The translations under genes and the position numbers were made by a program. From contig CAYSEI010000005.1 of NCBI GenBank assembly GCA_964430265.1, forward strand, positions 14,784-78,783: a stretch of DNA of 64,000 nucleotides. Direction: 5' to 3'. This document shows, in pieces, positions 1 through 64,000 of the stretch; positions within the stretch are counted from its first letter, which is position 1, and every line of letters starts with the position of its first letter. The stretch is from an uncultured Pseudomonadales bacterium (GTDB lineage: Bacteria > Patescibacteriota > Microgenomatia > UBA1400 > CAYXSR01). Below the pieces are notes generated by a model. That model saw nothing but the letters and a program-made list of their open reading frames with translations. It had not been told where the DNA came from and made no database searches.

Positions 1-760
1 ATTCAATTAAATTGATTAGGTGCTGACGTATGATAAAAACTATATATTTTTCTTGTAACAAAACAAGAAAGCAGCTTTTATCTCATCCATAAAGGAATCA
101 GTCGTTACGGGGTTATAACGGTAGCTTGTATTTCAAGCTTGGTATAACAAAGGGTTTGACTAAATTAATAAAAGTTCCAATGCTTTTTACTCTAATTCTG
201 ATGCGAAAATACTCTTTATCTTTATTAAGTGTACTCTCAATACCAAAATTGTTTTTTAAGAACTTTATCAATCTGTTTTGTTGTTCCACACTAAACTGTT
301 GTGAATTTAGATATACTGTATTATAACTTTTACTCCCATCATCCATAAACCAAACAGCTAAAGCTAGATTATCTAAACTCAAATCCTTGGGTATAATCTT
401 CACTCCCTTCTTATAAAATTGTTTATAAAAAGGAGTTAAACTTTCTAAACTTCTAGTAAAAAACCTGTAACAATTTCTACCGTTATTAAAGTAGTATGTT
501 GGTTTTGTTCTTACTAGGTTTTTCAGCTTATTATACTTCCAGATTACTAGTTTTTTCTGCTTTAAACTGTGTGTTATTTGGAGATGTGCATTATTTTTGC
601 AACGCATATATCCATCACCCAGTAAAGTGCCGACAACAACTGAACTTTGTTCTTCCGTTAAACTTCCCACGGGATTGCCTTTTAATATTATTTCATTATA
701 GCACTAATATTAGTAAGGTTCCCCCGTTATTAGTCAGTGTTTATACAGCACTTTAATGTT
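1..760 (-). mobile_element. 23S rRNA intron (probably group I), partial, carrying a homing endonuclease ORF; inserted near the E. coli 2500 region
   Basis: rRNA similarity stops after ...ACCTCAACACATCGGGG at about 760; non-rRNA structured sequence plus the LAGLIDADG ORF follows to the window edge. Confidence 0.5.
113..670 (-). CDS. LAGLIDADG homing endonuclease (intron-encoded, within 23S)
   Basis: 185 aa ORF with motif VVGTLLGDGYM (LAGLIDADG type) and a second DDGSK motif; embedded in 23S between rRNA blocks. Confidence 0.7.
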   Translation of the reverse strand: MGSLTEEQSSVVVGTLLGDGYMRCKNNAHLQITHSLKQKKLVIWKYNKLKNLVRTKPTYYFNNGRNCYRFFTRSLESLTPFYKQFYKKGVKIIPKDLSLDNLALAVWFMDDGSKSYNTVYLNSQQFSVEQQNRLIKFLKNNFGIESTLNKDKEYFRIRIRVKSIGTFINLVKPFVIPSLKYKLPL

Positions 761-1402
761 TCCATTAAAGGTCCCCGATGTGTTGAGGTCGCGAACCGAG
801 CCGTCGATATGAACTCTTGGGCCCGACCACGCTGTTATCCCCAAAGTAGCTTTTATCCGATAAGCTCCGCACTCATCCACAGAGTGCTGGAGGATCACTA
901 AGACCGAGTTTCCTCTCAGCTCCACGAGCTTGTGTCGCTGTTAAGCATGCTTTTACCTTTACACGTCCAGCCCGATTTCCATCCGGGCCAAGCATACCTT
1001 TGTGCGCTTGCGTTACCTTTTAGCAAGCAACCTCCCCAGTTAAACTGCCCACCAAACACTGTCCCTAGACCCGTTTAGGGTCCCTGGTTAGAGACCAACC
1101 TACCAAAGAGAGGTATTCCACTGACGGACTGACAAAGTCAGCCCTCCCTCCTATTCTCGACAGTTGGTAAATTGGCCCCAATGTCAAGCTACAGTAAAGC
1201 TTTATGGGGTCTTTTTGTCCTGCAGTAAGTAGGCCGCATCTTCACGGCCATTTCAATTTCACCGAGTCTATTTCCAAGACAGCTTCCAAGTCGTTAAACC
1301 TTTCATGCACGTCGGAACTTACCCGACACAGTTCTGTTACTTTATGACCCAAAAATTGGGCGGCATACTGTTTCCAGTATGCTCTACATGTCGCCATGTA
1401 GC

Positions 1403-2299
1403 TCAGACTATATCTTTCCAAATACTTTTAAAAGTCTTTGGACTTGGCGTATAGTCGTTGAGGATCCAGTGCAATCTTGAAATTCTTTTCCTCATTTTCT
1501 TCAGTTTAGAAGGATAAAGACAGCAAAAAATCTCTAGTGCTTTTTGCACTTCATTTTTGCTGTTAATTTCAAAGTGAAGCATTTTTTCCTTCACCCTTTT
1601 GTGTATATGACCCATTTTGAGAAAATCTTTAAAAAGATTTATTATCTTTTTTTCTCTCATTGCGATTGCAAAAAATGGTTGCATATATTGACCGCTTTGC
1701 TTTAAACCTACTGAACCTTCTGCATCAAAAATTAATTGTTCATAGCTTTTAATAGGCAAAGCTGTCTTCTTTATCTTCCTAAAAAGAACTCGTATTTCTT
1801 CTAATGATTTTTGTTGCTGTTTACTTCTTTTATAAGAAGTTCTTTCTTCAAGTAATCTAATAGCTTGATTGATCAAGGCTAATTTGCTGAATGTAATATC
1901 ACCTATAATTGGCGGATATTTTCTAAAGAAAAATAAAACTTTTTTTACTTTTCTTTTACCTCTAATAGAGAGGTTATATCCTCCGTTAGTTATAGTTATT
2001 ACTCCTTCATTTTCAACAATTACTTTATTAACCTCTCCTAAAAAATCTCTATCAGAGTTACTTATAGTAATATCTGGAGTATAATAAACACCTCCAGTTT
2101 TACTTTTCCGATTAGATAATTTTAGAAGAGAACAAGAAAGTTCTCCACAACAAAAACCCGTGTAGTAAAAGAATTTCTGCGCTGTTTCCTGCTGATTGTC
2201 CGGCATGTCATTTGACATCCAATGATGGATTTTCACTTTGATATTAGTATATATCAATAGTACCATCATATACACCCGGAGGTTCCAGCATATAGCCAA
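1403..2299 (-). CDS. LAGLIDADG-family homing endonuclease, double-motif and degenerate (intron-encoded)
   Basis: 298 aa ORF inside the 23S interruption; motifs GFCCGELSC and LIFDAEGSVG resemble two degenerate LAGLIDADG repeats; the true start is probably an internal Met. Confidence 0.55.
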   Translation of the reverse strand: MAICWNLRVYMMVLLIYTNIKVKIHHWMSNDMPDNQQETAQKFFYYTGFCCGELSCSLLKLSNRKSKTGGVYYTPDITISNSDRDFLGEVNKVIVENEGVITITNGGYNLSIRGKRKVKKVLFFFRKYPPIIGDITFSKLALINQAIRLLEERTSYKRSKQQQKSLEEIRVLFRKIKKTALPIKSYEQLIFDAEGSVGLKQSGQYMQPFFAIAMREKKIINLFKDFLKMGHIHKRVKEKMLHFEINSKNEVQKALEIFCCLYPSKLKKMRKRISRLHWILNDYTPSPKTFKSIWKDIV

Positions 2300-2441
2300 G
2301 TTCTCCCTCTAAGCCTAAAGCCTAAAAGGACCCCTGTAGTGAGGTACTTCGCTCATAAAGTTATTTTATAACTTACGTAGTGTTAACCTTAAAGGTGCTT
2401 TTACGCTTTTAAAAGCTCTCTTAGTCGCCTAAGAGTTCGGA

Positions 2442-2975
2442 CTATATCTTCCCATTTCTAAAATGGGTCCTACGTATAGTCTCTGAGGATGTTAAAAACT
2501 TTGGGATTTTCTGTTCGTTTATCCGATAAGATATTCTGGCAATTTTTTCAATTCCTTCCAATTTTAAGTGGATTTTCTCTTCAACCATAAGTTGAACCAC
2601 CTCAGAAAAAAGATCAAAGGACTTTGCTTTGTAGGTCCTTAATCTATTTTTCTTAAAAAACGGAATTATCTTTTTGCTCAGATCTTTAAGACTTCTAACA
2701 CAATATCTGTGTAAGTCTTCTTTGTGATTGTCATGTCTTCGATTAATAAAAATTCTCCCACATCTAAAATAGTCTTTTACTATTTCTAATGCTTTAAAAC
2801 TCTTTTCGCCTTGCGTTAAAACAAATTCTGGCATTACTTGCCAGCCAAGACGAGTAGTACGATTTTTATTAATAGAAACACAAAAACAACCATCTCCATC
2901 GGTAAAACCAACAATCCATCCTTCAAGCTTTAACCTTTCCTGCTGATTGTCCGCACTTGAATCATTTTCACTCAT
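2442..2975 (-). CDS. LAGLIDADG homing endonuclease (intron-encoded)
   Basis: 177 aa ORF with GWIVGFTDGDGCFCVSI (canonical LAGLIDADG block); embedded in 23S. Confidence 0.75.
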   Translation of the reverse strand: MSENDSSADNQQERLKLEGWIVGFTDGDGCFCVSINKNRTTRLGWQVMPEFVLTQGEKSFKALEIVKDYFRCGRIFINRRHDNHKEDLHRYCVRSLKDLSKKIIPFFKKNRLRTYKAKSFDLFSEVVQLMVEEKIHLKLEGIEKIARISYRINEQKIPKFLTSSETIRRTHFRNGKI

Positions 2976-4532
2976 AATTAAGTAAAATCTAGCACATAGT
3001 TATGAGTAGATCAAGATACACGGAGTTTCCAGCATATAGTAGGATTTTACTATGGCAGCGAATTCTACCATAGAACAGTTATAGTTACTGCTGCCGTTCA
3101 CCGGAGCTTATACCAAAGGCTATCTTACAAAGTAAGACCACCCTCAGCACTTAACTTACCGGCACTGGGCAGGTATCAGCCCCTATACATCCTCTTTCGA
3201 GTTAGCAGAGACCTGTGTTTTTGTTAAACAGTCGCTTGGAAATCTTTAGCTGCGACTTTCCTTATGCAAGCACAAGGAAAGTAGGGCATCTTCCGAAGTT
3301 ACGCCCAGCTTGATTGCCGAGTTCCTTGGAAATAGTTCTCTCGCTCATCTTCCCATTCTCAGGGTGTCCACCAGTGTCGGTAATGAGGTACGGTTTCTGT
3401 TCTTCCTCCTTACGACGCTTTTCCCGGATGCAGAATTGTTTCAACTCATCTCCTTGAAACAAGGAAATTTGCATTCGTTACTCAACATTAACGTCACTAC
3501 GGATTTACCTATAGTGACTGTTTTGTAGCTTAGACTCGGCAACTTCATCGCCGAGCTTGAATTGTCCCGCATCGTCACGCCTTAAGTAATATCGCAAAAA
3601 CAGAAGTACAGGAATATTAACCTGTTGTCCATCGACTACGCCGTTTGGCCTCGCCTTAGGACCGACTAACCCAACGCCGACGAACGTTGCGTTGGAAACC
3701 TTGGACATTACGATGTTCTGGATTCTCACCAGAATTTCGTTACTCATACCGGCATTCTCGCATCTGACAACTCCATCCCTAGCTCACGCCGGAACTTCAA
3801 TGTCGTCAGATCGCTCCCCTACCGCAGGCTACTATCCGAAGATAATAACCTACCCCTATTTTCGGTCCAGTACTTATTCTCATTAAATCTTAGGCGCCAC
3901 AAATCCTAGACCAGTGAGCTGTTACGCTTTCTTTCAAGGATGGCTGCTTCTAAGCCGACCTCCTGGCTGTCTGAGATTTATGACTTCCTTTTACTTAGTA
4001 CTGAGTTAGAGACCTTAAATGAGGGTCTGGGATGTTTCCCTTTCGCAACTGGAGCTTAGCCCCCAGTCACTGAGTGCACTAATCTTCACAAGAGTATTCG
4101 GAGTTTGGTTGATTACAGGAACTTGAAAGCTCCTGCAACCATCCAGTGCTCTACCTCTCTAGTTTAAATTAGAACCCTATACCTAAATATATTTCGGGGA
4201 GAACCAGCTATCTCCGAGCTCGATTAGCATGTTACTACGACCCACAGATCATCTTAAGCATTTGCATTTGCCACAAGTTCGGGCTTCCCCCTGGCTTTCG
4301 CCAGAGTTCACCCTGTCCATGGGTAGCTCGCCCGGTTTCGGGTCTTTTGAATTGCGCTGAACGCCTTATTCAGACTCGGTTTCCCTACGCCTTCACTACA
4401 GAGTAGTTTAGACTCGCACTAATTCAAAAACTCGCCGGTTCATTCTTCAATAGGCACGCCATCACCCACGATAAATCGGGGCTCTGACCGCTTGTTAGCA
4501 AACAGTTTCAGATTCTATTTCACTCCCCTCCC

Positions 4533-4566
<34 letters not shown>

Positions 4567-5183
4567 ACACTATCGGTGATTTTCTGTATTTAGCCTTGGG
4601 AGAGTGGTTCTCCCGGATTCCCACAAAAGTTGCATCAATCGTGGTACTCAGGAACTTTACACTGTCGTAATCAATTTTTGGGTACGGGACGTTCGCCCTC
4701 TTTGGTTGTTCAATTCCGGAACATTCCCCTAATTTTTCCGACATAAAAGTAAAGCCCTGCAACCCCAGCCGATATGGCTGGTTTGGGCTGTTCCGTTTTC
4801 GCTCGTCGCTACTAACGGAATCGATTTTCTTTCTCTTCCTCCAGGTACTAAGATATTTCAGTTCCCTGGGTTATCTCCTAACTACCTATGTATTCAGTAG
4901 TTGGTGTCAAGGCTTTACAGCCAAGACAGGTTTCCCCATTCGGATACCACCGGATCAAAGCTTTTTTGGCAGCTCCCCGGCGCTTTTCGCAGCCTAGTGC
5001 GTCCTTCATCGTCAGAAAATCCCATAGGCATTCACTGTTTGCTTTAATTGGAATAATTAACTAAAAAATCATTCCATCTATTCCACCTGACGGCGGACAC
5101 TAAATTGTTTTGAAAACAAAACAAGATAGGTTAGATAAGCAATCTCTTCACTTTTCAAAGAGCAATCCAAAGTTTAATTTGGG

Positions 5184-5256
5184 TGGACCCGAGCGGGTTT
5201 GAACCGCTGACCTCCACTGTGCAAGAGTGGTGCTCTCCCAACTGAGCTACAGGCCC
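5184..5256 (-). tRNA. tRNA-Ala (anticodon TGC)
   Basis: Reverse complement GGGCCTGTAGCTCAGTTGGGAGAGCACCACTCTTGCACAGTGGAGGTCAGCGGTTCAAACCCGCTCGGGTCCA folds as a cloverleaf with anticodon loop CTTGCAC; sits just upstream of the 23S 5' end. Confidence 0.9.
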
Positions 5257-5437
5257 ATAAAAAAAGCCTCCGTAAAGGAGACTCTATTCTTAATCCGCTT
5301 TGGGATTAAAACACTACATTTTGCCTTGGTAACCTATTTTGAATTTTGATTTACAAAGCAATTCACACATATATATTTTTGCAAGTCTCCTTACAAAGCT
5401 TAGAATACCAAAACATAGGGGGTAAGTCAAGCAGCAA

Positions 5438-6130
5438 TTATTTAAAAATGTATGCTGGAATTCCCAGTATTAAAAGAAGTGCTCCCAAAGCTAAAAATGC
5501 AAAAGTATATTCAATAGTTCCGGACTCCGGCAAAGCTGAAGGTGTCGCATCTTCATCAGTTCCACCTCCGACACCCGCATCTTCCGATGCTTCCGGTGAC
5601 GGAGAGGCTGTTACTGTTCCTTCTCCTAAAGTATAGCTGCCATCTACATTTGCACTACAAACTATTATATCTGTTGGGGTTGGATCATTAATTCCTGAAT
5701 CTGTACTGTCTCCTGCAGTACAATCAAAAGTCAGTGCGGCTGTTCCACTTGTGCTTTTGGCTTCAACTATCATAGTTGCCAAAGTCCCGGTTCCCGTTTT
5801 ACTCTCCAAAGAAGAACCCAAAGAAAGATTTGCATTTATGATTACTTGACTGGAGTAAATATTGTGTGAAACATCATCAAAGAAACTTCCTCCCTCAATA
5901 GATGTAACTTCTAATTTTGATGAGTCAAAGTTAATTACTGCTTTAGCGCTTTTTGCCTCTTGTCCTCCAGTATCTATTAAAACATCAATTTCACTTCCAG
6001 ATGTTTCTATTGTTCCACTGGTCGGAGAAAATTCCAAGTGAGGGTCTGCTGCAAAAGCATTAGTAGCAAAAACTGTTAGCAAAAAAACTGTACTCAAAAT
6101 GTATAGGCAGGTTCTTTTCATAATATTCAT
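5438..6130 (-). CDS. Secreted cohesin-like domain protein with a C-terminal LPxTG-like (LPESG) sorting signal
   Basis: Signal peptide MNIMKRTCLYILSTVFLLTVFATNAFA; cohesin-like pattern AVINFDSSKLEVTSIEGGSFF...ATMIVEAKSTSGTAALTF; C-terminus LPESG followed by a hydrophobic TM and terminal K. Confidence 0.55.
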   Translation of the reverse strand: MNIMKRTCLYILSTVFLLTVFATNAFAADPHLEFSPTSGTIETSGSEIDVLIDTGGQEAKSAKAVINFDSSKLEVTSIEGGSFFDDVSHNIYSSQVIINANLSLGSSLESKTGTGTLATMIVEAKSTSGTAALTFDCTAGDSTDSGINDPTPTDIIVCSANVDGSYTLGEGTVTASPSPEASEDAGVGGGTDEDATPSALPESGTIEYTFAFLALGALLLILGIPAYIFK

Positions 6131-6135
6131 TATAA

Positions 6136-6759
6136 TTATTTTATGCTGATTGTCAAAGGTCCAATTTGACCCAACAGCTCTTTACCTCCGTAAGCAGCCA
6201 TACTACTTTCTTTTTGATTAATGCCTATCTTTACTGTTCCTTCCTCTTTTGGAACAATAGTATAGGTTGTTAAAAGTTCATTATTCATCGGCTTTTCTAC
6301 ATTCAATTCTTGAATAGTAATTATTTGCGCTTCACCCTTTTGATTGTCAATTTCATTTTTCAAATAAGTAAAAAACTGCCCAGGTATCGGATTCTGGAGT
6401 TCAATTTTGTCCGGATTATATTCTAAAATATATTCCACACCATCAATTATTTCCCCATTTCCATCCCCATAAACAGAAATTTGAAAACCTTCGTTTACAT
6501 TATATGTATTTCTATCACTTGTTATATATATCCTAGCATTTTCTTTTACCTCTACATCAGTAGAGATTACTTCCTGCTTCCCTTTATCAGGAATTTCCTT
6601 AATAACCTTTTTTTGCGGAGCTTTTTTTTCTTTTTTAAAGTCACCAGGTCTAAACTCTTTGATTGTAGAAATTTCTCCTGTATATAGATAGTATCCTATT
6701 ATACCCATAATTAAACTAGTCAAAAGTATTAAACTATAGCTGATTAGCTTTTTTTTCAT
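6136..6759 (-). CDS. Membrane-anchored cohesin-like domain protein
   Basis: N-terminal TM (LISYSLILLTSLIMGIIGYYLY); cohesin-like core GEIIDGVEYILEYNPDKIELQNPIPGQFFTY. Confidence 0.45.
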   Translation of the reverse strand: MKKKLISYSLILLTSLIMGIIGYYLYTGEISTIKEFRPGDFKKEKKAPQKKVIKEIPDKGKQEVISTDVEVKENARIYITSDRNTYNVNEGFQISVYGDGNGEIIDGVEYILEYNPDKIELQNPIPGQFFTYLKNEIDNQKGEAQIITIQELNVEKPMNNELLTTYTIVPKEEGTVKIGINQKESSMAAYGGKELLGQIGPLTISIK

Positions 6760-6771
6760 TTTCTCTGCTCC

Positions 6772-9039
6772 TTATTCATCATCTTGCTTATGTGTTATTG
6801 TTTTTTGGAATAAGTATTTATCTGTGTCATCCACAACTCCATTAAAGTTGCCGTCTGCTGCCCAACATCCCTTATCTCCGGCATAATCACCCTCGGCCTC
6901 ATATTTGTCATCTCCAGCCTTACTATTCATGCATTCCTTTATTATAGAATAGTCTTTTACTCCCACAACATGATCCTCATCAACATCTCCAAATTCCATA
7001 GGCTGGATTTGTTCTCCTTCATCCACTAAGGAAAAGTTGAGTGTTTTTTCTTCTCCGCTTGTTATCTGAATATAATCGCTCCTAGAACAAAGGTCATTAA
7101 TTCCTTGATTTTCACTGCAAAATCTTATTCTACGGTGATTTGGTCCCTTGATTAAGAAGTTGTATCCTCCAGTCAACATGGAATGAGTATCAAAAGTAAA
7201 CGTTTTGTGGTAATTTTTTGTATCCGGATTGTATTCAAAGTCAAAGTAGTCGGCAATAATATAAGTGTTGTCTTCCGCTTGAATTGCAAACTGAACCTCT
7301 AAGTTTCTGTATCTGTCTCTTAAATTACAATACCTGGGATCACAATCTTCATCAAGACAGCAATAATCATTATTATTAGCCGGTACACCGTCAAATTTAA
7401 CCTGTATATTAAGTTTAGTTATATCACTATCATCACTTGGCGATGGACTTGGATTTGAGGAAGGACTTGGACTTGGTAACGGAGATCCGCACACATATCC
7501 AGCCTGGAAACAAGTCCCATTACACACTACACAACCAAATTCCTCTGGACAACCCATACTTGCCAAATCTCCTACAGGACAACAACCGCTCTCTGGATTA
7601 GAAGCACAGTCAAAATCATAACAATCCGTATCGCCATCACAATCATTATCTTTTTGATCACTACAATCCTCAGTCGCACCAGGATAAACATTTCTGTCAT
7701 TGTCATCACAGTCTTGTCCACCACATTCAATATTTACATATTCGTCTGCATCCATATCAGTGGTACAAATTCCATTAGTACAACAAACATCACCTTCAGA
7801 ACAAGCTCTACCATTACAATCTAAATCAGCACAATCGATTTTTCCGTCTCCATCATTATCTTGCGAGTCCGAACAATTCTGTTCAGCTGTTGATGTTGAT
7901 GGGCTTGGTGATGCCTGAGGAACACATTCTGCTGCATTACATGTTTCACCCGTTCCACAAGAAACTCCACATCCGCCGCAATTATTTTCATCAGTAAGTA
8001 AATCGGCTTCACAACCATCCCCCCAGTTATTATTGCAATTATCAAAACCACATTCACAATTACAGCTCTTAAATGCCTCTACTTCTCCCCAATCAATTCT
8101 GTCAAACCACTCCTTAAAACTCCATTTAAAATTAGCTATTGTTCCTTCGCCAGGCTTGTATCTTGTCTGCCAGACATTTGTTCCCTGTACAATAGCTGAG
8201 TAGTAATATCCGTCTTCCTCTCTTTTATATGTTGAAAAAGCACCAATTGAATTATCAGCACTAAAAGTATTAATTCCTTCCCAATCTACATTGTCTACCC
8301 AATTGGAAAAATCCCATTTTAAGTTTGCTTTTGTTCCTTCAGCGGGTTTGTATTTTGTCTGCCAGACATTTGTTCCCTGCGTTATCATAGTATAGTAGTA
8401 GCCGTCTTCATCAATTTTATATATACTCATAGCCTCTATACGGTCATTAGTATTAAAAGGATCAATTCCATTCCAGTCTATTTTGCTTGCCCATTCTTTG
8501 AAACTCCATTTAAATGTTGCTTTTGTTCCTTCAGCAGGTTTGTATTTTGTCTGCCAGACATTTGTTCCCTGCGTTATCATAGTATAGTAGTAGCCATCTT
8601 CATCAATTTTAAATATCGCCATAGAATCAATCGGGTCATTAATACTAAAAGGATCAATTCCGTTCCAGTCTATTCTGCTTGACCATTCTTGGAAGTTCCA
8701 CTTAAAAGTTGCAACTGTTCCTTCCCCAGCCTTGTATTTTGTCTGCCAGATATTATTGTCTTCAGTCAGCATAGTATAATAGTAACCGTCTTCATCAAGT
8801 CTGAATTGTGCAATTGAATCAAGGTTTTCACTGGGTGCAAAATCACCAATGCAAACAGCATTTGCCCCGCAGTCCTGATCTTCACTGCAAGACTCCTGCA
8901 CATAAACTTCCGGTTCTTTTGTGGGAGTTTTCATCGCCTGCCAAACACTGTATCCTGAACCAACCACTACTGCCAAGCTGAAGATATATACAGCTTTTTT
9001 TAGAAATCCTGGTTTTTGTTCTATATTTATTTTATCCAT
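6772..9039 (-). CDS. Large secreted Cys/Asp-rich surface protein: N-terminal signal anchor, 4 tandem 64-aa Trp-rich repeats, MopE-like metal-binding Cys motifs, PS-rich linkers, C-terminal dockerin-like Ca-binding loop
   Basis: 755 aa. Repeats DEDGYYYTM..WQTKYK..EGT.A.FKW.F.EW...IDWNGIDPF occur four times. Motifs CSDQKDNDCDGDTDC and FDNCNNNWGDGCEADL; linkers SPSPSTSTA and PSPSPSSNPSPSPS; C-terminus ADGNFNGVVDDTDKYLF (dockerin-like D-x-N-x-D-G-x-V-x-D). Confidence 0.5.
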   Translation of the reverse strand: MDKINIEQKPGFLKKAVYIFSLAVVVGSGYSVWQAMKTPTKEPEVYVQESCSEDQDCGANAVCIGDFAPSENLDSIAQFRLDEDGYYYTMLTEDNNIWQTKYKAGEGTVATFKWNFQEWSSRIDWNGIDPFSINDPIDSMAIFKIDEDGYYYTMITQGTNVWQTKYKPAEGTKATFKWSFKEWASKIDWNGIDPFNTNDRIEAMSIYKIDEDGYYYTMITQGTNVWQTKYKPAEGTKANLKWDFSNWVDNVDWEGINTFSADNSIGAFSTYKREEDGYYYSAIVQGTNVWQTRYKPGEGTIANFKWSFKEWFDRIDWGEVEAFKSCNCECGFDNCNNNWGDGCEADLLTDENNCGGCGVSCGTGETCNAAECVPQASPSPSTSTAEQNCSDSQDNDGDGKIDCADLDCNGRACSEGDVCCTNGICTTDMDADEYVNIECGGQDCDDNDRNVYPGATEDCSDQKDNDCDGDTDCYDFDCASNPESGCCPVGDLASMGCPEEFGCVVCNGTCFQAGYVCGSPLPSPSPSSNPSPSPSDDSDITKLNIQVKFDGVPANNNDYCCLDEDCDPRYCNLRDRYRNLEVQFAIQAEDNTYIIADYFDFEYNPDTKNYHKTFTFDTHSMLTGGYNFLIKGPNHRRIRFCSENQGINDLCSRSDYIQITSGEEKTLNFSLVDEGEQIQPMEFGDVDEDHVVGVKDYSIIKECMNSKAGDDKYEAEGDYAGDKGCWAADGNFNGVVDDTDKYLFQKTITHKQDDE
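8065..8796 (-). repeat. Four tandem repeats of about 192 bp (intragenic, encoding the 64-aa Trp-rich module); two copies nearly identical at the DNA level
   Basis: Near-identical stretches ccttcagc.ggtttgtattttgtctgccagacatttgttccctgcgttatcatagtatagtagtagcc at about 8336-8410 and about 8529-8600; protein period is 64 aa. Confidence 0.8.
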
Positions 9040-9955
9040 TTCTTTGATAATTTCTTAAATCAACTTCACAACCATTACTCCAATCGTGATCACAGTTGTC
9101 AAAAGGAACCTCGCATTCACATTCTCCGTCTGCATTCAAATCTGCATTAGGTCCACAAACATCTTTAATACTATATGCTTCACATTGCTGTGTATCTGTA
9201 TTCCAACACAAATTCGGACCACAGTTACAACCTTCTGAAATTACTTGAGCACAAGTCATATCCGGATTTTTTGCATATCCACATCTATCCTTGCATGAAT
9301 TGGGAAAGTCTATTTTCCAACTCCCTCCTCCTTGATCACAAATCTCTTGCGGATCCAAGTTTTGATCTGCAGAGGGAATTTGTACACTATTTGCACTTGA
9401 TAATGACTGGTCTATAACATTACCGCCTGAAGTTCCAGCCAACTGGACTGCAGTTTCTGACAAAGAAATTGAAACATTTGCGTCCCGCGTATTATCCAAA
9501 ACATTAAAAGTGACATCTACAAATTTTTCTGGATCAGCTGAAGAATGGCTGATTGCACTTGCTTCATCAGTTACAAAAAGAAAAATATATTTTCCTGCAT
9601 TACCTGCCAAAGGATGGCTAAGAAAGTTTCCCCGAGATGTATGTCCGCTCTTGCCGGCATATTCAAGAATACTTTCATCCCATTGCAAAACCACAGCTGC
9701 AGAATAATAACTGTCATTGGGATGTGTAGCCAAATTAACTGAAACTTTAACTTGTTCTCCTATTGACGGCAAAGTAGAAGCGCCTGTTTCAACTTCAAAA
9801 TATGCTTGATTTTCTGTTGAAACCGGATATAGCTCGGGGGTTTTGGGAGTTTTTGTTTCTAAAATATTTTTTAAAATTAAAGAAGATGCAAAAACAAGTA
9901 ATAAACTAAAAATTAGAAATAATGTTTTATCGTCTTTTATTAATCTTTTCTGCAT
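9032..9955 (-). CDS. Membrane-anchored protein with an N-terminal cohesin-like domain and a C-terminal Cys-rich module
   Basis: TM LFLIFSLLLVFASSLIL; cohesin-like AAVVLQWDESILEYAG...YIFLFVTDEA...FVDVTFNVL; C-terminus CDQGGGSW...FDNCDHDWSNGCEVDL shares the FDNC..W..GCE.DL motif with the 755-aa neighbour. Confidence 0.45.
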   Translation of the reverse strand: MQKRLIKDDKTLFLIFSLLLVFASSLILKNILETKTPKTPELYPVSTENQAYFEVETGASTLPSIGEQVKVSVNLATHPNDSYYSAAVVLQWDESILEYAGKSGHTSRGNFLSHPLAGNAGKYIFLFVTDEASAISHSSADPEKFVDVTFNVLDNTRDANVSISLSETAVQLAGTSGGNVIDQSLSSANSVQIPSADQNLDPQEICDQGGGSWKIDFPNSCKDRCGYAKNPDMTCAQVISEGCNCGPNLCWNTDTQQCEAYSIKDVCGPNADLNADGECECEVPFDNCDHDWSNGCEVDLRNYQRNG

Positions 9956-10013
9956 TTAAATTTTGCCTCTAATATTTCATTATATGTAAATAACAATTTG
10001 CATGCAACTTTCT

Positions 10014-11930
10014 TTATAAACTTGCCCCCCAGCAATCAAAGAGCCCTAATAATTCTTTCATTCCAAAACCATTGCCCCAGTTATTAAAAACTATTAACAA
10101 ATCAGCAATATCAATCACAGAATTTGAATTATCGTAATTAAAAGCAGAACAAATACTTCCTCCACCTGTATATTTCACCCAGTCAATTCTTATATCACAA
10201 TCATCATGGTCATTGCAGATATCAATATATTCAACTTCTGCATTGATAGAAACACCATTAATACCACGCTGGTTCAGGTTATTACCAGCAACCTCCCAAT
10301 ATTCTAACCCCGTCTTTTTAATATACACATCAAGATCATTGCAGCCATTTTTTCCTCCACCTTCACATTTAGTTCCTTCATTATCAGCTAATGATTTTAT
10401 AAAAAAGTCATTGATTCTCATTCCATTGGCATTGAACCTTACACACTGACCAGTTGTTTCACTGTCTCCATCTGAAGTATTATGCTTACATGAACCGCTT
10501 TGATCAATACAGTACAAATCTCCGCCGTTATTGCAGTCTTGTGCAACAGTATTATCATTTCTGCATCCTGTTCCTGTTGCTCCACAATTGAGCTTGCTTA
10601 GTTTTGGGTTTGCACACACTGCATCATTAGGAACAGCGTATGACTCTACTGGGCAAGAATCTCCTTTCCCACCACCACCGCCGCCATCTCCACCGCCACC
10701 ACCAGGAGGACAACATAAATGATTGTCCATGTTATCTCCATCACCCGTACAATATGAATGGTTTTTTCTACAATCATCCCACTCACACCAATCACAATTG
10801 CCAACACACCAGCCCCCATCACACTTTCCGCCACCACCGCCGCCGCCGTCTCCACCACCATTTCCTCCAGTATAAACACATTCACTATAATCAGATTTCC
10901 ACTCATATCCAGCCGGTGGATAAGCCTGACAGTTAACAGCCCCAGAAGTTCCTTCAGTTTTACCACAACCCTCATGGCCAGGACAATGATCAGTCAAACA
11001 CTGGACCGCACAACCACTCTTTTTTGCAGAACCGCAATCAGAATCACTCTGGCATGCATCTCCAGGATCTATTCCACCACCATCCCCACCATCTCCTCCA
11101 TCACCACTATCTCCACCACAAATATTAGCACAACCTTCTGGTTTGTTAGCATCCGTACAATCCCATTCTTGATAACAAACACAGTAATCATACCCACAAT
11201 CTTTACGTGTTTGAGAGCTTATCTTCTGGGCACATTTTTGTCTTGACACATCAAGAAAGAAGTCTTTAGGACTGGTCTTCATACACATGTTTTTTTTAGA
11301 TCCACAAATATCAGCACATGTTGTGTCACCACAAAAATTTTCACAAATACCTGGCAAATTGGAATCATTACAATTCCAATATTTATAACACATTGAATAG
11401 TTAGCATCCATATCCTTACAACTTCCTGAAGGTTTCCAAACAGATTCAATATGCATAATACCACTATGAAACTTGTAACAACCAATAGATTCGTTACTGC
11501 ATCCAATATTATATCCACTTGAACAACTTCTTGTCCCATTATCATCTTCATCCGGGAAACAGCAACCATTACATTCATCTGAAAAATTAATCCATTCTAT
11601 GCACACATGATTATCTGAAGGCTTAGGTTTTGTACACTTATTATCATCTACTAATTTCATCATATACCTACCAATATCTTCTTTGCCATCACATATATTT
11701 GTATTTCTCGAATCTGCCAGCCAACCTGTTGATTTTATCTCGGCTTTACATCCAGGCGAACAATTACCTTGTTGTGTATATACTTCCGGCTGGCGTTTTT
11801 GCATTGAGTCTTGTTGCAAAAAAGTCATTCCCGTACCTACAATTAAAGAAAAAATAATAACATAAGGAATTAACTTGAAGGGAGAGATTAATTTTTTTGA
11901 TTTTTCAATATGAATGTTAACAGGTTTCAT
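10014..11930 (-). CDS. Very Cys- and Gly-rich secreted protein with a C-terminal dockerin-like domain (paralog of 11971..13389)
   Basis: 638 aa; N-terminal signal anchor with PEVYTQQ; poly (GGD)n and GGGGGG tracts; more than 70 Cys; C-terminus FNYDNSNSVIDIADLLIVFNNWGNGFGMKELLGLFDCWG. Confidence 0.45.
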   Translation of the reverse strand: MKPVNIHIEKSKKLISPFKLIPYVIIFSLIVGTGMTFLQQDSMQKRQPEVYTQQGNCSPGCKAEIKSTGWLADSRNTNICDGKEDIGRYMMKLVDDNKCTKPKPSDNHVCIEWINFSDECNGCCFPDEDDNGTRSCSSGYNIGCSNESIGCYKFHSGIMHIESVWKPSGSCKDMDANYSMCYKYWNCNDSNLPGICENFCGDTTCADICGSKKNMCMKTSPKDFFLDVSRQKCAQKISSQTRKDCGYDYCVCYQEWDCTDANKPEGCANICGGDSGDGGDGGDGGGIDPGDACQSDSDCGSAKKSGCAVQCLTDHCPGHEGCGKTEGTSGAVNCQAYPPAGYEWKSDYSECVYTGGNGGGDGGGGGGGKCDGGWCVGNCDWCEWDDCRKNHSYCTGDGDNMDNHLCCPPGGGGGDGGGGGGKGDSCPVESYAVPNDAVCANPKLSKLNCGATGTGCRNDNTVAQDCNNGGDLYCIDQSGSCKHNTSDGDSETTGQCVRFNANGMRINDFFIKSLADNEGTKCEGGGKNGCNDLDVYIKKTGLEYWEVAGNNLNQRGINGVSINAEVEYIDICNDHDDCDIRIDWVKYTGGGSICSAFNYDNSNSVIDIADLLIVFNNWGNGFGMKELLGLFDCWGASL

Positions 11931-11970
11931 TAATATTAAGACTATCTTTTAAAAAAACAAATGTCAAACT

Positions 11971-13389
11971 CTAAATTTGTTTACCCCAGCAATCAAAGAG
12001 CCCCAACAATTCTTGCATTCCAAAATGATTGCCCCAGTTGTTCAAAAGAAATAATAAATCCGAAATGTCTATTACAGAATTTGCATTATCGTAATTAAAA
12101 GCTTTACACCCACTAACACAATTACCATTTTCACAAGTTTCACCATCATTACACAAAGAACCTTCATCAATAACTCCATCACAATCATTATCCTCACCAT
12201 CACAAACTTCATTTTCCACCAAACAGCAAGCACCTTCTAAACAAACCTCACCATCTCCACAAGCCAATATACGTGGATCTGCATCATTACAGTCTTCAGG
12301 TCCACATTCTTCTCCATCTGGTGAATACGCATCTCCATCTTTATCTGTACAACAAATACCAGAAAAACATTGTTCATCTCCATTGCAGCTACCACAATTT
12401 AAAGTTCCGCCACAACCATCAGCAAAAGCTCCACATTCATATCCCAACTCCTGACAAGTATCTGGAATGCAAGTATTACAGCAGCAAGTATAATCAACCC
12501 CAGCTAATTGCGGTGCTTTATAGCAATCCTGTGTATATCCCTGGATAGCAACGCCTCCATTCTCACAAATTTGCGGGTCCATAATTACTTGATATTGATC
12601 ACAATAGCCACCTTCAGTATAGCCTGCTTCAGCACATAACTCTTCACAGCTCTGAGGATATTCTACACAGATGCATCCAGCTTCACAAAATCCTCTCGGA
12701 CATTGTTCTCCACTATCCAGACAACCATACATACATTCTCCTCCTGCACAACTTTCTGTTGTGCAAGGATTATTATCATTACAAGTCCCGCAGTTCAAGG
12801 TTCCCCCGCAGCCATCGCTAGGCTGTCCACACACATAGCCAAGTTCATCACATGTTTTAGGTACACAATCTTCTTTGCCCGTCATTTTAAACCTAGCAGT
12901 CCGTTTCCAGTTTCCACTCGGAAGATTAAAAGCAAAAGAACATCCCTCTCCTGAGTTGACAGTAGTATTGTTTTCAATATCCACTACCCACCATTCACAG
13001 GAATCATAAGTAAGATCAGGATCAAGACTTAAAGTACAGGTTACTTGTCCTGCATCACAATTAAGTTCATTAAAATGTCCGCCAAAATCATCATTTATAT
13101 TTGACCATCTAACATCTCCACAACAAGTAACAGAGATATTTGCCTGCGGAGCGCTTCCTTGTCCATATGGAGTCCAACGCTGGCTTCCCGTATCTTCAGC
13201 CAGAATTACACCATTAAAATAGTTGTAAATTGTTTGCTGATAAATCTCTGGTTCTTGAATTTCATTGATTGCTTCTTTTTTTGATAAAAAACTCATACCA
13301 GTCCCAATAATTACGGAAAAAACAAAAACCATTGCTAAGATTTCTAAAGGAGTGGTTATTTTATCATTATGGTTTTGGACAGATTTCAT
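11971..13389 (-). CDS. Cys-rich secreted protein with repeated C-x-ELGY-x-CG-x4-DGCGGTLNCG modules, a MopE-like CDGEDNDCDGVIDEG motif and a C-terminal dockerin-like domain
   Basis: 472 aa; N-terminal anchor VFSVIIGTGMSFL plus PEIYQQ; C-terminus FNYDNANSVIDISDLLFLLNNWGNHFGMQELLGLFDCWG is nearly identical to the C-terminus of the 638-aa neighbour. Confidence 0.45.
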   Translation of the reverse strand: MKSVQNHNDKITTPLEILAMVFVFSVIIGTGMSFLSKKEAINEIQEPEIYQQTIYNYFNGVILAEDTGSQRWTPYGQGSAPQANISVTCCGDVRWSNINDDFGGHFNELNCDAGQVTCTLSLDPDLTYDSCEWWVVDIENNTTVNSGEGCSFAFNLPSGNWKRTARFKMTGKEDCVPKTCDELGYVCGQPSDGCGGTLNCGTCNDNNPCTTESCAGGECMYGCLDSGEQCPRGFCEAGCICVEYPQSCEELCAEAGYTEGGYCDQYQVIMDPQICENGGVAIQGYTQDCYKAPQLAGVDYTCCCNTCIPDTCQELGYECGAFADGCGGTLNCGSCNGDEQCFSGICCTDKDGDAYSPDGEECGPEDCNDADPRILACGDGEVCLEGACCLVENEVCDGEDNDCDGVIDEGSLCNDGETCENGNCVSGCKAFNYDNANSVIDISDLLFLLNNWGNHFGMQELLGLFDCWGKQI

Positions 13390-13407
13390 TATGTATATGT
13401 AAAAAAA

Positions 13408-14892
13408 TTAAAATTTATCTTTTTGTTCATTAAAAAGAATTTCCTCAAATCCTTTTTTTTCTCTTGTTTTGTGATTACTTATCTTTGTTAAGCTGATTCT
13501 TTTAACTTCATAGGGGTTCATTGTTAAATCTAATTTCCATTCCGAATCAGAAAAATCTTCTATTCTTTCAGAAGGCTGGCTAAAAAGATCCTGCTCAAAA
13601 AACCGGTATTTACCTCCAGCAAGATCTTTAAAAGTCAAACTGAAATTTTCTGTCTGTGGTACATTTTTTGAATAATTACTTAAAATTACAGTTAATGTGC
13701 GGTCATTTTTAACTGCAAATCCCTTGACATTACTACCTTCTCCCGTCAACACAACTCTTTTTCCCTGCAAATCGCTTAACCAGCTGTATATATAGTAGCG
13801 GGGTTTTTCTTTGATCCCTTCAGATTCATGAGTTAAAAGCCCCCAACCTTTGTTCCCCTGTCCTACACCATCTTTTATTTCAAATGTATATGCATACCTT
13901 ACTTTATCCAATAATTTACGTAGTGTATTCACTGCATGCGACGCTGACACCATTTTCGAATAATTTTCATCCTTAGATGAGTTTGGCCCCCATTCCGTAA
14001 TAATTTTTTCAGTTCCTGCAAATTCACTATACTTTTCCTGGCTTGTTAAAACATTAACTTCATAAACGTCCTGCACAAAAACATCCGGGTTGTATGAATA
14101 CCTATGCCAGGAAATAAAATCCAAACGTATACCGTTTTTCAATACATAGTCAAAAAGCATTTTTATCCATGTCGGATCCATCTCCGGAATTGACGGACCG
14201 CCGATTTTAAATTCCTTTACCCCCGCCGCTGCTTGAGCCCCTTTTACAGAGTAAAGATACAATTCCCGGTAGTCTTTTTTTCCAGACATTTTCCATCCGC
14301 CAAATGAATCAAGACTTGGTTCATTCCAAACCTCATAATATATATTATCTACCTGGCGGGAATAATGTTCCACAGTTCTTTTTACCAATCTTTCCCAGTC
14401 TCTCCAGTTATCTGGTTTTCCTGTTTTTGTTTCTGCAATTTCACTTGGCATATATGAAAGAACCAGCATTGGCTTGGCTCCAGAGGATAAAATGTCGTTT
14501 ACTGTTTTGTCTAATTTTCCCCAACTCAGATTTAAAGTTCCATCACTGTTTCTTCCTTGAACTACATTATAATAGTCATCATCATATATATGATCTAAAC
14601 GCACATAATCAGGATTTAACCGCTTTATCTGTGGAACTGCCGCACCAAGCATTTCTTTACCAGGTTCTTCTCCTCCTTGGGCAAAAGCACTCCAAACTTG
14701 ATTAACTGGACCTATCTCCTTGTTAGGCTGCACAACAATAGCCGCAGGATAATATGGAGTTTCAACAAAAATTTGTGGTATTTTTATATTTATCTTTTTT
14801 TCAATCCACCAGATTTCAAAACAAATAAACAGAAAAAACGTTGCTAAAATACCAATTAAAATTTTTTTTATATTGTTTTCTATAAAAGTCAT
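13408..14892 (-). CDS. Membrane-anchored glycoside hydrolase, clan GH-A (GH39/GH5-like)
   Basis: N-terminal TM; catalytic acid/base motif YYEVWNEPS, the ISWHRYS block and nucleotide-free nucleophile motif ITEWGPN typical of clan GH-A (beta/alpha)8 hydrolases. Confidence 0.6.
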   Translation of the reverse strand: MTFIENNIKKILIGILATFFLFICFEIWWIEKKINIKIPQIFVETPYYPAAIVVQPNKEIGPVNQVWSAFAQGGEEPGKEMLGAAVPQIKRLNPDYVRLDHIYDDDYYNVVQGRNSDGTLNLSWGKLDKTVNDILSSGAKPMLVLSYMPSEIAETKTGKPDNWRDWERLVKRTVEHYSRQVDNIYYEVWNEPSLDSFGGWKMSGKKDYRELYLYSVKGAQAAAGVKEFKIGGPSIPEMDPTWIKMLFDYVLKNGIRLDFISWHRYSYNPDVFVQDVYEVNVLTSQEKYSEFAGTEKIITEWGPNSSKDENYSKMVSASHAVNTLRKLLDKVRYAYTFEIKDGVGQGNKGWGLLTHESEGIKEKPRYYIYSWLSDLQGKRVVLTGEGSNVKGFAVKNDRTLTVILSNYSKNVPQTENFSLTFKDLAGGKYRFFEQDLFSQPSERIEDFSDSEWKLDLTMNPYEVKRISLTKISNHKTREKKGFEEILFNEQKDKF

Positions 14893-14896
14893 TTTT

Positions 14897-15460
14897 TTAC
14901 TTATTGAGTATAATATTTGCTCCCTGTATTTCTTCCAAAATATCTGTACCTTCCATTGATATTAAATTAGAGTCAAGCAAGCTTTGCTTATTAAAATCAA
15001 ACTCAATTTCAGCACTGCCCGTACTTATTGGCAAAAAATATATTTCCTTAACCAAAAATTCGTTTTCTTCTTTTCCAGTCAATTGTTTTGAGTATTCAAT
15101 TAGCCCAATCTTCTCATTTACTTGCACATCACTACTAAGCACCTGTAGAAGGTCTGAAGGATAAAATATTTTTAAATCTACTTTTTTTAAAGGTTGATCT
15201 GTCTCTGCATAAAATCCGAGAGAAAATTGTTTTGCAAATCTTGCTTCGGACGGTTCTATTCTTAAACGTCCTCCCTGAGGTAATTTTTCTTGAATATCCT
15301 TTTCATGAATATCTGAAGTTTCTTTTACTGCCTGCTGTGGAAGCTGCTGCGGGGTTCTTTGTTCTTCTAAAACAGGCATCCTAAAGGAAACCCATAAAGA
15401 TTGTACTATTATTAAAACAGAAAATATCCATAAATAATAATCTTTTTTAATTTCAAGCAT
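14897..15460 (-). CDS. Small membrane-anchored protein with a cohesin-like region (first gene of the island operon)
   Basis: N-terminal TM WIFSVLIIVQSLWVSF; LKKVDLKIFYPSDLLQVLSSDV...AEIEFDF resembles cohesin-core strands. Confidence 0.35.
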   Translation of the reverse strand: MLEIKKDYYLWIFSVLIIVQSLWVSFRMPVLEEQRTPQQLPQQAVKETSDIHEKDIQEKLPQGGRLRIEPSEARFAKQFSLGFYAETDQPLKKVDLKIFYPSDLLQVLSSDVQVNEKIGLIEYSKQLTGKEENEFLVKEIYFLPISTGSAEIEFDFNKQSLLDSNLISMEGTDILEEIQGANIILNK

Positions 15461-15467
15461 TATTTTA

Positions 15468-15511
15468 ATATTAAATCATTTTTGTTTTTTAATCAAAATA
15501 TGATAAAATTA
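15468..15511. promoter_or_regulatory. Divergent promoter region: minus-strand TTGATT-17-TAATAT for the island operon; plus-strand TTGTTT plus extended -10 TGATAAAAT for tRNA-Ile
   Basis: Minus strand: -35 at 15491..15496, 17-bp spacer, -10 at 15468..15473, ATG at 15460. Plus strand: TGnTAAAAT at 15501..15509, 11 nt before the tRNA start. Confidence 0.35.
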
Positions 15512-15520
15512 TGGATGTTC

Positions 15521-15592
15521 GGGCAGATAGTTCAGTGGTAGAACGCTGTCCTGATAAGACAGAGGTCGGAGGTTCGATCCCTTCTCTGCCCA
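15521..15592 (+). tRNA. tRNA-Ile (anticodon GAT), oriented opposite to the flanking rRNA genes
   Basis: GGGCAGATAGTTCAGTGGTAGAACGCTGTCCTGATAAGACAGAGGTCGGAGGTTCGATCCCTTCTCTGCCCA; cloverleaf with anticodon loop CTGATAA. Confidence 0.9.
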
Positions 15593-15625
15593 CAAAAAAA
15601 GACTCCAAATCGGAGTCTTTTTTTT
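15593..15625. terminator. Bidirectional rho-independent terminator (ends tRNA-Ile on + and 16S on -)
   Basis: A7-GACTCC-AAAT-CGGAGTC-T8: hairpin flanked by an A-run and a T-run. Confidence 0.7.
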
Positions 15626-15693
15626 ATTAGTTGACAATCTCAAAAAGCGGTAGGAAGAAATTTGCTTGTTAAAACAAGCAAAATAAACTCTTA

Positions 15694-17204
<1,511 letters not shown>

Positions 17205-17320
17205 TTTGAGACAAGAATTTTTAAATAACTATAAAAACTCTTGAAAAAATAGAAAGATATTATTTTATCTTCCTACCACTTTTTGAAATTGTCAACGAGC
17301 TAAACGCTTTGAAAAGAGAC

Positions 17321-17347
17321 AAAAAAACCCGCTAAGAGAGGCGGGTA
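17321..17347 (-). terminator. Rho-independent terminator downstream of ligT
   Basis: Minus strand reads CCCGCCTCTCTTAGCGGG followed by TTTTTTT. Confidence 0.6.
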
Positions 17348-17429
17348 TAAATTTCTCTTAGCTAGTAAAGGGTTTTCTACATTAATGTCTCCTTTTTCAA
17401 AGCACCTTTATTTTACCAATTTCTGTATA

Positions 17430-17996
17430 TTAGTCAAGCCTAAAACTGGCAATTTTACTATGCACAGATCCGCTTGTTAAAGTTTTACTTTTATAAATAT
17501 ATACCTTGTTAACAAATATTTCCGCGCTTAAATCCATTTCTCTCAAAGCTTTTACCTGTCTACCAATCTCTCTTTTATGTGCAGCACGCGCTCTTTTAAC
17601 TCTGCCAATGGTTATGTGCGGACGAAAAGGTCTTTTATCAAACTGAAAGTCTTTTTCATGCAATTCTTTGGCAATGTTTTTCTGCATTTTTGCCAGGCTG
17701 TGCAGATCTCCCTTCAATCCCAGCCACAAAACTTTAGGCCAGTCAAAATCCGGAAAAACCCCTAGCCCTTTTAAAGAAATTTTAAAAGGAGAAAGATTTT
17801 TAATTCCTTTATTAACTGCTTGTTTTAGTTCAGGTAAACGAGGTTTTTTAATGTTGCCAATAAAAACTAGGGTTAAATGCAGCTTTCCTGTTTTAACCCA
17901 TTTAGCTTTCCAATGCTTTTCTTTTAAATCTTCTATTAAAGCTTTAACTTCTTTTCTTGCTGGTTTGGACAAGTCAACAGCAATAAATGTTCTCAT
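17430..17996 (-). CDS. thpR: RNA 2',3'-cyclic phosphodiesterase / 2'-5' RNA ligase (LigT/ThpR)
   Basis: Two H-x-T-x motifs (HLTLVF, HITIGR) in a 188-aa 2H phosphoesterase fold. Confidence 0.8.
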   Translation of the reverse strand: MRTFIAVDLSKPARKEVKALIEDLKEKHWKAKWVKTGKLHLTLVFIGNIKKPRLPELKQAVNKGIKNLSPFKISLKGLGVFPDFDWPKVLWLGLKGDLHSLAKMQKNIAKELHEKDFQFDKRPFRPHITIGRVKRARAAHKREIGRQVKALREMDLSAEIFVNKVYIYKSKTLTSGSVHSKIASFRLD

Positions 17997-19495
17997 ATAA
18001 GAGATTTACCTGTCATTTCTTTGGCTTTTTTTAAACCTAAAATATCTAAAATAGTCGGAGCTAAATCTTGTAAACTTCCCTTGTCACGGTTTAGTTTTTT
18101 GTATTTATTACTAATCAAAATAAAAGGAATCGGGTTAGTTGTATGGGCAGTTTTAACATCTCCTGTCTCCGGCTCAAGCATTTCTTCTGCGTTTCCATGA
18201 TCTGCCGTGATTATAATCGAATAGTCATTTTTTAATCCTTCATTAACTATTTTCCCAATTGCCTGATCAACTGTCTCCAATCCTTTGATTGCTGCGTCAA
18301 TATTTCCTGTATGTCCTACCATATCTCCATTACAAAGATTAGTAAATATTATTGGATGCCTTTTCTCTTTAATGTCCTCAATAATTTCTTTAGTGATATC
18401 CGGAGTACGCATTTCCGGCTTTTTGTCATATGTATCAATATCACTAAAAGAATCAAGCATAATCCGGTCCTCACCTTCAAAAGGCGCTTCGCGCTTACAG
18501 TTTAAAAAGAAGGTTAAATGTGCAAATTTTTCTGTCTCAGTAATCCGTAGCTGTTTTAATCCAGCATCAGAAATTAACTCACCTAATGAGTTTTTTACCT
18601 TAACAGGAGGAAAAGCAACTTTCACCTCATAATCAGGACTATAACGTGTCATAGTCACGTATTCTAAATTATCAGGACCTTTCTCCAGAAATCTTTCAGT
18701 TAACTGGCGCGGCCTGTCATTTCTAAAATTAACAAAAACCACCGCATCATCAGAAGAAATTGTTCCTTGTTCACCTTCCTGAACTTCAATTAATGCCGGT
18801 TTGATAAACTCATCTGTAATTCCATTTTTGTATGCTGCATCTACTGCTTGTTCAACAGTCTTATAAACTTTTCCGTTACCTCTAGTCAAAACTTCAAAAC
18901 TTTTGTCAGTTCTTTCCCAGTTTTTGTTTCTGTCCATTGCATAATAACGTCCGGATATTGATGCAATTTTTCCTACACCAATTTCCTTTATTCGCTCTTC
19001 CAATTCTCTGATATATCTTTTGGCACTTTGGGGAGGAACGTCCCTTCCATCAGTAAAAACATGTATATATATATCTTCAATTCCATACATCTTTGCACCC
19101 TTAAGCAATGCATAAACATGCTCCTGGTGAGAATGAACTCCTCCCGGACTAATTAATCCTTTGATGTGCAAAATAGAATTATTTTCTTTAACGTGTTTAA
19201 AAGCAGAAATAATTGCTTTATTGTTAAAAAAAGATTGGTTTTTAATCGACTTGTTTATTCTTACCAAATCCTGGAAAATTACTCTTCCGGCACCAATAGT
19301 CATGTGGTTTACTTCTGAAGTACCCATCTGTCCTTTAGGAAGTCCAACTGCCTCACCGGCAGATTGCAAAACTGCTCGGGGATATTTATGCCACAAATTA
19401 TCAAAATTATACGTTTCTGCTTTTTTTATGGCATTACCAGCTTCATTAGAAGACAAACCCCATCCGTCTAGTATTACACAAACTACTTTACTCAT
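17993..19495 (-). CDS. gpmI: 2,3-bisphosphoglycerate-independent phosphoglycerate mutase
   Basis: 500 aa; N-terminus VVCVILDGWGLS; metalloenzyme iPGM blocks (ADHGNAE). Confidence 0.9.
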   Translation of the reverse strand: MSKVVCVILDGWGLSSNEAGNAIKKAETYNFDNLWHKYPRAVLQSAGEAVGLPKGQMGTSEVNHMTIGAGRVIFQDLVRINKSIKNQSFFNNKAIISAFKHVKENNSILHIKGLISPGGVHSHQEHVYALLKGAKMYGIEDIYIHVFTDGRDVPPQSAKRYIRELEERIKEIGVGKIASISGRYYAMDRNKNWERTDKSFEVLTRGNGKVYKTVEQAVDAAYKNGITDEFIKPALIEVQEGEQGTISSDDAVVFVNFRNDRPRQLTERFLEKGPDNLEYVTMTRYSPDYEVKVAFPPVKVKNSLGELISDAGLKQLRITETEKFAHLTFFLNCKREAPFEGEDRIMLDSFSDIDTYDKKPEMRTPDITKEIIEDIKEKRHPIIFTNLCNGDMVGHTGNIDAAIKGLETVDQAIGKIVNEGLKNDYSIIITADHGNAEEMLEPETGDVKTAHTTNPIPFILISNKYKKLNRDKGSLQDLAPTILDILGLKKAKEMTGKSLI

Positions 19496-19498
19496 TTA

Positions 19499-20851
<1,353 letters not shown>

Positions 20852-21940
20852 TTAAGTTGAAAGATTAACTGTTTTCATTTTATCAAAAAATTCGTTTTCA
20901 ATTAAGCCTCTTTCTGCAGTAGTCATAATTGTTTGTTGTCTTTTAACCACATCAAAAACTTTTTCCCTGTGTTTCTTGTCCAATTCAGAAAAAATATCGT
21001 CAAGTAAAAGAACTGGACGTTCTTTTGTTTGTTTATTAATATATTCTAGTTCAAGAATTTTTAAATATAAAACTGCCATTCTCTGCTCGCCGCGGCTTCC
21101 ATACATGGAAAGATTTCTGTCTCCCTGCTCTTCGTGTTTATTAATTACAAAATCATCCCGGTGCGGACCAATTAGAGTATTTCCAGCATTAATTTCAGCC
21201 TCAAGATGCTTTTTTAAGGCCGGTTCACTAATTTTACTGCTTAGGTATTCAAAAAAAAGTGAATCATTATTATTGTTTATATAATCAATAAATTCTTCCC
21301 GTTTTCTATTAATATATTGTCCGTTTTTAACCAAAAGATTGTCCCAAAAATATAGCTGCGTTTTTTTCGCTTTCCCTTTAAAAATATTACTCAACAAACG
21401 GTTCCTCTGCCTCAACCCCTTGCTATAGGAAAGATTTACCCGAGCATATTCTCTGTCTATCTGTTCTAAAACTGAGTCCATATAGTTGCGTCTAACTGAA
21501 GGACTGCCAATTACAATCTCAATATCTTCCGGACGAAAAAGAACACAGCGTAAATTTCCTACAAAATCAGTTTTTTTCTTTTCCACACCATTAATTTTAA
21601 AAATCCTTTTGGGCGTACTTTTCCCCATTACTTCTCCTTTTGTCAAAGTAACTTCAAGTTCATCTTCATCATCCAAAAGTCCCTGAATATTTCCAACTTC
21701 ATTACCTTGCTTAATCATTTCTTCAATCAAAGTTGCTCGAAAACTGTTTCCAGTAGCTAATAAATACAAAGCTTCAATAATATTAGTTTTTCCTGAGGCA
21801 TTGGGACCAATAAACAAAGTTGTTGCAGCAGAAAATTGCCAATTTTTCTCTGGATAATTACGAAAGTTTTTTAGATATAGATTATTAATTTTCATTTTAA
21901 TTCTGGCATTTAGGACAGAAATAAGTGCCCCTGCCCCCAA
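20852..21940 (-). CDS. recF: DNA replication and repair protein RecF
   Basis: LKNFRNY...GPNASGKTNIIEALYLL Walker A, ABC-type signature, about 360 aa. Confidence 0.85.
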   Translation of the reverse strand: MGAGALISVLNARIKMKINNLYLKNFRNYPEKNWQFSAATTLFIGPNASGKTNIIEALYLLATGNSFRATLIEEMIKQGNEVGNIQGLLDDEDELEVTLTKGEVMGKSTPKRIFKINGVEKKKTDFVGNLRCVLFRPEDIEIVIGSPSVRRNYMDSVLEQIDREYARVNLSYSKGLRQRNRLLSNIFKGKAKKTQLYFWDNLLVKNGQYINRKREEFIDYINNNNDSLFFEYLSSKISEPALKKHLEAEINAGNTLIGPHRDDFVINKHEEQGDRNLSMYGSRGEQRMAVLYLKILELEYINKQTKERPVLLLDDIFSELDKKHREKVFDVVKRQQTIMTTAERGLIENEFFDKMKTVNLST

Positions 21941-22772
21941 CTTTGATCTTTTTTATTTCTCCATCACACGCAGGACACTCTTCCCCTTCCCGACCATATA
22001 CTTTTAAATGATTTTGCATTTCCCCTCTTTCACCATCAATATCACGAAAAGAGCCGTTCTCTGCAGTAGAACCGCTGTACTTAATTCCTTTTTTCAAGGC
22101 TTTTTTAATACAAGGCAAAAGTTGCTTAACTTTTTTTGGATCTTCTTTTACTACTTTATTAGCCGGTCTTCTGGGATCAATCCGGGCACAAAACAAAGCT
22201 TCAGCAGCATAAATATTGCCAACTCCGGCAATATCTTTTTGATCCATAATCACAGTTTTTATAGCTCTGCGTGTATTACCCAATATTTTTTTTAAGTATT
22301 TGAAAGTAAAATCTTTTGAAAAAGGCTCTGGTCCAAACTCTCTGTCAAAAAGTTTTTCCGGTAAAGGCTCTTTATTAAACTTTTTCACTTTAACCCAGCC
22401 AAAAGCACGCAAATCATTGAAAAACAAAAATGTATCGTCATGAAACTGAATTTCCACGCGTGTGTATTTGTTAGGAAGCTTAGCAGAATCATAAACAGAT
22501 TCATTTTCCTCGTCCTTTTTTATACCTTTTTCCTCCCGGTACAAAAGTTGTCCAGTCATTTTTAAATGCACCAAAAGAAAATGAAATTCCTCAAGTTCAA
22601 TTGCCAGATATTTTCCATAGCGCAAAACCTTCTCAACCTTTTTATTAATAATATCTTTTTTATTTCCCTCAAAATTCTTTTTTCTGTAAATCTTAACTTT
22701 GGAAATCTTTTTACCAATAATATTTTTTTCCAATCCTCTTCTCACTGTTTCAACTTCAGGCAATTCTGGCAT
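21897..22772 (-). CDS. mutM: Formamidopyrimidine-DNA glycosylase (Fpg/MutM)
   Basis: N-terminal PELPEVE catalytic proline; H2TH; C-terminal zinc finger C-x2-C...C-x2-C (CPACDG...CPKCQN). Confidence 0.85.
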   Translation of the reverse strand: MPELPEVETVRRGLEKNIIGKKISKVKIYRKKNFEGNKKDIINKKVEKVLRYGKYLAIELEEFHFLLVHLKMTGQLLYREEKGIKKDEENESVYDSAKLPNKYTRVEIQFHDDTFLFFNDLRAFGWVKVKKFNKEPLPEKLFDREFGPEPFSKDFTFKYLKKILGNTRRAIKTVIMDQKDIAGVGNIYAAEALFCARIDPRRPANKVVKEDPKKVKQLLPCIKKALKKGIKYSGSTAENGSFRDIDGERGEMQNHLKVYGREGEECPACDGEIKKIKVGGRGTYFCPKCQN

Positions 22773-23877
22773 ATTCTCTCCTTACTGTTCTTTTTATTTT
22801 TTTAATAAATTCTTCTTCTTTAAACTGCTCAGCCTTATTAATACAAGCTTTTTTATCAAATCTTTTTACATTAAAATTATTTAAAAGTTTTACTAACTCA
22901 TCAACTTTTTTCTTTTTAAGAAAAACCCCCGTTTTCTCAGGTTCAATAGTTTCTTTAACCCCACCGGATTTTAAAGCAATCACCGGTTTACCAAAAGCCA
23001 TTGCTTCTAAAGGAGTAATGCCAAAATCTTCTTCTTCTGCTAAATATAAGACTGCTTTGCTATTTGTATAAAGTTCATTTAGTCTTTTATCCTTTATATA
23101 ACCCATAAATCTAATATTTTCCGCTCCATCTGCTATTTTCTTTAGCCTTTTTTCATCTCTTCCTGTTCCGGCAATAATTAATTTTTCTCCGGTCTTTTTA
23201 AAAGCCTTAATTGCTAAATCAATATTTTTGTGTCTGACTAAGCGGTTTACCATTAAAAAATATTCATTTCCCTCTTCCGTATCTGCGTTCAAGTTTTCAC
23301 TTTTACTAGACAAAATCGGCGGATAAATAACTTCTGCATCTCTTCTATAAAACTTTTTTATTCTTTTTTTCACTTCTTTGCTGTTGCAAACAAAATAGTC
23401 AACCCGCTGGGAAGAAAGAAAATCATAATAGCGCATAAAAGGATTAACTATTGCTGCATACAGTCTCCCAAACCAAAAGCGTCGATAATCTCTGGCTGTA
23501 CGATAACCGTATAAATATCGCGGCGGAGTATGTAAATAGCAGAGATGTAAGGTTTCAGGCATTGTAACCACGCTCTTGGGCATAAACCAAGCAGAAGACG
23601 AAATTACTACATCATATTCTTTTAAATCAAATTTCTCCCAGATCCAGGGAGTTAAAAAACGCAAAGGGGAAGTAAGTTTTTTATGGATTGGGACTTTTTG
23701 AAGCCAAGAAGTTCTAATATCCCAATCTTGCCATTCTTTTTTTTCTTTTTTTATCCACTTAAAATCAGCCCAAGCAGTATAGATCGGCGCATCCGGCCAA
23801 ATTTTGTGTAATGCTTCCAAAACCCGCTCTGCACCGCCGTAAACATAAAGATAATCATGAATTATTGCTACTTTCAT
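22756..23877 (-). CDS. Glycosyltransferase family 4 (GT-B, group 1)
   Basis: MKVAIIHDYLYVYGGAERV N-terminus and C-terminal E-x7-E-like region typical of GT4. Confidence 0.65.
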   Translation of the reverse strand: MKVAIIHDYLYVYGGAERVLEALHKIWPDAPIYTAWADFKWIKKEKKEWQDWDIRTSWLQKVPIHKKLTSPLRFLTPWIWEKFDLKEYDVVISSSAWFMPKSVVTMPETLHLCYLHTPPRYLYGYRTARDYRRFWFGRLYAAIVNPFMRYYDFLSSQRVDYFVCNSKEVKKRIKKFYRRDAEVIYPPILSSKSENLNADTEEGNEYFLMVNRLVRHKNIDLAIKAFKKTGEKLIIAGTGRDEKRLKKIADGAENIRFMGYIKDKRLNELYTNSKAVLYLAEEEDFGITPLEAMAFGKPVIALKSGGVKETIEPEKTGVFLKKKKVDELVKLLNNFNVKRFDKKACINKAEQFKEEEFIKKIKRTVRREYARIA

Positions 23878-23880
23878 ATC

Positions 23881-24831
23881 TTAAAAAAGCTCAATTTGTT
23901 TTTTTTCTTGCTTCTTTTTTTCTGGAGCAGTTTCTTTTGAACGGGTCAAAATATCCATTACTTCCTCTTCCCACGTATTCTTAGGAAGCTTGCTAATCAA
24001 GCTTTTGAATTCCAGTTTTTCAAAAAGTTTAATAACTTCATCTTTGTCGTATTCTTTTAATTTAGATTCATTTAATTTTAATTCAACATTCACGTCCTGC
24101 ACAATTTCTGCCAACTGCTTGGACATAAAAGCCTCTTCTTTATATTTTTCTAATTTGTTCTTTACACCTTTACTTAATTTGTCTAAGTTTTGATAAATTT
24201 CTTCTAAAGTTCCGTAATTATTAATCAATTTAGTGGCAGTTTTGGGACCAACTCCTTTTACTCCCGGTAATCCGTCAGAAGGATCACCAATCAAAGCTTT
24301 GTAATCAACAAAATATTTTAATTCAAAACCATATTTTTTTATAAAATCATTTTTCTGCATAATCTTTGCAGGTCTTTTTCCCCTCCTGGGAAAGTATATT
24401 TTAACTGCTCCATTTAAAAGCTGTAAAAGATCTTTATCACTAGTAACAATAATTGTTTCCGCTTCTTTTCTAGCCTGCTTAGCAAATGTACCAATTAAAT
24501 CATCTGCCTCATATCCTTCTTTTGCAAAATGCGGGATACCCAAAGTTTCAACTACTTGCTTTACCCGTTTAATCTGGCAAGCCAGTTCTTTATCCATCTC
24601 TGGACGATGTGCTTTGTAATCTTTGAATTCTTTATGCCTGAATGTTGGTCCTTTTTTATCAAAAGCAACCACACAATATTCAGGCTTAAGCTCATTTAAA
24701 ACATTTAAAAGAATCCTGGTAAATCCATACACAGCATTAATCAGTTCACCATCAGAAGTAGTTAAAGGAGGGAGTGCGTGATATGCACGGTGTAAGATAC
24801 CATGGCCGTCAATTAGAACTAGCTTTTTCAT
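23881..24831 (-). CDS. 5'-3' exonuclease (stand-alone Pol I N-terminal / FEN-like domain)
   Basis: [17 protein letters not shown]...AFDKKGPTFRHKEF...ADDLIGT: PIN-like 5' nuclease plus H3TH. Confidence 0.85.
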   Translation of the reverse strand: MKKLVLIDGHGILHRAYHALPPLTTSDGELINAVYGFTRILLNVLNELKPEYCVVAFDKKGPTFRHKEFKDYKAHRPEMDKELACQIKRVKQVVETLGIPHFAKEGYEADDLIGTFAKQARKEAETIIVTSDKDLLQLLNGAVKIYFPRRGKRPAKIMQKNDFIKKYGFELKYFVDYKALIGDPSDGLPGVKGVGPKTATKLINNYGTLEEIYQNLDKLSKGVKNKLEKYKEEAFMSKQLAEIVQDVNVELKLNESKLKEYDKDEVIKLFEKLEFKSLISKLPKNTWEEEVMDILTRSKETAPEKKKQEKKQIELF

Positions 24832-26713
24832 TGTTCATTAATTTCTCAAACTCATCCTGTTCAATAGTCTCTTTTTCTAATAAAACATCCACAATCTTAT
24901 CCAGTTTCTTTTTATTATCTTTTAAAATCTTTTCTGCATTTTTATAACACTGATCAATAATTTTATTAATCTGTTCATCTACCTTAGAACGCATCTCATC
25001 AGAAATTTCTGATGGTTTCATATATGCTTCTCCCCATTCTGTTTTGTCATATATCTTGCCAAAATGAATTGGTCCTAAATCACTCATGCCCAGCTTTATA
25101 ACCATCCGGCGGACAATCTGAGTTGCCCTTTCAATGTCTGATGCTGCACCGGAAGTTAAATCATCAAAAATCATTGTCTCAGCTGCCCTTCCACCCAACA
25201 AAGACGTAATTATTTCCAACATATGGGATCTTGTTTCATGCTGTCTATCTCTTTCCGGCGGAATTAAAGTATAACCTAAGGCTTTACCTCGAGAAACAAT
25301 TGAAACTCGATGAACCGGATCCATTCGTTCCAAAAGATGGGTTACCAAAGCATGCCCTGCTTCGTGGTAAGCAGTCATTTTTCTTTCGTGTTCGCTTTGC
25401 AATCTTTTCTTTTCCGGCCCCAATTTAACTTTCATTGCTGCTTCTTCCAAATCATCAGAAGTAATCTCTTTGCGGTCATGTCTAGCCGCCCAAATCGCTG
25501 CTTCATTAAGCATGTTTTCCAAATCCGCACCGGAAAAACCAACTGTTCTTTTAGCTACCCTTTTCCATTCAACTTCTTCTGAAAACGGTTTGCCTTTTTT
25601 GTGTATTTTAATAATTTTTTTACGGCCTTCAAGATCAGGCAGTTCTAAAACCACTCTACGGTCAAAACGTCCGGGACGCATTAATGCCGGGTCAAGCAAG
25701 TCCCCCCTGTTAGTGGCTGCAATTACGATTACATTATCATGCGGTTCAAATCCATCCATTTCAACAAGTATCTGATTTAAAGTCTGTTCTCGTTCACCGT
25801 GTCCTCCGGAAACACCTGCACCACGCATTCTCCCGATAGCATCAATTTCGTCTATAAAAATTATTGAAGGAGCGGCTTTTTTAGCGTTTTTGAATAAGTC
25901 TCTTGCCCTGGAAGCACCAACTCCCACTAACATTTCCATAAACTCGGATCCGGCAATTGAGAAAAAAGGCACTTTCGCTTCACCAGCAACAGCTCTTGCT
26001 AGTAAAGTTTTACCGGTTCCACTGGGTCCAACCAGTAAAACACCTTTAGGGGTTCTTGCTCCTACTTTTTCATACTTCTTAGGATGTTTTAAAAAGTCAA
26101 CCACTTCCTGCATTTCATTTTTTGCTTCTTTAATGTCTCCTACATCATCAAAAGTAATATCTTGCTTGCCCTTAGCAAATAATTTGGCACTCGATTTACC
26201 AAATGAAAAAATTGAGTCTTGCGAACCTTTTGCCTGGCGGAAGATAAAAAAGAAAATTGCTCCGGTTAAGATTACAGGAAGAAGGATCTCTAGGATAGTT
26301 CCCCATGTTTTTGCCATAGACTGATCCCTGACCTTGTAATTCACTTCTGTTGGATTGATACCAGCATTATCTAAAACATCAGTAAACGTTTCCTGCGGTT
26401 CTTTGCGTGAAGTAAAAAGCTTATCGTCTTTGTATTCAACATACAAAGTTTCACCTTCCACTTCCACCTGCTCTACTTTATCTTCCCGAATATCCTGCAG
26501 AACTTGGGGTAGATTTTTGTCTCCTTCTGGAACTGGTCCTCTAAGGGCTAAAAAGAAATTAACTGCAATAAAACCAACAAACAACCAGAGAAGAATATTT
26601 TTGAGACTGAAATTAAATTTAAACTCAAACTTTTTTATCTTCTTGTCCGGAAGCTTATCTTTCCAGTTTTCCTTCTTATCACCTTGTTTCTTTTCCTCTT
26701 TATTCATACGCAT
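24809..26713 (-). CDS. ftsH: ATP-dependent zinc metalloprotease FtsH
   Basis: N-terminal TMs; AAA module [18 protein letters not shown]; HEAGHAL zinc site. Confidence 0.95.
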
Positions 26714-26801
26714 AAATTATACCAAATTCTGCTATTTACTTCTAGGATAAATTTAAAATTATTTTAATAATTAGACCTTTTCTGCTAATATAAAAAGAAA
26801 T

Positions 26802-28340
26802 ATGGATCAAGAAAGACAAATATCTCCTATAAGCAAAGAACTAAGCCAAAGAATGAAAGAAGCACCTTGGCTTAATACCCGACCTGAAAAAGTTGTCATA
26901 GATCCAACAAATAATTTTATATCCAGGGGTGCAAAAACAAAGGTTTATAGAGCAAAGGCTCTTTTCCCTCAGGAAGCAAGTATTCCACCCACAGAAGCCG
27001 TAGTAAAAACACCTCACAGCTTAGGAATAGAACGTACGCAAAAACAGCTAAGTGAAACAGTACAAACAGAAGCTAAGGTTACACACCGTATTTTGGAATC
27101 CTGGCAAAATCTATTTCCTGACAGAGATTTACCAATTCCTTTATCTCAATTTTATGAAGGTATAGAAATACAGACTGTTCAACCTGACAAGGCTCGTGAA
27201 GAAGAAAAGATTCCCCCAAAAGCTGATACTATTCTTATATCTGAGTATGTTGACTCAGAATATGTAAATTTCTTTAAAGCTTGTACAGAAAATAGCCAGG
27301 ATGCTTTTACTGCACAAGAAATTTTTGATTACACATTATATGAAAGTTTGCGCTTAGCAGAAGCTATGCACAAAGCCGGTATCTACGTAGCTGACAGAAA
27401 ACATAATGATATTCGAGTAAAATATGAAAGTAGTCAAAGTAGTACAGATGTTTCTGTACGAGTGTTAGACTGGAATGTTGCTGACATAAAAGAAAAACTT
27501 GAACAAAATGACAGATCTTTTGACACGAATGCTCTAAGACAAATCAGAATACACTTAGGCCTCTTTCGCGACTTTTTTGGTGTAAAATTTGAAGGAAAAA
27601 AAGAGATTTACGGAACAGATATAGAAAAAATTGCTGGATCAAATGATACTTTTATTACTGTGTTTAAAAAAAGAATAGAACAAATAGACCGGCTTTGCCA
27701 AGCAATTGATACATATAAGCCGCGCGTAGTAGAACAAAAAGCTGAACGTAATAGAGAAGGAGTCCGCATATCAGAAACAGTAGAAAAACCATTAAGTTAT
27801 ACAGACAGTTATCTTCCTGATACAGCTGCCAATGCTATTGGAATATTAAAAGCAGCCTTTTTAAAAGGTAGTTACCACCTAGATAAGCTTTTAGAACGAA
27901 CAACTATTAGCAAAGAACATATCATCCCTCATAATCAAGAATTATCTATAAGACAATTAAAAAGAGAAACTATATTAGAGCATTTAATCCAAAAACAAAA
28001 AAATGAAAGTCTTTTAAAAAAATTACAAATCAGTCTAAATGAAGGTTATCACACGGAAAGTATGAAAGCGTTATATCTTTTATTTCAAGCAATGGAGACC
28101 AGTTATGATCCTAACTGGTCTTTTATAAAACAAGATGCAATAAAAATAATAAAAGAAATTGGCAAGAGAATGAAAGCTGGTGAAAGTTTGTTGGATATCC
28201 TTCCTTCTTCCTATGAATACGAAGATTTTTCTTCAGAAGCCTTTATCAATGATTTGTTTTTAGTTGGATTTACTGATTTAGCAACAGAAGCAAACGAGCA
28301 ACGCTTATTTCAAGCGCTTCAAATTATAGAAAGAATGTAA
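26802..28340 (+). CDS. Hypothetical protein (no recognisable domain); only sizeable plus-strand gene in this region
   Basis: 512-aa ORF; Lys/Glu-rich and predicted mostly helical; no motif recognised. Confidence 0.4.
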   Translation: MDQERQISPISKELSQRMKEAPWLNTRPEKVVIDPTNNFISRGAKTKVYRAKALFPQEASIPPTEAVVKTPHSLGIERTQKQLSETVQTEAKVTHRILESWQNLFPDRDLPIPLSQFYEGIEIQTVQPDKAREEEKIPPKADTILISEYVDSEYVNFFKACTENSQDAFTAQEIFDYTLYESLRLAEAMHKAGIYVADRKHNDIRVKYESSQSSTDVSVRVLDWNVADIKEKLEQNDRSFDTNALRQIRIHLGLFRDFFGVKFEGKKEIYGTDIEKIAGSNDTFITVFKKRIEQIDRLCQAIDTYKPRVVEQKAERNREGVRISETVEKPLSYTDSYLPDTAANAIGILKAAFLKGSYHLDKLLERTTISKEHIIPHNQELSIRQLKRETILEHLIQKQKNESLLKKLQISLNEGYHTESMKALYLLFQAMETSYDPNWSFIKQDAIKIIKEIGKRMKAGESLLDILPSSYEYEDFSSEAFINDLFLVGFTDLATEANEQRLFQALQIIERM

Positions 28341-28380
28341 TCCCCGGAGTCTATACACATTAAACCCCGGGTTCAGTAAA

Positions 28381-29550
28381 TCACATCAAATTCTTATACA
28401 CATTTTCTACATCCTTATCCCCTCTTCCTGAAAGATTAACTACCAGCACTTTGTCTTTTTCCAACTTTTTTCCTAATTTCAATGCATATGCAACTGCATG
28501 TGCTGATTCCAAAGCAGGTATAATTCCTTCTTTTTCTGATAAAAGACTAAATGCATCAACCGCTTCTTTATCAGTTATTCCAACCGCCCTCAAACGTTTT
28601 ATCTGATGCAAGTAACAAGGTTCTGGCCCTACACCGGGATAATCAAGTCCTGATGCTGCTGAATAGGATTCTTTAACATTTCCTTTTTCATCTTGCAAAA
28701 CTTTGCTCTTAAATCCATGTAAAATCCCTGGATGTCCTTTTTGCAGAACAAGACCGTGCTTTTGAGTATTTTCACCTTTACCACCCGGTTCAACCGCAAT
28801 TAATTTCACTTCTTTATCATTAATAAACTCATAAAAAAGCCCCATTGCATTTGAACCACCACCCACACAAGCAATCAAGTAATTAGGTAAAGTTCCTTCT
28901 TTTTTCAAGATCTGTTTTTTTGCTTCTTCTCCAATTACTTTCTGAAAGTCCCTAACCATTGTTGGATAAGGATGTGGCCCTACAACTGAACCTAGACAAT
29001 AAAAAGCATTTTCGTCCTTTAAATATGCTCCTAATGCCGCATCTACTGCCTCTTTTAAGGTCTTGCGACCCTTAGTAACTTTAACAACTTTTGCTCCTAA
29101 TAACTGCATGCGGTAAACATTTATGTTCTGGTTAATATAGTCACGTTCACCCATATACACTTCACATTCAATTCCCATTAAAGCAGCTGCCGTTGCTGTT
29201 GCTACTCCATGCTGACCTGCTCCTGTTTCTGCAATTAATTTTTCTTTGTTCATTTTTTTTGCAATCAATCCCTGGCCCAAAGTATTGTTTATCTTATGTG
29301 CCCCAGTGTGGTTTAAATCCTCTCGCTTTAAATAAATTCTGGTTCCATTGCATAACTTAGATAATTTAGATGCAAAATATAAAGGACTTGGACGTCCAAT
29401 ATAATCCATTTGCAAACTTAAAAGTTCATCTTTAAACTTTTTGTCATCCTTTATTTGTAAATACACCTTTTCCAGTTCTTCAAGCCTTTTTACTAACGGC
29501 TCAGGAACATAACAACCACCATAATCACCAAAATATTGCGAAAAATTCAT
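28381..29550 (-). CDS. trpB: Tryptophan synthase beta chain (stand-alone; no trpA in window)
   Basis: [17 protein letters not shown] (PLP lysine), GGGSNAMG. Confidence 0.85.
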
Positions 29551-29631
29551 TTTAATATCCTTTCTAAAATAAATAACTTAAAATAACTAATATCTAATAA
29601 GTAAATATCTAATTAAAAATAACTAGATAAC

Positions 29632-29655
29632 AAAAAAGCCCGCAAAAAGCGGGCT
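29632..29655 (-). terminator. Rho-independent terminator after trpS
   Basis: Minus strand reads GCCCGCTTTTTGCGGGC followed by TTTTTTG. Confidence 0.6.
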
Positions 29656-29740
29656 TTATACACTAAAGTAATATTATTACTTCACCACCCGCTTCTTGGA
29701 TATCTTTTCCACCAAATATAGTCGGTTTTAAATTTAAAAT

Positions 29741-30760
29741 TCATATTGAATATTTATTTATTAACCCAATTTTGTCTCTTACCTCTTCCATTTTTTCTTG
29801 TGCTTCTTTTTTAACTAACGCAGTACCCTGCTTTAAAATTTCTTTTATTTTCTCTGGATTTTGCTTTAAGTTTCGATATCTCTTTCTAAACTCTGAAAAC
29901 TTTTTCAAATGAGCTTGAAAAAGTTTTTCTTTTACTTCCACATCTCCCACTTCACCTTTTCTATACCTTTCTTTCAAGTCCTTAACTTGCTTTTTATCTT
30001 CATTTAACAAATCATGATAAATAAAAATCGGATTATCTATTACCCTGCCCGGATCAGTTGGGTGAATTCTTTTAGGGTCAGTAAAAGTTTCCATTATTTG
30101 TTTTTTAATCTTTTTTTCATCTTCAAAAACTGAAATAACATTTCCTAAGCTTTTGCTCATTTTCCTCTTCCCGTCTGTTCCCACCAGACGAGCAACTTGT
30201 TTTTGAATGTATGCTTCTGGTAATTTAAAAGTTTCACCATAAGTACTGTTAAAATACTCAGCAATGTCTCTTGTAACTTCAACATGCTGCTTTTGGTCGT
30301 CTCCAACAGGCACATAGTCCGGCTCATATAATAAAATATCTGCGGCCATTAAAACAGGATAGCTGAATAGTCCCATATTTATTTTGCTGGGATCATAACC
30401 TTTTTCCAATTTATCTTTATATGCATGGCAACGTTTAATTAATCCAATCGGAGTAACATTATTTAAGAGCGTCTGTAAATTTGGATGCAAAACAATATCA
30501 GATTGCCGATAGAATAATACTTTCTCAGGATCAAAACCAAATGACAAATAAGACAAAATTATGTTTTCAACATTTCTTTGCAAATCTTTTTTATTTTGAA
30601 CAGTTGTTAAAGCATGTAAATCTGCAATAAAAAAATAGACTTTTTCAGCTTTTTGCGCCATTTCTAAAAATGGCTTCACGGTTCCAAAATAGTTACCAAT
30701 ATGCACCTCTCCGCTACCAGACGGAGTAATTCCAGTCAAAATTGAATATTTTTTTTTCAT
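29741..30760 (-). CDS. trpS: Tryptophan--tRNA ligase
   Basis: HIGH-type motif GSGEVHIGNYFG and KMSKS; 339 aa. Confidence 0.9.
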   Translation of the reverse strand: MKKKYSILTGITPSGSGEVHIGNYFGTVKPFLEMAQKAEKVYFFIADLHALTTVQNKKDLQRNVENIILSYLSFGFDPEKVLFYRQSDIVLHPNLQTLLNNVTPIGLIKRCHAYKDKLEKGYDPSKINMGLFSYPVLMAADILLYEPDYVPVGDDQKQHVEVTRDIAEYFNSTYGETFKLPEAYIQKQVARLVGTDGKRKMSKSLGNVISVFEDEKKIKKQIMETFTDPKRIHPTDPGRVIDNPIFIYHDLLNEDKKQVKDLKERYRKGEVGDVEVKEKLFQAHLKKFSEFRKRYRNLKQNPEKIKEILKQGTALVKKEAQEKMEEVRDKIGLINKYSI

Positions 30761-30799
30761 TTTTTCTCCTTATTCTGCCATAGCCTTTTTTTGCGTAGA

Positions 30800-31045
30800 C
30801 AGACTTAATTTACTAAAAAAGCCCTTGCAAAAACACGAATTTAGTCATGTTTTTGCAAGGGCCTTTCTGGCGGTACCACCTTGCTTTATCAGAACTTTAC
30901 AGTTCTGAACTCTGCAACCGACTCTTTTTGATATCGGTTTGAAAGATAACGGTCTCCTTCCGGGAAAGACTACTTAATTTCTTGTTCATCCCTCCAGCTG
31001 ATAGGGCCCATTCTCCCCGTCATTGCTTTTATTTTCTCAATCTTA
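30800..31045 (-). promoter_or_regulatory. T-box riboswitch leader (probably Trp-specific) upstream of trpS
   Basis: Minus strand contains AGCAAGGTGGTACCGCCAG (T-box consensus AGGGTGGNACCGCG) followed by the terminator GCCCTTGCAAAAACAcg...cgTGTTTTTGCAAGGGC plus TTTTTT. A Stem I candidate with GCUGGAG (UGG specifier) lies upstream. Confidence 0.65.
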
Positions 31046-31059
31046 ACACAAATAAAAAT

Positions 31060-31263
31060 TTAATCAAGCTCTTTTTTAACCGGCTCCAAAAACTGCTCTT
31101 TGGTTAACCAAGGCGCCAATTTGTGCACCTTGTCCAAAATCTTTTTTCTTGCTGTTTTACTGGCATTTTTTAGATACTCTTTTCTAAGTCTGCCAAGTTT
31201 TTCCTGCCTTTTTTGCTTTTGCTGAATTTGCATTTTTCTTCTTTTTGGATTTGATCTTCCCAT
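31060..31263 (-). CDS. Small highly basic hypothetical protein (67 aa)
   Basis: ORF between tRNA-Met and the T-box leader, about 35% Lys/Arg; no homolog recognised; may be spurious. Confidence 0.25.
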   Translation of the reverse strand: MGRSNPKRRKMQIQQKQKRQEKLGRLRKEYLKNASKTARKKILDKVHKLAPWLTKEQFLEPVKKELD

Positions 31264-31294
31264 ATTTTCCTTTCTATTTAAAAATTACTTTATG

Positions 31295-31367
31295 TGCCAG
31301 CGGGTGGAATCGAACCACCGACCTTGGCCTTATGAAGACCCTGCTCTAACCCCTGAGCCACGCTGGC
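31295..31367 (-). tRNA. tRNA-Met (anticodon CAT; elongator-type, G1:C72 paired)
   Basis: Reverse complement GCCAGCGTGGCTCAGGGGTTAGAGCAGGGTCTTCATAAGGCCAAGGTCGGTGGTTCGATTCCACCCGCTGGCA; canonical D and T arms. Confidence 0.8.
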
Positions 31368-31380
31368 TTCATAAAAATTG

Positions 31381-31453
31381 TAGCGGGTCCTAGGTACCGC
31401 CCCTAGGTTAAGTGAGGTTATGAGCCTCACGGGATACTTACCCCCCACCCGCT
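31381..31453 (-). ncRNA. tRNA-like element with a CAT anticodon loop (CUCAUAA) but non-canonical D and T loops; possible tRNA-Met pseudogene or unusual tRNA
   Basis: Perfect 7-bp acceptor stem AGCGGGT/ACCCGCT; anticodon arm TGAGG-CTCATAA-CCTCA; T-arm CCTAGG-GGCGGTA-CCTAGG lacks TTCRA; 3-bp D stem. Confidence 0.4.
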
Positions 31454-31519
31454 GTCTTGCTTAACGCAACCTATATTTTAACATCTAAACATTTTTTCGA
31501 CAAGATCAGTAAATGATTT

Positions 31520-31879
31520 TTACTCTTTTATAAACACATTCAACCATTTTTCCCAGTTAGGAAGATTTTGTTTTTCTTCTTCTCCCAAATGTTTATCTGT
31601 TAACTCTAGTTCTTCCGGAAGAATTATTACAGTTTCGTCTGGCTTTGCCATTCCTAATTTATCTCTAATTTCTTTCTCAAGATAATAATCATTTTTACCG
31701 TCTTTTTGCTGTTTTTTAAGTTTTTCGTTCTCTTCTACTATTGCTGCTAATTTTTTTTCCGCATCCTCTAAACGTTGTCCTGCATTCATTAAACGATATA
31801 TATCCTTGCTAACATTAAAAATTAACAGTAATATCAAGCAAATAGATAAATAGTAAGTAGTTTTTTTTATAATTGACAT
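31520..31879 (-). CDS. ftsB: Cell division protein FtsB/DivIC family (septum formation initiator)
   Basis: N-terminal TM, coiled coil, conserved YYLEKEIRDKLGMAKPDETVI block. Confidence 0.65.
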   Translation of the reverse strand: MSIIKKTTYYLSICLILLLIFNVSKDIYRLMNAGQRLEDAEKKLAAIVEENEKLKKQQKDGKNDYYLEKEIRDKLGMAKPDETVIILPEELELTDKHLGEEEKQNLPNWEKWLNVFIKE

Positions 31880-31943
31880 AAATTACCGTTAATGTTATTA
31901 TAAGACATTCTAAAAAATTACTCCCTGCCTTAAAAATAAGCAA

Positions 31944-32819
31944 ATGAACGAAAATATAATCACAATTGAACTAGCCTATAAAAAATTTCTAGATTATTTA
32001 AAAGATATTGGCCGCAGCCACTCTACTATCTTAGCATATGGTGCAGACCTGCGACAATTAAAACACTCTCTAGAAAAAAGAGGGAAAAATCAAATAGAAG
32101 AAATTAATATTGAAGATCTGCGCAATTTTAAAAAAGAACTCAAAGAAGATAAAGGTTTCTCCCCTAAAACAATCTCCAGAAAAATTAACTCCATGCGAAC
32201 TTTTTTCCGTTTTTTAATTAAAGAAGGGCTTGTCGAAGAAAACTTGGCAAAAGAGCTTGAACAACCGGAAATTAAAGTTAAACCGCCTAATTTTCTTTCT
32301 AAAACCGAGTACCGTGCTCTAAGAGATGCTTGTAGAAATGATAAAAGAATTTTTGCAATTGTTGAACTTTTACTTCAAACCGGAGTAAGAGTTGGCGAGA
32401 TCACCAACATTCGTGTTACTGATGTAGGGAAAAATTATCTTTATATCCGTCCGCACGGCAAATACAAAGGAAGAAAAATTCCCTTAAACAAAGCAGTTAA
32501 AAAAGCAATTGAAGATTATTTGGAAGAAAGGCCGGAAACAGATTCGGAATTCCTTTTTGTAACCAAAAACAACACTAAACTTTTAATCAGAAATATCAGG
32601 ACGATTGTGGACCGGTATTTTGAACAAGCCGGAATCAAAGACGGTAAGCTCAATGATTTACGTAACACTTTTATTGTTCATCAACTAAAAGCAGGTGTAC
32701 CATTAACAACTGTTTCACAATTGGCGGGACACAAACAAATTACTACAACTGAAAGATATTTGAAGCTTGCAAAAGCAACTAATCCAAAACCGCCCAAGTC
32801 AGAAATGGCAATTCTTTAA
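31944..32819 (+). CDS. xerC: Tyrosine recombinase, XerC/XerD family
   Basis: 291 aa; SAM-like N-domain; catalytic region LQTGVRVGEI...LRNTFIVHQLKAGVPL...LAGHKQITTTERYLK (R..HxxR..Y). Confidence 0.75.
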   Translation: MNENIITIELAYKKFLDYLKDIGRSHSTILAYGADLRQLKHSLEKRGKNQIEEINIEDLRNFKKELKEDKGFSPKTISRKINSMRTFFRFLIKEGLVEENLAKELEQPEIKVKPPNFLSKTEYRALRDACRNDKRIFAIVELLLQTGVRVGEITNIRVTDVGKNYLYIRPHGKYKGRKIPLNKAVKKAIEDYLEERPETDSEFLFVTKNNTKLLIRNIRTIVDRYFEQAGIKDGKLNDLRNTFIVHQLKAGVPLTTVSQLAGHKQITTTERYLKLAKATNPKPPKSEMAIL

Positions 32820-35143
32820 AGCCTTGCCCTTCTGGCAATTTCTGCTTCTACTACAGCTCTATCTTTTCCGTATTTTAAGCGTGAAAGCTGTTTAATCATT
32901 TCAGCTACTTTGGAATTTCGCAGTTTATCTATTTTATCCATATCTTTGGTTAAATCCATTGAAAACGGATGAACCGGCTCATTATCAACTATTGTCTTCA
33001 TGTATGCATGGTATTTTTCAATATTAATCAAATCCCGTTCCGAAAAAGTGGGTTGGAACTCATGTTGCAAATAATTGGCGTCCGTAACACCGATCCTAAA
33101 AGAAATTAATGAACCGACGTTTCCAAAAACAGCATTCTTAACTTCCTCTTCAACCTGACCGATAAACTGGTTGGCAACACACAAGTTTAGGCGATATTTC
33201 CTTGCTTCAGACAAAATTTGGGCAAAGTCGGGTGTAGCAAAGTTTTGAAACTCATCCACATAAAGATAAAAGTCCTTTCTTTCTTTTTCCGGAATATCCT
33301 GACGGCTCATTGCAGCTACCAAAATCTTTGGAACCAATATCAAACCCAGAAAATTACTCATTTCTTCCCCAATCCTTCCCTTGGCAAGATTAATCAAAAG
33401 AATCTTCCCTTCATCCATTACTTTTCTAAAATCAAAAGCAGATTTGGATTGACCAATAATATTACGCATCATTTTGTTGGTAATAAACCTGCCAAACTTG
33501 GAAACAATATAGTCCAAAACTTCCGATTTATGAAAGTCCGAAGTTTGCGCAATTTGATCAGTCCAATAACGCCGTACCATAGGATCTTTTACTTTAGGCA
33601 AAAGCTCCTGCACAAATTTTTGATCAGTTAAAGCACGCACAACTTCAACAAAAGTACTCCCGGGCTCACTCATCACTGTCAACATTGCATTTCTAATTGC
33701 ATGTTCAAAACGAGGGCCAATAATACCAGTTTTGTGCGGGTCATACAATTTGTACATCAATCCAATTATTGAAGAGACTACAAAATGCCTCTGATCTTCT
33801 GTTTCTGTTTCCAACATATTTAATCCTAAAGGTCTTTCCGTATCCGAAGGATTAAAATAGATCACGTCTTCTGCTCTTTCCGGTGGAATTAATTCCATTA
33901 TTTGTTCCACTGTATCGTGAGGGTCAATAAAGCAAACTCCTCTTCCTTCACGGATGTCTTGCAATGCCATTTCCATCATTAATTGGGATTTACCCACACC
34001 AGTTTTACCAATTATATACATATGCCTACGGCGATCTTTTTTAGCAATGCAAACCGGCCGTGTCATTCCCCGATAAGTGCTTTTACCAATATACAGGCCT
34101 GTTTTGGGAACTTCTGCCGGTGCTGGTGCTGATTTTGCCGCCAGCCAATGGATATGCGGTGTTTCAACGGATTTATTGGGCAGATGATACATTCCTGCCA
34201 GCTCTTCAGTAGATAAAACACTTTGACCGCCAAAAAGAGACTGGTAGCGATATATAAAATCAATCATAAAAAGCTTTTTAAACCAAATCTTTTTCTTTTT
34301 AAACCCATTTAAACTGGAATTAAATTGTGTAAAAGAAGATGTCAAATTTTTTAAATGTCTATCTGCCTGATGTTTTGTTTCTGAAGAAACAACAATTCTA
34401 ATTGAAGTATTAAAACCTGCTTTGCTGCATTTATTGTCAATTCTTTCCAAATCTTTTGGATCTACTTTGTATTGTGCTTCTTCCGGGTCTGCTTCCTTAC
34501 TTTTTATCTTGGAAATATAGCTTTGTCCGGAACTTTCCCACTTGCTTCCTGCCGGGCTGATAATAAATTGGATTGCTGCTCCTTCATTCTCTCCCATTTT
34601 TGCTAAAGACGAAGTAATCATACTTAAAGGATCTGTCGGAAGATCCCGATAAATTTTCAAAGGATAAAATGAGGCATTTTTCAAAACCAGTGAAGCACTG
34701 GCAACCTTGCCTTTTTCAGAAAAAAGATTATATTCTTCCACTTGTTTTACTTCAGCATCCGGATAAGCACCATGAATTTGTTTCTCAACCAAATCACGTA
34801 AGTCCTCGTGTACAGCAACATAAAAACGGATGTTTTCTTTACTGGCTACAATCTCAAAAGATAAATGATTTGGCGCTTTAAATTTTGATAAAAAGCCCGA
34901 TTTTTTAATTGAGTATAGCGAAGCAAACATTTGTTCTGCAGCATCAATTTTTGTTTCATTATCCCTGGGTACAGCAATTTGCAAAAGAACAAACTTTAAA
35001 GAACGCTCTTCCCTATCTTTAAATTTCATCCAAATCAAAAAAAGATAAAAAATACCAATTAACGCCAAAACCAATAAACCTGCAATAAATATCAAAATTA
35101 AAAATATTTTTGAATAGCTGGCTAATTGTGCTAATGGATCCAT
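32816..35143 (-). CDS. VirD4/TraG-like type IV coupling-protein family ATPase with N-terminal TM and a novel about 330-aa N-domain (paralog A)
   Basis: Walker A MYIIGKTGVGKSQLMM; Walker B FYLYVDEFQNFAT; downstream Q-x2-Q...G block NQFIGQVEEEVKNAVFGNVGSLISF matches the T4CP / TraG-D_C signature; 45-50% identical to the 720-aa paralog at 43224..45386. Confidence 0.55.
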   Translation of the reverse strand: MDPLAQLASYSKIFLILIFIAGLLVLALIGIFYLFLIWMKFKDREERSLKFVLLQIAVPRDNETKIDAAEQMFASLYSIKKSGFLSKFKAPNHLSFEIVASKENIRFYVAVHEDLRDLVEKQIHGAYPDAEVKQVEEYNLFSEKGKVASASLVLKNASFYPLKIYRDLPTDPLSMITSSLAKMGENEGAAIQFIISPAGSKWESSGQSYISKIKSKEADPEEAQYKVDPKDLERIDNKCSKAGFNTSIRIVVSSETKHQADRHLKNLTSSFTQFNSSLNGFKKKKIWFKKLFMIDFIYRYQSLFGGQSVLSTEELAGMYHLPNKSVETPHIHWLAAKSAPAPAEVPKTGLYIGKSTYRGMTRPVCIAKKDRRRHMYIIGKTGVGKSQLMMEMALQDIREGRGVCFIDPHDTVEQIMELIPPERAEDVIYFNPSDTERPLGLNMLETETEDQRHFVVSSIIGLMYKLYDPHKTGIIGPRFEHAIRNAMLTVMSEPGSTFVEVVRALTDQKFVQELLPKVKDPMVRRYWTDQIAQTSDFHKSEVLDYIVSKFGRFITNKMMRNIIGQSKSAFDFRKVMDEGKILLINLAKGRIGEEMSNFLGLILVPKILVAAMSRQDIPEKERKDFYLYVDEFQNFATPDFAQILSEARKYRLNLCVANQFIGQVEEEVKNAVFGNVGSLISFRIGVTDANYLQHEFQPTFSERDLINIEKYHAYMKTIVDNEPVHPFSMDLTKDMDKIDKLRNSKVAEMIKQLSRLKYGKDRAVVEAEIARRARL

Positions 35144-35146
35144 AAT

Positions 35147-35605
35147 TTATTTTTCTTTATAAGACACCCTACTGGGAAACATTTTAACAACTCTTAAACA
35201 CCATTCCGACAACCAACGAATGGAATCAGAAACTTTTTCCTTTAATCCTTCCTCTATTTTCTCTTTTTCCAATGGTAGAACAATCTTAGCTTTTACAACC
35301 TGAGAAGCTTCCATTAGAATCTGTCCGTACTGATCTTTAACCGGTCCTGGAAGTGTAATTTCCTCACCTTTTTCCAATTTTTCCATCCATCCTTCAACTT
35401 CAGGAGGCGGCTCAAATTCTTTTTTTTCTACTATTACCGGTGCTTGTTCTTTAAAAAAAGTTCCGCCCGCTTCTCTTTCTTTTGCCATTCCAGGCGAGCC
35501 ACTAATCTGAGGTTTTGGCGGAGGCTGTATTTTCTTGTCATCTTTTACAACCGGCTGCTGCGGATCATTGGGATCAGCACCAGAGGGCAGATTATCTCTC
35601 TTCAT
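35147..35605 (-). CDS. Hypothetical Pro-rich protein, translationally coupled upstream of ATPase paralog A
   Basis: 152-aa ORF ending 4 nt before the ATPase start; PPPKPQ and EPPPE tracts. Confidence 0.4.
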   Translation of the reverse strand: MKRDNLPSGADPNDPQQPVVKDDKKIQPPPKPQISGSPGMAKEREAGGTFFKEQAPVIVEKKEFEPPPEVEGWMEKLEKGEEITLPGPVKDQYGQILMEASQVVKAKIVLPLEKEKIEEGLKEKVSDSIRWLSEWCLRVVKMFPSRVSYKEK

Positions 35606-35668
35606 AAATATAATATTAACACAAATTAGTGGTAAGTATTAAGTAGAAAGCTGCAATTATTTGACCGC

Positions 35669-37078
35669 TTAAATCTCAAGTAAACGAATCATACTTGTTT
35701 TTCCCGGTGTTCCCCATGATTTCCCACAAACCATAATTATCTTGTCACCTTTTTCAATCTTTTCTTCTTTTTGATCAAGAAATTCAAGTATCCTTTTGAT
35801 CTCTTTATCACTTAAAGTCTTGTAATTAAAAAGATACGGTTTTACTCCCCACGTCAAATACATTCTATCCCTGACATTTTCATCGTGAGTAAATGCATAT
35901 ATTGGCATTTGTGGTCTTAATCTTGCCAGCATACTAGCAGTATGTCCTCCTTCGGTTAAAACCAAAAATCCTTTTAATTCCGGAAGATCCCTGCTTAATT
36001 GATAAGCTGCCATTGTCACAGCAGCAGTTTGATCTACAATAGGATAATTTTTCACATTATGACTATTGTTAAGAGTTTCGTTGTCCTCAAGAAAAAGTGC
36101 AGATCGTACCATCCAACTGACAGCTTCAACCGGATATTTTCCCACTGCTGTTTCACCAGAAAGCATTAATGCATCTGTTTTATCCAATACCGCATTACCC
36201 ACATCAGAGATCTCAGCACGCGTTGGTAAAGGTTCTTTTACCATACTTTCCAACATCTGCGTCGCTGTAATCACTGGCTTTCCCTGTCTTAAACATTTTT
36301 TAATAATTGTTTTCTGCCAAAAAGGTATTTCTTCCATTGGAGTTTCAATTCCTAAATCTCCCCGAGCAATCATAATCCCTTCAGAAACTTCCAGAATCTC
36401 GTCAAAATTATCCAAAGACTGTTGGGTCTCAATTTTTGAAATAACTCCTGCATTCATTTTTCTTTTACGTAATTCTTTTTTCAAATCCAAAATATCATTT
36501 TTATAACGCACAAAAGAAAGTGCAACATAATCAACATCATCTTTTTGCATACCGTTTAAACAATCAAAATCCTTTTCTGCCAAAGAAGCAATGTTTAGAT
36601 CAACACCCGGAAGATTAACACTTTTTCTTCCTTCAATTTTACCACCTTCGACAACTCTAAGCACTGCTTTTCCTTCTTTAATATCTATTACCTGAAATCT
36701 TAGCTTGCCATCGTCAATATATACGTCATCTCCTTTACGGATATCCGGGATTACTTCTTTGCGGTCCAAAAGAATGTCTGCCGGCTTTTCAGCTCCAAAA
36801 ATTACTTCCTCGCCAGGTTTGAATTCTTTCCTTTCCCCGGTTGCCCTAATTTCTGGTCCTTGAAGATCCATTACAGTACAAACGCTTATCCCTTTTTCCT
36901 TTGCTACTTCTCTTACCTTTGCAATTCTTTGGCCATGCCATTCACAAGTATTGTGCTTCATATTAAACCTAAACGCACGTACCCCCAAGTCTAACATCTT
37001 GGAAATAATCTGCTTGTCATCAGATGCTGGTCCGTATGTAACCAAAATTTTTGTTTTTAAGCGTTTCTTGTCTTTCAT
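35669..37078 (-). CDS. pyk: Pyruvate kinase
   Basis: TKILVTYGPAS...MIARGDLGIE...; 469 aa. Confidence 0.9.
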   Translation of the reverse strand: MKDKKRLKTKILVTYGPASDDKQIISKMLDLGVRAFRFNMKHNTCEWHGQRIAKVREVAKEKGISVCTVMDLQGPEIRATGERKEFKPGEEVIFGAEKPADILLDRKEVIPDIRKGDDVYIDDGKLRFQVIDIKEGKAVLRVVEGGKIEGRKSVNLPGVDLNIASLAEKDFDCLNGMQKDDVDYVALSFVRYKNDILDLKKELRKRKMNAGVISKIETQQSLDNFDEILEVSEGIMIARGDLGIETPMEEIPFWQKTIIKKCLRQGKPVITATQMLESMVKEPLPTRAEISDVGNAVLDKTDALMLSGETAVGKYPVEAVSWMVRSALFLEDNETLNNSHNVKNYPIVDQTAAVTMAAYQLSRDLPELKGFLVLTEGGHTASMLARLRPQMPIYAFTHDENVRDRMYLTWGVKPYLFNYKTLSDKEIKRILEFLDQKEEKIEKGDKIIMVCGKSWGTPGKTSMIRLLEI

Positions 37079-37713
37079 AAAAATACCTTTCTCTTCTCAT
37101 TAGAAATCTTATTAAACCTTTGAGGCCAATTAGATTTTACCTCAAAACCAGCTCTTTTTAAAGTTTTTGCTACTTTTCCCAAGGGAAAACCCCAAATATT
37201 GCTTAAACTACCAGTGTATTTTTTAACAAATCTGCCTCCTTGTTCCTGAATAGCATAGGCTCCAGCTTTGTCTTGCCAAGCTGCTTGATCCAAATATTTT
37301 TCCAATTCTTTTTCTTTTATTTCTCTAAAAAACACTTCACTTTTATCAATAAAACAATTTTTTTTACTATTCCAGAAAAAACAAACACTGGTAATTACTA
37401 AATGTTTTTTACCTGAAAGCTGATTCAAAATTCTTTTAGCATCTTTTTTATTGTCAGGCTTGCCTATTTTTTCCCAACTTTTTTGCTTTTTCAAAAAAAC
37501 CATTGTATCTGCACTAATTATCAGTACATTCTTTTTATTCACTTTTTGCTTAACTTCCCTTCCTTTTTTTAAAGCAATATTTTTTACCAGCTTTTTGGGC
37601 GGAATATTCTCTATTTTTTCTTCTATATTGCTAGGAATAACTTTAAAATCATCGATTAATAAATTTAGAAGTTCTTTTCTTCGTTTAGAGGCAGACGCTA
37701 AAACTACTTCCAT
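37075..37713 (-). CDS. maf: Maf-like nucleoside triphosphate pyrophosphatase (septum formation protein Maf)
   Basis: LASASKRRKELL N-terminus and ISADTMV block; about 200 aa. Confidence 0.8.
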   Translation of the reverse strand: MEVVLASASKRRKELLNLLIDDFKVIPSNIEEKIENIPPKKLVKNIALKKGREVKQKVNKKNVLIISADTMVFLKKQKSWEKIGKPDNKKDAKRILNQLSGKKHLVITSVCFFWNSKKNCFIDKSEVFFREIKEKELEKYLDQAAWQDKAGAYAIQEQGGRFVKKYTGSLSNIWGFPLGKVAKTLKRAGFEVKSNWPQRFNKISNEKRKVFL

Positions 37714-38018
37714 TCTCCGTTTTCAATCCTTTTTTTCAATCTTTCCAGCATTTCTAAATACTCTTTTTCCAAATCAACATCATTCTGCTCTGCTAAAACT
37801 AAAAGATCATATAAAACATCACACAAAGAATCTTTAAACCCTTCTTTTTGCCAGCCGGGTTTGTTACCTTTAGCTCTTTGCTTGGTTAAAACTGCATTGG
37901 CAAGCTCACCAATTTCTTCGACTAGATCAATAAAACGGATATTATTGTCCCAAGCTTTCCAGTTGTCGAATTTCTGATTAACCTTTACTGTTTCTTTGGT
38001 TAATTCTTTTAAATCCAT
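37704..38018 (-). CDS. MazG-like nucleotide pyrophosphohydrolase (small all-alpha NTP-PPase)
   Basis: 104 aa with EEIGELANAV...DVLYDLLVLAE EExxE/D motif. Confidence 0.65.
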   Translation of the reverse strand: MDLKELTKETVKVNQKFDNWKAWDNNIRFIDLVEEIGELANAVLTKQRAKGNKPGWQKEGFKDSLCDVLYDLLVLAEQNDVDLEKEYLEMLERLKKRIENGEWK

Positions 38019-38755
38019 TATTTTATTCCTTTTAATTTAACTTCTGGAAAAAAAGTTTCAATTTCTTTTTTAAATTCACTAAATTTTTTATCCGCTAATG
38101 GTTTTTTCTTATTATATTGATCTTTTAAGCAATTCTGTGGTCTAAACTTCTGTAAAAACCACACTTTTTCTTTTTCTTCTCCATATTGATTATACAAACT
38201 ATTTAATTCCTTTGCTAGTTCAAGCAAATTTTGTTTTTTGTGTATTCCTGGAACAACCGTTGTTCTGAATTCATGCTCAATATCTGACTGTAAAATTAGC
38301 TTAATACTTTTTTTTATATTATCAATAGGATAATTAATTCCCACTGCTTTGTTATAATCAGAAAAATTGTTTTTTAAATCCATGGCAATAAAATCAACAA
38401 CTTTTTTATTTATCATTTTACTCAACATCTTCGGATTAGTCCCATTACTATCCAACTTAACTTCAAACCCCATGTCTTTTATTTTCTTACAAAAGTCTGG
38501 CAAGTCATTTTGCAAGGTTGGCTCTCCTCCGGTTATACAAACTCCGTCTAAAATTCCTTTTCTTTTATTTAAAAAAGTAAAAAAATCCTTTTCCGGTATT
38601 TGAGGAAGTTTTTTTTGTTCAAAGTTTTTTAATGTCACAAGATCTTTGTTATGACAAAAAGGACAACGAAAGTTACAGCCTACAGTAAAGACTGTACATG
38701 CAATACGACCAGGAAAATCAATTAAAGTAGTTTTTTGCAATCCTCCTAACAGCAT
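38018..38755 (-). CDS. nrdG: Anaerobic ribonucleoside-triphosphate reductase activating protein (radical SAM)
   Basis: GCNFRCPFCHN (Cx3Cx2C), GGEPT; 245 aa; immediately downstream of nrdD. Confidence 0.85.
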   Translation of the reverse strand: MLLGGLQKTTLIDFPGRIACTVFTVGCNFRCPFCHNKDLVTLKNFEQKKLPQIPEKDFFTFLNKRKGILDGVCITGGEPTLQNDLPDFCKKIKDMGFEVKLDSNGTNPKMLSKMINKKVVDFIAMDLKNNFSDYNKAVGINYPIDNIKKSIKLILQSDIEHEFRTTVVPGIHKKQNLLELAKELNSLYNQYGEEKEKVWFLQKFRPQNCLKDQYNKKKPLADKKFSEFKKEIETFFPEVKLKGIK

Positions 38756-38766
38756 CTATTTTATGC

Positions 38767-38913
38767 TTATGAGACCTTGTATGTTTTTCTTTTATAGAAT
38801 TCTGCTTCTTTTCCCGGATTCCACTGGGAAACAGGTCTTAAATAACCCACAATGCGTGAATAAACTTCACATTTTGTGCGCTCTTGTTTCTTTTCTGTTT
38901 TTTGTGCTGCCAT
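38767..38913 (-). CDS. Mini-ORF (48 aa from the internal ATG) encoding the NrdD glycyl-radical C-terminal tail; +1 frame relative to nrdD
   Basis: MAAQKTEKKQERTKCEVYSRIVGYLRPVSQWNPGKEAEFYKRK matches the NrdD C-terminal consensus ..RRVCGYLG..RP.NAGKQEE..R that contains the radical Gly. The ATG lies 1 nt after the nrdD TAA and is preceded by AAGGAGGTG. The six-frame track extends this ORF to 38988. Confidence 0.5.
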   Translation of the reverse strand: MAAQKTEKKQERTKCEVYSRIVGYLRPVSQWNPGKEAEFYKRKTYKVS

Positions 38914-38914
38914 T

Positions 38915-41900
38915 TTACACCTCCTTTTGGTAGCCAATTTCTTGATCACATTTTGGACAAAACTTATGTTCTCCCTTAAGATATCCATGTTTGGGACAAA
39001 TGGAAAAACTTGGAGTCAATGAAAAATAAGGAAGACTATAGTTTTTAGCTATTTTTTGCACCATTTTTTTGACAATTTTCGTATTGTCCGGACTTTCTCC
39101 CAAGAAACCGTGCAAAACCGTTCCGCCGGTGTATGAAGTCTGTAATTCATCTTGATTATCTAAAGCTTCAAATATATCGTTTGTATAATCAACCGGTAAA
39201 TGTGTTGAGTTGGTATAAAAAGGCTCTGTCCTTTTATCATCAACGTCTTTTTGGTTTGCACAAATTATTTCATTCCCAAAATATTCTTTGTCAATTCTAG
39301 CAAAACGATATGAAGTTCCTTCGGCCGGAGTTGCTTCCAAATTAAACATTTGGTCAGTTTCCTTCTGGAAATCCAGCAATTTATCGTTCATAAAGTTCAT
39401 AACTTTTAAGGCAAATTCCTTTCCTTCCGGTTCAACAATTGTTTTACCCATAAAATTAACCAATGCTTCATTCATTCCATTAATCCCGATAGTACTAAAA
39501 TGGTTATGCCAGTATTCTCCGGTTCTTTTTTTAATATCGTTTAAATAATAACGGCAGTACGGATAAAGTCCCTTTTCTGTAAATCCTTCTACAATTTCCC
39601 TTTTAATTTGTAAGGAATCTTTTGCCAATTCCATTAATTCTTCTACTTTTTCAAAAAAATCTTCTTCTGTTTCAGCTTGGTATCCAATCCGTGGAAGGTT
39701 TAAAGTTACTACTCCCACTGAACCGGTCAACGGATTAGCAGCAAATAACCCCCCTCTTTTACGCAGTTTTTTATTGTCCAGCTGCAATCTGCAACACATA
39801 CTGCGAATATCTTCCGGATCCATATCCGAATTAACAAAGTTAGAAAAATATGGAATCCCATATTTGCGTGTCATCTCCCATATTGGTTCCAAAACCTTGT
39901 TGTCCCACTCAAAATTCTTGGTTACAGAATAAGTTGGAATTGGAAAAGTAAATACTCTTCCGTGTGCATCGCCTTCCATCATTACTTCAGCAAAAGCGCG
40001 GTTAAATTGATCAACTTCTTCTTGAAATTCTTTATATGTTCGTTCTTGCATTTTGCCACCAATAATTACAGCTTCGTCTTTAAATATTTTGGGAATTACT
40101 AAATCCATGGTTACATTTGTAAAAGGAGTATTTCCTGTTATAAAAACTTTTCCTTTTCTCCTAGCAATTATTGTTTCGTTTTTCGTATGTGGACACCAAA
40201 TAACGCCCTCATAATCAACCTCTTTTATTTCCTGGATATATGTTTCTTTGTGTCTTATTAAACGCAAAACAAAAATTTCCTTATTCCCAATAACTGTCGC
40301 TTTTCTTTCTAAAACCGTAAAACCATATTCACAATTTACTACCATCTCCTGTAAATCTTCTAATAAATTAGGATGTGACACAGCAATCTTACAATCTTCA
40401 AATCCATCCGCCTTTAAATATGTGTTAATAAACACACGTGATTGTTTTGTGTTCATTTTTAACATTTTATGAGGAATGAAATGTATGTTCTCTTTTGTTC
40501 CAAACCATTGGTGAATTGTTTTAGAGCTCTCTGCATTCAATCTAAGACGGTTTACGTCTTCTCCCAAAGATGCATGTTTGTATTCTGAATATTCAAACCC
40601 AAAATGATCAAGCAGTTCCTTAATCTCTAGATAATTTTTTTTATTTCTCAATTCTGATTGATAAATGCTGACACGATAACAACAACGATGCTTTCCTGGT
40701 CTTTCAATTGTCCCGTCTGCAATTATCCAAGCCATTAATTTAATTTGCTCATCACTAATCTCTGCTTTCTTATTACTATTTTTTCCACTTACCGGAATTA
40801 TTACAGGAGATTTTAATTTTTTAACTTCTTCTATTGGTTCCAAAACATATTTATCTGAATTAAATTTTTTACGTACAACTCTGTGTTTAGGAGAAATTAA
40901 TTGATCCTGAATGCGGTTTTTCAGGTTAAACATCTTCCCTTTGTATTTTCTTTTAAAAACACTTTCTACTTCTTGTTCTTCAATCTCTTTTTTTTCAAGA
41001 TTAAAGGTTTTAATTTTATCTCCCTTTTTAACTTCTTGGTAGTCTTTCCAACCTTCAGAAGTTAAAATCTCTGTATCTTCAGAAACACATTGAAAACCTA
41101 CCCGTGTAGGAACATTCATGTTATAAACAAACTCCTGCATAGCCTGTTTAACCTCTTCATATGATAAATTATCATAAGCAATAAACGGTGCCATTAAAGT
41201 ATCAAAATTAGCAACTGCAATTGCACCGGCAACTTCACCCTGCAAGGTATAGAAAAAGTTTACTAACTGTCCTAAAGCTGTCCGTAAGTGTTTAGGGGGA
41301 GAAGAATGTATTTTACCTCTAACTCCGCCAAATCCCCGTAATAAAAAGTCTTTTAGATCCCATCCCGTACAATATGCAGAAATCAATGCCAAGTCATGAA
41401 TGTGCAATTCCCCATGAGTATGTGCTTTTCTAATTTCTCGAGGATAAATCTTATGCAGCCAAAAGTTGGAAGAAATAATTGAGGCAACATGATTGTTTAA
41501 ACCTTGTAAGGAATAGGTCATATTAGCATTCTCTTTAACCAACCAATCTTCTTTTTCCAGGTATTTTTCAATTAGCTCATTTGAATCAACCAAACTACCA
41601 ATATCCCTCATCTTGCGGTGCAAATCACGATACAGTGTAAAGGCTTTATGAATCTTTTTTTCTTGGTTTTCAAGAAGCTTTTTTTCAACCAGGTCCTGCA
41701 CTTGTTCCACTTCCGGAGTAATTGTCTGATTAAACCGCTTTTCCATTTCATCCACTACCTGCTGAGACAGTTTTCTGATCTTTTTTTTATTCTTAAAACC
41801 GGCAGCCCTGCTGGCTAACCAAATTGCTCTTTCTATTTTGGCAGGATCAAAATCTTCAATTCTTCCGTCTCTTTTTCTAATTTTTTCAATTACACTAGTT

Positions 41901-41917
41901 AATGCTGCATCTGGCAT
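38915..41917 (-). CDS. nrdD: Anaerobic ribonucleoside-triphosphate reductase (class III) carrying a 320-aa intein; the reading frame stops just before the glycyl-radical motif
   Basis: N-terminal ATP-cone; class III RNR core; C-terminal C-x2-H...C-x2-C zinc ribbon; 1000 aa versus about 680 aa typical (intein inserted at C277). Confidence 0.8.
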   Translation of the reverse strand: MPDAALTSVIEKIRKRDGRIEDFDPAKIERAIWLASRAAGFKNKKKIRKLSQQVVDEMEKRFNQTITPEVEQVQDLVEKKLLENQEKKIHKAFTLYRDLHRKMRDIGSLVDSNELIEKYLEKEDWLVKENANMTYSLQGLNNHVASIISSNFWLHKIYPREIRKAHTHGELHIHDLALISAYCTGWDLKDFLLRGFGGVRGKIHSSPPKHLRTALGQLVNFFYTLQGEVAGAIAVANFDTLMAPFIAYDNLSYEEVKQAMQEFVYNMNVPTRVGFQCVSEDTEILTSEGWKDYQEVKKGDKIKTFNLEKKEIEEQEVESVFKRKYKGKMFNLKNRIQDQLISPKHRVVRKKFNSDKYVLEPIEEVKKLKSPVIIPVSGKNSNKKAEISDEQIKLMAWIIADGTIERPGKHRCCYRVSIYQSELRNKKNYLEIKELLDHFGFEYSEYKHASLGEDVNRLRLNAESSKTIHQWFGTKENIHFIPHKMLKMNTKQSRVFINTYLKADGFEDCKIAVSHPNLLEDLQEMVVNCEYGFTVLERKATVIGNKEIFVLRLIRHKETYIQEIKEVDYEGVIWCPHTKNETIIARRKGKVFITGNTPFTNVTMDLVIPKIFKDEAVIIGGKMQERTYKEFQEEVDQFNRAFAEVMMEGDAHGRVFTFPIPTYSVTKNFEWDNKVLEPIWEMTRKYGIPYFSNFVNSDMDPEDIRSMCCRLQLDNKKLRKRGGLFAANPLTGSVGVVTLNLPRIGYQAETEEDFFEKVEELMELAKDSLQIKREIVEGFTEKGLYPYCRYYLNDIKKRTGEYWHNHFSTIGINGMNEALVNFMGKTIVEPEGKEFALKVMNFMNDKLLDFQKETDQMFNLEATPAEGTSYRFARIDKEYFGNEIICANQKDVDDKRTEPFYTNSTHLPVDYTNDIFEALDNQDELQTSYTGGTVLHGFLGESPDNTKIVKKMVQKIAKNYSLPYFSLTPSFSICPKHGYLKGEHKFCPKCDQEIGYQKEV
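40130..41089 (-). mobile_element. Intein with a LAGLIDADG homing endonuclease domain, inserted in nrdD
   Basis: Starts CVSEDTEILT (block A) directly after ...TRVGFQ; HE motifs LMAWIIADGTI and YLKADGFED; ends ...VFITGN followed by a +1 Thr (TPFTN...). Confidence 0.7.
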
Positions 41918-41941
41918 GTTCCCTTTCTATACAATATTTAA

Positions 41942-42388
41942 TTATTGTAAATCATGAATTAAATCCTGAAATTCTCCAATGCTTTTAAATTCCAGAAAAA
42001 CACTGGCAAATCTGGTGTAAGCTATTCTGTCCAACTTTTTCAACCGGGTCAAAATCATCCTACCTATGTCGCTTGACGAAACTTCAGTAGATTTACGATT
42101 TAACAAACGCATTTCAATCTCATCAATTATGTCCTTTATTTCCTCTTCACTAACCGGTCTTTTTTCACAAGCTTTTTCAATTCCCCAACGCATTTTTTTA
42201 CGGTTAAACTCTTCAACTTCTCCACTCTTTTTTATTACATTCAAATCAATAACCTCTACACGTTCATAAGTAGTAAATCGTTTGCCGCATTTTTCACACT
42301 CTCTTCTTCTTCTGGTAACTGCTCCGTCTTCACAATCTCTGGATTCTAAAACACTTGTTTCTGTGCTCATGCAATATGGACACTTCAT
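41942..42388 (-). CDS. nrdR: Transcriptional repressor NrdR
   Basis: MKCPYC...C-x2-C zinc ribbon plus ATP-cone; 148 aa. Confidence 0.9.
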   Translation of the reverse strand: MKCPYCMSTETSVLESRDCEDGAVTRRRRECEKCGKRFTTYERVEVIDLNVIKKSGEVEEFNRKKMRWGIEKACEKRPVSEEEIKDIIDEIEMRLLNRKSTEVSSSDIGRMILTRLKKLDRIAYTRFASVFLEFKSIGEFQDLIHDLQ

Positions 42389-42410
42389 ATTTTTCTCCTA
42401 ATTTTCAAAA

Positions 42411-42458
42411 ACACTAGTCATAGTGTACAGTCTAAAGTTAAAACACTAGTTGTGGCAT
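42411..42458 (-). promoter_or_regulatory. Two candidate NrdR boxes upstream of nrdR-nrdD-nrdG
   Basis: ACACTAGTCATAGTGT (42411..42426) and ACACTAGTTGTGGCAT (42443..42458): imperfect 16-bp palindromes of the acaC..........Gtgt type, spaced 32 bp start to start. Confidence 0.35.
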
Positions 42459-42651
42459 GTCAACTATCATTTAATACATCAAAAAATATCAGCAAGTAAA
42501 ATTTTTACAGAAGGAGCTTCTCAATAACAAAAACACTACTTTTTGCTACCAAAAATTCGCTTTTCATTTTCCGGATTCTAGTAAAAAATTAAAGTGTGAA
42601 AAAATGTACTCAAATAATTAAATTTTACTTATATTATAAATATATTTAAAT

Positions 42652-43227
42652 CTACCAATTTTGTGCCTTTTTTTCTAACCTCTGATGTCTTATCTTTAAC
42701 CTCTGGTACAATTCTTCTGACATATTGTTTTCAAAATTTTGCTGTACTTCCCAGTGTTTTGCCAGTGCTTTTTCTAAAGTTTTTTTTATGTTGTGATTTT
42801 CTATTTTTTCGGCATTCAAAAAAGTTCTTTCCAAATATTTTTCCGCTTTGGTAAATGTGGTTATTGCCAACTGTTCTTTATTTTTTTGTAATAATTTTTC
42901 TGCTGCAGCTGCTCTTTTGTCTGCATAAAGTAAAAGCAGTTTTGTTTTTTCAATCTGGTTACGTGATAATATAAGTTGAACTCTGTCTCGAACCATTTTC
43001 AGCCAATACAAAGGGTGATCAGGAAGAATTCCAGGATAAGCAAGAGTATAATCACTTTGTTTGCTTGCTTGTTTTTGCAAATGTTCAACTTCCTTTTCCT
43101 GCGCTTTTATCTCCTTTATTCCTTTAATATCCTGTCTTGGAACCCGAAAAAAAGAAATAGCTAAAATTGCAATTCCCAAAAACAAACCAATAACTGAAAA
43201 AATAATAAACGTACTTTTTAATTTCAT
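42652..43227 (-). CDS. Membrane-anchored hypothetical protein, coupled downstream of ATPase paralog B
   Basis: 191 aa; N-terminal TM FIIFSVIGLFLGIAILAISFF; helical remainder; start overlaps the ATPase stop by 4 nt. Confidence 0.45.
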   Translation of the reverse strand: MKLKSTFIIFSVIGLFLGIAILAISFFRVPRQDIKGIKEIKAQEKEVEHLQKQASKQSDYTLAYPGILPDHPLYWLKMVRDRVQLILSRNQIEKTKLLLLYADKRAAAAEKLLQKNKEQLAITTFTKAEKYLERTFLNAEKIENHNIKKTLEKALAKHWEVQQNFENNMSEELYQRLKIRHQRLEKKAQNW

Positions 43228-45386
43228 TTTTGCTCCTCTATAGGTTTAGTGTAGCGTTCGCTTGATATACGTAAAGCCTTTTTTCTATTCTGATTTTTAC
43301 ATTCAGGTAAAGGCAATGTTTTTGCATAGAAGGGTTTACATGTTTTTCTGTTAATCGAAAGCCGCAGTAATATCTCAAAATTATCCAATGCCACCAAATC
43401 TTCTTCTTCATATCTTTCTCCAAACTCGCGGGACAAATAATGTGCATCTTGTGCTCCTACCAGAAAGGAAGCTAATGTTCCTACATTCCCAAAAATTGCT
43501 TTTTGCATGTCATCAGTTAACTGACCCATATATTGATTAGCAACAGAGATATTAAGACGGTATTTTCTTGCTTCGGACAAAATTTTTACAAAAGAGGAAG
43601 TGGCAAAGTTCTGAAACTCATCAACATACAAATAAAAGTCACGTCTTTTTTCTTCGTCCATATCGACCCTGCTCATAGCAGCCAACTGCATTTTGGTTAT
43701 TAGCATTGCTCCTAAAAGTGCAGCATTGTCTTCTCCAATTTTTCCTTGGGAAAGATTGATAATTAATATTTTCCCTTCATCCATAAATTCCTTTAAGTCA
43801 ATAGTTGAATGCGGATGACCAATAATATTTCTTATAGTTGGTGAATTAACAAACTGTCCAACCTTATTTTGTATTGGTGACACAGCTTGAGAACGCAGTC
43901 TTTCAGACATTTTATTAAATTCGTTATACCAGAAATTTTTTAAAGTATCATCACAATATTTATCTACCACTTTTTTGCGGAATACATCATCTGAAAGTAT
44001 TTTTAGAACATCCTCTAAAGTACTTTGGGGACGTTTTACTAATGTCAGCAGAGCGTTTCTAAAAATATATTCCATGCGCGGTCCCCAGGAATAGTGGTAA
44101 AGCTTATGAAAGATTGATACAATTCCCGAAGCTACAAGTTCTGCATGCTCTTTATTCCTCACCTGCAAAGGATTTAAGTGAAATGCTCGTTTATTGTCCG
44201 ACGGGTCAAGATAACAAACATCATTTAATCGATGTGAGGGAATATAGTCCAAAAGAATCTCGCAAAGGTCACCGTGTGGATCCAGAACCGCCATTCCATT
44301 GTTGCTCTGCATATCATTAATTGCCATATTAGCAATCATCGTAGATTTACCTACACCGGTTTTCCCAATAATATACATATGCCTGCGTCTATCTTCTTTT
44401 TTTATACCAAAGTTTGCTGTTTTGTTTTTATATTCAGTTTGAGCAAAAAAGTTGATTTTTTCTTTTTCTTCATCCGTAAGACCTTCAGAAGTCGGCAAAT
44501 CCTCAGGTGGTTCCCCAATTATCTTCCCACCCCAGGAAATATTGCGTATTTTAGAAAGTTTCTCATTAGGAAAATGGTATACTGTTGCCAACTCTTCAAT
44601 ATTTAAGTATTGATATCTTGGTGTCGGTTTAAACTCTCTATTTTTAATAGAATTCAAAAGCCTTTTTTTTAACAGCTTGGGTTTTTTTAGACGCAAGCTA
44701 TTTCCTTCCCCAAGTGTAAATGAACCAAAACTGCCTGCAAGATGGTTTAAAAACTTGGAGCTTGAATTTTCATTGACCGAAATTGCCAAAAGCCTCATAC
44801 CAGCATGCATCGCCTTGTGTGATATTTTTTGTGTGATTAACCCTGATTGGGGATGCGAGCGAGTACTCTGACCATCCGGTGAGGGAACTCCTTTGTTTAG
44901 TATTTTCCTGGCAGCATTTTCATAAGAAGATCCAACCGGAGCAATCACTAACTGAAAAAGCGCCCTGTCTTTAGGTCCTGCTTTAGAAAGAGTTCCCAGA
45001 AATGCAGCTAATGGATCAATCTCGCGAAAGTCATTATATGTTTTTAAAGGAAACCAATATGCTTTATCCAAAACCAACTGACCAAAATCAGCTTTTTCCA
45101 AGTCCCAATTTTTCAAGTAATCCTTTATTTTTGCATAATTAGATTTAGGATATTGAGCAGTTAATTGAGAAGTAAAATATGGCTCGAACTCTTTTTCCAA
45201 CACACTGTAAAAATGAATTGTTTGTTTTTCCAAAACAATTTCAAAAACTACACATTTACGTTTCCCAAATAATTTTTGCCAAAAAGAGGATTTATAATTA
45301 GACAAACCGGCAAAGATTCCGGCCATTGATTCAGGAGTCTCTTCACTATTTCGGGGAATTTTAATCTCAAGAATATTTTTTTCCAT
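43224..45386 (-). CDS. VirD4/TraG-like type IV coupling-protein family ATPase with a novel N-domain (paralog B)
   Basis: MYIIGKTGVGKSTMIA Walker A; FYLYVDEFQNFAT Walker B; ISVANQYMGQLTDDMQKAIFGNVGTLASF block; N-domain homologous to paralog A but without an N-terminal TM. Confidence 0.55.
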   Translation of the reverse strand: MEKNILEIKIPRNSEETPESMAGIFAGLSNYKSSFWQKLFGKRKCVVFEIVLEKQTIHFYSVLEKEFEPYFTSQLTAQYPKSNYAKIKDYLKNWDLEKADFGQLVLDKAYWFPLKTYNDFREIDPLAAFLGTLSKAGPKDRALFQLVIAPVGSSYENAARKILNKGVPSPDGQSTRSHPQSGLITQKISHKAMHAGMRLLAISVNENSSSKFLNHLAGSFGSFTLGEGNSLRLKKPKLLKKRLLNSIKNREFKPTPRYQYLNIEELATVYHFPNEKLSKIRNISWGGKIIGEPPEDLPTSEGLTDEEKEKINFFAQTEYKNKTANFGIKKEDRRRHMYIIGKTGVGKSTMIANMAINDMQSNNGMAVLDPHGDLCEILLDYIPSHRLNDVCYLDPSDNKRAFHLNPLQVRNKEHAELVASGIVSIFHKLYHYSWGPRMEYIFRNALLTLVKRPQSTLEDVLKILSDDVFRKKVVDKYCDDTLKNFWYNEFNKMSERLRSQAVSPIQNKVGQFVNSPTIRNIIGHPHSTIDLKEFMDEGKILIINLSQGKIGEDNAALLGAMLITKMQLAAMSRVDMDEEKRRDFYLYVDEFQNFATSSFVKILSEARKYRLNISVANQYMGQLTDDMQKAIFGNVGTLASFLVGAQDAHYLSREFGERYEEEDLVALDNFEILLRLSINRKTCKPFYAKTLPLPECKNQNRKKALRISSERYTKPIEEQK

Positions 45387-45427
45387 GCCTTTATTTTAAC
45401 ACATCTTAAAATATTTGATACAAAATA

Positions 45428-46225
45428 TTATCTCTCATGCATAAAATCATAAGGGCTTTTTAATTCTAGGTCTTTTGCTTTTTTTTGTGCTTCATATGCG
45501 TCTTTTTCTACTTCTAATTTTTCACTTCGAACAAGATAATGAAAAGCCAATCCAAATGTAGGAAGCAAAACTGGTTGCAAACCAGGACAAATACTTTCCA
45601 TAGATCTTAGAGCTGCAGCAGTAGCAAGAAATAATACAAAAAAACGGCGTGAGATCTTTTTCCTCTCAATATATTTCTCTAAATCCTCTGGCTTTTCCAT
45701 GGCTTGAATCAAATGATAGAACTCATGCTCAGTTGCTGTCTGAACCAATTGCTTATATGCTGCTATCCGTACATCCTCTGACATTTTCGAATATTCTTTA
45801 ACCTGAAAACTATCCATGTTAGAATAATTGAAGTTAATTTTTTCTAAGTTTGCACCAAGTCCAGCAATATTTACCATTAATCTATAATTTCCATTCTCTA
45901 TTGGCTTAATCGCTCCTCCTAATAACCCTTTAGGAACCATATTGATTACGCGATGAAAAATTTTTCTTAAACGAGTATCTTCTATTTGACTTTCACTTGG
46001 CTCACAAAGTTCAAAATCAACATGCTCATGGAAAAAGCTTTTTGCTTCCTCTCTATTTCTCCCAAAATGTTCAGCAAAATCTCCAAAACTCTCTTGAAGT
46101 CTCCTTCTTGAAGTTTCTATATGTATAAATTCCCCAGTGGAAAGACGCACTGTATCTTTATAAATCTTATTTTTTTCTTCTGCTTCAGCATGAATTTCCG
46201 AAGTTTCAATTCCTGCTTCTTCCAT
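45428..46225 (-). CDS. Hypothetical protein with an HExxH zinc-metallopeptidase-like motif, upstream of ATPase paralog B
   Basis: 265 aa; TEHEFYHLIQ (HExxH) and C-terminal hydrophobic helices. Confidence 0.35.
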   Translation of the reverse strand: MEEAGIETSEIHAEAEEKNKIYKDTVRLSTGEFIHIETSRRRLQESFGDFAEHFGRNREEAKSFFHEHVDFELCEPSESQIEDTRLRKIFHRVINMVPKGLLGGAIKPIENGNYRLMVNIAGLGANLEKINFNYSNMDSFQVKEYSKMSEDVRIAAYKQLVQTATEHEFYHLIQAMEKPEDLEKYIERKKISRRFFVLFLATAAALRSMESICPGLQPVLLPTFGLAFHYLVRSEKLEVEKDAYEAQKKAKDLELKSPYDFMHER

Positions 46226-46282
46226 AGTTTAATTATAAAGCTTTAGCAATTTTTTTGCTATAAAACATGTTTAATCCTGCTT

Positions 46283-47353
46283 TTATAAAATAACATTTAA
46301 TTTGTTTGTACATTTCTTACAAAAAACACCTGCATCTGTTACTTTTAATCCAGACAAATCCGGTTGCCATCCCATTCTTTCAACTACTGTTTTATTACAC
46401 TTTGGACAGATCGTATCTCCCATAGCAAAACCTCTGGATCCTCTTCCACTTGGCGCCCAAACATAAACATGTTTAAGTCCGGCATCAAGACCTATTTTGT
46501 ATGCTTGTCTTAGTTTGTCAACTGACGTCTCTTCAATTTGCTGAAAATCTTTATCTGGTGCTAGTTCAGGAGAGAAACGGGACAAATGCCAGGGAACCTC
46601 ATCTCCTAACTTCTCCGTAATCCAATTGGCAATATTTTCTAATTCTTCTTCAGAATCATTTATTCCAGGGATTACCAATGTTGTTAACTCTGTAAAAATA
46701 TTAAACTCATTTACAACCTTTTCTGTAAGTTTTAAAACATTACCAAAATATGCTCCCATATCTGAATATGTTTTTCTGGTAAATCCTTTGATATCAATGT
46801 TGCAAGCATCAATCACCGGAGCCAATTTATTCAAGCTTTCTTCAGTCCATGAACCGTTGCTAACATAAACAGTGTATAAACCTTTTTCTTTTGCCAGTTT
46901 GGCAACATCATAAACATATTCCGGCCAAATTGAAGGCTCATTGTATGTAAAAGCAATGCCGGGAATGTTTCTTTCAATTGCTAAATCCACCATCTCTTCC
47001 GGCCTAACAATATCTTCTTCCTTTCCTTCTTTTAATTTGTTTAGGATATTTGTTGCCGGCTGTCCCCATGAACAACTGAAATTTAAACACTGCTTACAAC
47101 GATAATTGCACCCATAAGAGCCTATGGACAAAACTTCTGTCCCTGGATAAAAATGGTAAAGTGGTTTTTTTTCAATCGGATCAACATTGGAAGCACTTAA
47201 AATCCCATATATTAAAGAATACAATTCTCCTTCTTTGTTCAAACGTGTTTTACAAACACCAACATCCCCATTGCCTATTTCACAATACCATTGACATGCC
47301 TGACATTTAACTTTTTTATTCTCTAATTGTTTGTAAATTCTTGCTTTTTTCAT
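46283..47353 (-). CDS. Radical SAM enzyme, AmmeMemoRadiSam-system (AmrS) / PFL-activase-like
   Basis: N-terminal CQACQWYCEI...GVCKTR; DPIEKKPLYHFYPG; GCNYRCKQC radical-SAM cluster; C-terminal CPKC...CKKC. Confidence 0.65.
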   Translation of the reverse strand: MKKARIYKQLENKKVKCQACQWYCEIGNGDVGVCKTRLNKEGELYSLIYGILSASNVDPIEKKPLYHFYPGTEVLSIGSYGCNYRCKQCLNFSCSWGQPATNILNKLKEGKEEDIVRPEEMVDLAIERNIPGIAFTYNEPSIWPEYVYDVAKLAKEKGLYTVYVSNGSWTEESLNKLAPVIDACNIDIKGFTRKTYSDMGAYFGNVLKLTEKVVNEFNIFTELTTLVIPGINDSEEELENIANWITEKLGDEVPWHLSRFSPELAPDKDFQQIEETSVDKLRQAYKIGLDAGLKHVYVWAPSGRGSRGFAMGDTICPKCNKTVVERMGWQPDLSGLKVTDAGVFCKKCTNKLNVIL

Positions 47354-47451
47354 CTTAAATATATTATATCTTTACCTACGGCAGATTTAAAATGCTCTCA
47401 TATCCAAAGATTTCAGATAACATAAAAGTAAAAACGCGAAAAGATTTAAAC

Positions 47452-48330
47452 TTATTCTTTAAAATTTTCCATTATTGTATTGCTTCTGTCTTGAGGATGA
47501 AAAAAAGCAGCATGATAACTTATTTTTTCATTAGTAATTTTCTTTCTCATATATATAAATTGTATTTTGAATAAGAGTTTATCAATAAAATCAAGGAAAC
47601 TTTTTAAAATTACATTTTTTGTTCCTGGTTTATCCAGAAGGTTTTGTTTTTTCAGCTCTTTATATATATTGGGCCAATATTCTTCTACCCAATTGTTACT
47701 TTTAATAAACTGCTGATAAGCTTTTTGTTTATTTACCAACGGTTTTATCTGGCAAATCTCATGTGCTGTATATGCATTTTTCTGCTTTATCTCTAAACTG
47801 GATTGATCCAAAAAAAGATTTAAGCAAATTTTGTCTTTTATTTTTTTGTCTAACGGTCTGCGACGTTTACCCAATAACTCTAAAATAAGAATACACAAAA
47901 AACGACTGATCCATAAGCGATTTTTTGCTGTAGTTATAAAAAGATCTATATCTTCATTTTTATCACAGTTTTCCATTGCCAGAGATCCGCTAACTGCAAT
48001 CATTTTAATAAAGGGGATTTTTGCCAAAATATGACTATATTTTCCTGCTGTTTTTAATTTTTTACTAGAAAAATGTTCTCTTTTTTTCCTTTTTTCAATG
48101 ATATTTTTCTTATTGGGAAAAAAATAGTACTTTTCTTTTTTTTTGACTTTGTTTTTTTTTATTAAACTTTTTAGTTTCCTATATACTTCATTCTTTTTTG
48201 CTTTTTTTTTATACAACCATAAATACACTTGTCTCCTATTTAATGGATAATCAAAAAGTTGATGATATTGCAAAGACTTTAAAATGGCTTTTTCCATTTT
48301 ATTGTGCAGTTGTATTCTCAGGACTGGCAA
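47452..48330 (-). CDS. Hypothetical Lys-rich protein with a Pol-beta-type nucleotidyltransferase motif
   Basis: AVSGSLAMENCDKNEDIDLFI (GS-x9-DxD) motif. Confidence 0.35.
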   Translation of the reverse strand: MPVLRIQLHNKMEKAILKSLQYHQLFDYPLNRRQVYLWLYKKKAKKNEVYRKLKSLIKKNKVKKKEKYYFFPNKKNIIEKRKKREHFSSKKLKTAGKYSHILAKIPFIKMIAVSGSLAMENCDKNEDIDLFITTAKNRLWISRFLCILILELLGKRRRPLDKKIKDKICLNLFLDQSSLEIKQKNAYTAHEICQIKPLVNKQKAYQQFIKSNNWVEEYWPNIYKELKKQNLLDKPGTKNVILKSFLDFIDKLLFKIQFIYMRKKITNEKISYHAAFFHPQDRSNTIMENFKE

Positions 48331-50023
48331 TTCCGTAGCTGGAAAGCACCTGTTTTACGCCTGAAGCAGCAGTAGTCAAAACCTCTTTTGCTTCCTGCCC
48401 TTCTAAATATCCGTTTACGGCATTTTCATAATATTTAATAATCCTGTCATTGATACCATTATCAAAAGTACGGGAGCATAAATACCATGACTCTGCATAA
48501 GGTCCTTGTTTTACAAAAGAATATACAATGGGATCGTCCTGCAACTGCGATGCCATATCTACTCTTGGATAAGGTTCTCCAAAACGCCTCATTCCAGATG
48601 CTGCACTGTAAAAAGTATTTAAGGCTTTTTGTGTTGACATAAACTCTAAAAATTTCCAGGCTTCTTTTTTTTCTTTGCTTTTTTCCCAAACACCTTCCGC
48701 CCAATAGGTTGCCCAAGCAATTTTTTCGCCTGGCAGCTGTGGTACAGGTACAGTTGCATAGTTAAGATCCTCACTTATTTCATTAATTTGATGTGCACGC
48801 CAGGAAGGAGCAAAAATCATAGCAACTTTTCCAGTTGCAAATGCATATATTGAATTTGGCAATGTCTCATCCCAAACCTTATCCTTTTCAGCAAATATAG
48901 TATAAAACTTAAGTGCGTCTGTTGACAGTTCAGAAGATGGCTCTGCAGGATTCGCTCCATTCTGTAGCATCATCAACCCTAAAATATCGCTCCAGTGCTC
49001 TACATTATTGGTAGTACCCAAGGCAACTCCAGCAGTATGAATTTTCCCTGTATCATCTTTTACTGTCAAATCAACAGCCAACTGCCGCAAATCTTCCCAA
49101 GTTGATGGTGGAGTCTCATTGGCCTGCTCCAAAAGTTCTTGGTTGTAATACAAAGCCAAACTATCAAAATATATTGGAATCCCCATTATTTCTTGATTAG
49201 TCGTTAAGTTTTTGGAAACTACAGGATAATAATTAGTGGATAAGTTTATTGATTCCTTTACATCATTGGGTGCAACATCCAAATCGTTTTTAAGCATTGG
49301 CACCCAAGTATTGTGAAAACGAAAAATATCTGGTCCTTCACCTTTTGCTAATGCAGATTGCAAGCGTTCTCGATAATCTTCTTTTGACTGCTGAGTATAT
49401 TGAATATTAACGTTGGGGTTTTCCTTTTTATATTCAGCAATTAATTGGGACATTACCTGCTCTGGCTCCCATAATCCCCAATATACTAAATCAACTGTTT
49501 TTCCTGGAGCTGAAACGCCTCCTCCATCACTACCTCCTTCACCAGTAAGAAGTTGTTTACCTTTATTAATCAAACCCGGCAAAACTTTAAACCCAACAAA
49601 AAACAAGATAATCCCTATTACAGCCACTACAATAATTGGGGTAACTTTTTTAAATGGAGATTGTTTAATAAAATTATTTTCTGACGAAGTAGCCGGTTGC
49701 TTATTTTTTTTCTTTTTTGCACTGGCAAAATCCTCTGACTGTATATTCTCTTGCTTCACTTCCTTTTTCTCTTTTTCCAGTGTATCTTTAGGTGCAGGAA
49801 TTGAAGAACTAGTATCTTTTTTTTCAGTATCATTATTATCAGAAAACTCCGTAGGCAAAGGCTGATTTTCTGTTTCTTTTTTTGGTGGGCTAGGCTTTTT
49901 TTGTACCGGATGTTCTTCAACTTCAATCCAAGGAGGTTTTATTTCTCCTGAGGTTTCTTCAGTTTGTTGAGAAGGTTTGACAGGTTGCTTTAAATCCTTC
50001 TCCTCCTGGTTGTTATCTTTCAT
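48299..50023 (-). CDS. ABC transporter substrate-binding protein (family 1, sugar-type), membrane-anchored
   Basis: Long K/E-rich N-terminus, one TM, then VDLVYWGLWEPE...IYFDSLALYYN typical of SBP_bac_1. Confidence 0.7.
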   Translation of the reverse strand: MKDNNQEEKDLKQPVKPSQQTEETSGEIKPPWIEVEEHPVQKKPSPPKKETENQPLPTEFSDNNDTEKKDTSSSIPAPKDTLEKEKKEVKQENIQSEDFASAKKKKNKQPATSSENNFIKQSPFKKVTPIIVVAVIGIILFFVGFKVLPGLINKGKQLLTGEGGSDGGGVSAPGKTVDLVYWGLWEPEQVMSQLIAEYKKENPNVNIQYTQQSKEDYRERLQSALAKGEGPDIFRFHNTWVPMLKNDLDVAPNDVKESINLSTNYYPVVSKNLTTNQEIMGIPIYFDSLALYYNQELLEQANETPPSTWEDLRQLAVDLTVKDDTGKIHTAGVALGTTNNVEHWSDILGLMMLQNGANPAEPSSELSTDALKFYTIFAEKDKVWDETLPNSIYAFATGKVAMIFAPSWRAHQINEISEDLNYATVPVPQLPGEKIAWATYWAEGVWEKSKEKKEAWKFLEFMSTQKALNTFYSAASGMRRFGEPYPRVDMASQLQDDPIVYSFVKQGPYAESWYLCSRTFDNGINDRIIKYYENAVNGYLEGQEAKEVLTTAASGVKQVLSSYGIASPENTTAQ

Positions 50024-50058
50024 TATTTACCTTTTTCTGATATTTTAAAAGGAGACCT

Positions 50059-51813
50059 ATGTTTATAATAAACAAGATGTCCCATACATTTCAAGCGGCT
50101 ATTTTAATTCTAGCCACTTTACTGCTATTTGCAAGTCTATTCTTAATAACTTTCTTTGTTTTAACACAAAAAAGAATATTTCCTAATATAAGCGTTGCTG
50201 AATATTATCTTGGTTGCAAAGATAAACATAATGCAAGCCAAGAGCTTGAAAAATATTTTCAGGAGAAAAAGCAAGAAAAATTGATCTTTAGCTATCAAAA
50301 TAATACTTATCAGATATCAACAAATGCAATTGAATTAAATTATTTAGCAGACGAAAGTGTGGAAAAAGCTTTTCAAATTACTAGAAACCAAGACTTGTTC
50401 AAAAATTTAAAAATAAAATTTCAGGCATTAAAAAATAGCTTCAACCTTAAACCAGAATTTAAATACAATCAACAAAAATGGGAGCAAAAAACAGCTTCTT
50501 TTAGTGCAGAGTTGACTAATCCTCCTATCCCTCCCTCTTTGAAACTAGAGAATAATCAAATTCAGGTTGACAAAGGTCGTGAAGGTCAAGAAATTGAAAA
50601 AGAAAAACTAACAAAAAACATGGAAAGGAATTTAGCTGAATTTGCAGAAAAAGAAATTAATATTCCCATTAAAACAGTTAAACTAGATTTAAGTGAAGAA
50701 CAGATAGAAAACACTATTCTAAGAGCTGAGCAATTAATAGGTAAAAAAATTGAATTAAAAATAAACGGAGATACATGGATATTAGAAGACAAAGATCTGA
50801 TAAATTTTATTTCTTTTAAAAATAGTTATAAAGATGAGAAAATAGCTTCCTGGAGTGCTGAATTGGCTAATGCGATTAAAACAGAACCGCAAAATGCCTT
50901 GTTCCGCTTTGAAAATAATAAAGTAATTGAATTCAAACCAGCAAAAAAAGGAAGAACTTTAAAAAAAGCAGAAACTGTTTCTTTAATTAAACAAGCCTTA
51001 CAAGGCCTGGAACAAGAACAAAACCAAATTGCCCAGATTACTTTGCCAATTAAATACACGGACCCAGAAATTCAAAACAATCAAGCAAATGATCTGGGCA
51101 TTCATGAACAAATTGGTAAAGGTGAATCATATTTCCGCGGTTCTGCGGCTTCAAGGATTTTTAATCTGGATTTAGCCTCCGGAAGGCTTAACGGAATCCT
51201 TGTTCCGCCCGGAGAAGAATTTTCCTTTAACAAAAACCTCGGAGAAATATCCCAGCAAACCGGATATAAACAATCATATATCATAAAAGAAGGCAAAACT
51301 GTTTTGGGAGATGGCGGCGGTGTATGCCAGGTTTCTACTACTCTTTTCCGTGCCGCTATAAACGCAGGCTTAGAAGTAACAGAAAGACATGCACATGCAT
51401 ATCGGGTACATTATTACGAACAAAACTCACCTCTTGGCCAAGACGCTACTGTTTATTCACCTTCCGTTGATTTTAAATTCAAAAACAATACACCCAAACA
51501 CATTCTTATTCAGCGAGAAATTGACAAAAGTAATTACTACCTATCTTTTCAAATTTATGGATCTGACGATGGCAGGGATATATATGTTTCTGATACTCGT
51601 GTCTGGGATAAAGCACCCGCCCCACCGCCAAGGTACCAAGAAACTCCTACCCTTCCAAAGGAAGAAATCAGACAAATTGACTGGGCTTCGCCGGGAGCAA
51701 AAGCATCCTTTGATTATAAGGTCACCTTAAATGATCAAGTACTACAGGAAAAAACATTCTATTCCTCTTATCAACCATGGCAAGCAGTTTACTTAAAGGG
51801 TATTGGTGAATAA
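50059..51813 (+). CDS. VanW-family protein
   Basis: N-terminal TM; C-terminal VanW domain GDGGGVCQVSTTLFRAAINAGLEVTERHAH. Confidence 0.7.
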   Translation: MFIINKMSHTFQAAILILATLLLFASLFLITFFVLTQKRIFPNISVAEYYLGCKDKHNASQELEKYFQEKKQEKLIFSYQNNTYQISTNAIELNYLADESVEKAFQITRNQDLFKNLKIKFQALKNSFNLKPEFKYNQQKWEQKTASFSAELTNPPIPPSLKLENNQIQVDKGREGQEIEKEKLTKNMERNLAEFAEKEINIPIKTVKLDLSEEQIENTILRAEQLIGKKIELKINGDTWILEDKDLINFISFKNSYKDEKIASWSAELANAIKTEPQNALFRFENNKVIEFKPAKKGRTLKKAETVSLIKQALQGLEQEQNQIAQITLPIKYTDPEIQNNQANDLGIHEQIGKGESYFRGSAASRIFNLDLASGRLNGILVPPGEEFSFNKNLGEISQQTGYKQSYIIKEGKTVLGDGGGVCQVSTTLFRAAINAGLEVTERHAHAYRVHYYEQNSPLGQDATVYSPSVDFKFKNNTPKHILIQREIDKSNYYLSFQIYGSDDGRDIYVSDTRVWDKAPAPPPRYQETPTLPKEEIRQIDWASPGAKASFDYKVTLNDQVLQEKTFYSSYQPWQAVYLKGIGE

Positions 51814-53224
51814 GCATTTTTATTTTCTTTTACCATTATTAATAATTCTAATAATTATCTTTATTCATCCTGTGGTAGGCTTAGACCAAGATTTAGGCAG
51901 ACATATTAAATTGGGTGAAATTATTTGGAAAAACAAATCAATACCAAAAACAAACCTTTTTTCTTATACCCATCCTAACTTTCCTTTTATTAATCACCAC
52001 TGGCTGCCAGAAGTGCTTTTTTACTTATTCCAAATTAATTTTGGTTTTAACTCTCTAATAATTTTTAAAACAATTATTTTAAGCTTAACTTTTTTTATTT
52101 TATCCTATTTTACTTATAAAAAAGCTCCACATTCTTTAACAATAATTTTTAGCTTACTTTCCTTAATGCTTTTTTCCCGTCGTTCGTGGATCAGGCCAGA
52201 AATGTTTTCTTATTTTTTCACCTCTATATATTTAATAGCTCTTTTTTTAAAGAAAGATACAAAAATCAAGTGGATACTCCCTTTAATTCAGCTTGTTTGG
52301 GTAAATTCACACATCTATTTTTTTATTGGCCCTTGCCTAGCTTTTTTTTATTTAATCAAGAATATTTTAGATAACAAAAATAAAATTAATAAAAACAAAA
52401 GTTCTTTTTTTATTTTTTTTCTTGTCTGCTTGAGCAATTTAATAAATCCCAACTTTTTAAAAGGAGCCTTTTATCCATTTTTTGTTTTGAAAAATTATGG
52501 TTATCAAATAGTTGAAAATCAAACTATTTTTTTCATGAGCCGTTATACCAGGAGTCTTTACCTACCCGTTTTTTGGTTAATGCTTTTACTTTGGATTTTT
52601 AGTGCTGCACTTAATAGAAAAAAACAAAACTTTTTTTCTGTTTCATCTTTGCTTTTCTTTACCGCAATGGTTTTTAAAGCAATCCGTAGCAGCGCTTTTT
52701 TTGCACTTGCTTTTTTACCTTTTACCTCTATCAATACTTATCAATTTGTCAGAAATATTAAACCAGAAATGAAAAAAAACCTCTTGTATGTACCACTGGT
52801 TTTACTTTTACCTCTACTTTTTCTTCTTGTTATTCAGAAACCGGAAACCACAAGTTTTGGGATTAAATCTAAAGGTAAAGAAGGCGTTGATTATGTTTTA
52901 AAAGAAAAACTCCAAGGACCAATATTTAATAATTTTGATATTGGTGGATATTTAATTTACCGCCTATATCCCGATTACAAAGTTTTTGTTGACAACCGCC
53001 CTGAGGCATATCCAAAAGATTTTTTTAGACAAGAATATATCCCTGCCCAGAATAACCCTGAGAAGTGGGAAGAGCTGGAAAAAAAGTATGGCTTTAAGTT
53101 GGTAATCTTTTCAAAAACAGACATTACTCCATGGGGAAGAAAATTTACACAATGGTTTCCCCAAAAAAAAGACTGGAAAGAAGTTTACTCAGACGATTAT
53201 TTGCTCATCCATAAAAAAATATGA
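51803..53224 (+). CDS. Polytopic membrane protein (possible GT-C-like glycosyltransferase) with a C-terminal soluble domain
   Basis: 473 aa, about 10 predicted TM helices rich in Phe/Leu; C-terminal about 110 aa hydrophilic. Confidence 0.35.
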   Translation: MVNKHFYFLLPLLIILIIIFIHPVVGLDQDLGRHIKLGEIIWKNKSIPKTNLFSYTHPNFPFINHHWLPEVLFYLFQINFGFNSLIIFKTIILSLTFFILSYFTYKKAPHSLTIIFSLLSLMLFSRRSWIRPEMFSYFFTSIYLIALFLKKDTKIKWILPLIQLVWVNSHIYFFIGPCLAFFYLIKNILDNKNKINKNKSSFFIFFLVCLSNLINPNFLKGAFYPFFVLKNYGYQIVENQTIFFMSRYTRSLYLPVFWLMLLLWIFSAALNRKKQNFFSVSSLLFFTAMVFKAIRSSAFFALAFLPFTSINTYQFVRNIKPEMKKNLLYVPLVLLLPLLFLLVIQKPETTSFGIKSKGKEGVDYVLKEKLQGPIFNNFDIGGYLIYRLYPDYKVFVDNRPEAYPKDFFRQEYIPAQNNPEKWEELEKKYGFKLVIFSKTDITPWGRKFTQWFPQKKDWKEVYSDDYLLIHKKI

Positions 53225-53241
53225 TAAAATTGGGGTTGTTC

Positions 53242-53313
53242 GCCTGGATAGCTCAGTGGCAGAGCAATCCCCTTGTAAGGGATAGGTCGTGAGTTCAACT
53301 CTCACTCCAGGCT
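53242..53313 (+). tRNA. tRNA-Thr (anticodon TGT)
   Basis: GCCTGGATAGCTCAGTGGCAGAGCAATCCCCTTGTAAGGGATAGGTCGTGAGTTCAACTCTCACTCCAGGCT; canonical cloverleaf. Confidence 0.85.
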
Positions 53314-53328
53314 CATTTTTAATTTAAA

Positions 53329-53871
53329 TTACTTTTCTTCTTTTTTCTTGGGTTTGATATTTTTTTTCAGTATCTTACGAATTCGCTTTTTTGCTTCGGA
53401 AATCGATTTACCTGTTACACAAGATATTTCTTGTGCTAATTGGCGTAAAGATCTTTTAAATACTTTGTTTTTTGAAGTAGAGCTACGGTCCAAAACATGC
53501 TTGTAAATATATACACTTTTTAAAACATCTACCAGTTCAGACGGGTCATTTGAGTTAGCCATTTTTCTTAATTTCATAGTACCGGGCAAGTTTTCTTCAT
53601 CCATTTCATCTTTAAATTCTCCCAGTAATTCCTCCAATTCTTTTTCAGTTACTGCTTTTCTCATTTTTATTTGATCAACATTGTCAACCGGAAAAGAAAC
53701 CCTTAGACTATCTTTACGTCTGCCATAACGGGGTTCAAGAAAAAAATATTTCTTTTTTTCACCATCTATTGTTTCTTTCTCTTTTTTCTCAACTATTTCA
53801 AATATTCCTTTGGGGCTAACTAACATATCCCCTACTTTAAATTCTCTGTTTTCATTATCTTCAGAAGCCAT
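53329..53871 (-). CDS. carD: CarD/CdnL-family RNA polymerase-binding transcription factor
   Basis: N-terminal FKVGDMLVSPKGIFEIVEI...YFFLEP...SFPVDNVDQIKMRK matches the CarD_CdnL_TRCF domain. Confidence 0.6.
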   Translation of the reverse strand: MASEDNENREFKVGDMLVSPKGIFEIVEKKEKETIDGEKKKYFFLEPRYGRRKDSLRVSFPVDNVDQIKMRKAVTEKELEELLGEFKDEMDEENLPGTMKLRKMANSNDPSELVDVLKSVYIYKHVLDRSSTSKNKVFKRSLRQLAQEISCVTGKSISEAKKRIRKILKKNIKPKKKEEK

Positions 53872-53988
53872 TTTTTACTCCCTTATAAATTAATATTAAA
53901 CCTTGTTTAAGCTTACCAATTTGATACATAATATGAAGAAGAACAGGTATAATTATACAAAAAACAGGGGTAAAAGTCAAAAAAGAGC

Positions 53989-55944
53989 TTAATAAATAAA
54001 TCTGCCTACTTGATATTTTTTCAACTCTTTGAGTAAGTTTTGCAATGGAACTGTTGCCACTGCAACATAGCTGTCAGCTGCCCCGTAATACACATAAACC
54101 AAACCTTCAATTACTATATTTCCACAACCAAAAACAGTATTTGCCCGAAAACCTTCATTTTCATAATCCGCTTCCGCCTCAAAAATCGGATAATCAATTC
54201 TTGCCAGAACCTGTAAAGGATTTTCCAAATCCAAAAGTGCTGCACCAAGCCGGTATCCGTCGTCTCTTGAGGAAACTCCGTGATAAAGAATAATCCAGCC
54301 TTCCTCAGTCCAGATCGGCTGCCCCCCGATCCCAATTTTTTTATCGTCCCACTTGCCTGTTCTGGGTTGCATTACAATCTCTCCTTCTACCCAGTCATCT
54401 TTGCCAAAATCCAAGTCTTCTTCAAAATCAAGCCAGATACATGGTTCTATCCTGTGAAAAATTGCATATTTACCACCGATTTTTTGCGGAAATAACGAAG
54501 CATCTTTATCTCCAATTCCCGGTGGCGATATTAAAGAAGGCTTACTCCATTCCCAATTTCTATTTAAAAAATCCTTTTCCTTTATTTTTGACATACCAAT
54601 ACGCCAATGGTCTTTACCATTAAATGCGGTATAGCACATATATAAATATTTGCCTAACTTAACAATTCTGGGATCTTCACACCCGGAAAAGCCTGGCTTT
54701 TTTTTAACTTCAAAATCCTCACGCGGAGTATAAATTGGCTCTTCCAAGCGCTCATCAATTTTAAAACCGTCTTTACTTTTTGCATAACCAATTACTGAAG
54801 TATCATCTTCCCCCATTGCCCGGTATAAAATATGGACTTCGTTGTTCAAATATATTGCTCCGGGATTAAAAGTATATTTACTTTCCCATTTATTTTCTTT
54901 TTTTGGTTTAATAATCGGATTGTCTTTAATCCTTTCTAATTTTAAATCATCTATTTCACCCATGTAATAATGCTTTTTTTTCCAGGATGTCATTTCGTGT
55001 AAAAGCTCTTTTAAATTTGTTTGTGCCATACAACAACGCGTATCTGCCGCTCCGTAATAGATGAATAACTGATTATTTTCAACTCTGGCTCCAGAAGGAA
55101 ATACAATATTGGGAATTTGTCCATATTTTTCATATTCCTCCTGCGGAACCAATAAAGGTTCCTGTGTCTTGCCAATAATTTTTAAAGGATCATTTTTATC
55201 AAGCAAAACAGCCTGGATTTCAAAAACTTTGGGAGAAGACAAGTAGTTTCTGATATAGCTGTAAACAAGCAAAAAACCCTTATCAGTTTCAACAGGCGCA
55301 GCCCCTACTTCAATATGATCCTCTCTTTTTAACTGCAAAGGGAGATCATATTTGTCTACTGCTAAACGCCAGTTCTGCCAATATTTTCGATCCCAAAGAT
55401 CTTCAATCTTATTAAAAAAAGCCAGTGCAACATGCGCGGGTGGAGAATCCGTATCCACAGTTAAAACCGCTACATATTGTCCGTTTATTTTTCTGGGAAA
55501 AAGTCCCATTGCTTTAGAGTTAAAATGGGTAACCAAATGCTTTTCATCAATAGTTTTAAAATCCTTAGTCAAAGCAACCCCAATCTTAATTCCATAAGCA
55601 TTGGGAGGATAATTAGAAAGCGCTGTATAAAAAATATAAAAGGTATCATCCACTTTACAAACTCTGGGATCCTCACATCCATACATTTCCCAATCCTTTT
55701 CAGGGACAATCAACTCGCGTCTATTTTTAAAATTGTCTTTTTCTTTTCCTTCCGCCACCCCAATGGTGGAAAGAGAAATTTCCTGACCATGCCATTCCTT
55801 GGGAGAAGATTCAGCTCGATAAAGCATAAAATAGTTTTTACCTTTTTTGGCAATGCTGGGGTTAAATACTGCCTTTGCTTCCCAATCACTCTCATGATTA
55901 GGGCCTAAAATTGGATTATTGGAATAACGCTTAACTTTTACCAT
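53989..55944 (-). CDS. Tandem-domain GH130-family (DUF377) glycoside phosphorylase-like protein
   Basis: Two copies of the N.P...P....WE....FNP......v..lYRA block (NPILGPNHESDWEAKAVFNPS...LYRA and NPIIKPKKENKWESKYTFNPG...LYRA). Confidence 0.65.
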   Translation of the reverse strand: MVKVKRYSNNPILGPNHESDWEAKAVFNPSIAKKGKNYFMLYRAESSPKEWHGQEISLSTIGVAEGKEKDNFKNRRELIVPEKDWEMYGCEDPRVCKVDDTFYIFYTALSNYPPNAYGIKIGVALTKDFKTIDEKHLVTHFNSKAMGLFPRKINGQYVAVLTVDTDSPPAHVALAFFNKIEDLWDRKYWQNWRLAVDKYDLPLQLKREDHIEVGAAPVETDKGFLLVYSYIRNYLSSPKVFEIQAVLLDKNDPLKIIGKTQEPLLVPQEEYEKYGQIPNIVFPSGARVENNQLFIYYGAADTRCCMAQTNLKELLHEMTSWKKKHYYMGEIDDLKLERIKDNPIIKPKKENKWESKYTFNPGAIYLNNEVHILYRAMGEDDTSVIGYAKSKDGFKIDERLEEPIYTPREDFEVKKKPGFSGCEDPRIVKLGKYLYMCYTAFNGKDHWRIGMSKIKEKDFLNRNWEWSKPSLISPPGIGDKDASLFPQKIGGKYAIFHRIEPCIWLDFEEDLDFGKDDWVEGEIVMQPRTGKWDDKKIGIGGQPIWTEEGWIILYHGVSSRDDGYRLGAALLDLENPLQVLARIDYPIFEAEADYENEGFRANTVFGCGNIVIEGLVYVYYGAADSYVAVATVPLQNLLKELKKYQVGRFIY

Positions 55945-55957
55945 AAAGCCTTTAATT

Positions 55958-57769
55958 TTATACTATCTTAAGATTTGCGGTTCCTGAAGTTTTTAATTCG
56001 TTTAAAAATTGATCCATTTTTGCTTCCGCTCCGCAAGTAACTGTATCTGCACCGCCATAATATACTAATAGTTTACCGTCTTTTTCTACTGCTCCGCAAG
56101 GGTAAGCTACCCCAGCTTTAAAACCTTGGTTTTCATACCAACACTGTGGCTCTAAAATTGGAGAATTTGTCCGATATAAAACTTTTTTGGGGTCATCTTT
56201 ATCCAGAAGCATAGCTCCCATTTTGTAATCGTAACAACCTTTGTCAGCTACTGCATGATAGATAACCAGCCAACCCTCGTCAGTTTCAATCGGTGTTGGA
56301 CCCACTCCCACTTTGCGACTGTCCCAGCGCTCTTTTCTTGGCTCTATTTTGTACTTACCTTGCAAAAACTTTGTTTCTCCGTCAAAATCTAGGTCGTCTA
56401 CGTAATCAATTAGAATATTGGGATATATCCGATGAAATATTACATACTTACCGTTTACTTTTTTAGGCAAGATACAAGAATTTTTGTCAACTACGCCGGG
56501 TTTGGAAATTAAAACCGGATCCTCCCAATTCCAATTCTGGTTACGGAAATCGTTTTCATCAATTGAAGACATTGCCACTCGAGGGTGACTGTAACCACTG
56601 TAAGCAACATATGTCAGATATATACGTCCTTCCAACCTTGTCAAACGCGGATCTTCACATCCTCCCCATCCTCCTCCAGAAGCATAAGGAGTATAACCTT
56701 GCGGTGCTCCCATATGTGCACCTTCAAATTTTTTACGGGGATAATAAACCGGCTCATTTAAACGCTTTTTAATTTTAACTCCGTCTTCACTTGAAGCATA
56801 ACCTAAAACAGACCTTCCGTCATCTCCTACCGCACGGTAAAGAATATGGACTTCATCATCCAATTTAACTGCCGCCGGATTGAAAACAGCCTGCGATTCC
56901 CAAAAATTTTCTTTGATTGGGCCTAAAAGAGGATTATTTTTAAATTTATTCAATAAAGGAATGGGTGAACTGAACTTAACTTCTTCTTTAAATTCCGGCC
57001 GAGGATAAAAATGGTTTTCTGCAAAAATACCCTCACCTTTAATTTGCCAATAAGAAAAAATCTGGTTTTTGTGTCCAATTACTCCGATTGGGCTAACTTC
57101 TTTTTCTTCCCAGCTTTGCGGTTGTTTCCATAAAGACGAACCTTTTTCCCAAATTATTTTCTCCGGGTTATTTTTATCAACCAAAACCAATTCCAAGCTG
57201 TAGTTACTATTATTTTCAGGATTGTATAAAAAGAAAATAATTAAATTTCCACCGCTTAAGGGGATAATATTACCAATCTTAATCACTCTTTTATCCTGTA
57301 GTTTGGGATCTAATCCCAAAATCGGTTTTTCTGCCTTTTCCCAATTTACAAAATCTTTTGAATAAGCAACTTTTAATTCTTTTTCACCATAATACAAAAC
57401 TACTTTGTCATTATGTTTATAGCTGGGAACTAACATTCCTAATTTACTAATTCCTTTGATTTTTCCTACTTCTCCCCAGTGAGTTAAATCATCAGAATAA
57501 GCAAGTTTTAAATTTTTGTTGCGCAGGTAGGTTAAAAAATAGTGTTCTGCAAAAAAAGCCGGCCGCCATTCCTTAATCTCAGCTACTTTTATATCTTCAC
57601 CAGTTTTACTTTTTAAAACAAGCTTTTTTTTGAACGGCTCAAAATCAAATCCATCGCGGCTTTCGTTGATAGCAAAGTTTTTCTTTGATTTTTTACCAGA
57701 CCCAAAAAGAAGAATCCTTTTCCCAATATTTGCAACACCTAATCCAGTAAAGGCATTTTTTCCTTCCAT
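55958..57769 (-). CDS. GH130-family (DUF377) glycoside phosphorylase-like protein, paralog of 53989..55944
   Basis: NPLLGPIKENFWESQAVFNPAAVKLDDEVHILYRAVGDDGRSVLGYA block; 603 aa. Confidence 0.65.
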   Translation of the reverse strand: MEGKNAFTGLGVANIGKRILLFGSGKKSKKNFAINESRDGFDFEPFKKKLVLKSKTGEDIKVAEIKEWRPAFFAEHYFLTYLRNKNLKLAYSDDLTHWGEVGKIKGISKLGMLVPSYKHNDKVVLYYGEKELKVAYSKDFVNWEKAEKPILGLDPKLQDKRVIKIGNIIPLSGGNLIIFFLYNPENNSNYSLELVLVDKNNPEKIIWEKGSSLWKQPQSWEEKEVSPIGVIGHKNQIFSYWQIKGEGIFAENHFYPRPEFKEEVKFSSPIPLLNKFKNNPLLGPIKENFWESQAVFNPAAVKLDDEVHILYRAVGDDGRSVLGYASSEDGVKIKKRLNEPVYYPRKKFEGAHMGAPQGYTPYASGGGWGGCEDPRLTRLEGRIYLTYVAYSGYSHPRVAMSSIDENDFRNQNWNWEDPVLISKPGVVDKNSCILPKKVNGKYVIFHRIYPNILIDYVDDLDFDGETKFLQGKYKIEPRKERWDSRKVGVGPTPIETDEGWLVIYHAVADKGCYDYKMGAMLLDKDDPKKVLYRTNSPILEPQCWYENQGFKAGVAYPCGAVEKDGKLLVYYGGADTVTCGAEAKMDQFLNELKTSGTANLKIV

Positions 57770-57834
57770 ATCATCATAATATCAACATTAAATATTTTTG
57801 TCTATTTGTATTTTTAAATTAGCCATTTTTTCAA

Positions 57835-57863
57835 TTGAAACTAAGTTCCAAAATAGATAGAAT
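57835..57863 (+). promoter_or_regulatory. Sigma70-like promoter for the dps-like gene
   Basis: TTGAAA (57835..57840), 17-bp spacer, TAGAAT (57858..57863); SD AAGGAGG 7 nt before the ATG at 57885. Confidence 0.5.
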
Positions 57864-57884
57864 TATATGTGAAAGGAGGTCTCA

Positions 57885-58367
57885 ATGGGAACAGAAGGTA
57901 AAAAAATTGTTGGCCTAGACATTGATGAACTTGTTAAAAAATTAAACCAGGCATTGGCAGACGAATGGCTCGCCTATTACCAATATTGGATTGGTGCCAA
58001 AATTGCAATGGGACCAATGCGAGGAGCCGTTGTTGTAGAGTTGGTTGAACATGCAAACGACGAACTCAGACACGCTGATATGCTGGTAGAACGCATTCTA
58101 CAATTGGGGGGAACTCCAATTATAGAGCCAAAAGAATGGTATGAATTAACCAACTGCGGTTATGAAACACCAAAAAACCCCAAGGTTTCTGCTCTTTTAA
58201 AGCAGAACATTAAAGGAGAACAATGTGCAATCAAAGTCTATTCCAAACTTGCAAAAATGACCAAAGACAAAGATCCACTCACCTACAATATGATTGTAGA
58301 AATTTTGACTGATGAAGTTGAACACGAAGAGGATCTGGAAGCTTTACAAGAAGACATGCAAGTATAA
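57885..58367 (+). CDS. dps: Dps-family ferritin-like protein
   Basis: 160 aa four-helix bundle with LNQALADEWLAYYQYW...ELVEHANDELRHADMLVERILQLGGTP pattern. Confidence 0.7.
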   Translation: MGTEGKKIVGLDIDELVKKLNQALADEWLAYYQYWIGAKIAMGPMRGAVVVELVEHANDELRHADMLVERILQLGGTPIIEPKEWYELTNCGYETPKNPKVSALLKQNIKGEQCAIKVYSKLAKMTKDKDPLTYNMIVEILTDEVEHEEDLEALQEDMQV

Positions 58368-58390
58368 AAGCTTTATTAAAAAGCTTAAAG

Positions 58391-58421
58391 GGCCCGGAAT
58401 TTATTTCCGGGTCTTTTTTTT
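58391..58421 (+). terminator. Rho-independent terminator after dps (overlaps the stop of the convergent gene)
   Basis: GGCCCGGAA-tttattt-CCGGGTC followed by T9. Confidence 0.65.
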
Positions 58422-59021
58422 GAATTTTAAAGTCTTTTTATAGTCCCTTGCTGCTTCAAAGAAAAAGTAGGAAAAATAAAAAAGCAAAGGCATGCCGCTA
58501 AAAGCAATCAAAGGAATTCTTCCCATTAAAAACAAAATGGTTATTATCAAACCGGCCAATGCATTATCAATAAAACCAAAAATCATTACATAGTAAGCAA
58601 TTTTTTCTTTGTAAAAACGGTACGGTAGATAGTAAATAGCTGCACCCAATAAAGACATTCCTCCTAAAATCCTCCAGTAGATTGATCCTAATCCCATAAT
58701 TTCACTTAAGTAACGAGGCGATAATAACAAGAAAATTCCCCAAGGAAACACTAATAGAATCAGATTTACCAAAAGTGTCTGCTTAAACCAATCCATACGT
58801 TCTTTAATCCTTTTTTTGCTCAGCTTATGCCCTTTATCAATTAGGATCAAATATACAAAGAGTGAATAAAAAGATAAAATAATCCAGCTTTCATATGCCC
58901 ATAATCTGCGGTCAAGCACTACTGATCTTGGTGTACTGACAAAATGATAAAAAGCATACAAAAAACCGGTAATAAAATTCAAGTGGATAAAAAAATAAAA
59001 AAGCCTTTTTGTTCTATTCAT
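58401..59021 (-). CDS. Hypothetical polytopic membrane protein
   Basis: 206 aa, 5-6 predicted TM helices. Confidence 0.4.
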   Translation of the reverse strand: MNRTKRLFYFFIHLNFITGFLYAFYHFVSTPRSVVLDRRLWAYESWIILSFYSLFVYLILIDKGHKLSKKRIKERMDWFKQTLLVNLILLVFPWGIFLLLSPRYLSEIMGLGSIYWRILGGMSLLGAAIYYLPYRFYKEKIAYYVMIFGFIDNALAGLIITILFLMGRIPLIAFSGMPLLFYFSYFFFEAARDYKKTLKFKKKTRK

Positions 59022-59071
59022 ATTTATATTTTAAAATTTGATTTGCAATAAAGTCAAATTACAATCTAAAC

Positions 59072-59755
59072 TTAATTTGCAGGTGCTTTACCGTAAATAA
59101 CCACTTCCGTTCCCGGATTGTCCTGGCTAGCATAAACACTTTGCCTGCCATTCAGCTCCGGCTTTGCCCAATAATATAATTTAGCAGCGTCTTCTGTTCT
59201 TAAATTAATACATCCATGTGACATCGGATTCCCAAAATTATTGTGCCAATAAGTTCCATGGAGAGCAAAACCGCGCCAACGCGCAATTCGGTTATTAGCA
59301 AAAAACATTGTATAGGGAACATTAGGAAGATAATAATAAGTACCCAATTCTTTGGAACCGCCTTCCATAAGCGTATAGCGTAATTTAACCCAAATTCTAA
59401 ATGTTCCGGTAGGCGTCCATCCCCATTTTCCGGATGACACTAAAAAGTTGTGAACCAATTCATTACCTTCAAATGCATACAAACGCTGCTTATTTAAATC
59501 AACATAGATTCTTTTTTTGGCAGTACTTTCTCCTAAAACAGCTTCTTCATCTTTCTTTTCCGGACTGTATGTATAAGTTACTCGTGGATCTGTACATGAG
59601 TTAAATTTACCACCATGAAAATCAGCTACTTTTTCTTCCGGTTTATACCTGCCTGACAAATCAAACTCATACGGTTGCGTATATTTAAATGCCATGAGGG
59701 AAAGGATAAAAAGGTTAAAAGCTCCCAGCAGTTTTATAAATCCATTATCTTTCAT
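59072..59755 (-). CDS. L,D-transpeptidase (YkuD family)
   Basis: N-terminal TM; catalytic HGTYWHNNFGNPMSHGCINL motif. Confidence 0.85.
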   Translation of the reverse strand: MKDNGFIKLLGAFNLFILSLMAFKYTQPYEFDLSGRYKPEEKVADFHGGKFNSCTDPRVTYTYSPEKKDEEAVLGESTAKKRIYVDLNKQRLYAFEGNELVHNFLVSSGKWGWTPTGTFRIWVKLRYTLMEGGSKELGTYYYLPNVPYTMFFANNRIARWRGFALHGTYWHNNFGNPMSHGCINLRTEDAAKLYYWAKPELNGRQSVYASQDNPGTEVVIYGKAPAN

Positions 59756-59767
59756 CTTTTTAATATA

Positions 59768-60547
59768 TCATTTTTTAAAAAACTTAAACAATTCTAGCCA
59801 GTTTTCCAAGCAAAGATTAGTTGGCTTACTATTAAAATCAATTCTTAGTTTCTGGGTAATATAGTTTAATTCCTTGTTGGAGAAATAACTACTTAAATTC
59901 TGATTAATTCTTCTTCCACCTTTGTATCCATTTTCAACAAAATTCTTATACTCTTTTTCTTGTGATCTTCTTAATAAAGCTTTTTTTCTTTGTGAAATTT
60001 TTAAAAGAACTGTGTTTACTTTTGCCTTAGGTTTAAAATCACTTTTATCAAACTGATGCATAACTTCAAAAGTAAACCAGGGACCATAAAGAACAGAGAA
60101 CATTGAATTTGTTTTTATACCTGCCCATCTTAATGCAGGCTTTTTAATTAAAACCAAGCAAGCCTCCTTAGGTGGGTTTTTAGCATTTAATAGTTTTCTA
60201 ATTAATTCTCCTTCAATATAAAAAGGCGGATTACTAAATACTTTGTATTCTGATCTTGGCAAAGGGAATTCAAGCACATCGGCCTGGAAAAGAACAACAT
60301 TTTCAGCTACTCTATTTTTTAAAAATTCAATTAGAGAAGTATCAATTTCAACTGCTATGACCTGATTACTTAACTCCGACAACTCGTGGGTAATGATTCC
60401 TTTTCCCGGACCCACTTCAAAAACCACATCTTTTTTATCAATAGAAGACTTGCCAAGCAGATATTTAACAAGCTGCCGGCTGTATAAAAAATTCTGGGAG
60501 AGAGACCGTTTTGATTTGAACATCACAACGGCCCCTGACTGTAACAA
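59768..60547 (-). CDS. rRNA adenine N-6 dimethyltransferase family (KsgA/RsmA or Erm-like)
   Basis: LSQNFLYS start, EVGPGKGIIT SAM motif, FSNPPFYI substrate motif; 259 aa. Confidence 0.6.
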   Translation of the reverse strand: MLQSGAVVMFKSKRSLSQNFLYSRQLVKYLLGKSSIDKKDVVFEVGPGKGIITHELSELSNQVIAVEIDTSLIEFLKNRVAENVVLFQADVLEFPLPRSEYKVFSNPPFYIEGELIRKLLNAKNPPKEACLVLIKKPALRWAGIKTNSMFSVLYGPWFTFEVMHQFDKSDFKPKAKVNTVLLKISQRKKALLRRSQEKEYKNFVENGYKGGRRINQNLSSYFSNKELNYITQKLRIDFNSKPTNLCLENWLELFKFFKK

Positions 60548-60672
60548 ATATCATAACACCTAAATTATACCACTTTTCTTACTTAATTTTTACTTTAATC
60601 TTACCTGTATTTAAAACCAGAACAATAATATAACTATGTAAATAAAATTAAATAACAAATTAAGGAGTAAAA

Positions 60673-61110
60673 ATGAATATAAAAAGTAATGCTTTTGAAC
60701 ACAATGGTTTTATCCCCTCTAAATATACTTGTGACGCGCAAAATATTAATCCACCACTTGAGTTTTCAGATGTTCCTAAGAATACAAAAAGTTTGGCATT
60801 GATTGTTGAAGACCCGGATGCTCCTGGCCAAACCTGGGATCATTGGCTCCTATGGAATATTTCTCCGGACACCAAAAAAATTAAAAAAGGAAAAATGCCT
60901 GAAGAAGCAATAGCAGGAACAAATGATTTTAATAAAACTACTTATGGCGGTCCTTGCCCTCCATCTGGAACACACCGCTACTTTTTCAAGCTTTATGCTT
61001 TAAACAAAAAACTGGAACTAAAAAAAGGGGCGGATAAAAACACCTTGTTGCCACAGCTTAAAAAACATCAGCTTGATTATGCAGAGCTGGTCGGCAAATA
61101 TTCCCGGTAA
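60673..61110 (+). CDS. YbhB/YbcL-family phosphatidylethanolamine-binding (PEBP/RKIP-like) protein
   Basis: DPDAPGQTWDHWLLWNI...GPCPPSGTHRYFFKLYAL. Confidence 0.8.
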   Translation: MNIKSNAFEHNGFIPSKYTCDAQNINPPLEFSDVPKNTKSLALIVEDPDAPGQTWDHWLLWNISPDTKKIKKGKMPEEAIAGTNDFNKTTYGGPCPPSGTHRYFFKLYALNKKLELKKGADKNTLLPQLKKHQLDYAELVGKYSR

Positions 61111-61191
61111 GTAAAAGCTTTATAAAAAGATTTCAAGTCTTTTTTACTCATATAACTTTGCTTATTTATAAAAAAGCTATATTACTTCACC

Positions 61192-62004
61192 CTAATCTCT
61201 TTTTATTTCCTTTAAAAATAGCTGTGTAAAATATGTGCTTAAACCAATAATTAAGATAATTAAATATCCTGGTAAAGGAAAAGCAATATTGTTTTGCAAA
61301 CAAGAAACAATAAACAAAGAAACTATACCAATTCCCATTGTGGCAGCAAAAACCATAAAAGGTACTGCAAAAAACAAACCCAAACCTTTTCTTTTTTTTA
61401 TTATCTGGGAGACAATAATCATTCCTGGAAGAATAAAGGCTAAATCAAGAACATGGACTGGATTTGTTAGCAATCCTGTATCCTGCAAAATTTCCGGTTT
61501 TTCAAAAGAAAAAAGAACCGGGGCTATTTCACTTAGCCACAAAAAACTAAATAAAACAGCAATAGTAATTAAAAGTTGTCTGGCTTTTTGTGCCTGTTTG
61601 TTTTTATTAAGGATTTTAAATATTTTTTTAAGTTTAATTTCCAACATACTACTTAAAGGAACATAAAAAGAAAGACCTAAAATTGCTACATAAACAAGAA
61701 ACAAGTAATTAAAATGAATTGCAAAACTATAAATTGCAAATGCATATAACAGATATAGATAACAACCTAACCACACAAAGTATGCACGTAGTGATTTTTT
61801 GTTTAAATAGTAAGAAGAAATGATTAAAACAATAACTACCAAAATGTTTGCAATATCCTGTCCCAAAGCTTGTGAAGCCCAGTTAGCTGTTTCTTGAATA
61901 TATGTTTTCTTCCAAAAAATACCTAACAAGCTTGTAAGAGTAACAAAAAAAGCATTTAAATAGGATAAATATATATAAACTGAGGAAACTTTAATTCTTT
62001 GCAC
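61192..62004 (-). CDS. Hypothetical polytopic membrane protein
   Basis: 270 aa, about 8 TM helices. Confidence 0.4.
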   Translation of the reverse strand: MQRIKVSSVYIYLSYLNAFFVTLTSLLGIFWKKTYIQETANWASQALGQDIANILVVIVLIISSYYLNKKSLRAYFVWLGCYLYLLYAFAIYSFAIHFNYLFLVYVAILGLSFYVPLSSMLEIKLKKIFKILNKNKQAQKARQLLITIAVLFSFLWLSEIAPVLFSFEKPEILQDTGLLTNPVHVLDLAFILPGMIIVSQIIKKRKGLGLFFAVPFMVFAATMGIGIVSLFIVSCLQNNIAFPLPGYLIILIIGLSTYFTQLFLKEIKRD

Positions 62005-62043
62005 AATTATGTTTTGGTAACTTTATTACGTCTCTTTGGCTAT

Positions 62044-62541
62044 TTAGTTTAATTGGTTTAATCCTTCTCTTACCCCTATTTTAAGCAGCTCCGTAAAAAT
62101 TGTCGGATCAAGTATATACACTAAAGCAAAAGAAGAAATAAAAATAATAACTGCCAACCAGATTGTAAATCTACCCCTTGTATTAGTAATCAAAATAACA
62201 GACAAAATTGCCAACAATGTAGGACCTAAAATTCGCAGATCACCTAATGGTACCCAATATCCTCCAATCATTTTTTCTGTTTCACCTAAAAACTCAGCAA
62301 GATTAACCTCTACATTAAAAAGAATTAGAGCAATTTCAGCAATGATAACCGCCAACATTCCCACTGAGGCAAACTTTGTAGACTTTCCTTCAGTACGATA
62401 TACTTCATACCCCACCACCGGCAAAAGAAAAATTGCTAATATTAAAGCGCTTTGCTGCAGTAAAGCCCAAATTATACCAACAAAAGCCAGTATTGATAAT
62501 AATGTACAAATCCTAGGTGCATTTTTGTATGCTTTAGCCAT
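62044..62541 (-). CDS. Hypothetical membrane protein
   Basis: 165 aa, 4-5 TM helices. Confidence 0.4.
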   Translation of the reverse strand: MAKAYKNAPRICTLLSILAFVGIIWALLQQSALILAIFLLPVVGYEVYRTEGKSTKFASVGMLAVIIAEIALILFNVEVNLAEFLGETEKMIGGYWVPLGDLRILGPTLLAILSVILITNTRGRFTIWLAVIIFISSFALVYILDPTIFTELLKIGVREGLNQLN

Positions 62542-62611
62542 AATTGTTCCTTCTTTAAATTAATATTTATCTTATTGTAGCTTGTCAAGGGATTTAAATA
62601 AATACTAAAAA

Positions 62612-63367
62612 TTATAAGTTTTCCAACAAGGCTTGTGTAGCTTCTTCAGCTGGAACATGAAACTTTTTTTCATAAATTAACATTGCATCCGCATCTGTTA
62701 ATGATTGCATACCTATTGCGCTAGTATTGCCATTTCTAGGGAGAGGAGACGCCTGGATTTCTACACCACCACCTATTCCTTCAAGATCTTGAAAACTTTC
62801 ACCCCAAAAAGACTCTATTTCTCCATATCCAGTTGTAATTAAAACCCCTCCTATTTCTAAAGATTCAATGATATAACCCCAATAATTGCTCGGCAAAAAA
62901 GTCCTCCAACTAACAAATGCAGGAACACTTTGCACAGGTAGTTCTTTTAAAAAACCCTCAGCTCTAATATGGCTAAAATAAATTTCTCTCAGACTTTCAT
63001 GTCGAAAACCCTTTACAACCCAAGAAACATCTGGCTCCTTTATCTCAAATATAAACATTAACCTAAGTGCAGCTTGCAAATTTTTAGTCAACCATTCCCA
63101 CTCAGTAAAATCCGCATAATTTGGATCAATAGCCATTACTTTTTCTACTCCCAATAATGAAAAAGCGCGCAAAGGATTTCTTGCCGCTCCAATATCTATT
63201 GCCCATTTCGCTCTTCCTTTTAATTCTTCTTTTAACCTTAGAAATTCCGCTTTCCCCAATTTTTTTGCTAAAGAAAAATCAATTGTTTTTAATAATTCCC
63301 AATCCCTTTTTTCTCGAGCAATTTTTTCTGGGCTTATAGTAGTTTGTAATTCTGGTCCAATTTTCAT
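62612..63367 (-). CDS. Hypothetical protein
   Basis: 251-aa ORF with good coding continuity; weak Rossmann-like AIDIGAARNP. Confidence 0.35.
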   Translation of the reverse strand: MKIGPELQTTISPEKIAREKRDWELLKTIDFSLAKKLGKAEFLRLKEELKGRAKWAIDIGAARNPLRAFSLLGVEKVMAIDPNYADFTEWEWLTKNLQAALRLMFIFEIKEPDVSWVVKGFRHESLREIYFSHIRAEGFLKELPVQSVPAFVSWRTFLPSNYWGYIIESLEIGGVLITTGYGEIESFWGESFQDLEGIGGGVEIQASPLPRNGNTSAIGMQSLTDADAMLIYEKKFHVPAEEATQALLENL

Positions 63368-63502
63368 TTTAGTTTTCCAATTCTATCAGAAAACAGACGT
63401 TCTTTAAACTTTCTTACACAAATTTAGCAATTTTTTTATTTTTTATAATTAAAATAAGGTTAGTTAATAAAAATTAGATTTTTTAATATATAATGTTAGT
63501 CT

Positions 63503-64000
63503 TATGCATAAAAACAATCTTTTAATTAAACAAAAAATAGTTCTTCTATTATCAGCCACTTTTATGGTAATTGTTACCATCCTCTATTTTTTAAAGCCTA
63601 TAGAACAAGGCAAGCAAGAAACAAATACATTTATAAAACCTGTCCCAACCCCTAAAAACAAATCAAGCTCTAATTCTGAAAATATAATACCCGTTTCTTC
63701 TTTAGAACCATCACAAAATATTCCTCAGAACAAAATATTAAAAAATGGAAAGCATATGTATCAGACATTTAATAACTGCGGTCCTGCTTCTTTAAGCATG
63801 GCTCTTTCATATTTTGACATTAACGTCAGTCAACAACAATTGGGTAACCAACTGCGGCCTTACCAACACCCAGACGGAGACAACGACGATAAATCTGTAA
63901 CTTTTGCGGAATTATCAGAAAAAGCAGAGGAATATGGTTTTCTTACCTATTCCCGGCCTGCTGGAAATATTGAAATGATACAAAAATTTATTGCCAGTGA
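63503..64000 (+). CDS. C39-like (papain-fold) peptidase domain protein, N-terminal TM, partial (runs off the window end)
   Basis: Translation MHKNNLLIKQKIVLLLSATFMVIVTILYF...YQTFNNCGPASLSMALSYF; the NNCGPAS.SMAL catalytic-Cys block is typical of Peptidase_C39_2. Confidence 0.5.

Follow-up and report, generated by a model that had tools for sequence, protein, structure and literature searches.

[quoted passage not shown] The window (the whole 64-kb stretch of DNA that was analysed) contains eight ORFs (P1-P8), all on the minus strand and separated by gaps of -8 to +58 nt, flanked by the 16S rRNA on one side and by tRNA-Ala and the 23S rRNA on the other. A preliminary description, drawn from the sequence, had reported these eight co-directional, tightly packed genes at the positions given below, which all hold; its overall reading is partly supported. 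With moderate confidence, we interpret the island as a single operon of a Microgenomates-like CPR bacterium that encodes a non-cellulosomal cell-surface assembly of the cohesin-dockerin type. The CPR-like host that had been proposed is borne out by the nearest genome match, a Ca. Beckwithbacteria MAG, and by LAGLIDADG ORFs within the 23S rRNA gene. The RNA genes and signals around the island are as follows:

15695..17203, minus strand: 16S rRNA (Rfam RF00177, 1407 bits, full length), a free-standing unit followed by a terminator of its own
15594..15624, bidirectional: intrinsic-terminator hairpin (A-run, GACTCC stem, T-run) separating the 16S 3' end from the convergent tRNA-Ile
15521..15593, plus strand: tRNA-Ile(GAT), called by ARAGORN and Rfam, on the strand opposite to the 16S, the island and the 23S
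6129..6156, minus strand: perfect match to the sigma-70 consensus (TTGACA-16-TATAAT), whose end lies 7 nt upstream of the second P1 ATG
5263..5285, minus strand: intrinsic-terminator hairpin and T-run downstream of P1, stopping 5 nt short of tRNA-Ala
5180..5257, minus strand: tRNA-Ala(TGC), upstream of the 23S
726..5058, minus strand: 23S rRNA with an insertion of ~1.7 kb carrying two LAGLIDADG ORFs

The RNA gene calls (Rfam, ARAGORN) agree with a position between 16S and 23S and place the island between the tRNA-Ile and tRNA-Ala of the former 16S-23S spacer. The terminators insulate it on both sides, so that the rRNA genes are genuinely unlinked; the sigma-70 match may be a separate, near-leaderless promoter for P1. 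We consider it exceedingly improbable that the arrangement is an assembly artefact, a chimeric join at conserved rRNA/tRNA sequence. Although rRNA operons are frequent break and misjoin points in metagenome assemblies, and independent confirmation covers the 16S-side junction only, an independent Logan contig from a relative (L004, 91% nucleotide identity) spans the 16S 3' end, the inverted tRNA-Ile, P8 and the GH39 gene in identical arrangement, which refutes the chimera objection on the 16S side. Further, neither GC content nor GC skew breaks at the island junctions, dedicated terminators follow both the 16S and P1, and unlinked rRNA genes are typical of Patescibacteria, as already published for Patescibacteria/CPR (Brewer et al., bioRxiv 10.1101/705046). 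The locus resembles those cases in a 16S-23S separation far above 1.5 kb and in intron/homing-endonuclease insertions in the 23S; it differs in that the separator is a 10-kb surface-protein operon that fits exactly between the two spacer tRNAs, of which tRNA-Ile is inverted.

The proteins of the island and their principal modules, all encoded on the minus strand, are:

14897..15460, minus strand: P8, with N-terminal TM anchor, linker and a predicted beta-sandwich of ~125 aa; paired with the GH39 gene
13408..14892, minus strand: P7, TM-anchored GH39 (clan GH-A) glycosidase (Pfam PF01229, 73.5 bits)
11971..13389, minus strand: P6, with N-terminal hydrophobic anchor, beta-rich N-domain, Cys repeats, MopE-like motif and C-terminal X-module
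11974..12108, minus strand: P6 X-module, the C-terminal 45 aa (profile search, AF2)
10014..11930, minus strand: P5, with N-terminal anchor, fast-evolving Cys-rich region, poly-GGD tracts and C-terminal X-module
10017..10151, minus strand: P5 X-module, C-terminal (76% aa identity to the P6 module; 86% nt identity over 119 nt)
9032..9955, minus strand: P4, with N-terminal TM anchor, cohesin domain and Cys-rich C-terminal module
9443..9766, minus strand: cohesin domain of P4, residues 64-171 (Pfam)
6772..9039, minus strand: P3, delineated by domain scans and repeat analysis
8069..8776, minus strand: four tandem 192-nt (64-aa) repeats in P3, without family match
6811..6990, minus strand: dockerin-type module of P3, residues 684-743 (GDVDEDHVVGVKDYSII ... 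ADGNFNGVVDDTDKYLF)
6136..6759, minus strand: P2, with N-terminal TM anchor, Lys-rich linker and a beta-rich domain of ~130 aa
5438..6130, minus strand: P1, with signal peptide (..NAFA/ADP), cohesin-like domain, acidic linker and C-terminal LPESG/hydrophobic segment/K

Four of these proteins (P1, P2, P4 and P8) had been credited with cohesin-like cores, a claim that stands for three of them in differing degrees. By its profile match P4 is a bona fide cohesin protein, scoring 35.8 bits against Pfam Cohesin (cut-off 24.1), and precomputed PF00963 annotations for P0123 and P0124 support the call. P1 is probably one as well, its match being near threshold (21.2 to 22.9 bits, E 1e-4, covering positions 16-126 of the 139 in the profile). 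P8 gave no cohesin HMM match and is about 10% identical in sequence to solved cohesins; its predicted fold makes it a probable cohesin protein. Neither P1 nor P4 had a sequence-level match to solved cohesins. A cohesin identity for P2 is not established, the motif being its sole support: its only domain match is a weak BatD/DUF11 Ig-like one (19 bits), and hhalign against the P8 family returned an E of 0.12. The shared signature itself, [FY]-x-[YFW]-[DN]-[PS]-x-x-[LI]-[EQ]-[VLY], has no literal match in any of the four proteins; among the 55 large ORFs of the window, a loosened form finds P1, P2 and P4 alone, the P8 version being one residue shorter. BLASTP and hhalign detected no similarity among the four.

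The anchors attributed to these four proteins are borne out. The hydropathy scan scored an N-terminal hydrophobic segment in P2, P4, P5, P6, P7 and P8 (that of P3 fell under the threshold), and in P1 found an N-terminal segment together with a C-terminal LPESG motif, hydrophobic segment and terminal K. Thus P2, P4 and P8 carry an N-terminal TM helix, P1 a signal peptide and C-terminal LPESG/TM, and P1, P4 and P8 each join one cohesin-type domain to an anchor of their own. By its motif, the P1 C-terminus may be a sortase-type signal; it gave no LPXTG-anchor HMM match (Pfam, NCBIfam).

The other half of such an assembly would be supplied by P3, P5 and P6, which are Cys/Gly/Asp-rich as described (Cys 5.4%, 8.8% and 10.6%) and probably extracellular. 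P3 runs from a hydrophobic segment through the four W/Y-rich repeats and Cys-rich acidic/MopE modules to a PS linker, a beta-rich domain and, at its end, a dockerin of two Ca-loop/helix segments. Taken as an isolated segment, this tail reaches 22.0 bits (E 1.9e-4) with Dockerin_1, compared with 15.3 bits within the full-length protein, and is 0.9 bit short of the Pfam cut-off of 22.9; it can be read as a near-threshold, canonical two-segment dockerin.

The tails of P5 and P6, for which a dockerin-like nature had likewise been claimed, have no Pfam match, and appear to be a rare one-loop dockerin-type variant, linked to dockerins transitively through a likeness that rests on one loop-helix segment of ~20 residues. 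In P6 this X-module consists of a Ca-loop-like NYDNANSVIDISD, a helix (DLLFLLNNWG), a loopless second helix (GMQELLGLFDCWG) and a conserved Cys pair; AF2 gave loop-helix-helix secondary structure (pLDDT 61), and the model had no fold match. A profile search of 1.84 billion proteins returned 34 matches, 19 of the 31 scanned carrying Pfam Dockerin_1, and the matches to dockerin/EF-hand repeats are significant at that database size; matches over the full length, seen in about six proteins, are very rare. The first half of the module (NSVIDISDLLFLLNNWG) matches planctomycete-type dockerin/EF-hand repeats (DLNGDGVVDVSDLLxLLxNWG, PF00404), from which the module differs in a second repeat without Ca loop (GMxELLGLFDCWG) and in the conserved Cys pair that brackets it. 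The module also terminates a subtilase and other proteins elsewhere, and this placement is as would be expected of a targeting module.

The only enzyme of the island, P7, is the membrane-anchored clan GH-A hydrolase that had been proposed; no dockerin was found on it. Both catalytic Glu motifs are present, and P7 matches PDB GH39 beta-xylosidases (4M29/4EKJ, 6UQJ, 1UHV) weakly (E about 1e-20) over the (beta/alpha)8 domain, its WNEP acid/base and TEW nucleophile motifs aligning with 4M29. It differs from these enzymes in having an N-terminal TM anchor and in adjoining P8.

How much of the locus is kept in relatives? In an independent Logan assembly (78-91% nucleotide identity) the gene order GH39-P6-P5-P4-P3-P2 is retained, as is, in L003, the 8-nt overlap of the P4 stop with the P3 start. 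All seven comparable genes are under purifying selection (dN/dS 0.06 to 0.21, the value of P7 being 0.06), with about 0.5 in the P5 N-terminal region. The P3 dockerin, the best-conserved segment of that protein, shares 97% identity with its counterpart in the relative, compared with 85% over the full P3. Synteny thus holds for the near relative; among distant relatives only the P8-GH39 pair is conserved. GH39 always adjoins the P8 cohesin-like gene, in the near relative (L004) as well. In L001 the pair is found immediately upstream of an rRNA operon that is intact and linked, with no dockerin gene within 10 kb upstream or 10 kb downstream; in L002 none was found within 10 kb upstream or about 0.7 kb downstream.

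In the assembly that we propose, the dockerin tails would plug into the anchored cohesins. The likeliest predicted pair is P3 and P4, because of the 8-nt overlap of their genes and because no other part of P3 is as conserved as its dockerin; the P5 and P6 modules are predicted to dock into the remaining sockets (P1, P2 or P8). In this way the passengers, Cys-rich and adhesin- or lectin-like, would be shown on the cell surface beside the glycosidase, and this display may help the cell to attach to a glycan surface (a host cell or polymer) and to trim it locally. The P8-GH39 pair would be the old core of the locus and the other six genes a lineage-specific addition.

The most serious alternative, in our view unlikely but far from negligible, is that the operon encodes independent surface adhesins, each with a TM helix or sorting signal of its own as anchor. 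The beta-sandwich domains would then act as spacers of a generic Ig-like or cohesin-like type, and the Ca-loop tails would lend stability to the proteins or recognise an external ligand (host glycan, cell wall), not the cohesins of the operon. P5 and P6 do have N-terminal hydrophobic segments, as does P3 in weaker, sub-threshold form, and if these are uncleaved, a cohesin tether would be needless. The weak BatD/Ig-like match of P2, the P8 result against cohesin HMMs and the occurrence of P8-GH39 in L001 and L002 without dockerin neighbours point the same way, and a sortase was not found in the window. Dockerin-like repeats are frequent in bacteria without cohesins, and those recovered with the P5/P6 profile are present in many proteins from organisms without a known cohesin partner. 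Against this, a threshold-passing cohesin protein (P4) is translationally coupled to a dockerin-type one (P3), a coupling kept in a relative along with the P3 dockerin, and 10 kb holds three to four cohesin-type and three dockerin-type modules, with no further Cohesin or Dockerin_1 match among the other ORFs scanned in the 64-kb window. The claim that both module types co-occur in one operon stands, on the Pfam match of P4, the near-threshold matches of P1 and P3, the predicted fold of P8 and the transitive link of the P5/P6 module to dockerins.

We regard as distinctly less probable an envelope-glycan or exopolysaccharide processing module, with P8-GH39 trimming the cell's own surface polysaccharide, like PslG-type GH39 enzymes, and the Cys-rich proteins as structural surface-layer components. 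It would suit the retention of P8-GH39 alone across distant relatives, the TM anchor and active-site signature of the enzyme, and the GT4 glycosyltransferase and L,D-transpeptidase/VanW genes elsewhere in the window; however, the nearest solved relatives are beta-xylosidase-type GH39 enzymes, PslG is absent from the PDB match list, the island has no polysaccharide synthesis or export genes, and the cohesin and dockerin modules are left unexplained. A true cellulosome, that is, a scaffoldin-based multi-enzyme complex degrading plant fibre, is very improbable, and the domain architecture already contradicts it. One locus does hold a cohesin, a dockerin and a glycoside hydrolase, and the cohesin/dockerin proteins of one Microgenomates CPR have been interpreted in print as cellulosome parts (bioRxiv 10.1101/2021.08.21.457207). 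No island protein, however, has more than one cohesin, none of the eight has a carbohydrate-binding-module match (Pfam, NCBIfam), the sole enzyme lacks a dockerin, and the dockerin-bearing proteins carry Cys-rich, non-catalytic modules; the earlier "parts list of a scaffoldin/dockerin complex" fails on the same grounds.

For the non-cellulosomal assembly that we favour, the closest kind of known system is the non-cellulosomal cohesin-dockerin pair (Archaeoglobus fulgidus 2XDH; Clostridium perfringens glycosidase cohesin modules 2VO8 and 2W1N), of which Peer et al. reportedly made a survey in FEMS Microbiol Lett in 2009. The island differs in combining four separately anchored single-cohesin(-type) and three dockerin-type proteins, in predicted pairing, in one operon, in having Cys-rich repeat proteins rather than enzymes as passengers, and in the single Ca loop of two of its dockerin-type modules. 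With cellulosomes (C. thermocellum CipA/SdbA/OlpB; Ruminococcus flavefaciens ScaE) it shares the two module types, and lacks their multi-cohesin scaffoldin, CBM match and dockerin on the hydrolase. ScaE is a sortase-anchored single cohesin, and P1 resembles such an anchor in its signal peptide, single cohesin-like domain and LPxxG-type C-terminal signal.

Cohesin/dockerin proteins in Microgenomates are already published, and this kind of system has already been noted in related bacteria: cohesin and dockerin proteins are expressed in the CPR Ca. Shapirobacterales BG1-G2 (Microgenomates; metaproteomics, bioRxiv 10.1101/2021.08.21.457207), and the envelope protein SEML1_0315, which has a dockerin domain, is essential to a cultivated Saccharibacterium (PMC10633639). 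These too are cell-envelope proteins with cohesin or dockerin domains from the same superphylum, and probably from the supergroup of the island's host; the reports give domain annotations only, and neither mentions an operon, an inter-rRNA position or the one-loop module.

The Cys-rich CG-DGCGG-LNCG repeats of P6, which the preliminary description could liken to nothing, are in fact widespread in secreted proteins, although they have no curated family in Pfam or NCBIfam. At E<=1e-3 they match 296 proteins. Many of these belong to Myxococcota, with Corallococcus, Hyalangium, Polyangium and Pyxidicoccus as named sources, and others to CPR-like and DPANN MAGs; in these proteins they are fused to many extracellular enzyme domains, and they are like the myxobacterial-type secreted repeats (C-x-LG-x-CG-x-DGCGG-L-CG-C). 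P6 also carries a MopE-like CDGEDNDCDG motif, and in P3 the MopE metal-binding motif (PF11617) scores above threshold.

[quoted passage not shown]

Genes of the locus, in window coordinates
726..5058, minus strand, 23S rRNA
5180..5257, minus strand, tRNA-Ala, between 23S and P1
5438..6130, minus strand, P1
6136..6759, minus strand, P2
6772..9039, minus strand, P3
9032..9955, minus strand, P4
10014..11930, minus strand, P5
11971..13389, minus strand, P6
13408..14892, minus strand, P7
14897..15460, minus strand, P8
15521..15593, plus strand, tRNA-Ile(GAT)
15695..17203, minus strand, 16S rRNA

Four of these proteins had been called cohesin-like, a claim that stands to different degrees. P4 exceeds the gathering cut-off of the Pfam Cohesin family PF00963 (35.8 against 24.1 bits; E 1.1e-8; profile positions 11-120 of 139), and PF00963 is precomputed for P0123 and P0124. 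P1 falls just below the cut-off, at 21.2 bits when the full protein is scanned and 22.9 when only the domain is (E ~1e-4; profile positions 16-126 of 139), while P2 and P8 have no match to the Pfam Cohesin HMM even at E<=10. The sole match of P2 is weak and BatD/Ig-like. Cohesins fold as a nine-stranded jelly-roll beta-sandwich, and P8 is probably cohesin-like, judging by a low-confidence AF2 model (pLDDT 52) for which 22 of the 24 PDB matches found by Foldseek at E<=1e-3 are cohesins. The model is poor because P8 has a single close homologue: searches with P8 (5.8 billion clusters) and with P4 each recovered only the query and one close Logan relative, so that deep alignments for structure prediction are impossible. 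The four proteins have no detectable similarity to one another (hhalign comparisons not significant), and PDB sequence searches with P1, P2, P3, P4 and a P8-family profile returned no cohesin or dockerin matches. The signature proposed for the cohesin-like cores fits none of the four in its literal form; loosened, it fits three of them (P1, P2 and P4) and none of the window's remaining large ORFs, and P8 carries a variant one residue shorter.

Anchors had also been ascribed to these proteins. A hydropathy scan places N-terminal hydrophobic segments in P2, P4 and P8, as well as in P5, P6 and P7, and the corresponding stretch of P3 is below the threshold of the scan. P1 has an N-terminal signal-like segment and a C-terminus that, by hydropathy and reading, consists of LPESG, 5 residues, ~20 hydrophobic residues and K: a sortase-type signal by motif, with no match to the Gram_pos_anchor or TIGR01167 anchor HMMs. 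The ORFs scanned in the window include no sortase.

P3, P5 and P6 are, as described, rich in Gly and Asp as well as Cys (5.4, 8.8 and 10.6%, respectively). Dockerin-like tails had been ascribed to all three. Scanned alone, the C-terminus of P3 scores 22.0 bits against Pfam Dockerin_1 PF00404 in two stretches (E 1.9e-4; cut-off 22.9 bits), and 15.3 bits within the whole protein. By reading, it contains two tandem putative F-hand segments, DVDEDHVVGVKD-YSIIKECM and DGNFNGVVDDTD-KYLFQKTI, an F-hand being taken as a 12-residue Ca loop with D/N at positions 1, 3, 5 and 12, followed by a helix. P5 and P6 resemble each other at both ends, by a shared N-terminal leader and by a C-terminal module of 45 aa (10017..10151 and 11974..12108; 76% protein identity, 86% over 119 nt), here called the X-module, which is bracketed by a conserved Cys pair and consists of one loop-like segment with a one-residue insertion and a second helix without a Ca loop. 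The X-module has no Pfam match at E<=10, and the C-termini of P5 and P6 show neither an above-cut-off type I dockerin HMM match nor two F-hands; the AF2 model of the module (pLDDT 61) has no Foldseek match. Since the X-module also lacks similarity to the P3 dockerin (hhalign not significant), the operon contains two distinct tail types.

Among 1.84 billion representative proteins, 34 match an X-module profile significantly; of the 31 that were scanned, 19 contain Pfam Dockerin_1. Most matches align the first half of the module (the loop and a DLLxxLxNWG helix) two or more times. The link to dockerins is transitive only. The few full-length matches form the C-terminal ends of secreted proteins that are otherwise unrelated, for example a subtilase whose contig has no cohesin neighbour; such placement is typical of a targeting module. 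A scan of JGI metagenomes with the X-module alignment gave two short, uninformative contigs only.

Elsewhere in these proteins, residues 443-472 of P3 pass the MopE motif PF11617 (29.3 bits; cut-off 27 bits), the CDGEDNDCDG stretch of P6 has no above-threshold PF11617 score, and four 64-aa W/Y-rich repeats in P3 have no family match. The preliminary description could name nothing that the Cys-rich modules resemble. The P6 repeat, C-x-ELGY-CG-x-DGCGGTLNCG-C, is widespread: it matches 296 proteins (E<=1e-3), of which many come from Myxococcota and others from CPR and DPANN. It is fused there to many extracellular enzyme domains, and no curated family covers it. A short Cys module is common to P4 (residues 279-306; 9032..9120) and P3 (residues 326-353; 7960..8060), with 50% identity over 28 aa; its pattern, C-x-C-x3-FDNC-x3-W-x-[ND]GCE-x-DL, is covered by no curated family and is 96% conserved in the Logan relative.

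P7 is the membrane-anchored clan GH-A hydrolase that had been proposed. Behind its N-terminal hydrophobic segment it matches the GH39 family PF01229 at 73.5 bits (cut-off 26) and has both conserved glutamates, EVWNEPSLD aligning with EVWNEPNLD and ITEWG with FTEWS of the solved beta-xylosidase 4M29 (acid/base NEP, nucleophile TE). It carries no dockerin. A PslG-like assignment was rejected, the closest solved relatives being beta-xylosidase-type GH39 enzymes.

A Logan assembly of a separate sample (SRR15425353) contains a relative at 78-91% nucleotide identity. Its 8.2-kb contig reads GH39'-P6'-P5'-P4'-P3'-P2', in the gene order of the window and with the 8-nt P4/P3 overlap kept, and its 1.8-kb contig runs from the 16S 3' end through the inverted tRNA (740..811) and P8' into the start of GH39'. 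For all seven comparable genes dN/dS is 0.06-0.21, which makes them real genes under constraint. P3 is best conserved in its dockerin (97%, against 85% over the full protein). The operon evolves fastest in the Cys-rich N-terminal region of P5 (residues 1-165; 2675..4387 of the 8.2-kb contig), which shows 32-56% identity between the two relatives, indels and a dN/dS of ~0.5. P4' (4447..5754 of the same contig) has an extra 128-aa segment, inserted so that it separates the cohesin domain from the C-terminal Cys-rich module; it may be an additional Ig-like domain. The insertion shows that these proteins gain and lose modules.

In two distant relatives, a Ca. Beckwithbacteria MAG locus (L001) and contig CAZPUR010000011.1 (L002), synteny is reduced to P8 (~40% identity) and GH39, side by side. 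No dockerin-type gene was found within 10 kb upstream in either, 10 kb downstream in L001 or ~0.7 kb downstream in L002. It follows that P8-GH39 is the old core and that the remaining six genes were added in a lineage-specific way. In L001 the pair stands immediately upstream of an intact 16S-tRNA-tRNA-23S-5S operon; the stretch 9415..18386 holds the pair and another secreted gene (11464..12858, 464 aa) upstream of this canonical linked arrangement. P8-GH39 adjoins 16S in both lineages on opposite sides, which implies a rearrangement around 16S.

With moderate confidence, we read the operon as a non-cellulosomal surface assembly of cohesin-dockerin type. Single-cohesin proteins, with TM helices (P4, P8 and perhaps P2) or a sortase-type signal (P1) as anchors, would bind the dockerin-type tails of Cys-rich adhesin-like proteins and keep these beside a membrane-anchored GH39; the role would be attachment to a glycan surface and its trimming. 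P4 and P3 are the best candidate pair because they are translationally coupled; the overlap of their genes and the strong conservation of the dockerin in P3 are the only indirect hints of a possible Ca-dependent cohesin-dockerin binding. The main rival takes the operon's proteins for adhesins that act independently, with Ca-loop tails that do not recognize the beta-sandwich domains encoded beside them; we consider it rather unlikely. A role in envelope-glycan processing centred on P8-GH39 is, we think, improbable.

The preliminary description had seen here the parts list of a scaffoldin/dockerin complex, and it was largely right in what it observed, its interpretation being partly supported. 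Cellulosomes are recognized by a multi-cohesin scaffoldin, dockerin-bearing enzymes and a substrate-binding CBM; cohesin and dockerin-type domains do occur together here, but each protein has one cohesin-type domain, the enzyme (P7) bears no dockerin and no CBM family matches any of the eight proteins, an architecture that contradicts a true cellulosome and makes it very improbable. An assembly artefact, which had been named as a possible source of error and would place the island beside the rRNA genes by chimera, is likewise very improbable: the independent Logan contigs reproduce junction and order, so the 16S/island junction, on the 16S side, is not a chimera. A bolder elaboration, which we find improbable, is a minimal self-contained “adhesome,” in which two orthogonal plug types, a canonical two-loop dockerin (P3) and a new one-loop, probably disulfide-stapled variant (P5, P6), would sort different, fast-evolving Cys-rich adhesins among four cohesin sockets with different anchors (three close to the membrane, one linked to the wall via the sortase-type signal), to grip the host or substrate and position GH39 against it.

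Two kinds of known system come closest: cohesin-dockerin pairs outside cellulosomes, as in A. fulgidus and C. perfringens, and single-cohesin proteins anchored by sortase, of which ScaE is one. Within the CPR, Ca. Shapirobacterales (Microgenomates) expresses proteins that carry cohesin domains of type I/II and dockerin domains of type III (bioRxiv 10.1101/2021.08.21.457207), and in a cultivated Saccharibacterium an envelope protein with a dockerin domain is essential (PMC10633639). Non-cellulosomal pairs, Microgenomates cohesin/dockerin proteins and unlinked CPR rRNA genes are thus already published in general; the one-loop dockerin-type module is possibly a new variant element, and a position that splits the rRNA spacer is unusual. 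The locus is a well-defined example, not a new principle. Little is known of how CPR/Patescibacteria cells attach to a host or substrate, and most of their surface proteins lack annotation; a compact operon of anchored cohesin-type sockets and dockerin-tailed Cys-rich proteins offers a concrete interaction set, a 4 x 3 binding matrix, together with a rare one-loop dockerin-type module whose partner might be identified.

Patescibacteria typically have unlinked rRNA genes, defined by more than 1500 bp between 16S and 23S and independent transcription signals (bioRxiv 10.1101/705046). Here the two genes are 10.6 kb apart, with terminators 3' of 16S and of P1: a bidirectional hairpin (tRNA-Ile/hairpin region 15521..15624) common to 16S and the convergent tRNA-Ile, and a second terminator directly ahead of tRNA-Ala. 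The locus documents how an rRNA operon became unlinked, with a surface-protein operon placed exactly between the two spacer tRNAs. GC content and GC skew are continuous over the island junctions, and a mobile island was rejected, as neither att-like flanking direct repeats nor an integrase was found at the island. The tRNA-Ile(GAT) is inverted relative to 16S, island and 23S and converges on the 16S 3' end, as in the Logan relative.

The 23S gene is 4333 nt long against a 2925-nt model, and its ~1.7-kb insertion holds two LAGLIDADG_1 ORFs (1403..2299 and 2442..2975); a third homing-endonuclease-like ORF (LAGLIDADG_2, 133 bits) lies at 113..670, just past the 23S 3' end. A 5S rRNA was not detected anywhere in the window; L001 has one right after 23S. 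A 12/12 sigma-70 consensus (TTGACA-16-TATAAT; 6129..6156, minus strand) overlaps the annotated P1 ATG and ends 7 nt before a second ATG (MKRTCLY...), which suggests a separate, strongly transcribed, near-leaderless P1 mRNA starting at Met4. Directly after the P1 stop (region 5258..5437, minus strand) stands a promoter-like TTGACT-17-TATTCT with a TG extension, followed ~115 nt on by the terminator hairpin, with tRNA-Ala beginning 5 nt after its T-run; this odd promoter-then-terminator order ahead of tRNA-Ala-23S could belong to a small RNA or to an rRNA leader that is read through. A boxA-like GCTTTGTAA motif or repeat ahead of tRNA-Ala was rejected, its frequency being no higher than chance.

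The CPR-like host proposed earlier agrees with the best genome matches of the GH39 protein, L001 (53% identity) and then L002. The 16S gene is only 79% identical to that of L001, and the host is therefore a distant Microgenomates-like CPR bacterium. The title of L002, “uncultured Pseudomonadales bacterium,” is probably a binning or labelling error; it carries P8-GH39, otherwise found here only in CPR-type loci (the window, L001 and the two Logan contigs). Other window genes that fit a CPR-type host encode lower glycolysis, an anaerobic ribonucleotide reductase, FtsH, two VirD4/TraG-like coupling ATPases (DUF87/TrwB; 32816..35143 and 43224..45386) and two adjacent GH130 phosphorylases (53989..57769). 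A XerC/D-type integrase gene (31944..32819) lies 577 nt from tRNA-Met (31294..31367).

Follow-up and report, generated by a model that had tools for sequence, protein, structure and literature searches.

CedB and CedD of the crenarchaeal Ced system are both required for DNA import, and a VirB4-like hexamer of dimers has been proposed for them (PMC11868833). In Patescibacteria (CPR bacteria), which account for a large share of the diversity of bacteria and are attached to the cells of their hosts, a 2025 paper reported 5,713 T4CP homologues in 2,918 of 3,035 genomes, with VirB4 found in 2,417 of those genomes; only 148 of the 5,713 homologues are near virB4 (PMC12102498). The published pattern for this phylum is about two T4CP homologues per genome, distant from virB4 and without a relaxase, and the exaptation of these homologues was already raised as a possibility (PMC12102498).

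In the single species that has been tested, the Patescibacteria T4SS is essential, yet neither a coupling protein nor a relaxase is recognised for it. The T4SS cluster of S. epibionticum contains no recognisable coupling protein (PMC10633639). In the same species a t4cp homologue was reported to be non-essential, while the T4SS genes are essential (PMC12102498). A family present at about two copies per genome is an obvious candidate for the missing motor, or for a separate engine of macromolecule exchange.

Two paralogs of a catalogued family

The window, which is the whole 64-kb stretch of DNA analysed here, contains two ORFs of this family, A and B. Both were confirmed on the minus strand at the following coordinates.

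32816..35143, minus strand: paralog A, 775 aa, clade A; TM helix, then DUF8128, then T4CP-type motor (ORF, Pfam, tree)
35027..35107, minus strand: single N-terminal hydrophobic helix of A, residues 13–39, followed by the basic KFKDREER (Kyte-Doolittle)
34106..34999, minus strand: DUF8128 N-domain of A, residues 49–346 (alignment to the N-domain of B; precomputed PF26449)
32963..34090, minus strand: T4CP-type ATPase core of A, residues about 352–727, with Walker A at 379, Walker B at 630 and NQFIGQ at 658
43224..45386, minus strand: paralog B, 720 aa, clade B; DUF8128, then T4CP-type motor, no TM (ORF, Pfam, tree)
44472..45386, minus strand: DUF8128 N-domain of B, residues 1–305, alpha/beta (AF2 model and Foldseek)
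43317..44471, minus strand: T4CP-type ATPase of B, residues about 306–690, with Walker A at 341, Walker B at 589 and an all-helical insertion at 412–537 between them

A and B are genuine genes and old paralogs within a family of membrane-associated motor ATPases that is seen in nearly all Patescibacteria. BLASTP aligns them with 34% identity across about 705 columns (E 2e-142), from residue 53 of A and residue 5 of B onwards, so that the N-domains are included in the match. The N-domains by themselves are 27% identical and have invariant residues in common. These values, and the motifs described below, bear out two claims of the original prediction, that the ORFs are paralogs with common Walker A, Walker B and Q-block motifs and that their N-domains are homologous to each other.

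The N-domain had also been described as novel and unlike the TM domain of T4CPs. It is indeed unlike the usual two-helix TMD, but it is not novel. The family and its N-domain are already catalogued as Pfam DUF8128 (PF26449), with thousands of members represented by 4,890 cluster representatives. PF26449 is precomputed on the proteins identical to B (P0001) and A (P0121), and on every listed homolog. More than 2,200 homologs of B carry PF26449 together with PF10412, PF01935 and PF12696. Homologs of A across Beckwithbacteria-like genomes are 70–81% identical and carry PF26449.

One copy was predicted to have no TM, and this copy is B. No 19-residue Kyte-Doolittle window of B exceeds 1.21 anywhere, and an upstream extension of the ORF is impossible. 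A has one strongly hydrophobic stretch, residues 13–39, where the 19-residue mean is 3.28 at residue 13. Based on the positive-inside rule, the short N-terminus of A would be outside and the motor would be cytoplasmic.

By Pfam, the contents of the window are housekeeping genes and rRNA. Families of VirB4, VirB6, VirB11, relaxases and competence proteins are absent from the Pfam matches of ORFs of at least 100 aa in the 64-kb window. The two genes are chromosomal, among housekeeping genes and without a detected T4SS or relaxase family in the window, as had been predicted; no Pfam match was obtained for several ORFs, and small or divergent T4SS parts could be among these. The housekeeping surroundings, the 70–81% identity of A homologs, the number of cluster representatives and the literature counts indicate that A and B are not remnants of a conjugative element and belong to the core genome of Patescibacteria.

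Taken alone, the copy in this window is ordinary, a typical member of a widespread and known family. The present analysis adds the match of the modelled DUF8128 fold to the VirB4 N-terminal domain, the TraD-like character of the motor, the deep clades of A and B, the loss of the TM helix and the fission of the gene.

Motor and N-terminal domain

The catalytic motifs are intact in both paralogs. Walker A is GKTGVGKS (A379, B341) and Walker B is DEFQNFAT (A630, B589). The NQ(F/Y)xGQ block (NQFIGQ/NQYMGQ) and FGNVG are also present in A and B. Across 45 sequences drawn from the two clades, no variation is seen in Walker A, Walker B, an arginine or the QxxQ residues.

As predicted, the C-terminal halves are of the T4CP type. 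Three Pfam families are above their cut-offs in both proteins: TrwB_AAD_bind (41.7 bits for B and 23.4 bits for A; cut-off 20.5), TraG-D_C (30.2 for B and 22.7 for A; cut-off 22) and DUF87, the HerA central domain. The best NCBIfam matches are VirD4-like CD1115 (54 bits, spanning the whole motor) and TraD. The scores do not reach the cut-offs of these T4CP subfamilies: 54.2 versus 250 for CD1115, 45.9 versus 366 for SXT_TraD, 29.4 versus 648 for TOL TraD, and 17.3 versus 521 for F-type TraD. The full-length AF2 model of B (pLDDT 89.3) matches TrwB (TrwB-deltaN70) with a TM of 0.63–0.65 and an rmsd of about 4.5 Å over about 418 columns. The insertion between Walker A and Walker B in this model, residues 412–537, consists of eight helices. 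By hhalign, F TraD receives a probability of 58% over 281 columns and F TraC 6%. Judged by sequence profile, the motor half is T4CP-like and nearer to TraD than to TraC.

A clear placement of A and B in FtsK or HerA, which would have counted against the original prediction, was looked for and not found. Neither A nor B has a Pfam match to FtsK_SpoIIIE (PF01580) at E<=0.1, and some other family members have weak matches at the level of the P-loop, the best with E 9e-4. The HerA matches of A and B are weaker than their T4CP matches; the HerA model of NCBIfam scores 16 versus a cut-off of 970. HerA structures are matched by the B model at E 2e-12. The VirB4 model TIGR00929 scores 20.4 bits versus a cut-off of 643. 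The CedD model NF053655 scores 33.9 bits (A) and 32.6 bits (B) versus a cut-off of 600, with E 1e-8, in the P-loop region only.

For the N-domain, the AF2 model of the DUF8128 of B is confident (pLDDT 87.4, pTM 0.87). When DUF8128 alone was searched against PDB by Foldseek, the top 12 matches were all TrwK/VirB4 chains, with E 2.8e-6 to 1e-3 and TMq 0.45–0.54. The matches after these chains have an E-value about 1000-fold weaker. The full-length model of B aligns with TrwK from end to end, over about 850 columns. Based on one Foldseek search and one solved protein, the predicted fold of DUF8128 appears to be that of the VirB4 N-terminal domain. Structure prediction of the N-domain, which had been proposed as a check, thus gave a confident model and structural matches to TrwK/VirB4, but these have no counterpart in sequence. 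Similarity between DUF8128 and the VirB4 N-terminal domain is not detectable with a profile against PDB sequences or by hhalign against F TraC, and the Pfam VirB4 N-terminal family is missing among the weak matches in a permissive Pfam scan of 54 members.

A VirB4-type fold of DUF8128 would lead to testable hypotheses: hetero-assembly of A and B, docking to VirB3, VirB6 or VirB8 homologs, and Ced-like DNA import. It would also be an extra data point on the divergence of VirB4 and VirD4.

Neighbouring genes, clades and gene fission

The genes next to A and B are as follows.

35147..35605, minus strand: Pro-rich small partner of A, 152 aa, ending 3 nt ahead of the start of A (ORF)
31944..32819, plus strand: Xer-type tyrosine recombinase, convergent with A and overlapping it by 4 nt, given for context only (Pfam Phage_integrase and SAM-like domains)
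42652..43227, minus strand: DUF5667 protein of 191 aa, hydrophobic segment near the N-terminus, gene sharing 4 nt with the end of B, lineage-restricted (Pfam DUF5667, E 4e-12)
45428..46225, minus strand: orphan HExxH ORF upstream of B, containing HEFYH, outside any conserved unit

The original prediction placed each paralog in its own mini-operon. These units are mostly unconserved. The Pro-rich partner of A is kept in close relatives only. Its homolog abuts the A ortholog in L001 and L002 (43% identity, E 1e-32), and in L166 a 182-aa gene is present at the equivalent position beside the A ortholog. Just 6 close homologs of the 152-aa protein were obtained from a large database, because of the word filter of the search. 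It has no family match in Pfam and NCBIfam scans. On the other side of A, the synteny of A, Xer and DivIC is retained in L001 and L002, and the A ortholog of L166 is likewise followed by a convergent integrase gene.

The DUF5667 gene downstream of B is kept in L166 and L167 only, and is seen in none of the 45 other Microgenomates B loci. Likewise, when the +1 and -1 neighbours of B are scanned with Pfam, DUF5667 is confined to the window and the two relatives nearest to it. The HExxH ORF is kept nowhere; it forms a singleton cluster and has no family match in Pfam or NCBIfam, and a DJ-1/PfpI gene stands in its place in L166 and L167. HExxH and DUF5667 homologs were considered as conserved operon partners of B and were rejected, being absent from 80 loci.

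In the phylogenetic tree, the family is divided into two deep clades. A of the window belongs to clade A, and B belongs to clade B. The two clades are older than the classes of Patescibacteria. In some classes the two genes lie side by side: A and B are in tandem with overlapping stop and start in two loci (L052 and L057), and in near-tandem in three (L054, L058 and L066). They are about 7.5 kb apart both in the window and in L166. The two deep clades, the tandem and near-tandem loci and this shared spacing suggest that A and B are a functional pair.

Within the B clade, the TM helix is lost in Microgenomates, and the gene is split in two in other classes. In the large clade with split genes, a gene for TM and DUF8128 is followed by a gene for the ATPase in 50 of 50 loci of an unbiased sample. 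This separation indicates that the N-domain is modular. All 17 split loci of a first sample had both halves in one frame; these loci had been ranked by tblastn to a fused query, and ascertainment bias was suspected. An unbiased metagenome scan, in which the N-terminal ORF alone was the query, found the halves in different frames in 34 loci and in the same frame in 16, with no fused locus. The ratio of 34 to 16 is that of chance, and programmed stop-codon readthrough in the split genes is therefore rejected.

Outside Microgenomates, 16 loci have a gene for a Sigma70_r4+HARE-HTH protein directly upstream on the same strand, and in 2 further loci this gene lies two positions upstream. As a partner this gene was set aside: it is absent from the window, and non-adjacent in Microgenomates loci. 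A partner gene common to the whole phylum was not found among the sampled loci. In Blackburnbacteria, a B-type homolog is located inside the mraZ-rsmH-ftsI-mur cluster.

Possible roles and comparison with known systems

A and B could be a core membrane-associated translocation motor pair that serves a T4SS encoded elsewhere, and this is the reading that we tentatively favour. A would be tethered to the membrane by one N-terminal helix, and the helix-free B of Microgenomates would be soluble. The two proteins might assemble at the cytoplasmic face of the membrane into hexameric rings; these might be built like VirB4, as a hexamer of A-B dimers anchored by A. ATP hydrolysis would then feed a macromolecular substrate, either DNA or unfolded protein, into a channel in the membrane, most probably the Patescibacteria-type T4SS (VirB3/4/6/8 and VirB2-like pilins), encoded elsewhere and having no coupling protein of its own. 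The link to a T4SS is weakened by the small share of homologues near virB4, the non-essential t4cp, the lack of a T4SS in the window and the lack of a phylum-wide partner. The non-essentiality of t4cp could be explained by the redundancy of two paralogs. The original interpretation, a possibly repurposed family of translocation ATPases, is partly supported: the motors are of the T4CP type, and the family may be repurposed or may work with the T4SS encoded elsewhere. The pattern of about two copies per genome and the possibility of exaptation were already published (PMC12102498).

It is also conceivable, although somewhat unlikely, that A and B are a translocase pair independent of any T4SS, like archaeal CedB/CedD. 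They would import or export chromosomal DNA or another polymer via a non-VirB channel, such as ComEC, a type IV pilus-linked channel or a membrane partner not yet recognised. The Ced pair has this architecture too, with TM, a VirB4-NTD-like domain and an ATPase of the FtsK/HerA superfamily in two chromosomal paralogs, and the family of A and B is genomically independent of virB4 (PMC12102498). The DNA-binding Sigma70_r4+HARE-HTH protein upstream in the 16 (+2) non-Microgenomates loci would fit this role. Both A and B match the NCBIfam CedD model weakly, but the match is limited to the P-loop region at 33 bits, where the cut-off is 600, and the motor resembles that of T4CPs and not that of HerA or VirB4. 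Neither the window nor the sampled loci have a linked CedA-like or competence gene. Patescibacteria show natural competence and rely on scavenged nucleotides, but the competence of S. epibionticum is comEC-dependent and non-essential (PMC12857230).

It can be speculated further, with low confidence, that A and B constitute a phylum-wide, lineage-defining double-ring motor. This would be a hexamer of A-B heterodimers with a VirB4-like build and T4CP-type motors, in which A anchors B, and perhaps a surviving intermediate between VirB4 and VirD4. Such a motor might supply the energising or coupling unit that the essential T4SS of Patescibacteria lacks, or it might be an independent Ced-like engine moving DNA between epibiont and host.

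A role like that of FtsK at the division septum, in chromosome segregation or dimer resolution, is improbable. T4CPs and FtsK belong to one superfamily, which counts for such a role. The convergent and overlapping Xer-type gene with the adjacent DivIC, retained in L001/L002, the integrase of L166 and the mraZ-rsmH-ftsI-mur location in Blackburnbacteria point in the same direction. However, the Xer/DivIC and dcw links are single-lineage and absent from the recurrent neighbours in 80 loci, and FtsK_SpoIIIE is not matched by A or B. The replacement of FtsK was set aside: these contexts are specific to single lineages, and in TM7x an ftsK is annotated separately (PMC10768705).

Anti-phage or anti-plasmid defence, which the original prediction had also suggested, is hardly credible: the PADLOC mad8 model of the MADS-like type matches A (E 2.5e-16) and B (E 1.2e-13), besides weak matches to HerA defence models, but the mad8 match covers the shared ATPase core only, no PADLOC model matches any of the three small neighbours (35147..35605, 45428..46225, 42652..43227), the other neighbours are housekeeping genes by Pfam, and near-universal, conserved genes in housekeeping synteny are the opposite of the patchy, island-borne pattern of defence.

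Among known systems, HerA and FtsK belong with A and B to the ASCE P-loop superfamily, although the N-domain of A and B does not match the HerA N-terminal domain in Foldseek. T4CPs (VirD4/TrwB/TraD/TraG) are similar to A and B in the P-loop motor and its motifs (Walker A, DEF-type Walker B, QxxQ block), in the all-helical insertion between Walker A and Walker B, and, for A, in the N-terminal membrane anchor. In contrast to T4CPs, the A/B family has a 300-aa DUF8128 between the anchor and the motor, and the usual two-helix TMD is replaced by a single TM helix in A and is missing altogether in B. The pair consists of ancient core-genome paralogs with no adjacent relaxase or T4SS genes, and they score far under every curated NCBIfam T4CP subfamily cut-off.

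VirB4 proteins (TrwK of R388, TraC of F) also consist of an alpha/beta N-terminal domain followed by a RecA-like motor, and many of them have no TM of their own, as in B. They differ from A and B in that the N-domain of the latter has no detected sequence similarity to theirs and the motor sequence is nearer to T4CPs. Patescibacteria also have a separate, genuine VirB4 (PMC12102498).

The Ced system is archaeal and has a HerA/VirB4-like motor, while the motor of A and B is T4CP-like. The Ced N-domains each correspond to just a part of the VirB4 N-terminal domain, and a CedA-type partner of A and B was not found in the window or the sampled loci. CedB and CedD are, like A and B, a paralogous chromosomal pair outside conjugative elements (PMC11868833), and this archaeal pair is the closest architectural counterpart of A and B.

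Two paralogous ATPases and their genomic setting

The paralogous ATPases A and B are both encoded on the minus strand, as originally predicted, and A is accompanied by a small upstream ORF:

32816..35143, minus strand: A, ORF of 775 aa
43224..45386, minus strand: B, ORF of 720 aa
35147..35605: Pro-rich ORF of 152 aa, ending 3 nt before A

BLASTP aligns A and B over ~705 columns (34% identity, E 2e-142). With its start at A53/B5, this alignment extends the homology to the N-terminal halves, as had been proposed; the N-domains compared alone are 27% identical. The predicted Walker A, Walker B and Q-block motifs were located in both proteins, which have GKTGVGKS, DEFQNFAT, NQ(F/Y)xGQ and FGNVG in common. 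A contains a single strongly hydrophobic stretch (residues 13–39), followed by basic residues. In B, no 19-residue Kyte-Doolittle window exceeds 1.21 across the entire protein. Between the preceding stop and the start of the B ORF there is no other start codon, which excludes a missed N-terminal helix; the claim that one copy lacks a transmembrane (TM) segment thus holds for B.

The window belongs to a Microgenomates-type Patescibacterium and covers a housekeeping region of its chromosome. Genes matched by Pfam encode enolase, iPGM, FtsH, RecF-like, Fpg, TrpB, TrpRS, pyruvate kinase, Maf, NrdD/G/R, a solute-binding protein, VanW and two GH130 proteins, and the RNA genes are 16S and 23S rRNA and four tRNAs. 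No VirB4, VirB6, VirB11, relaxase or competence families were detected in the window by Pfam, in agreement with the predicted absence of relaxase and VirB4/B6/B11 genes near A and B. Pfam leaves several ORFs unmatched, and these may include small or divergent parts of a type IV secretion system (T4SS).

The 23S rRNA gene (726..5058, minus strand) is 4,333 nt long against a 2,925-position model. Two LAGLIDADG endonuclease ORFs (1403..2299 and 2442..2975) lie within it and are probably intron insertions with homing endonucleases; a third (113..670) is just past its 3' end. The 16S rRNA gene (15695..17203, minus strand) is ~10.6 kb away, with protein-coding genes (GH39, cohesin-domain and unknown proteins) in between. 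tRNA-Ala adjoins 23S, and tRNA-Ile adjoins 16S on the opposite strand. At 1000 aa, NrdD (38915..41917, minus strand) is longer than its counterparts in L166 and L167, both close relatives, which have 679–681 aa. Its Pfam NRDD match is in two pieces, the best stretch resuming at residue 596 (model position 156). The extra length probably stems from an intein (~320 aa), with no match to any intein profile.

Domain composition of the ATPases

By sequence, the C-terminal halves are motors of the type IV coupling protein (T4CP) type, as predicted. Pfam TrwB_AAD_bind, TraG-D_C and DUF87 match them above cut-offs. The top NCBIfam matches are VirD4-like CD1115 and TraD, all far below the curated subfamily cut-offs. 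When the family alignment was compared by hhalign, F-plasmid TraD was matched with 58% probability along 281 columns that reach from Walker A past Walker B, and F TraC (VirB4) with 6% probability in the P-loop surroundings only. Modelled confidently by AF2 (pLDDT 89.3), B gives TM 0.63–0.65 when superposed on TrwB, and has an all-helical insertion in the interval between Walker A and Walker B.

The N-domain was described as novel in the original prediction; it is already catalogued as Pfam PF26449 (DUF8128), according to precomputed annotations of identical proteins and all homologs. When a 50%-identity clustered library was searched with an N-domain profile, 4,890 representatives were found, and a literature search found no paper naming DUF8128. 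The N-domain-only model (pLDDT 87.4, pTM 0.87) was searched against all solved structures. The best 12 matches are exclusively TrwK/VirB4 chains of plasmid R388 (E 2.8e-6 to 1e-3, probability 1.0, TMq 0.45–0.54), and those that follow are generic double ferredoxin-like folds with ~1000-fold weaker E-values. The full-length model aligns with TrwK over ~850 columns. As modelled, the fold of DUF8128 appears VirB4-like, which is newly recognised here.

Family history and gene neighbours

The family is spread in Patescibacteria (Microgenomates, Saccharibacteria, Dojkabacteria, Peregrinibacteria, ABY1 and Parcubacteria-type lineages). The neighbour-joining tree of 87 motor cores contains two deep clades. 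Clade A comprises A, Beckwithbacteria A and the first paralogs of the two-copy loci L052, L054, L058 and L066; clade B comprises every other sequence, including the second paralogs of these loci. This split indicates that the duplication is older than the classes. The paralog genes are in tandem with overlapping stop and start in L052 and L057, and separated by two small genes in L054, L058 and L066. In the window and L166, they are ~7.5 kb apart with nrd-maf-pyk genes in between.

All Microgenomates B-type orthologs (~45) lack the TM helix, whereas in other classes it is present in most unsplit B-clade proteins and in the N-terminal ORFs of split forms. Lack of the TM helix is therefore derived in this lineage. 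A large clade outside Microgenomates carries the B-type gene in two pieces, first a TM+DUF8128 gene and then an ATPase gene (L051, L056, L060–L062, L065, L069, L071, L074, L076–L079, L081, L082, L084, L085 and L086–L165). In an unbiased sample of 50 split loci, none (0/50) was fused, and the halves are in different frames in 34 and in the same frame in 16. Based on this sample, the same-frame halves with in-frame stops at 17/17 loci are an ascertainment artefact. Gene fission indicates that DUF8128 is an autonomous module, which presumably docks onto the motor.

The neighbours proposed to form mini-operons are present as described, although their conservation is limited. A homolog of the 152-aa partner abuts A in Beckwithbacteria-level relatives (43% identity, E 1e-32), a 182-aa gene takes its position directly upstream of the A ortholog in L166, and only a handful of homologs are detectable beyond close relatives. 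The DUF5667 protein, which has an N-terminal hydrophobic segment and has a 4-nt overlap with the end of B, is kept only in the two nearest relatives. The HEFYH-containing (HExxH) ORF 41 nt upstream of B is an orphan.

Pro/Gln/Glu-rich proteins of 106–588 aa are also encoded upstream of clade-A genes in other classes; immediately upstream examples are L052:889-1209, L054:1800-3413 and L066:1885-3651, besides the window's own 35147..35605. Across unrelated lineages these low-complexity proteins have no detectable mutual homology and very different lengths.

Outside Microgenomates, a same-strand gene for a Sigma70_r4+HARE-HTH protein of ~350 aa (e.g., L080:3796-4875) lies upstream of the B-clade gene in 18 loci (L051, L054–L056, L058, L060, L062, L065, L066, L069, L074, L076, L078, L080–L084), immediately in 16 and two genes away in 2. 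SecD/SecF genes are also recurrent (14 loci), in most cases on the same strand at -2/-3. The window has neither.

A Xer-type tyrosine recombinase gene (31944..32819, plus strand) converges on A with a 4-nt overlap; after it comes a DivIC-family gene (31520..31879, minus strand). Beckwithbacteria L001/L002 share this order, and in L166 the A ortholog is likewise followed by a convergent integrase gene. The 820-aa B-type homolog of Blackburnbacteria (L004 6001..8463, L005 4547..7009) is inside a division/cell-wall (dcw) cluster, with an ftsI-type PBP gene on one side and mur ligase genes on the other; this placement is seen in one lineage and in no other loci.

Possible functions and known systems

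A tentative proposal is that A and B are a membrane-associated pair of translocation motors, T4CP by lineage and equipped with VirB4-like N-domains, which would most probably serve a T4SS encoded elsewhere. Quinonero-Coronel et al. (2025) found that 2,918 of 3,035 Patescibacteria genomes carry VirD4-type T4CP homologues, 5,713 in total and only 148 of them near virB4; 2,417 genomes had VirB4 and only 103 had relaxases (PMC12102498). If MAGs are assumed to be ~80% complete, our own arithmetic expects ~80% of genomes to show a single-copy gene and ~96% to show one or both members of a two-copy pair. Both values match what was observed, and the counts are thus compatible with universality of VirB4 as well as of the A/B pair. 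The 2025 study also notes that S. epibionticum has a non-essential t4cp homologue, and exaptation of T4CP homologues was left standing as a possibility (PMC12102498). Wang et al. (2023) described an essential T4SS cluster without recognisable coupling and relaxase proteins (PMC10633639).

The main rival, a T4SS-independent DNA translocase pair resembling archaeal Ced proteins, is rather unlikely. An FtsK-like role is improbable: Xer and DivIC adjoining A and the dcw-cluster homolog would fit it, but these contexts are lineage-specific only.

The PADLOC model mad8 (MADS system) matches the ATPase cores of A (32816..35143, E 2.5e-16) and B (43224..45386, E 1.2e-13), indicating that mad8 is a relative of the T4CP/HerA-type motor. 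The suggested defence role draws only on this domain-level match and is very improbable.

The original observation is correct; its interpretation holds in part, most of it being already catalogued or in print. New in this analysis are an apparently VirB4-like fold of DUF8128, a division of the family into two ancient clades, TM-helix loss in the B clade of Microgenomates and fission of the gene in another clade. Together these point to a distinct variant of known T4SS ATPases. The closest architectural analogue of the A/B pair is archaeal CedB/CedD, two paralogs composed of TM, VirB4-NTD-like and ATPase parts; DNA import requires both, and a VirB4-like hexamer of dimers has been proposed for them (PMC11868833).
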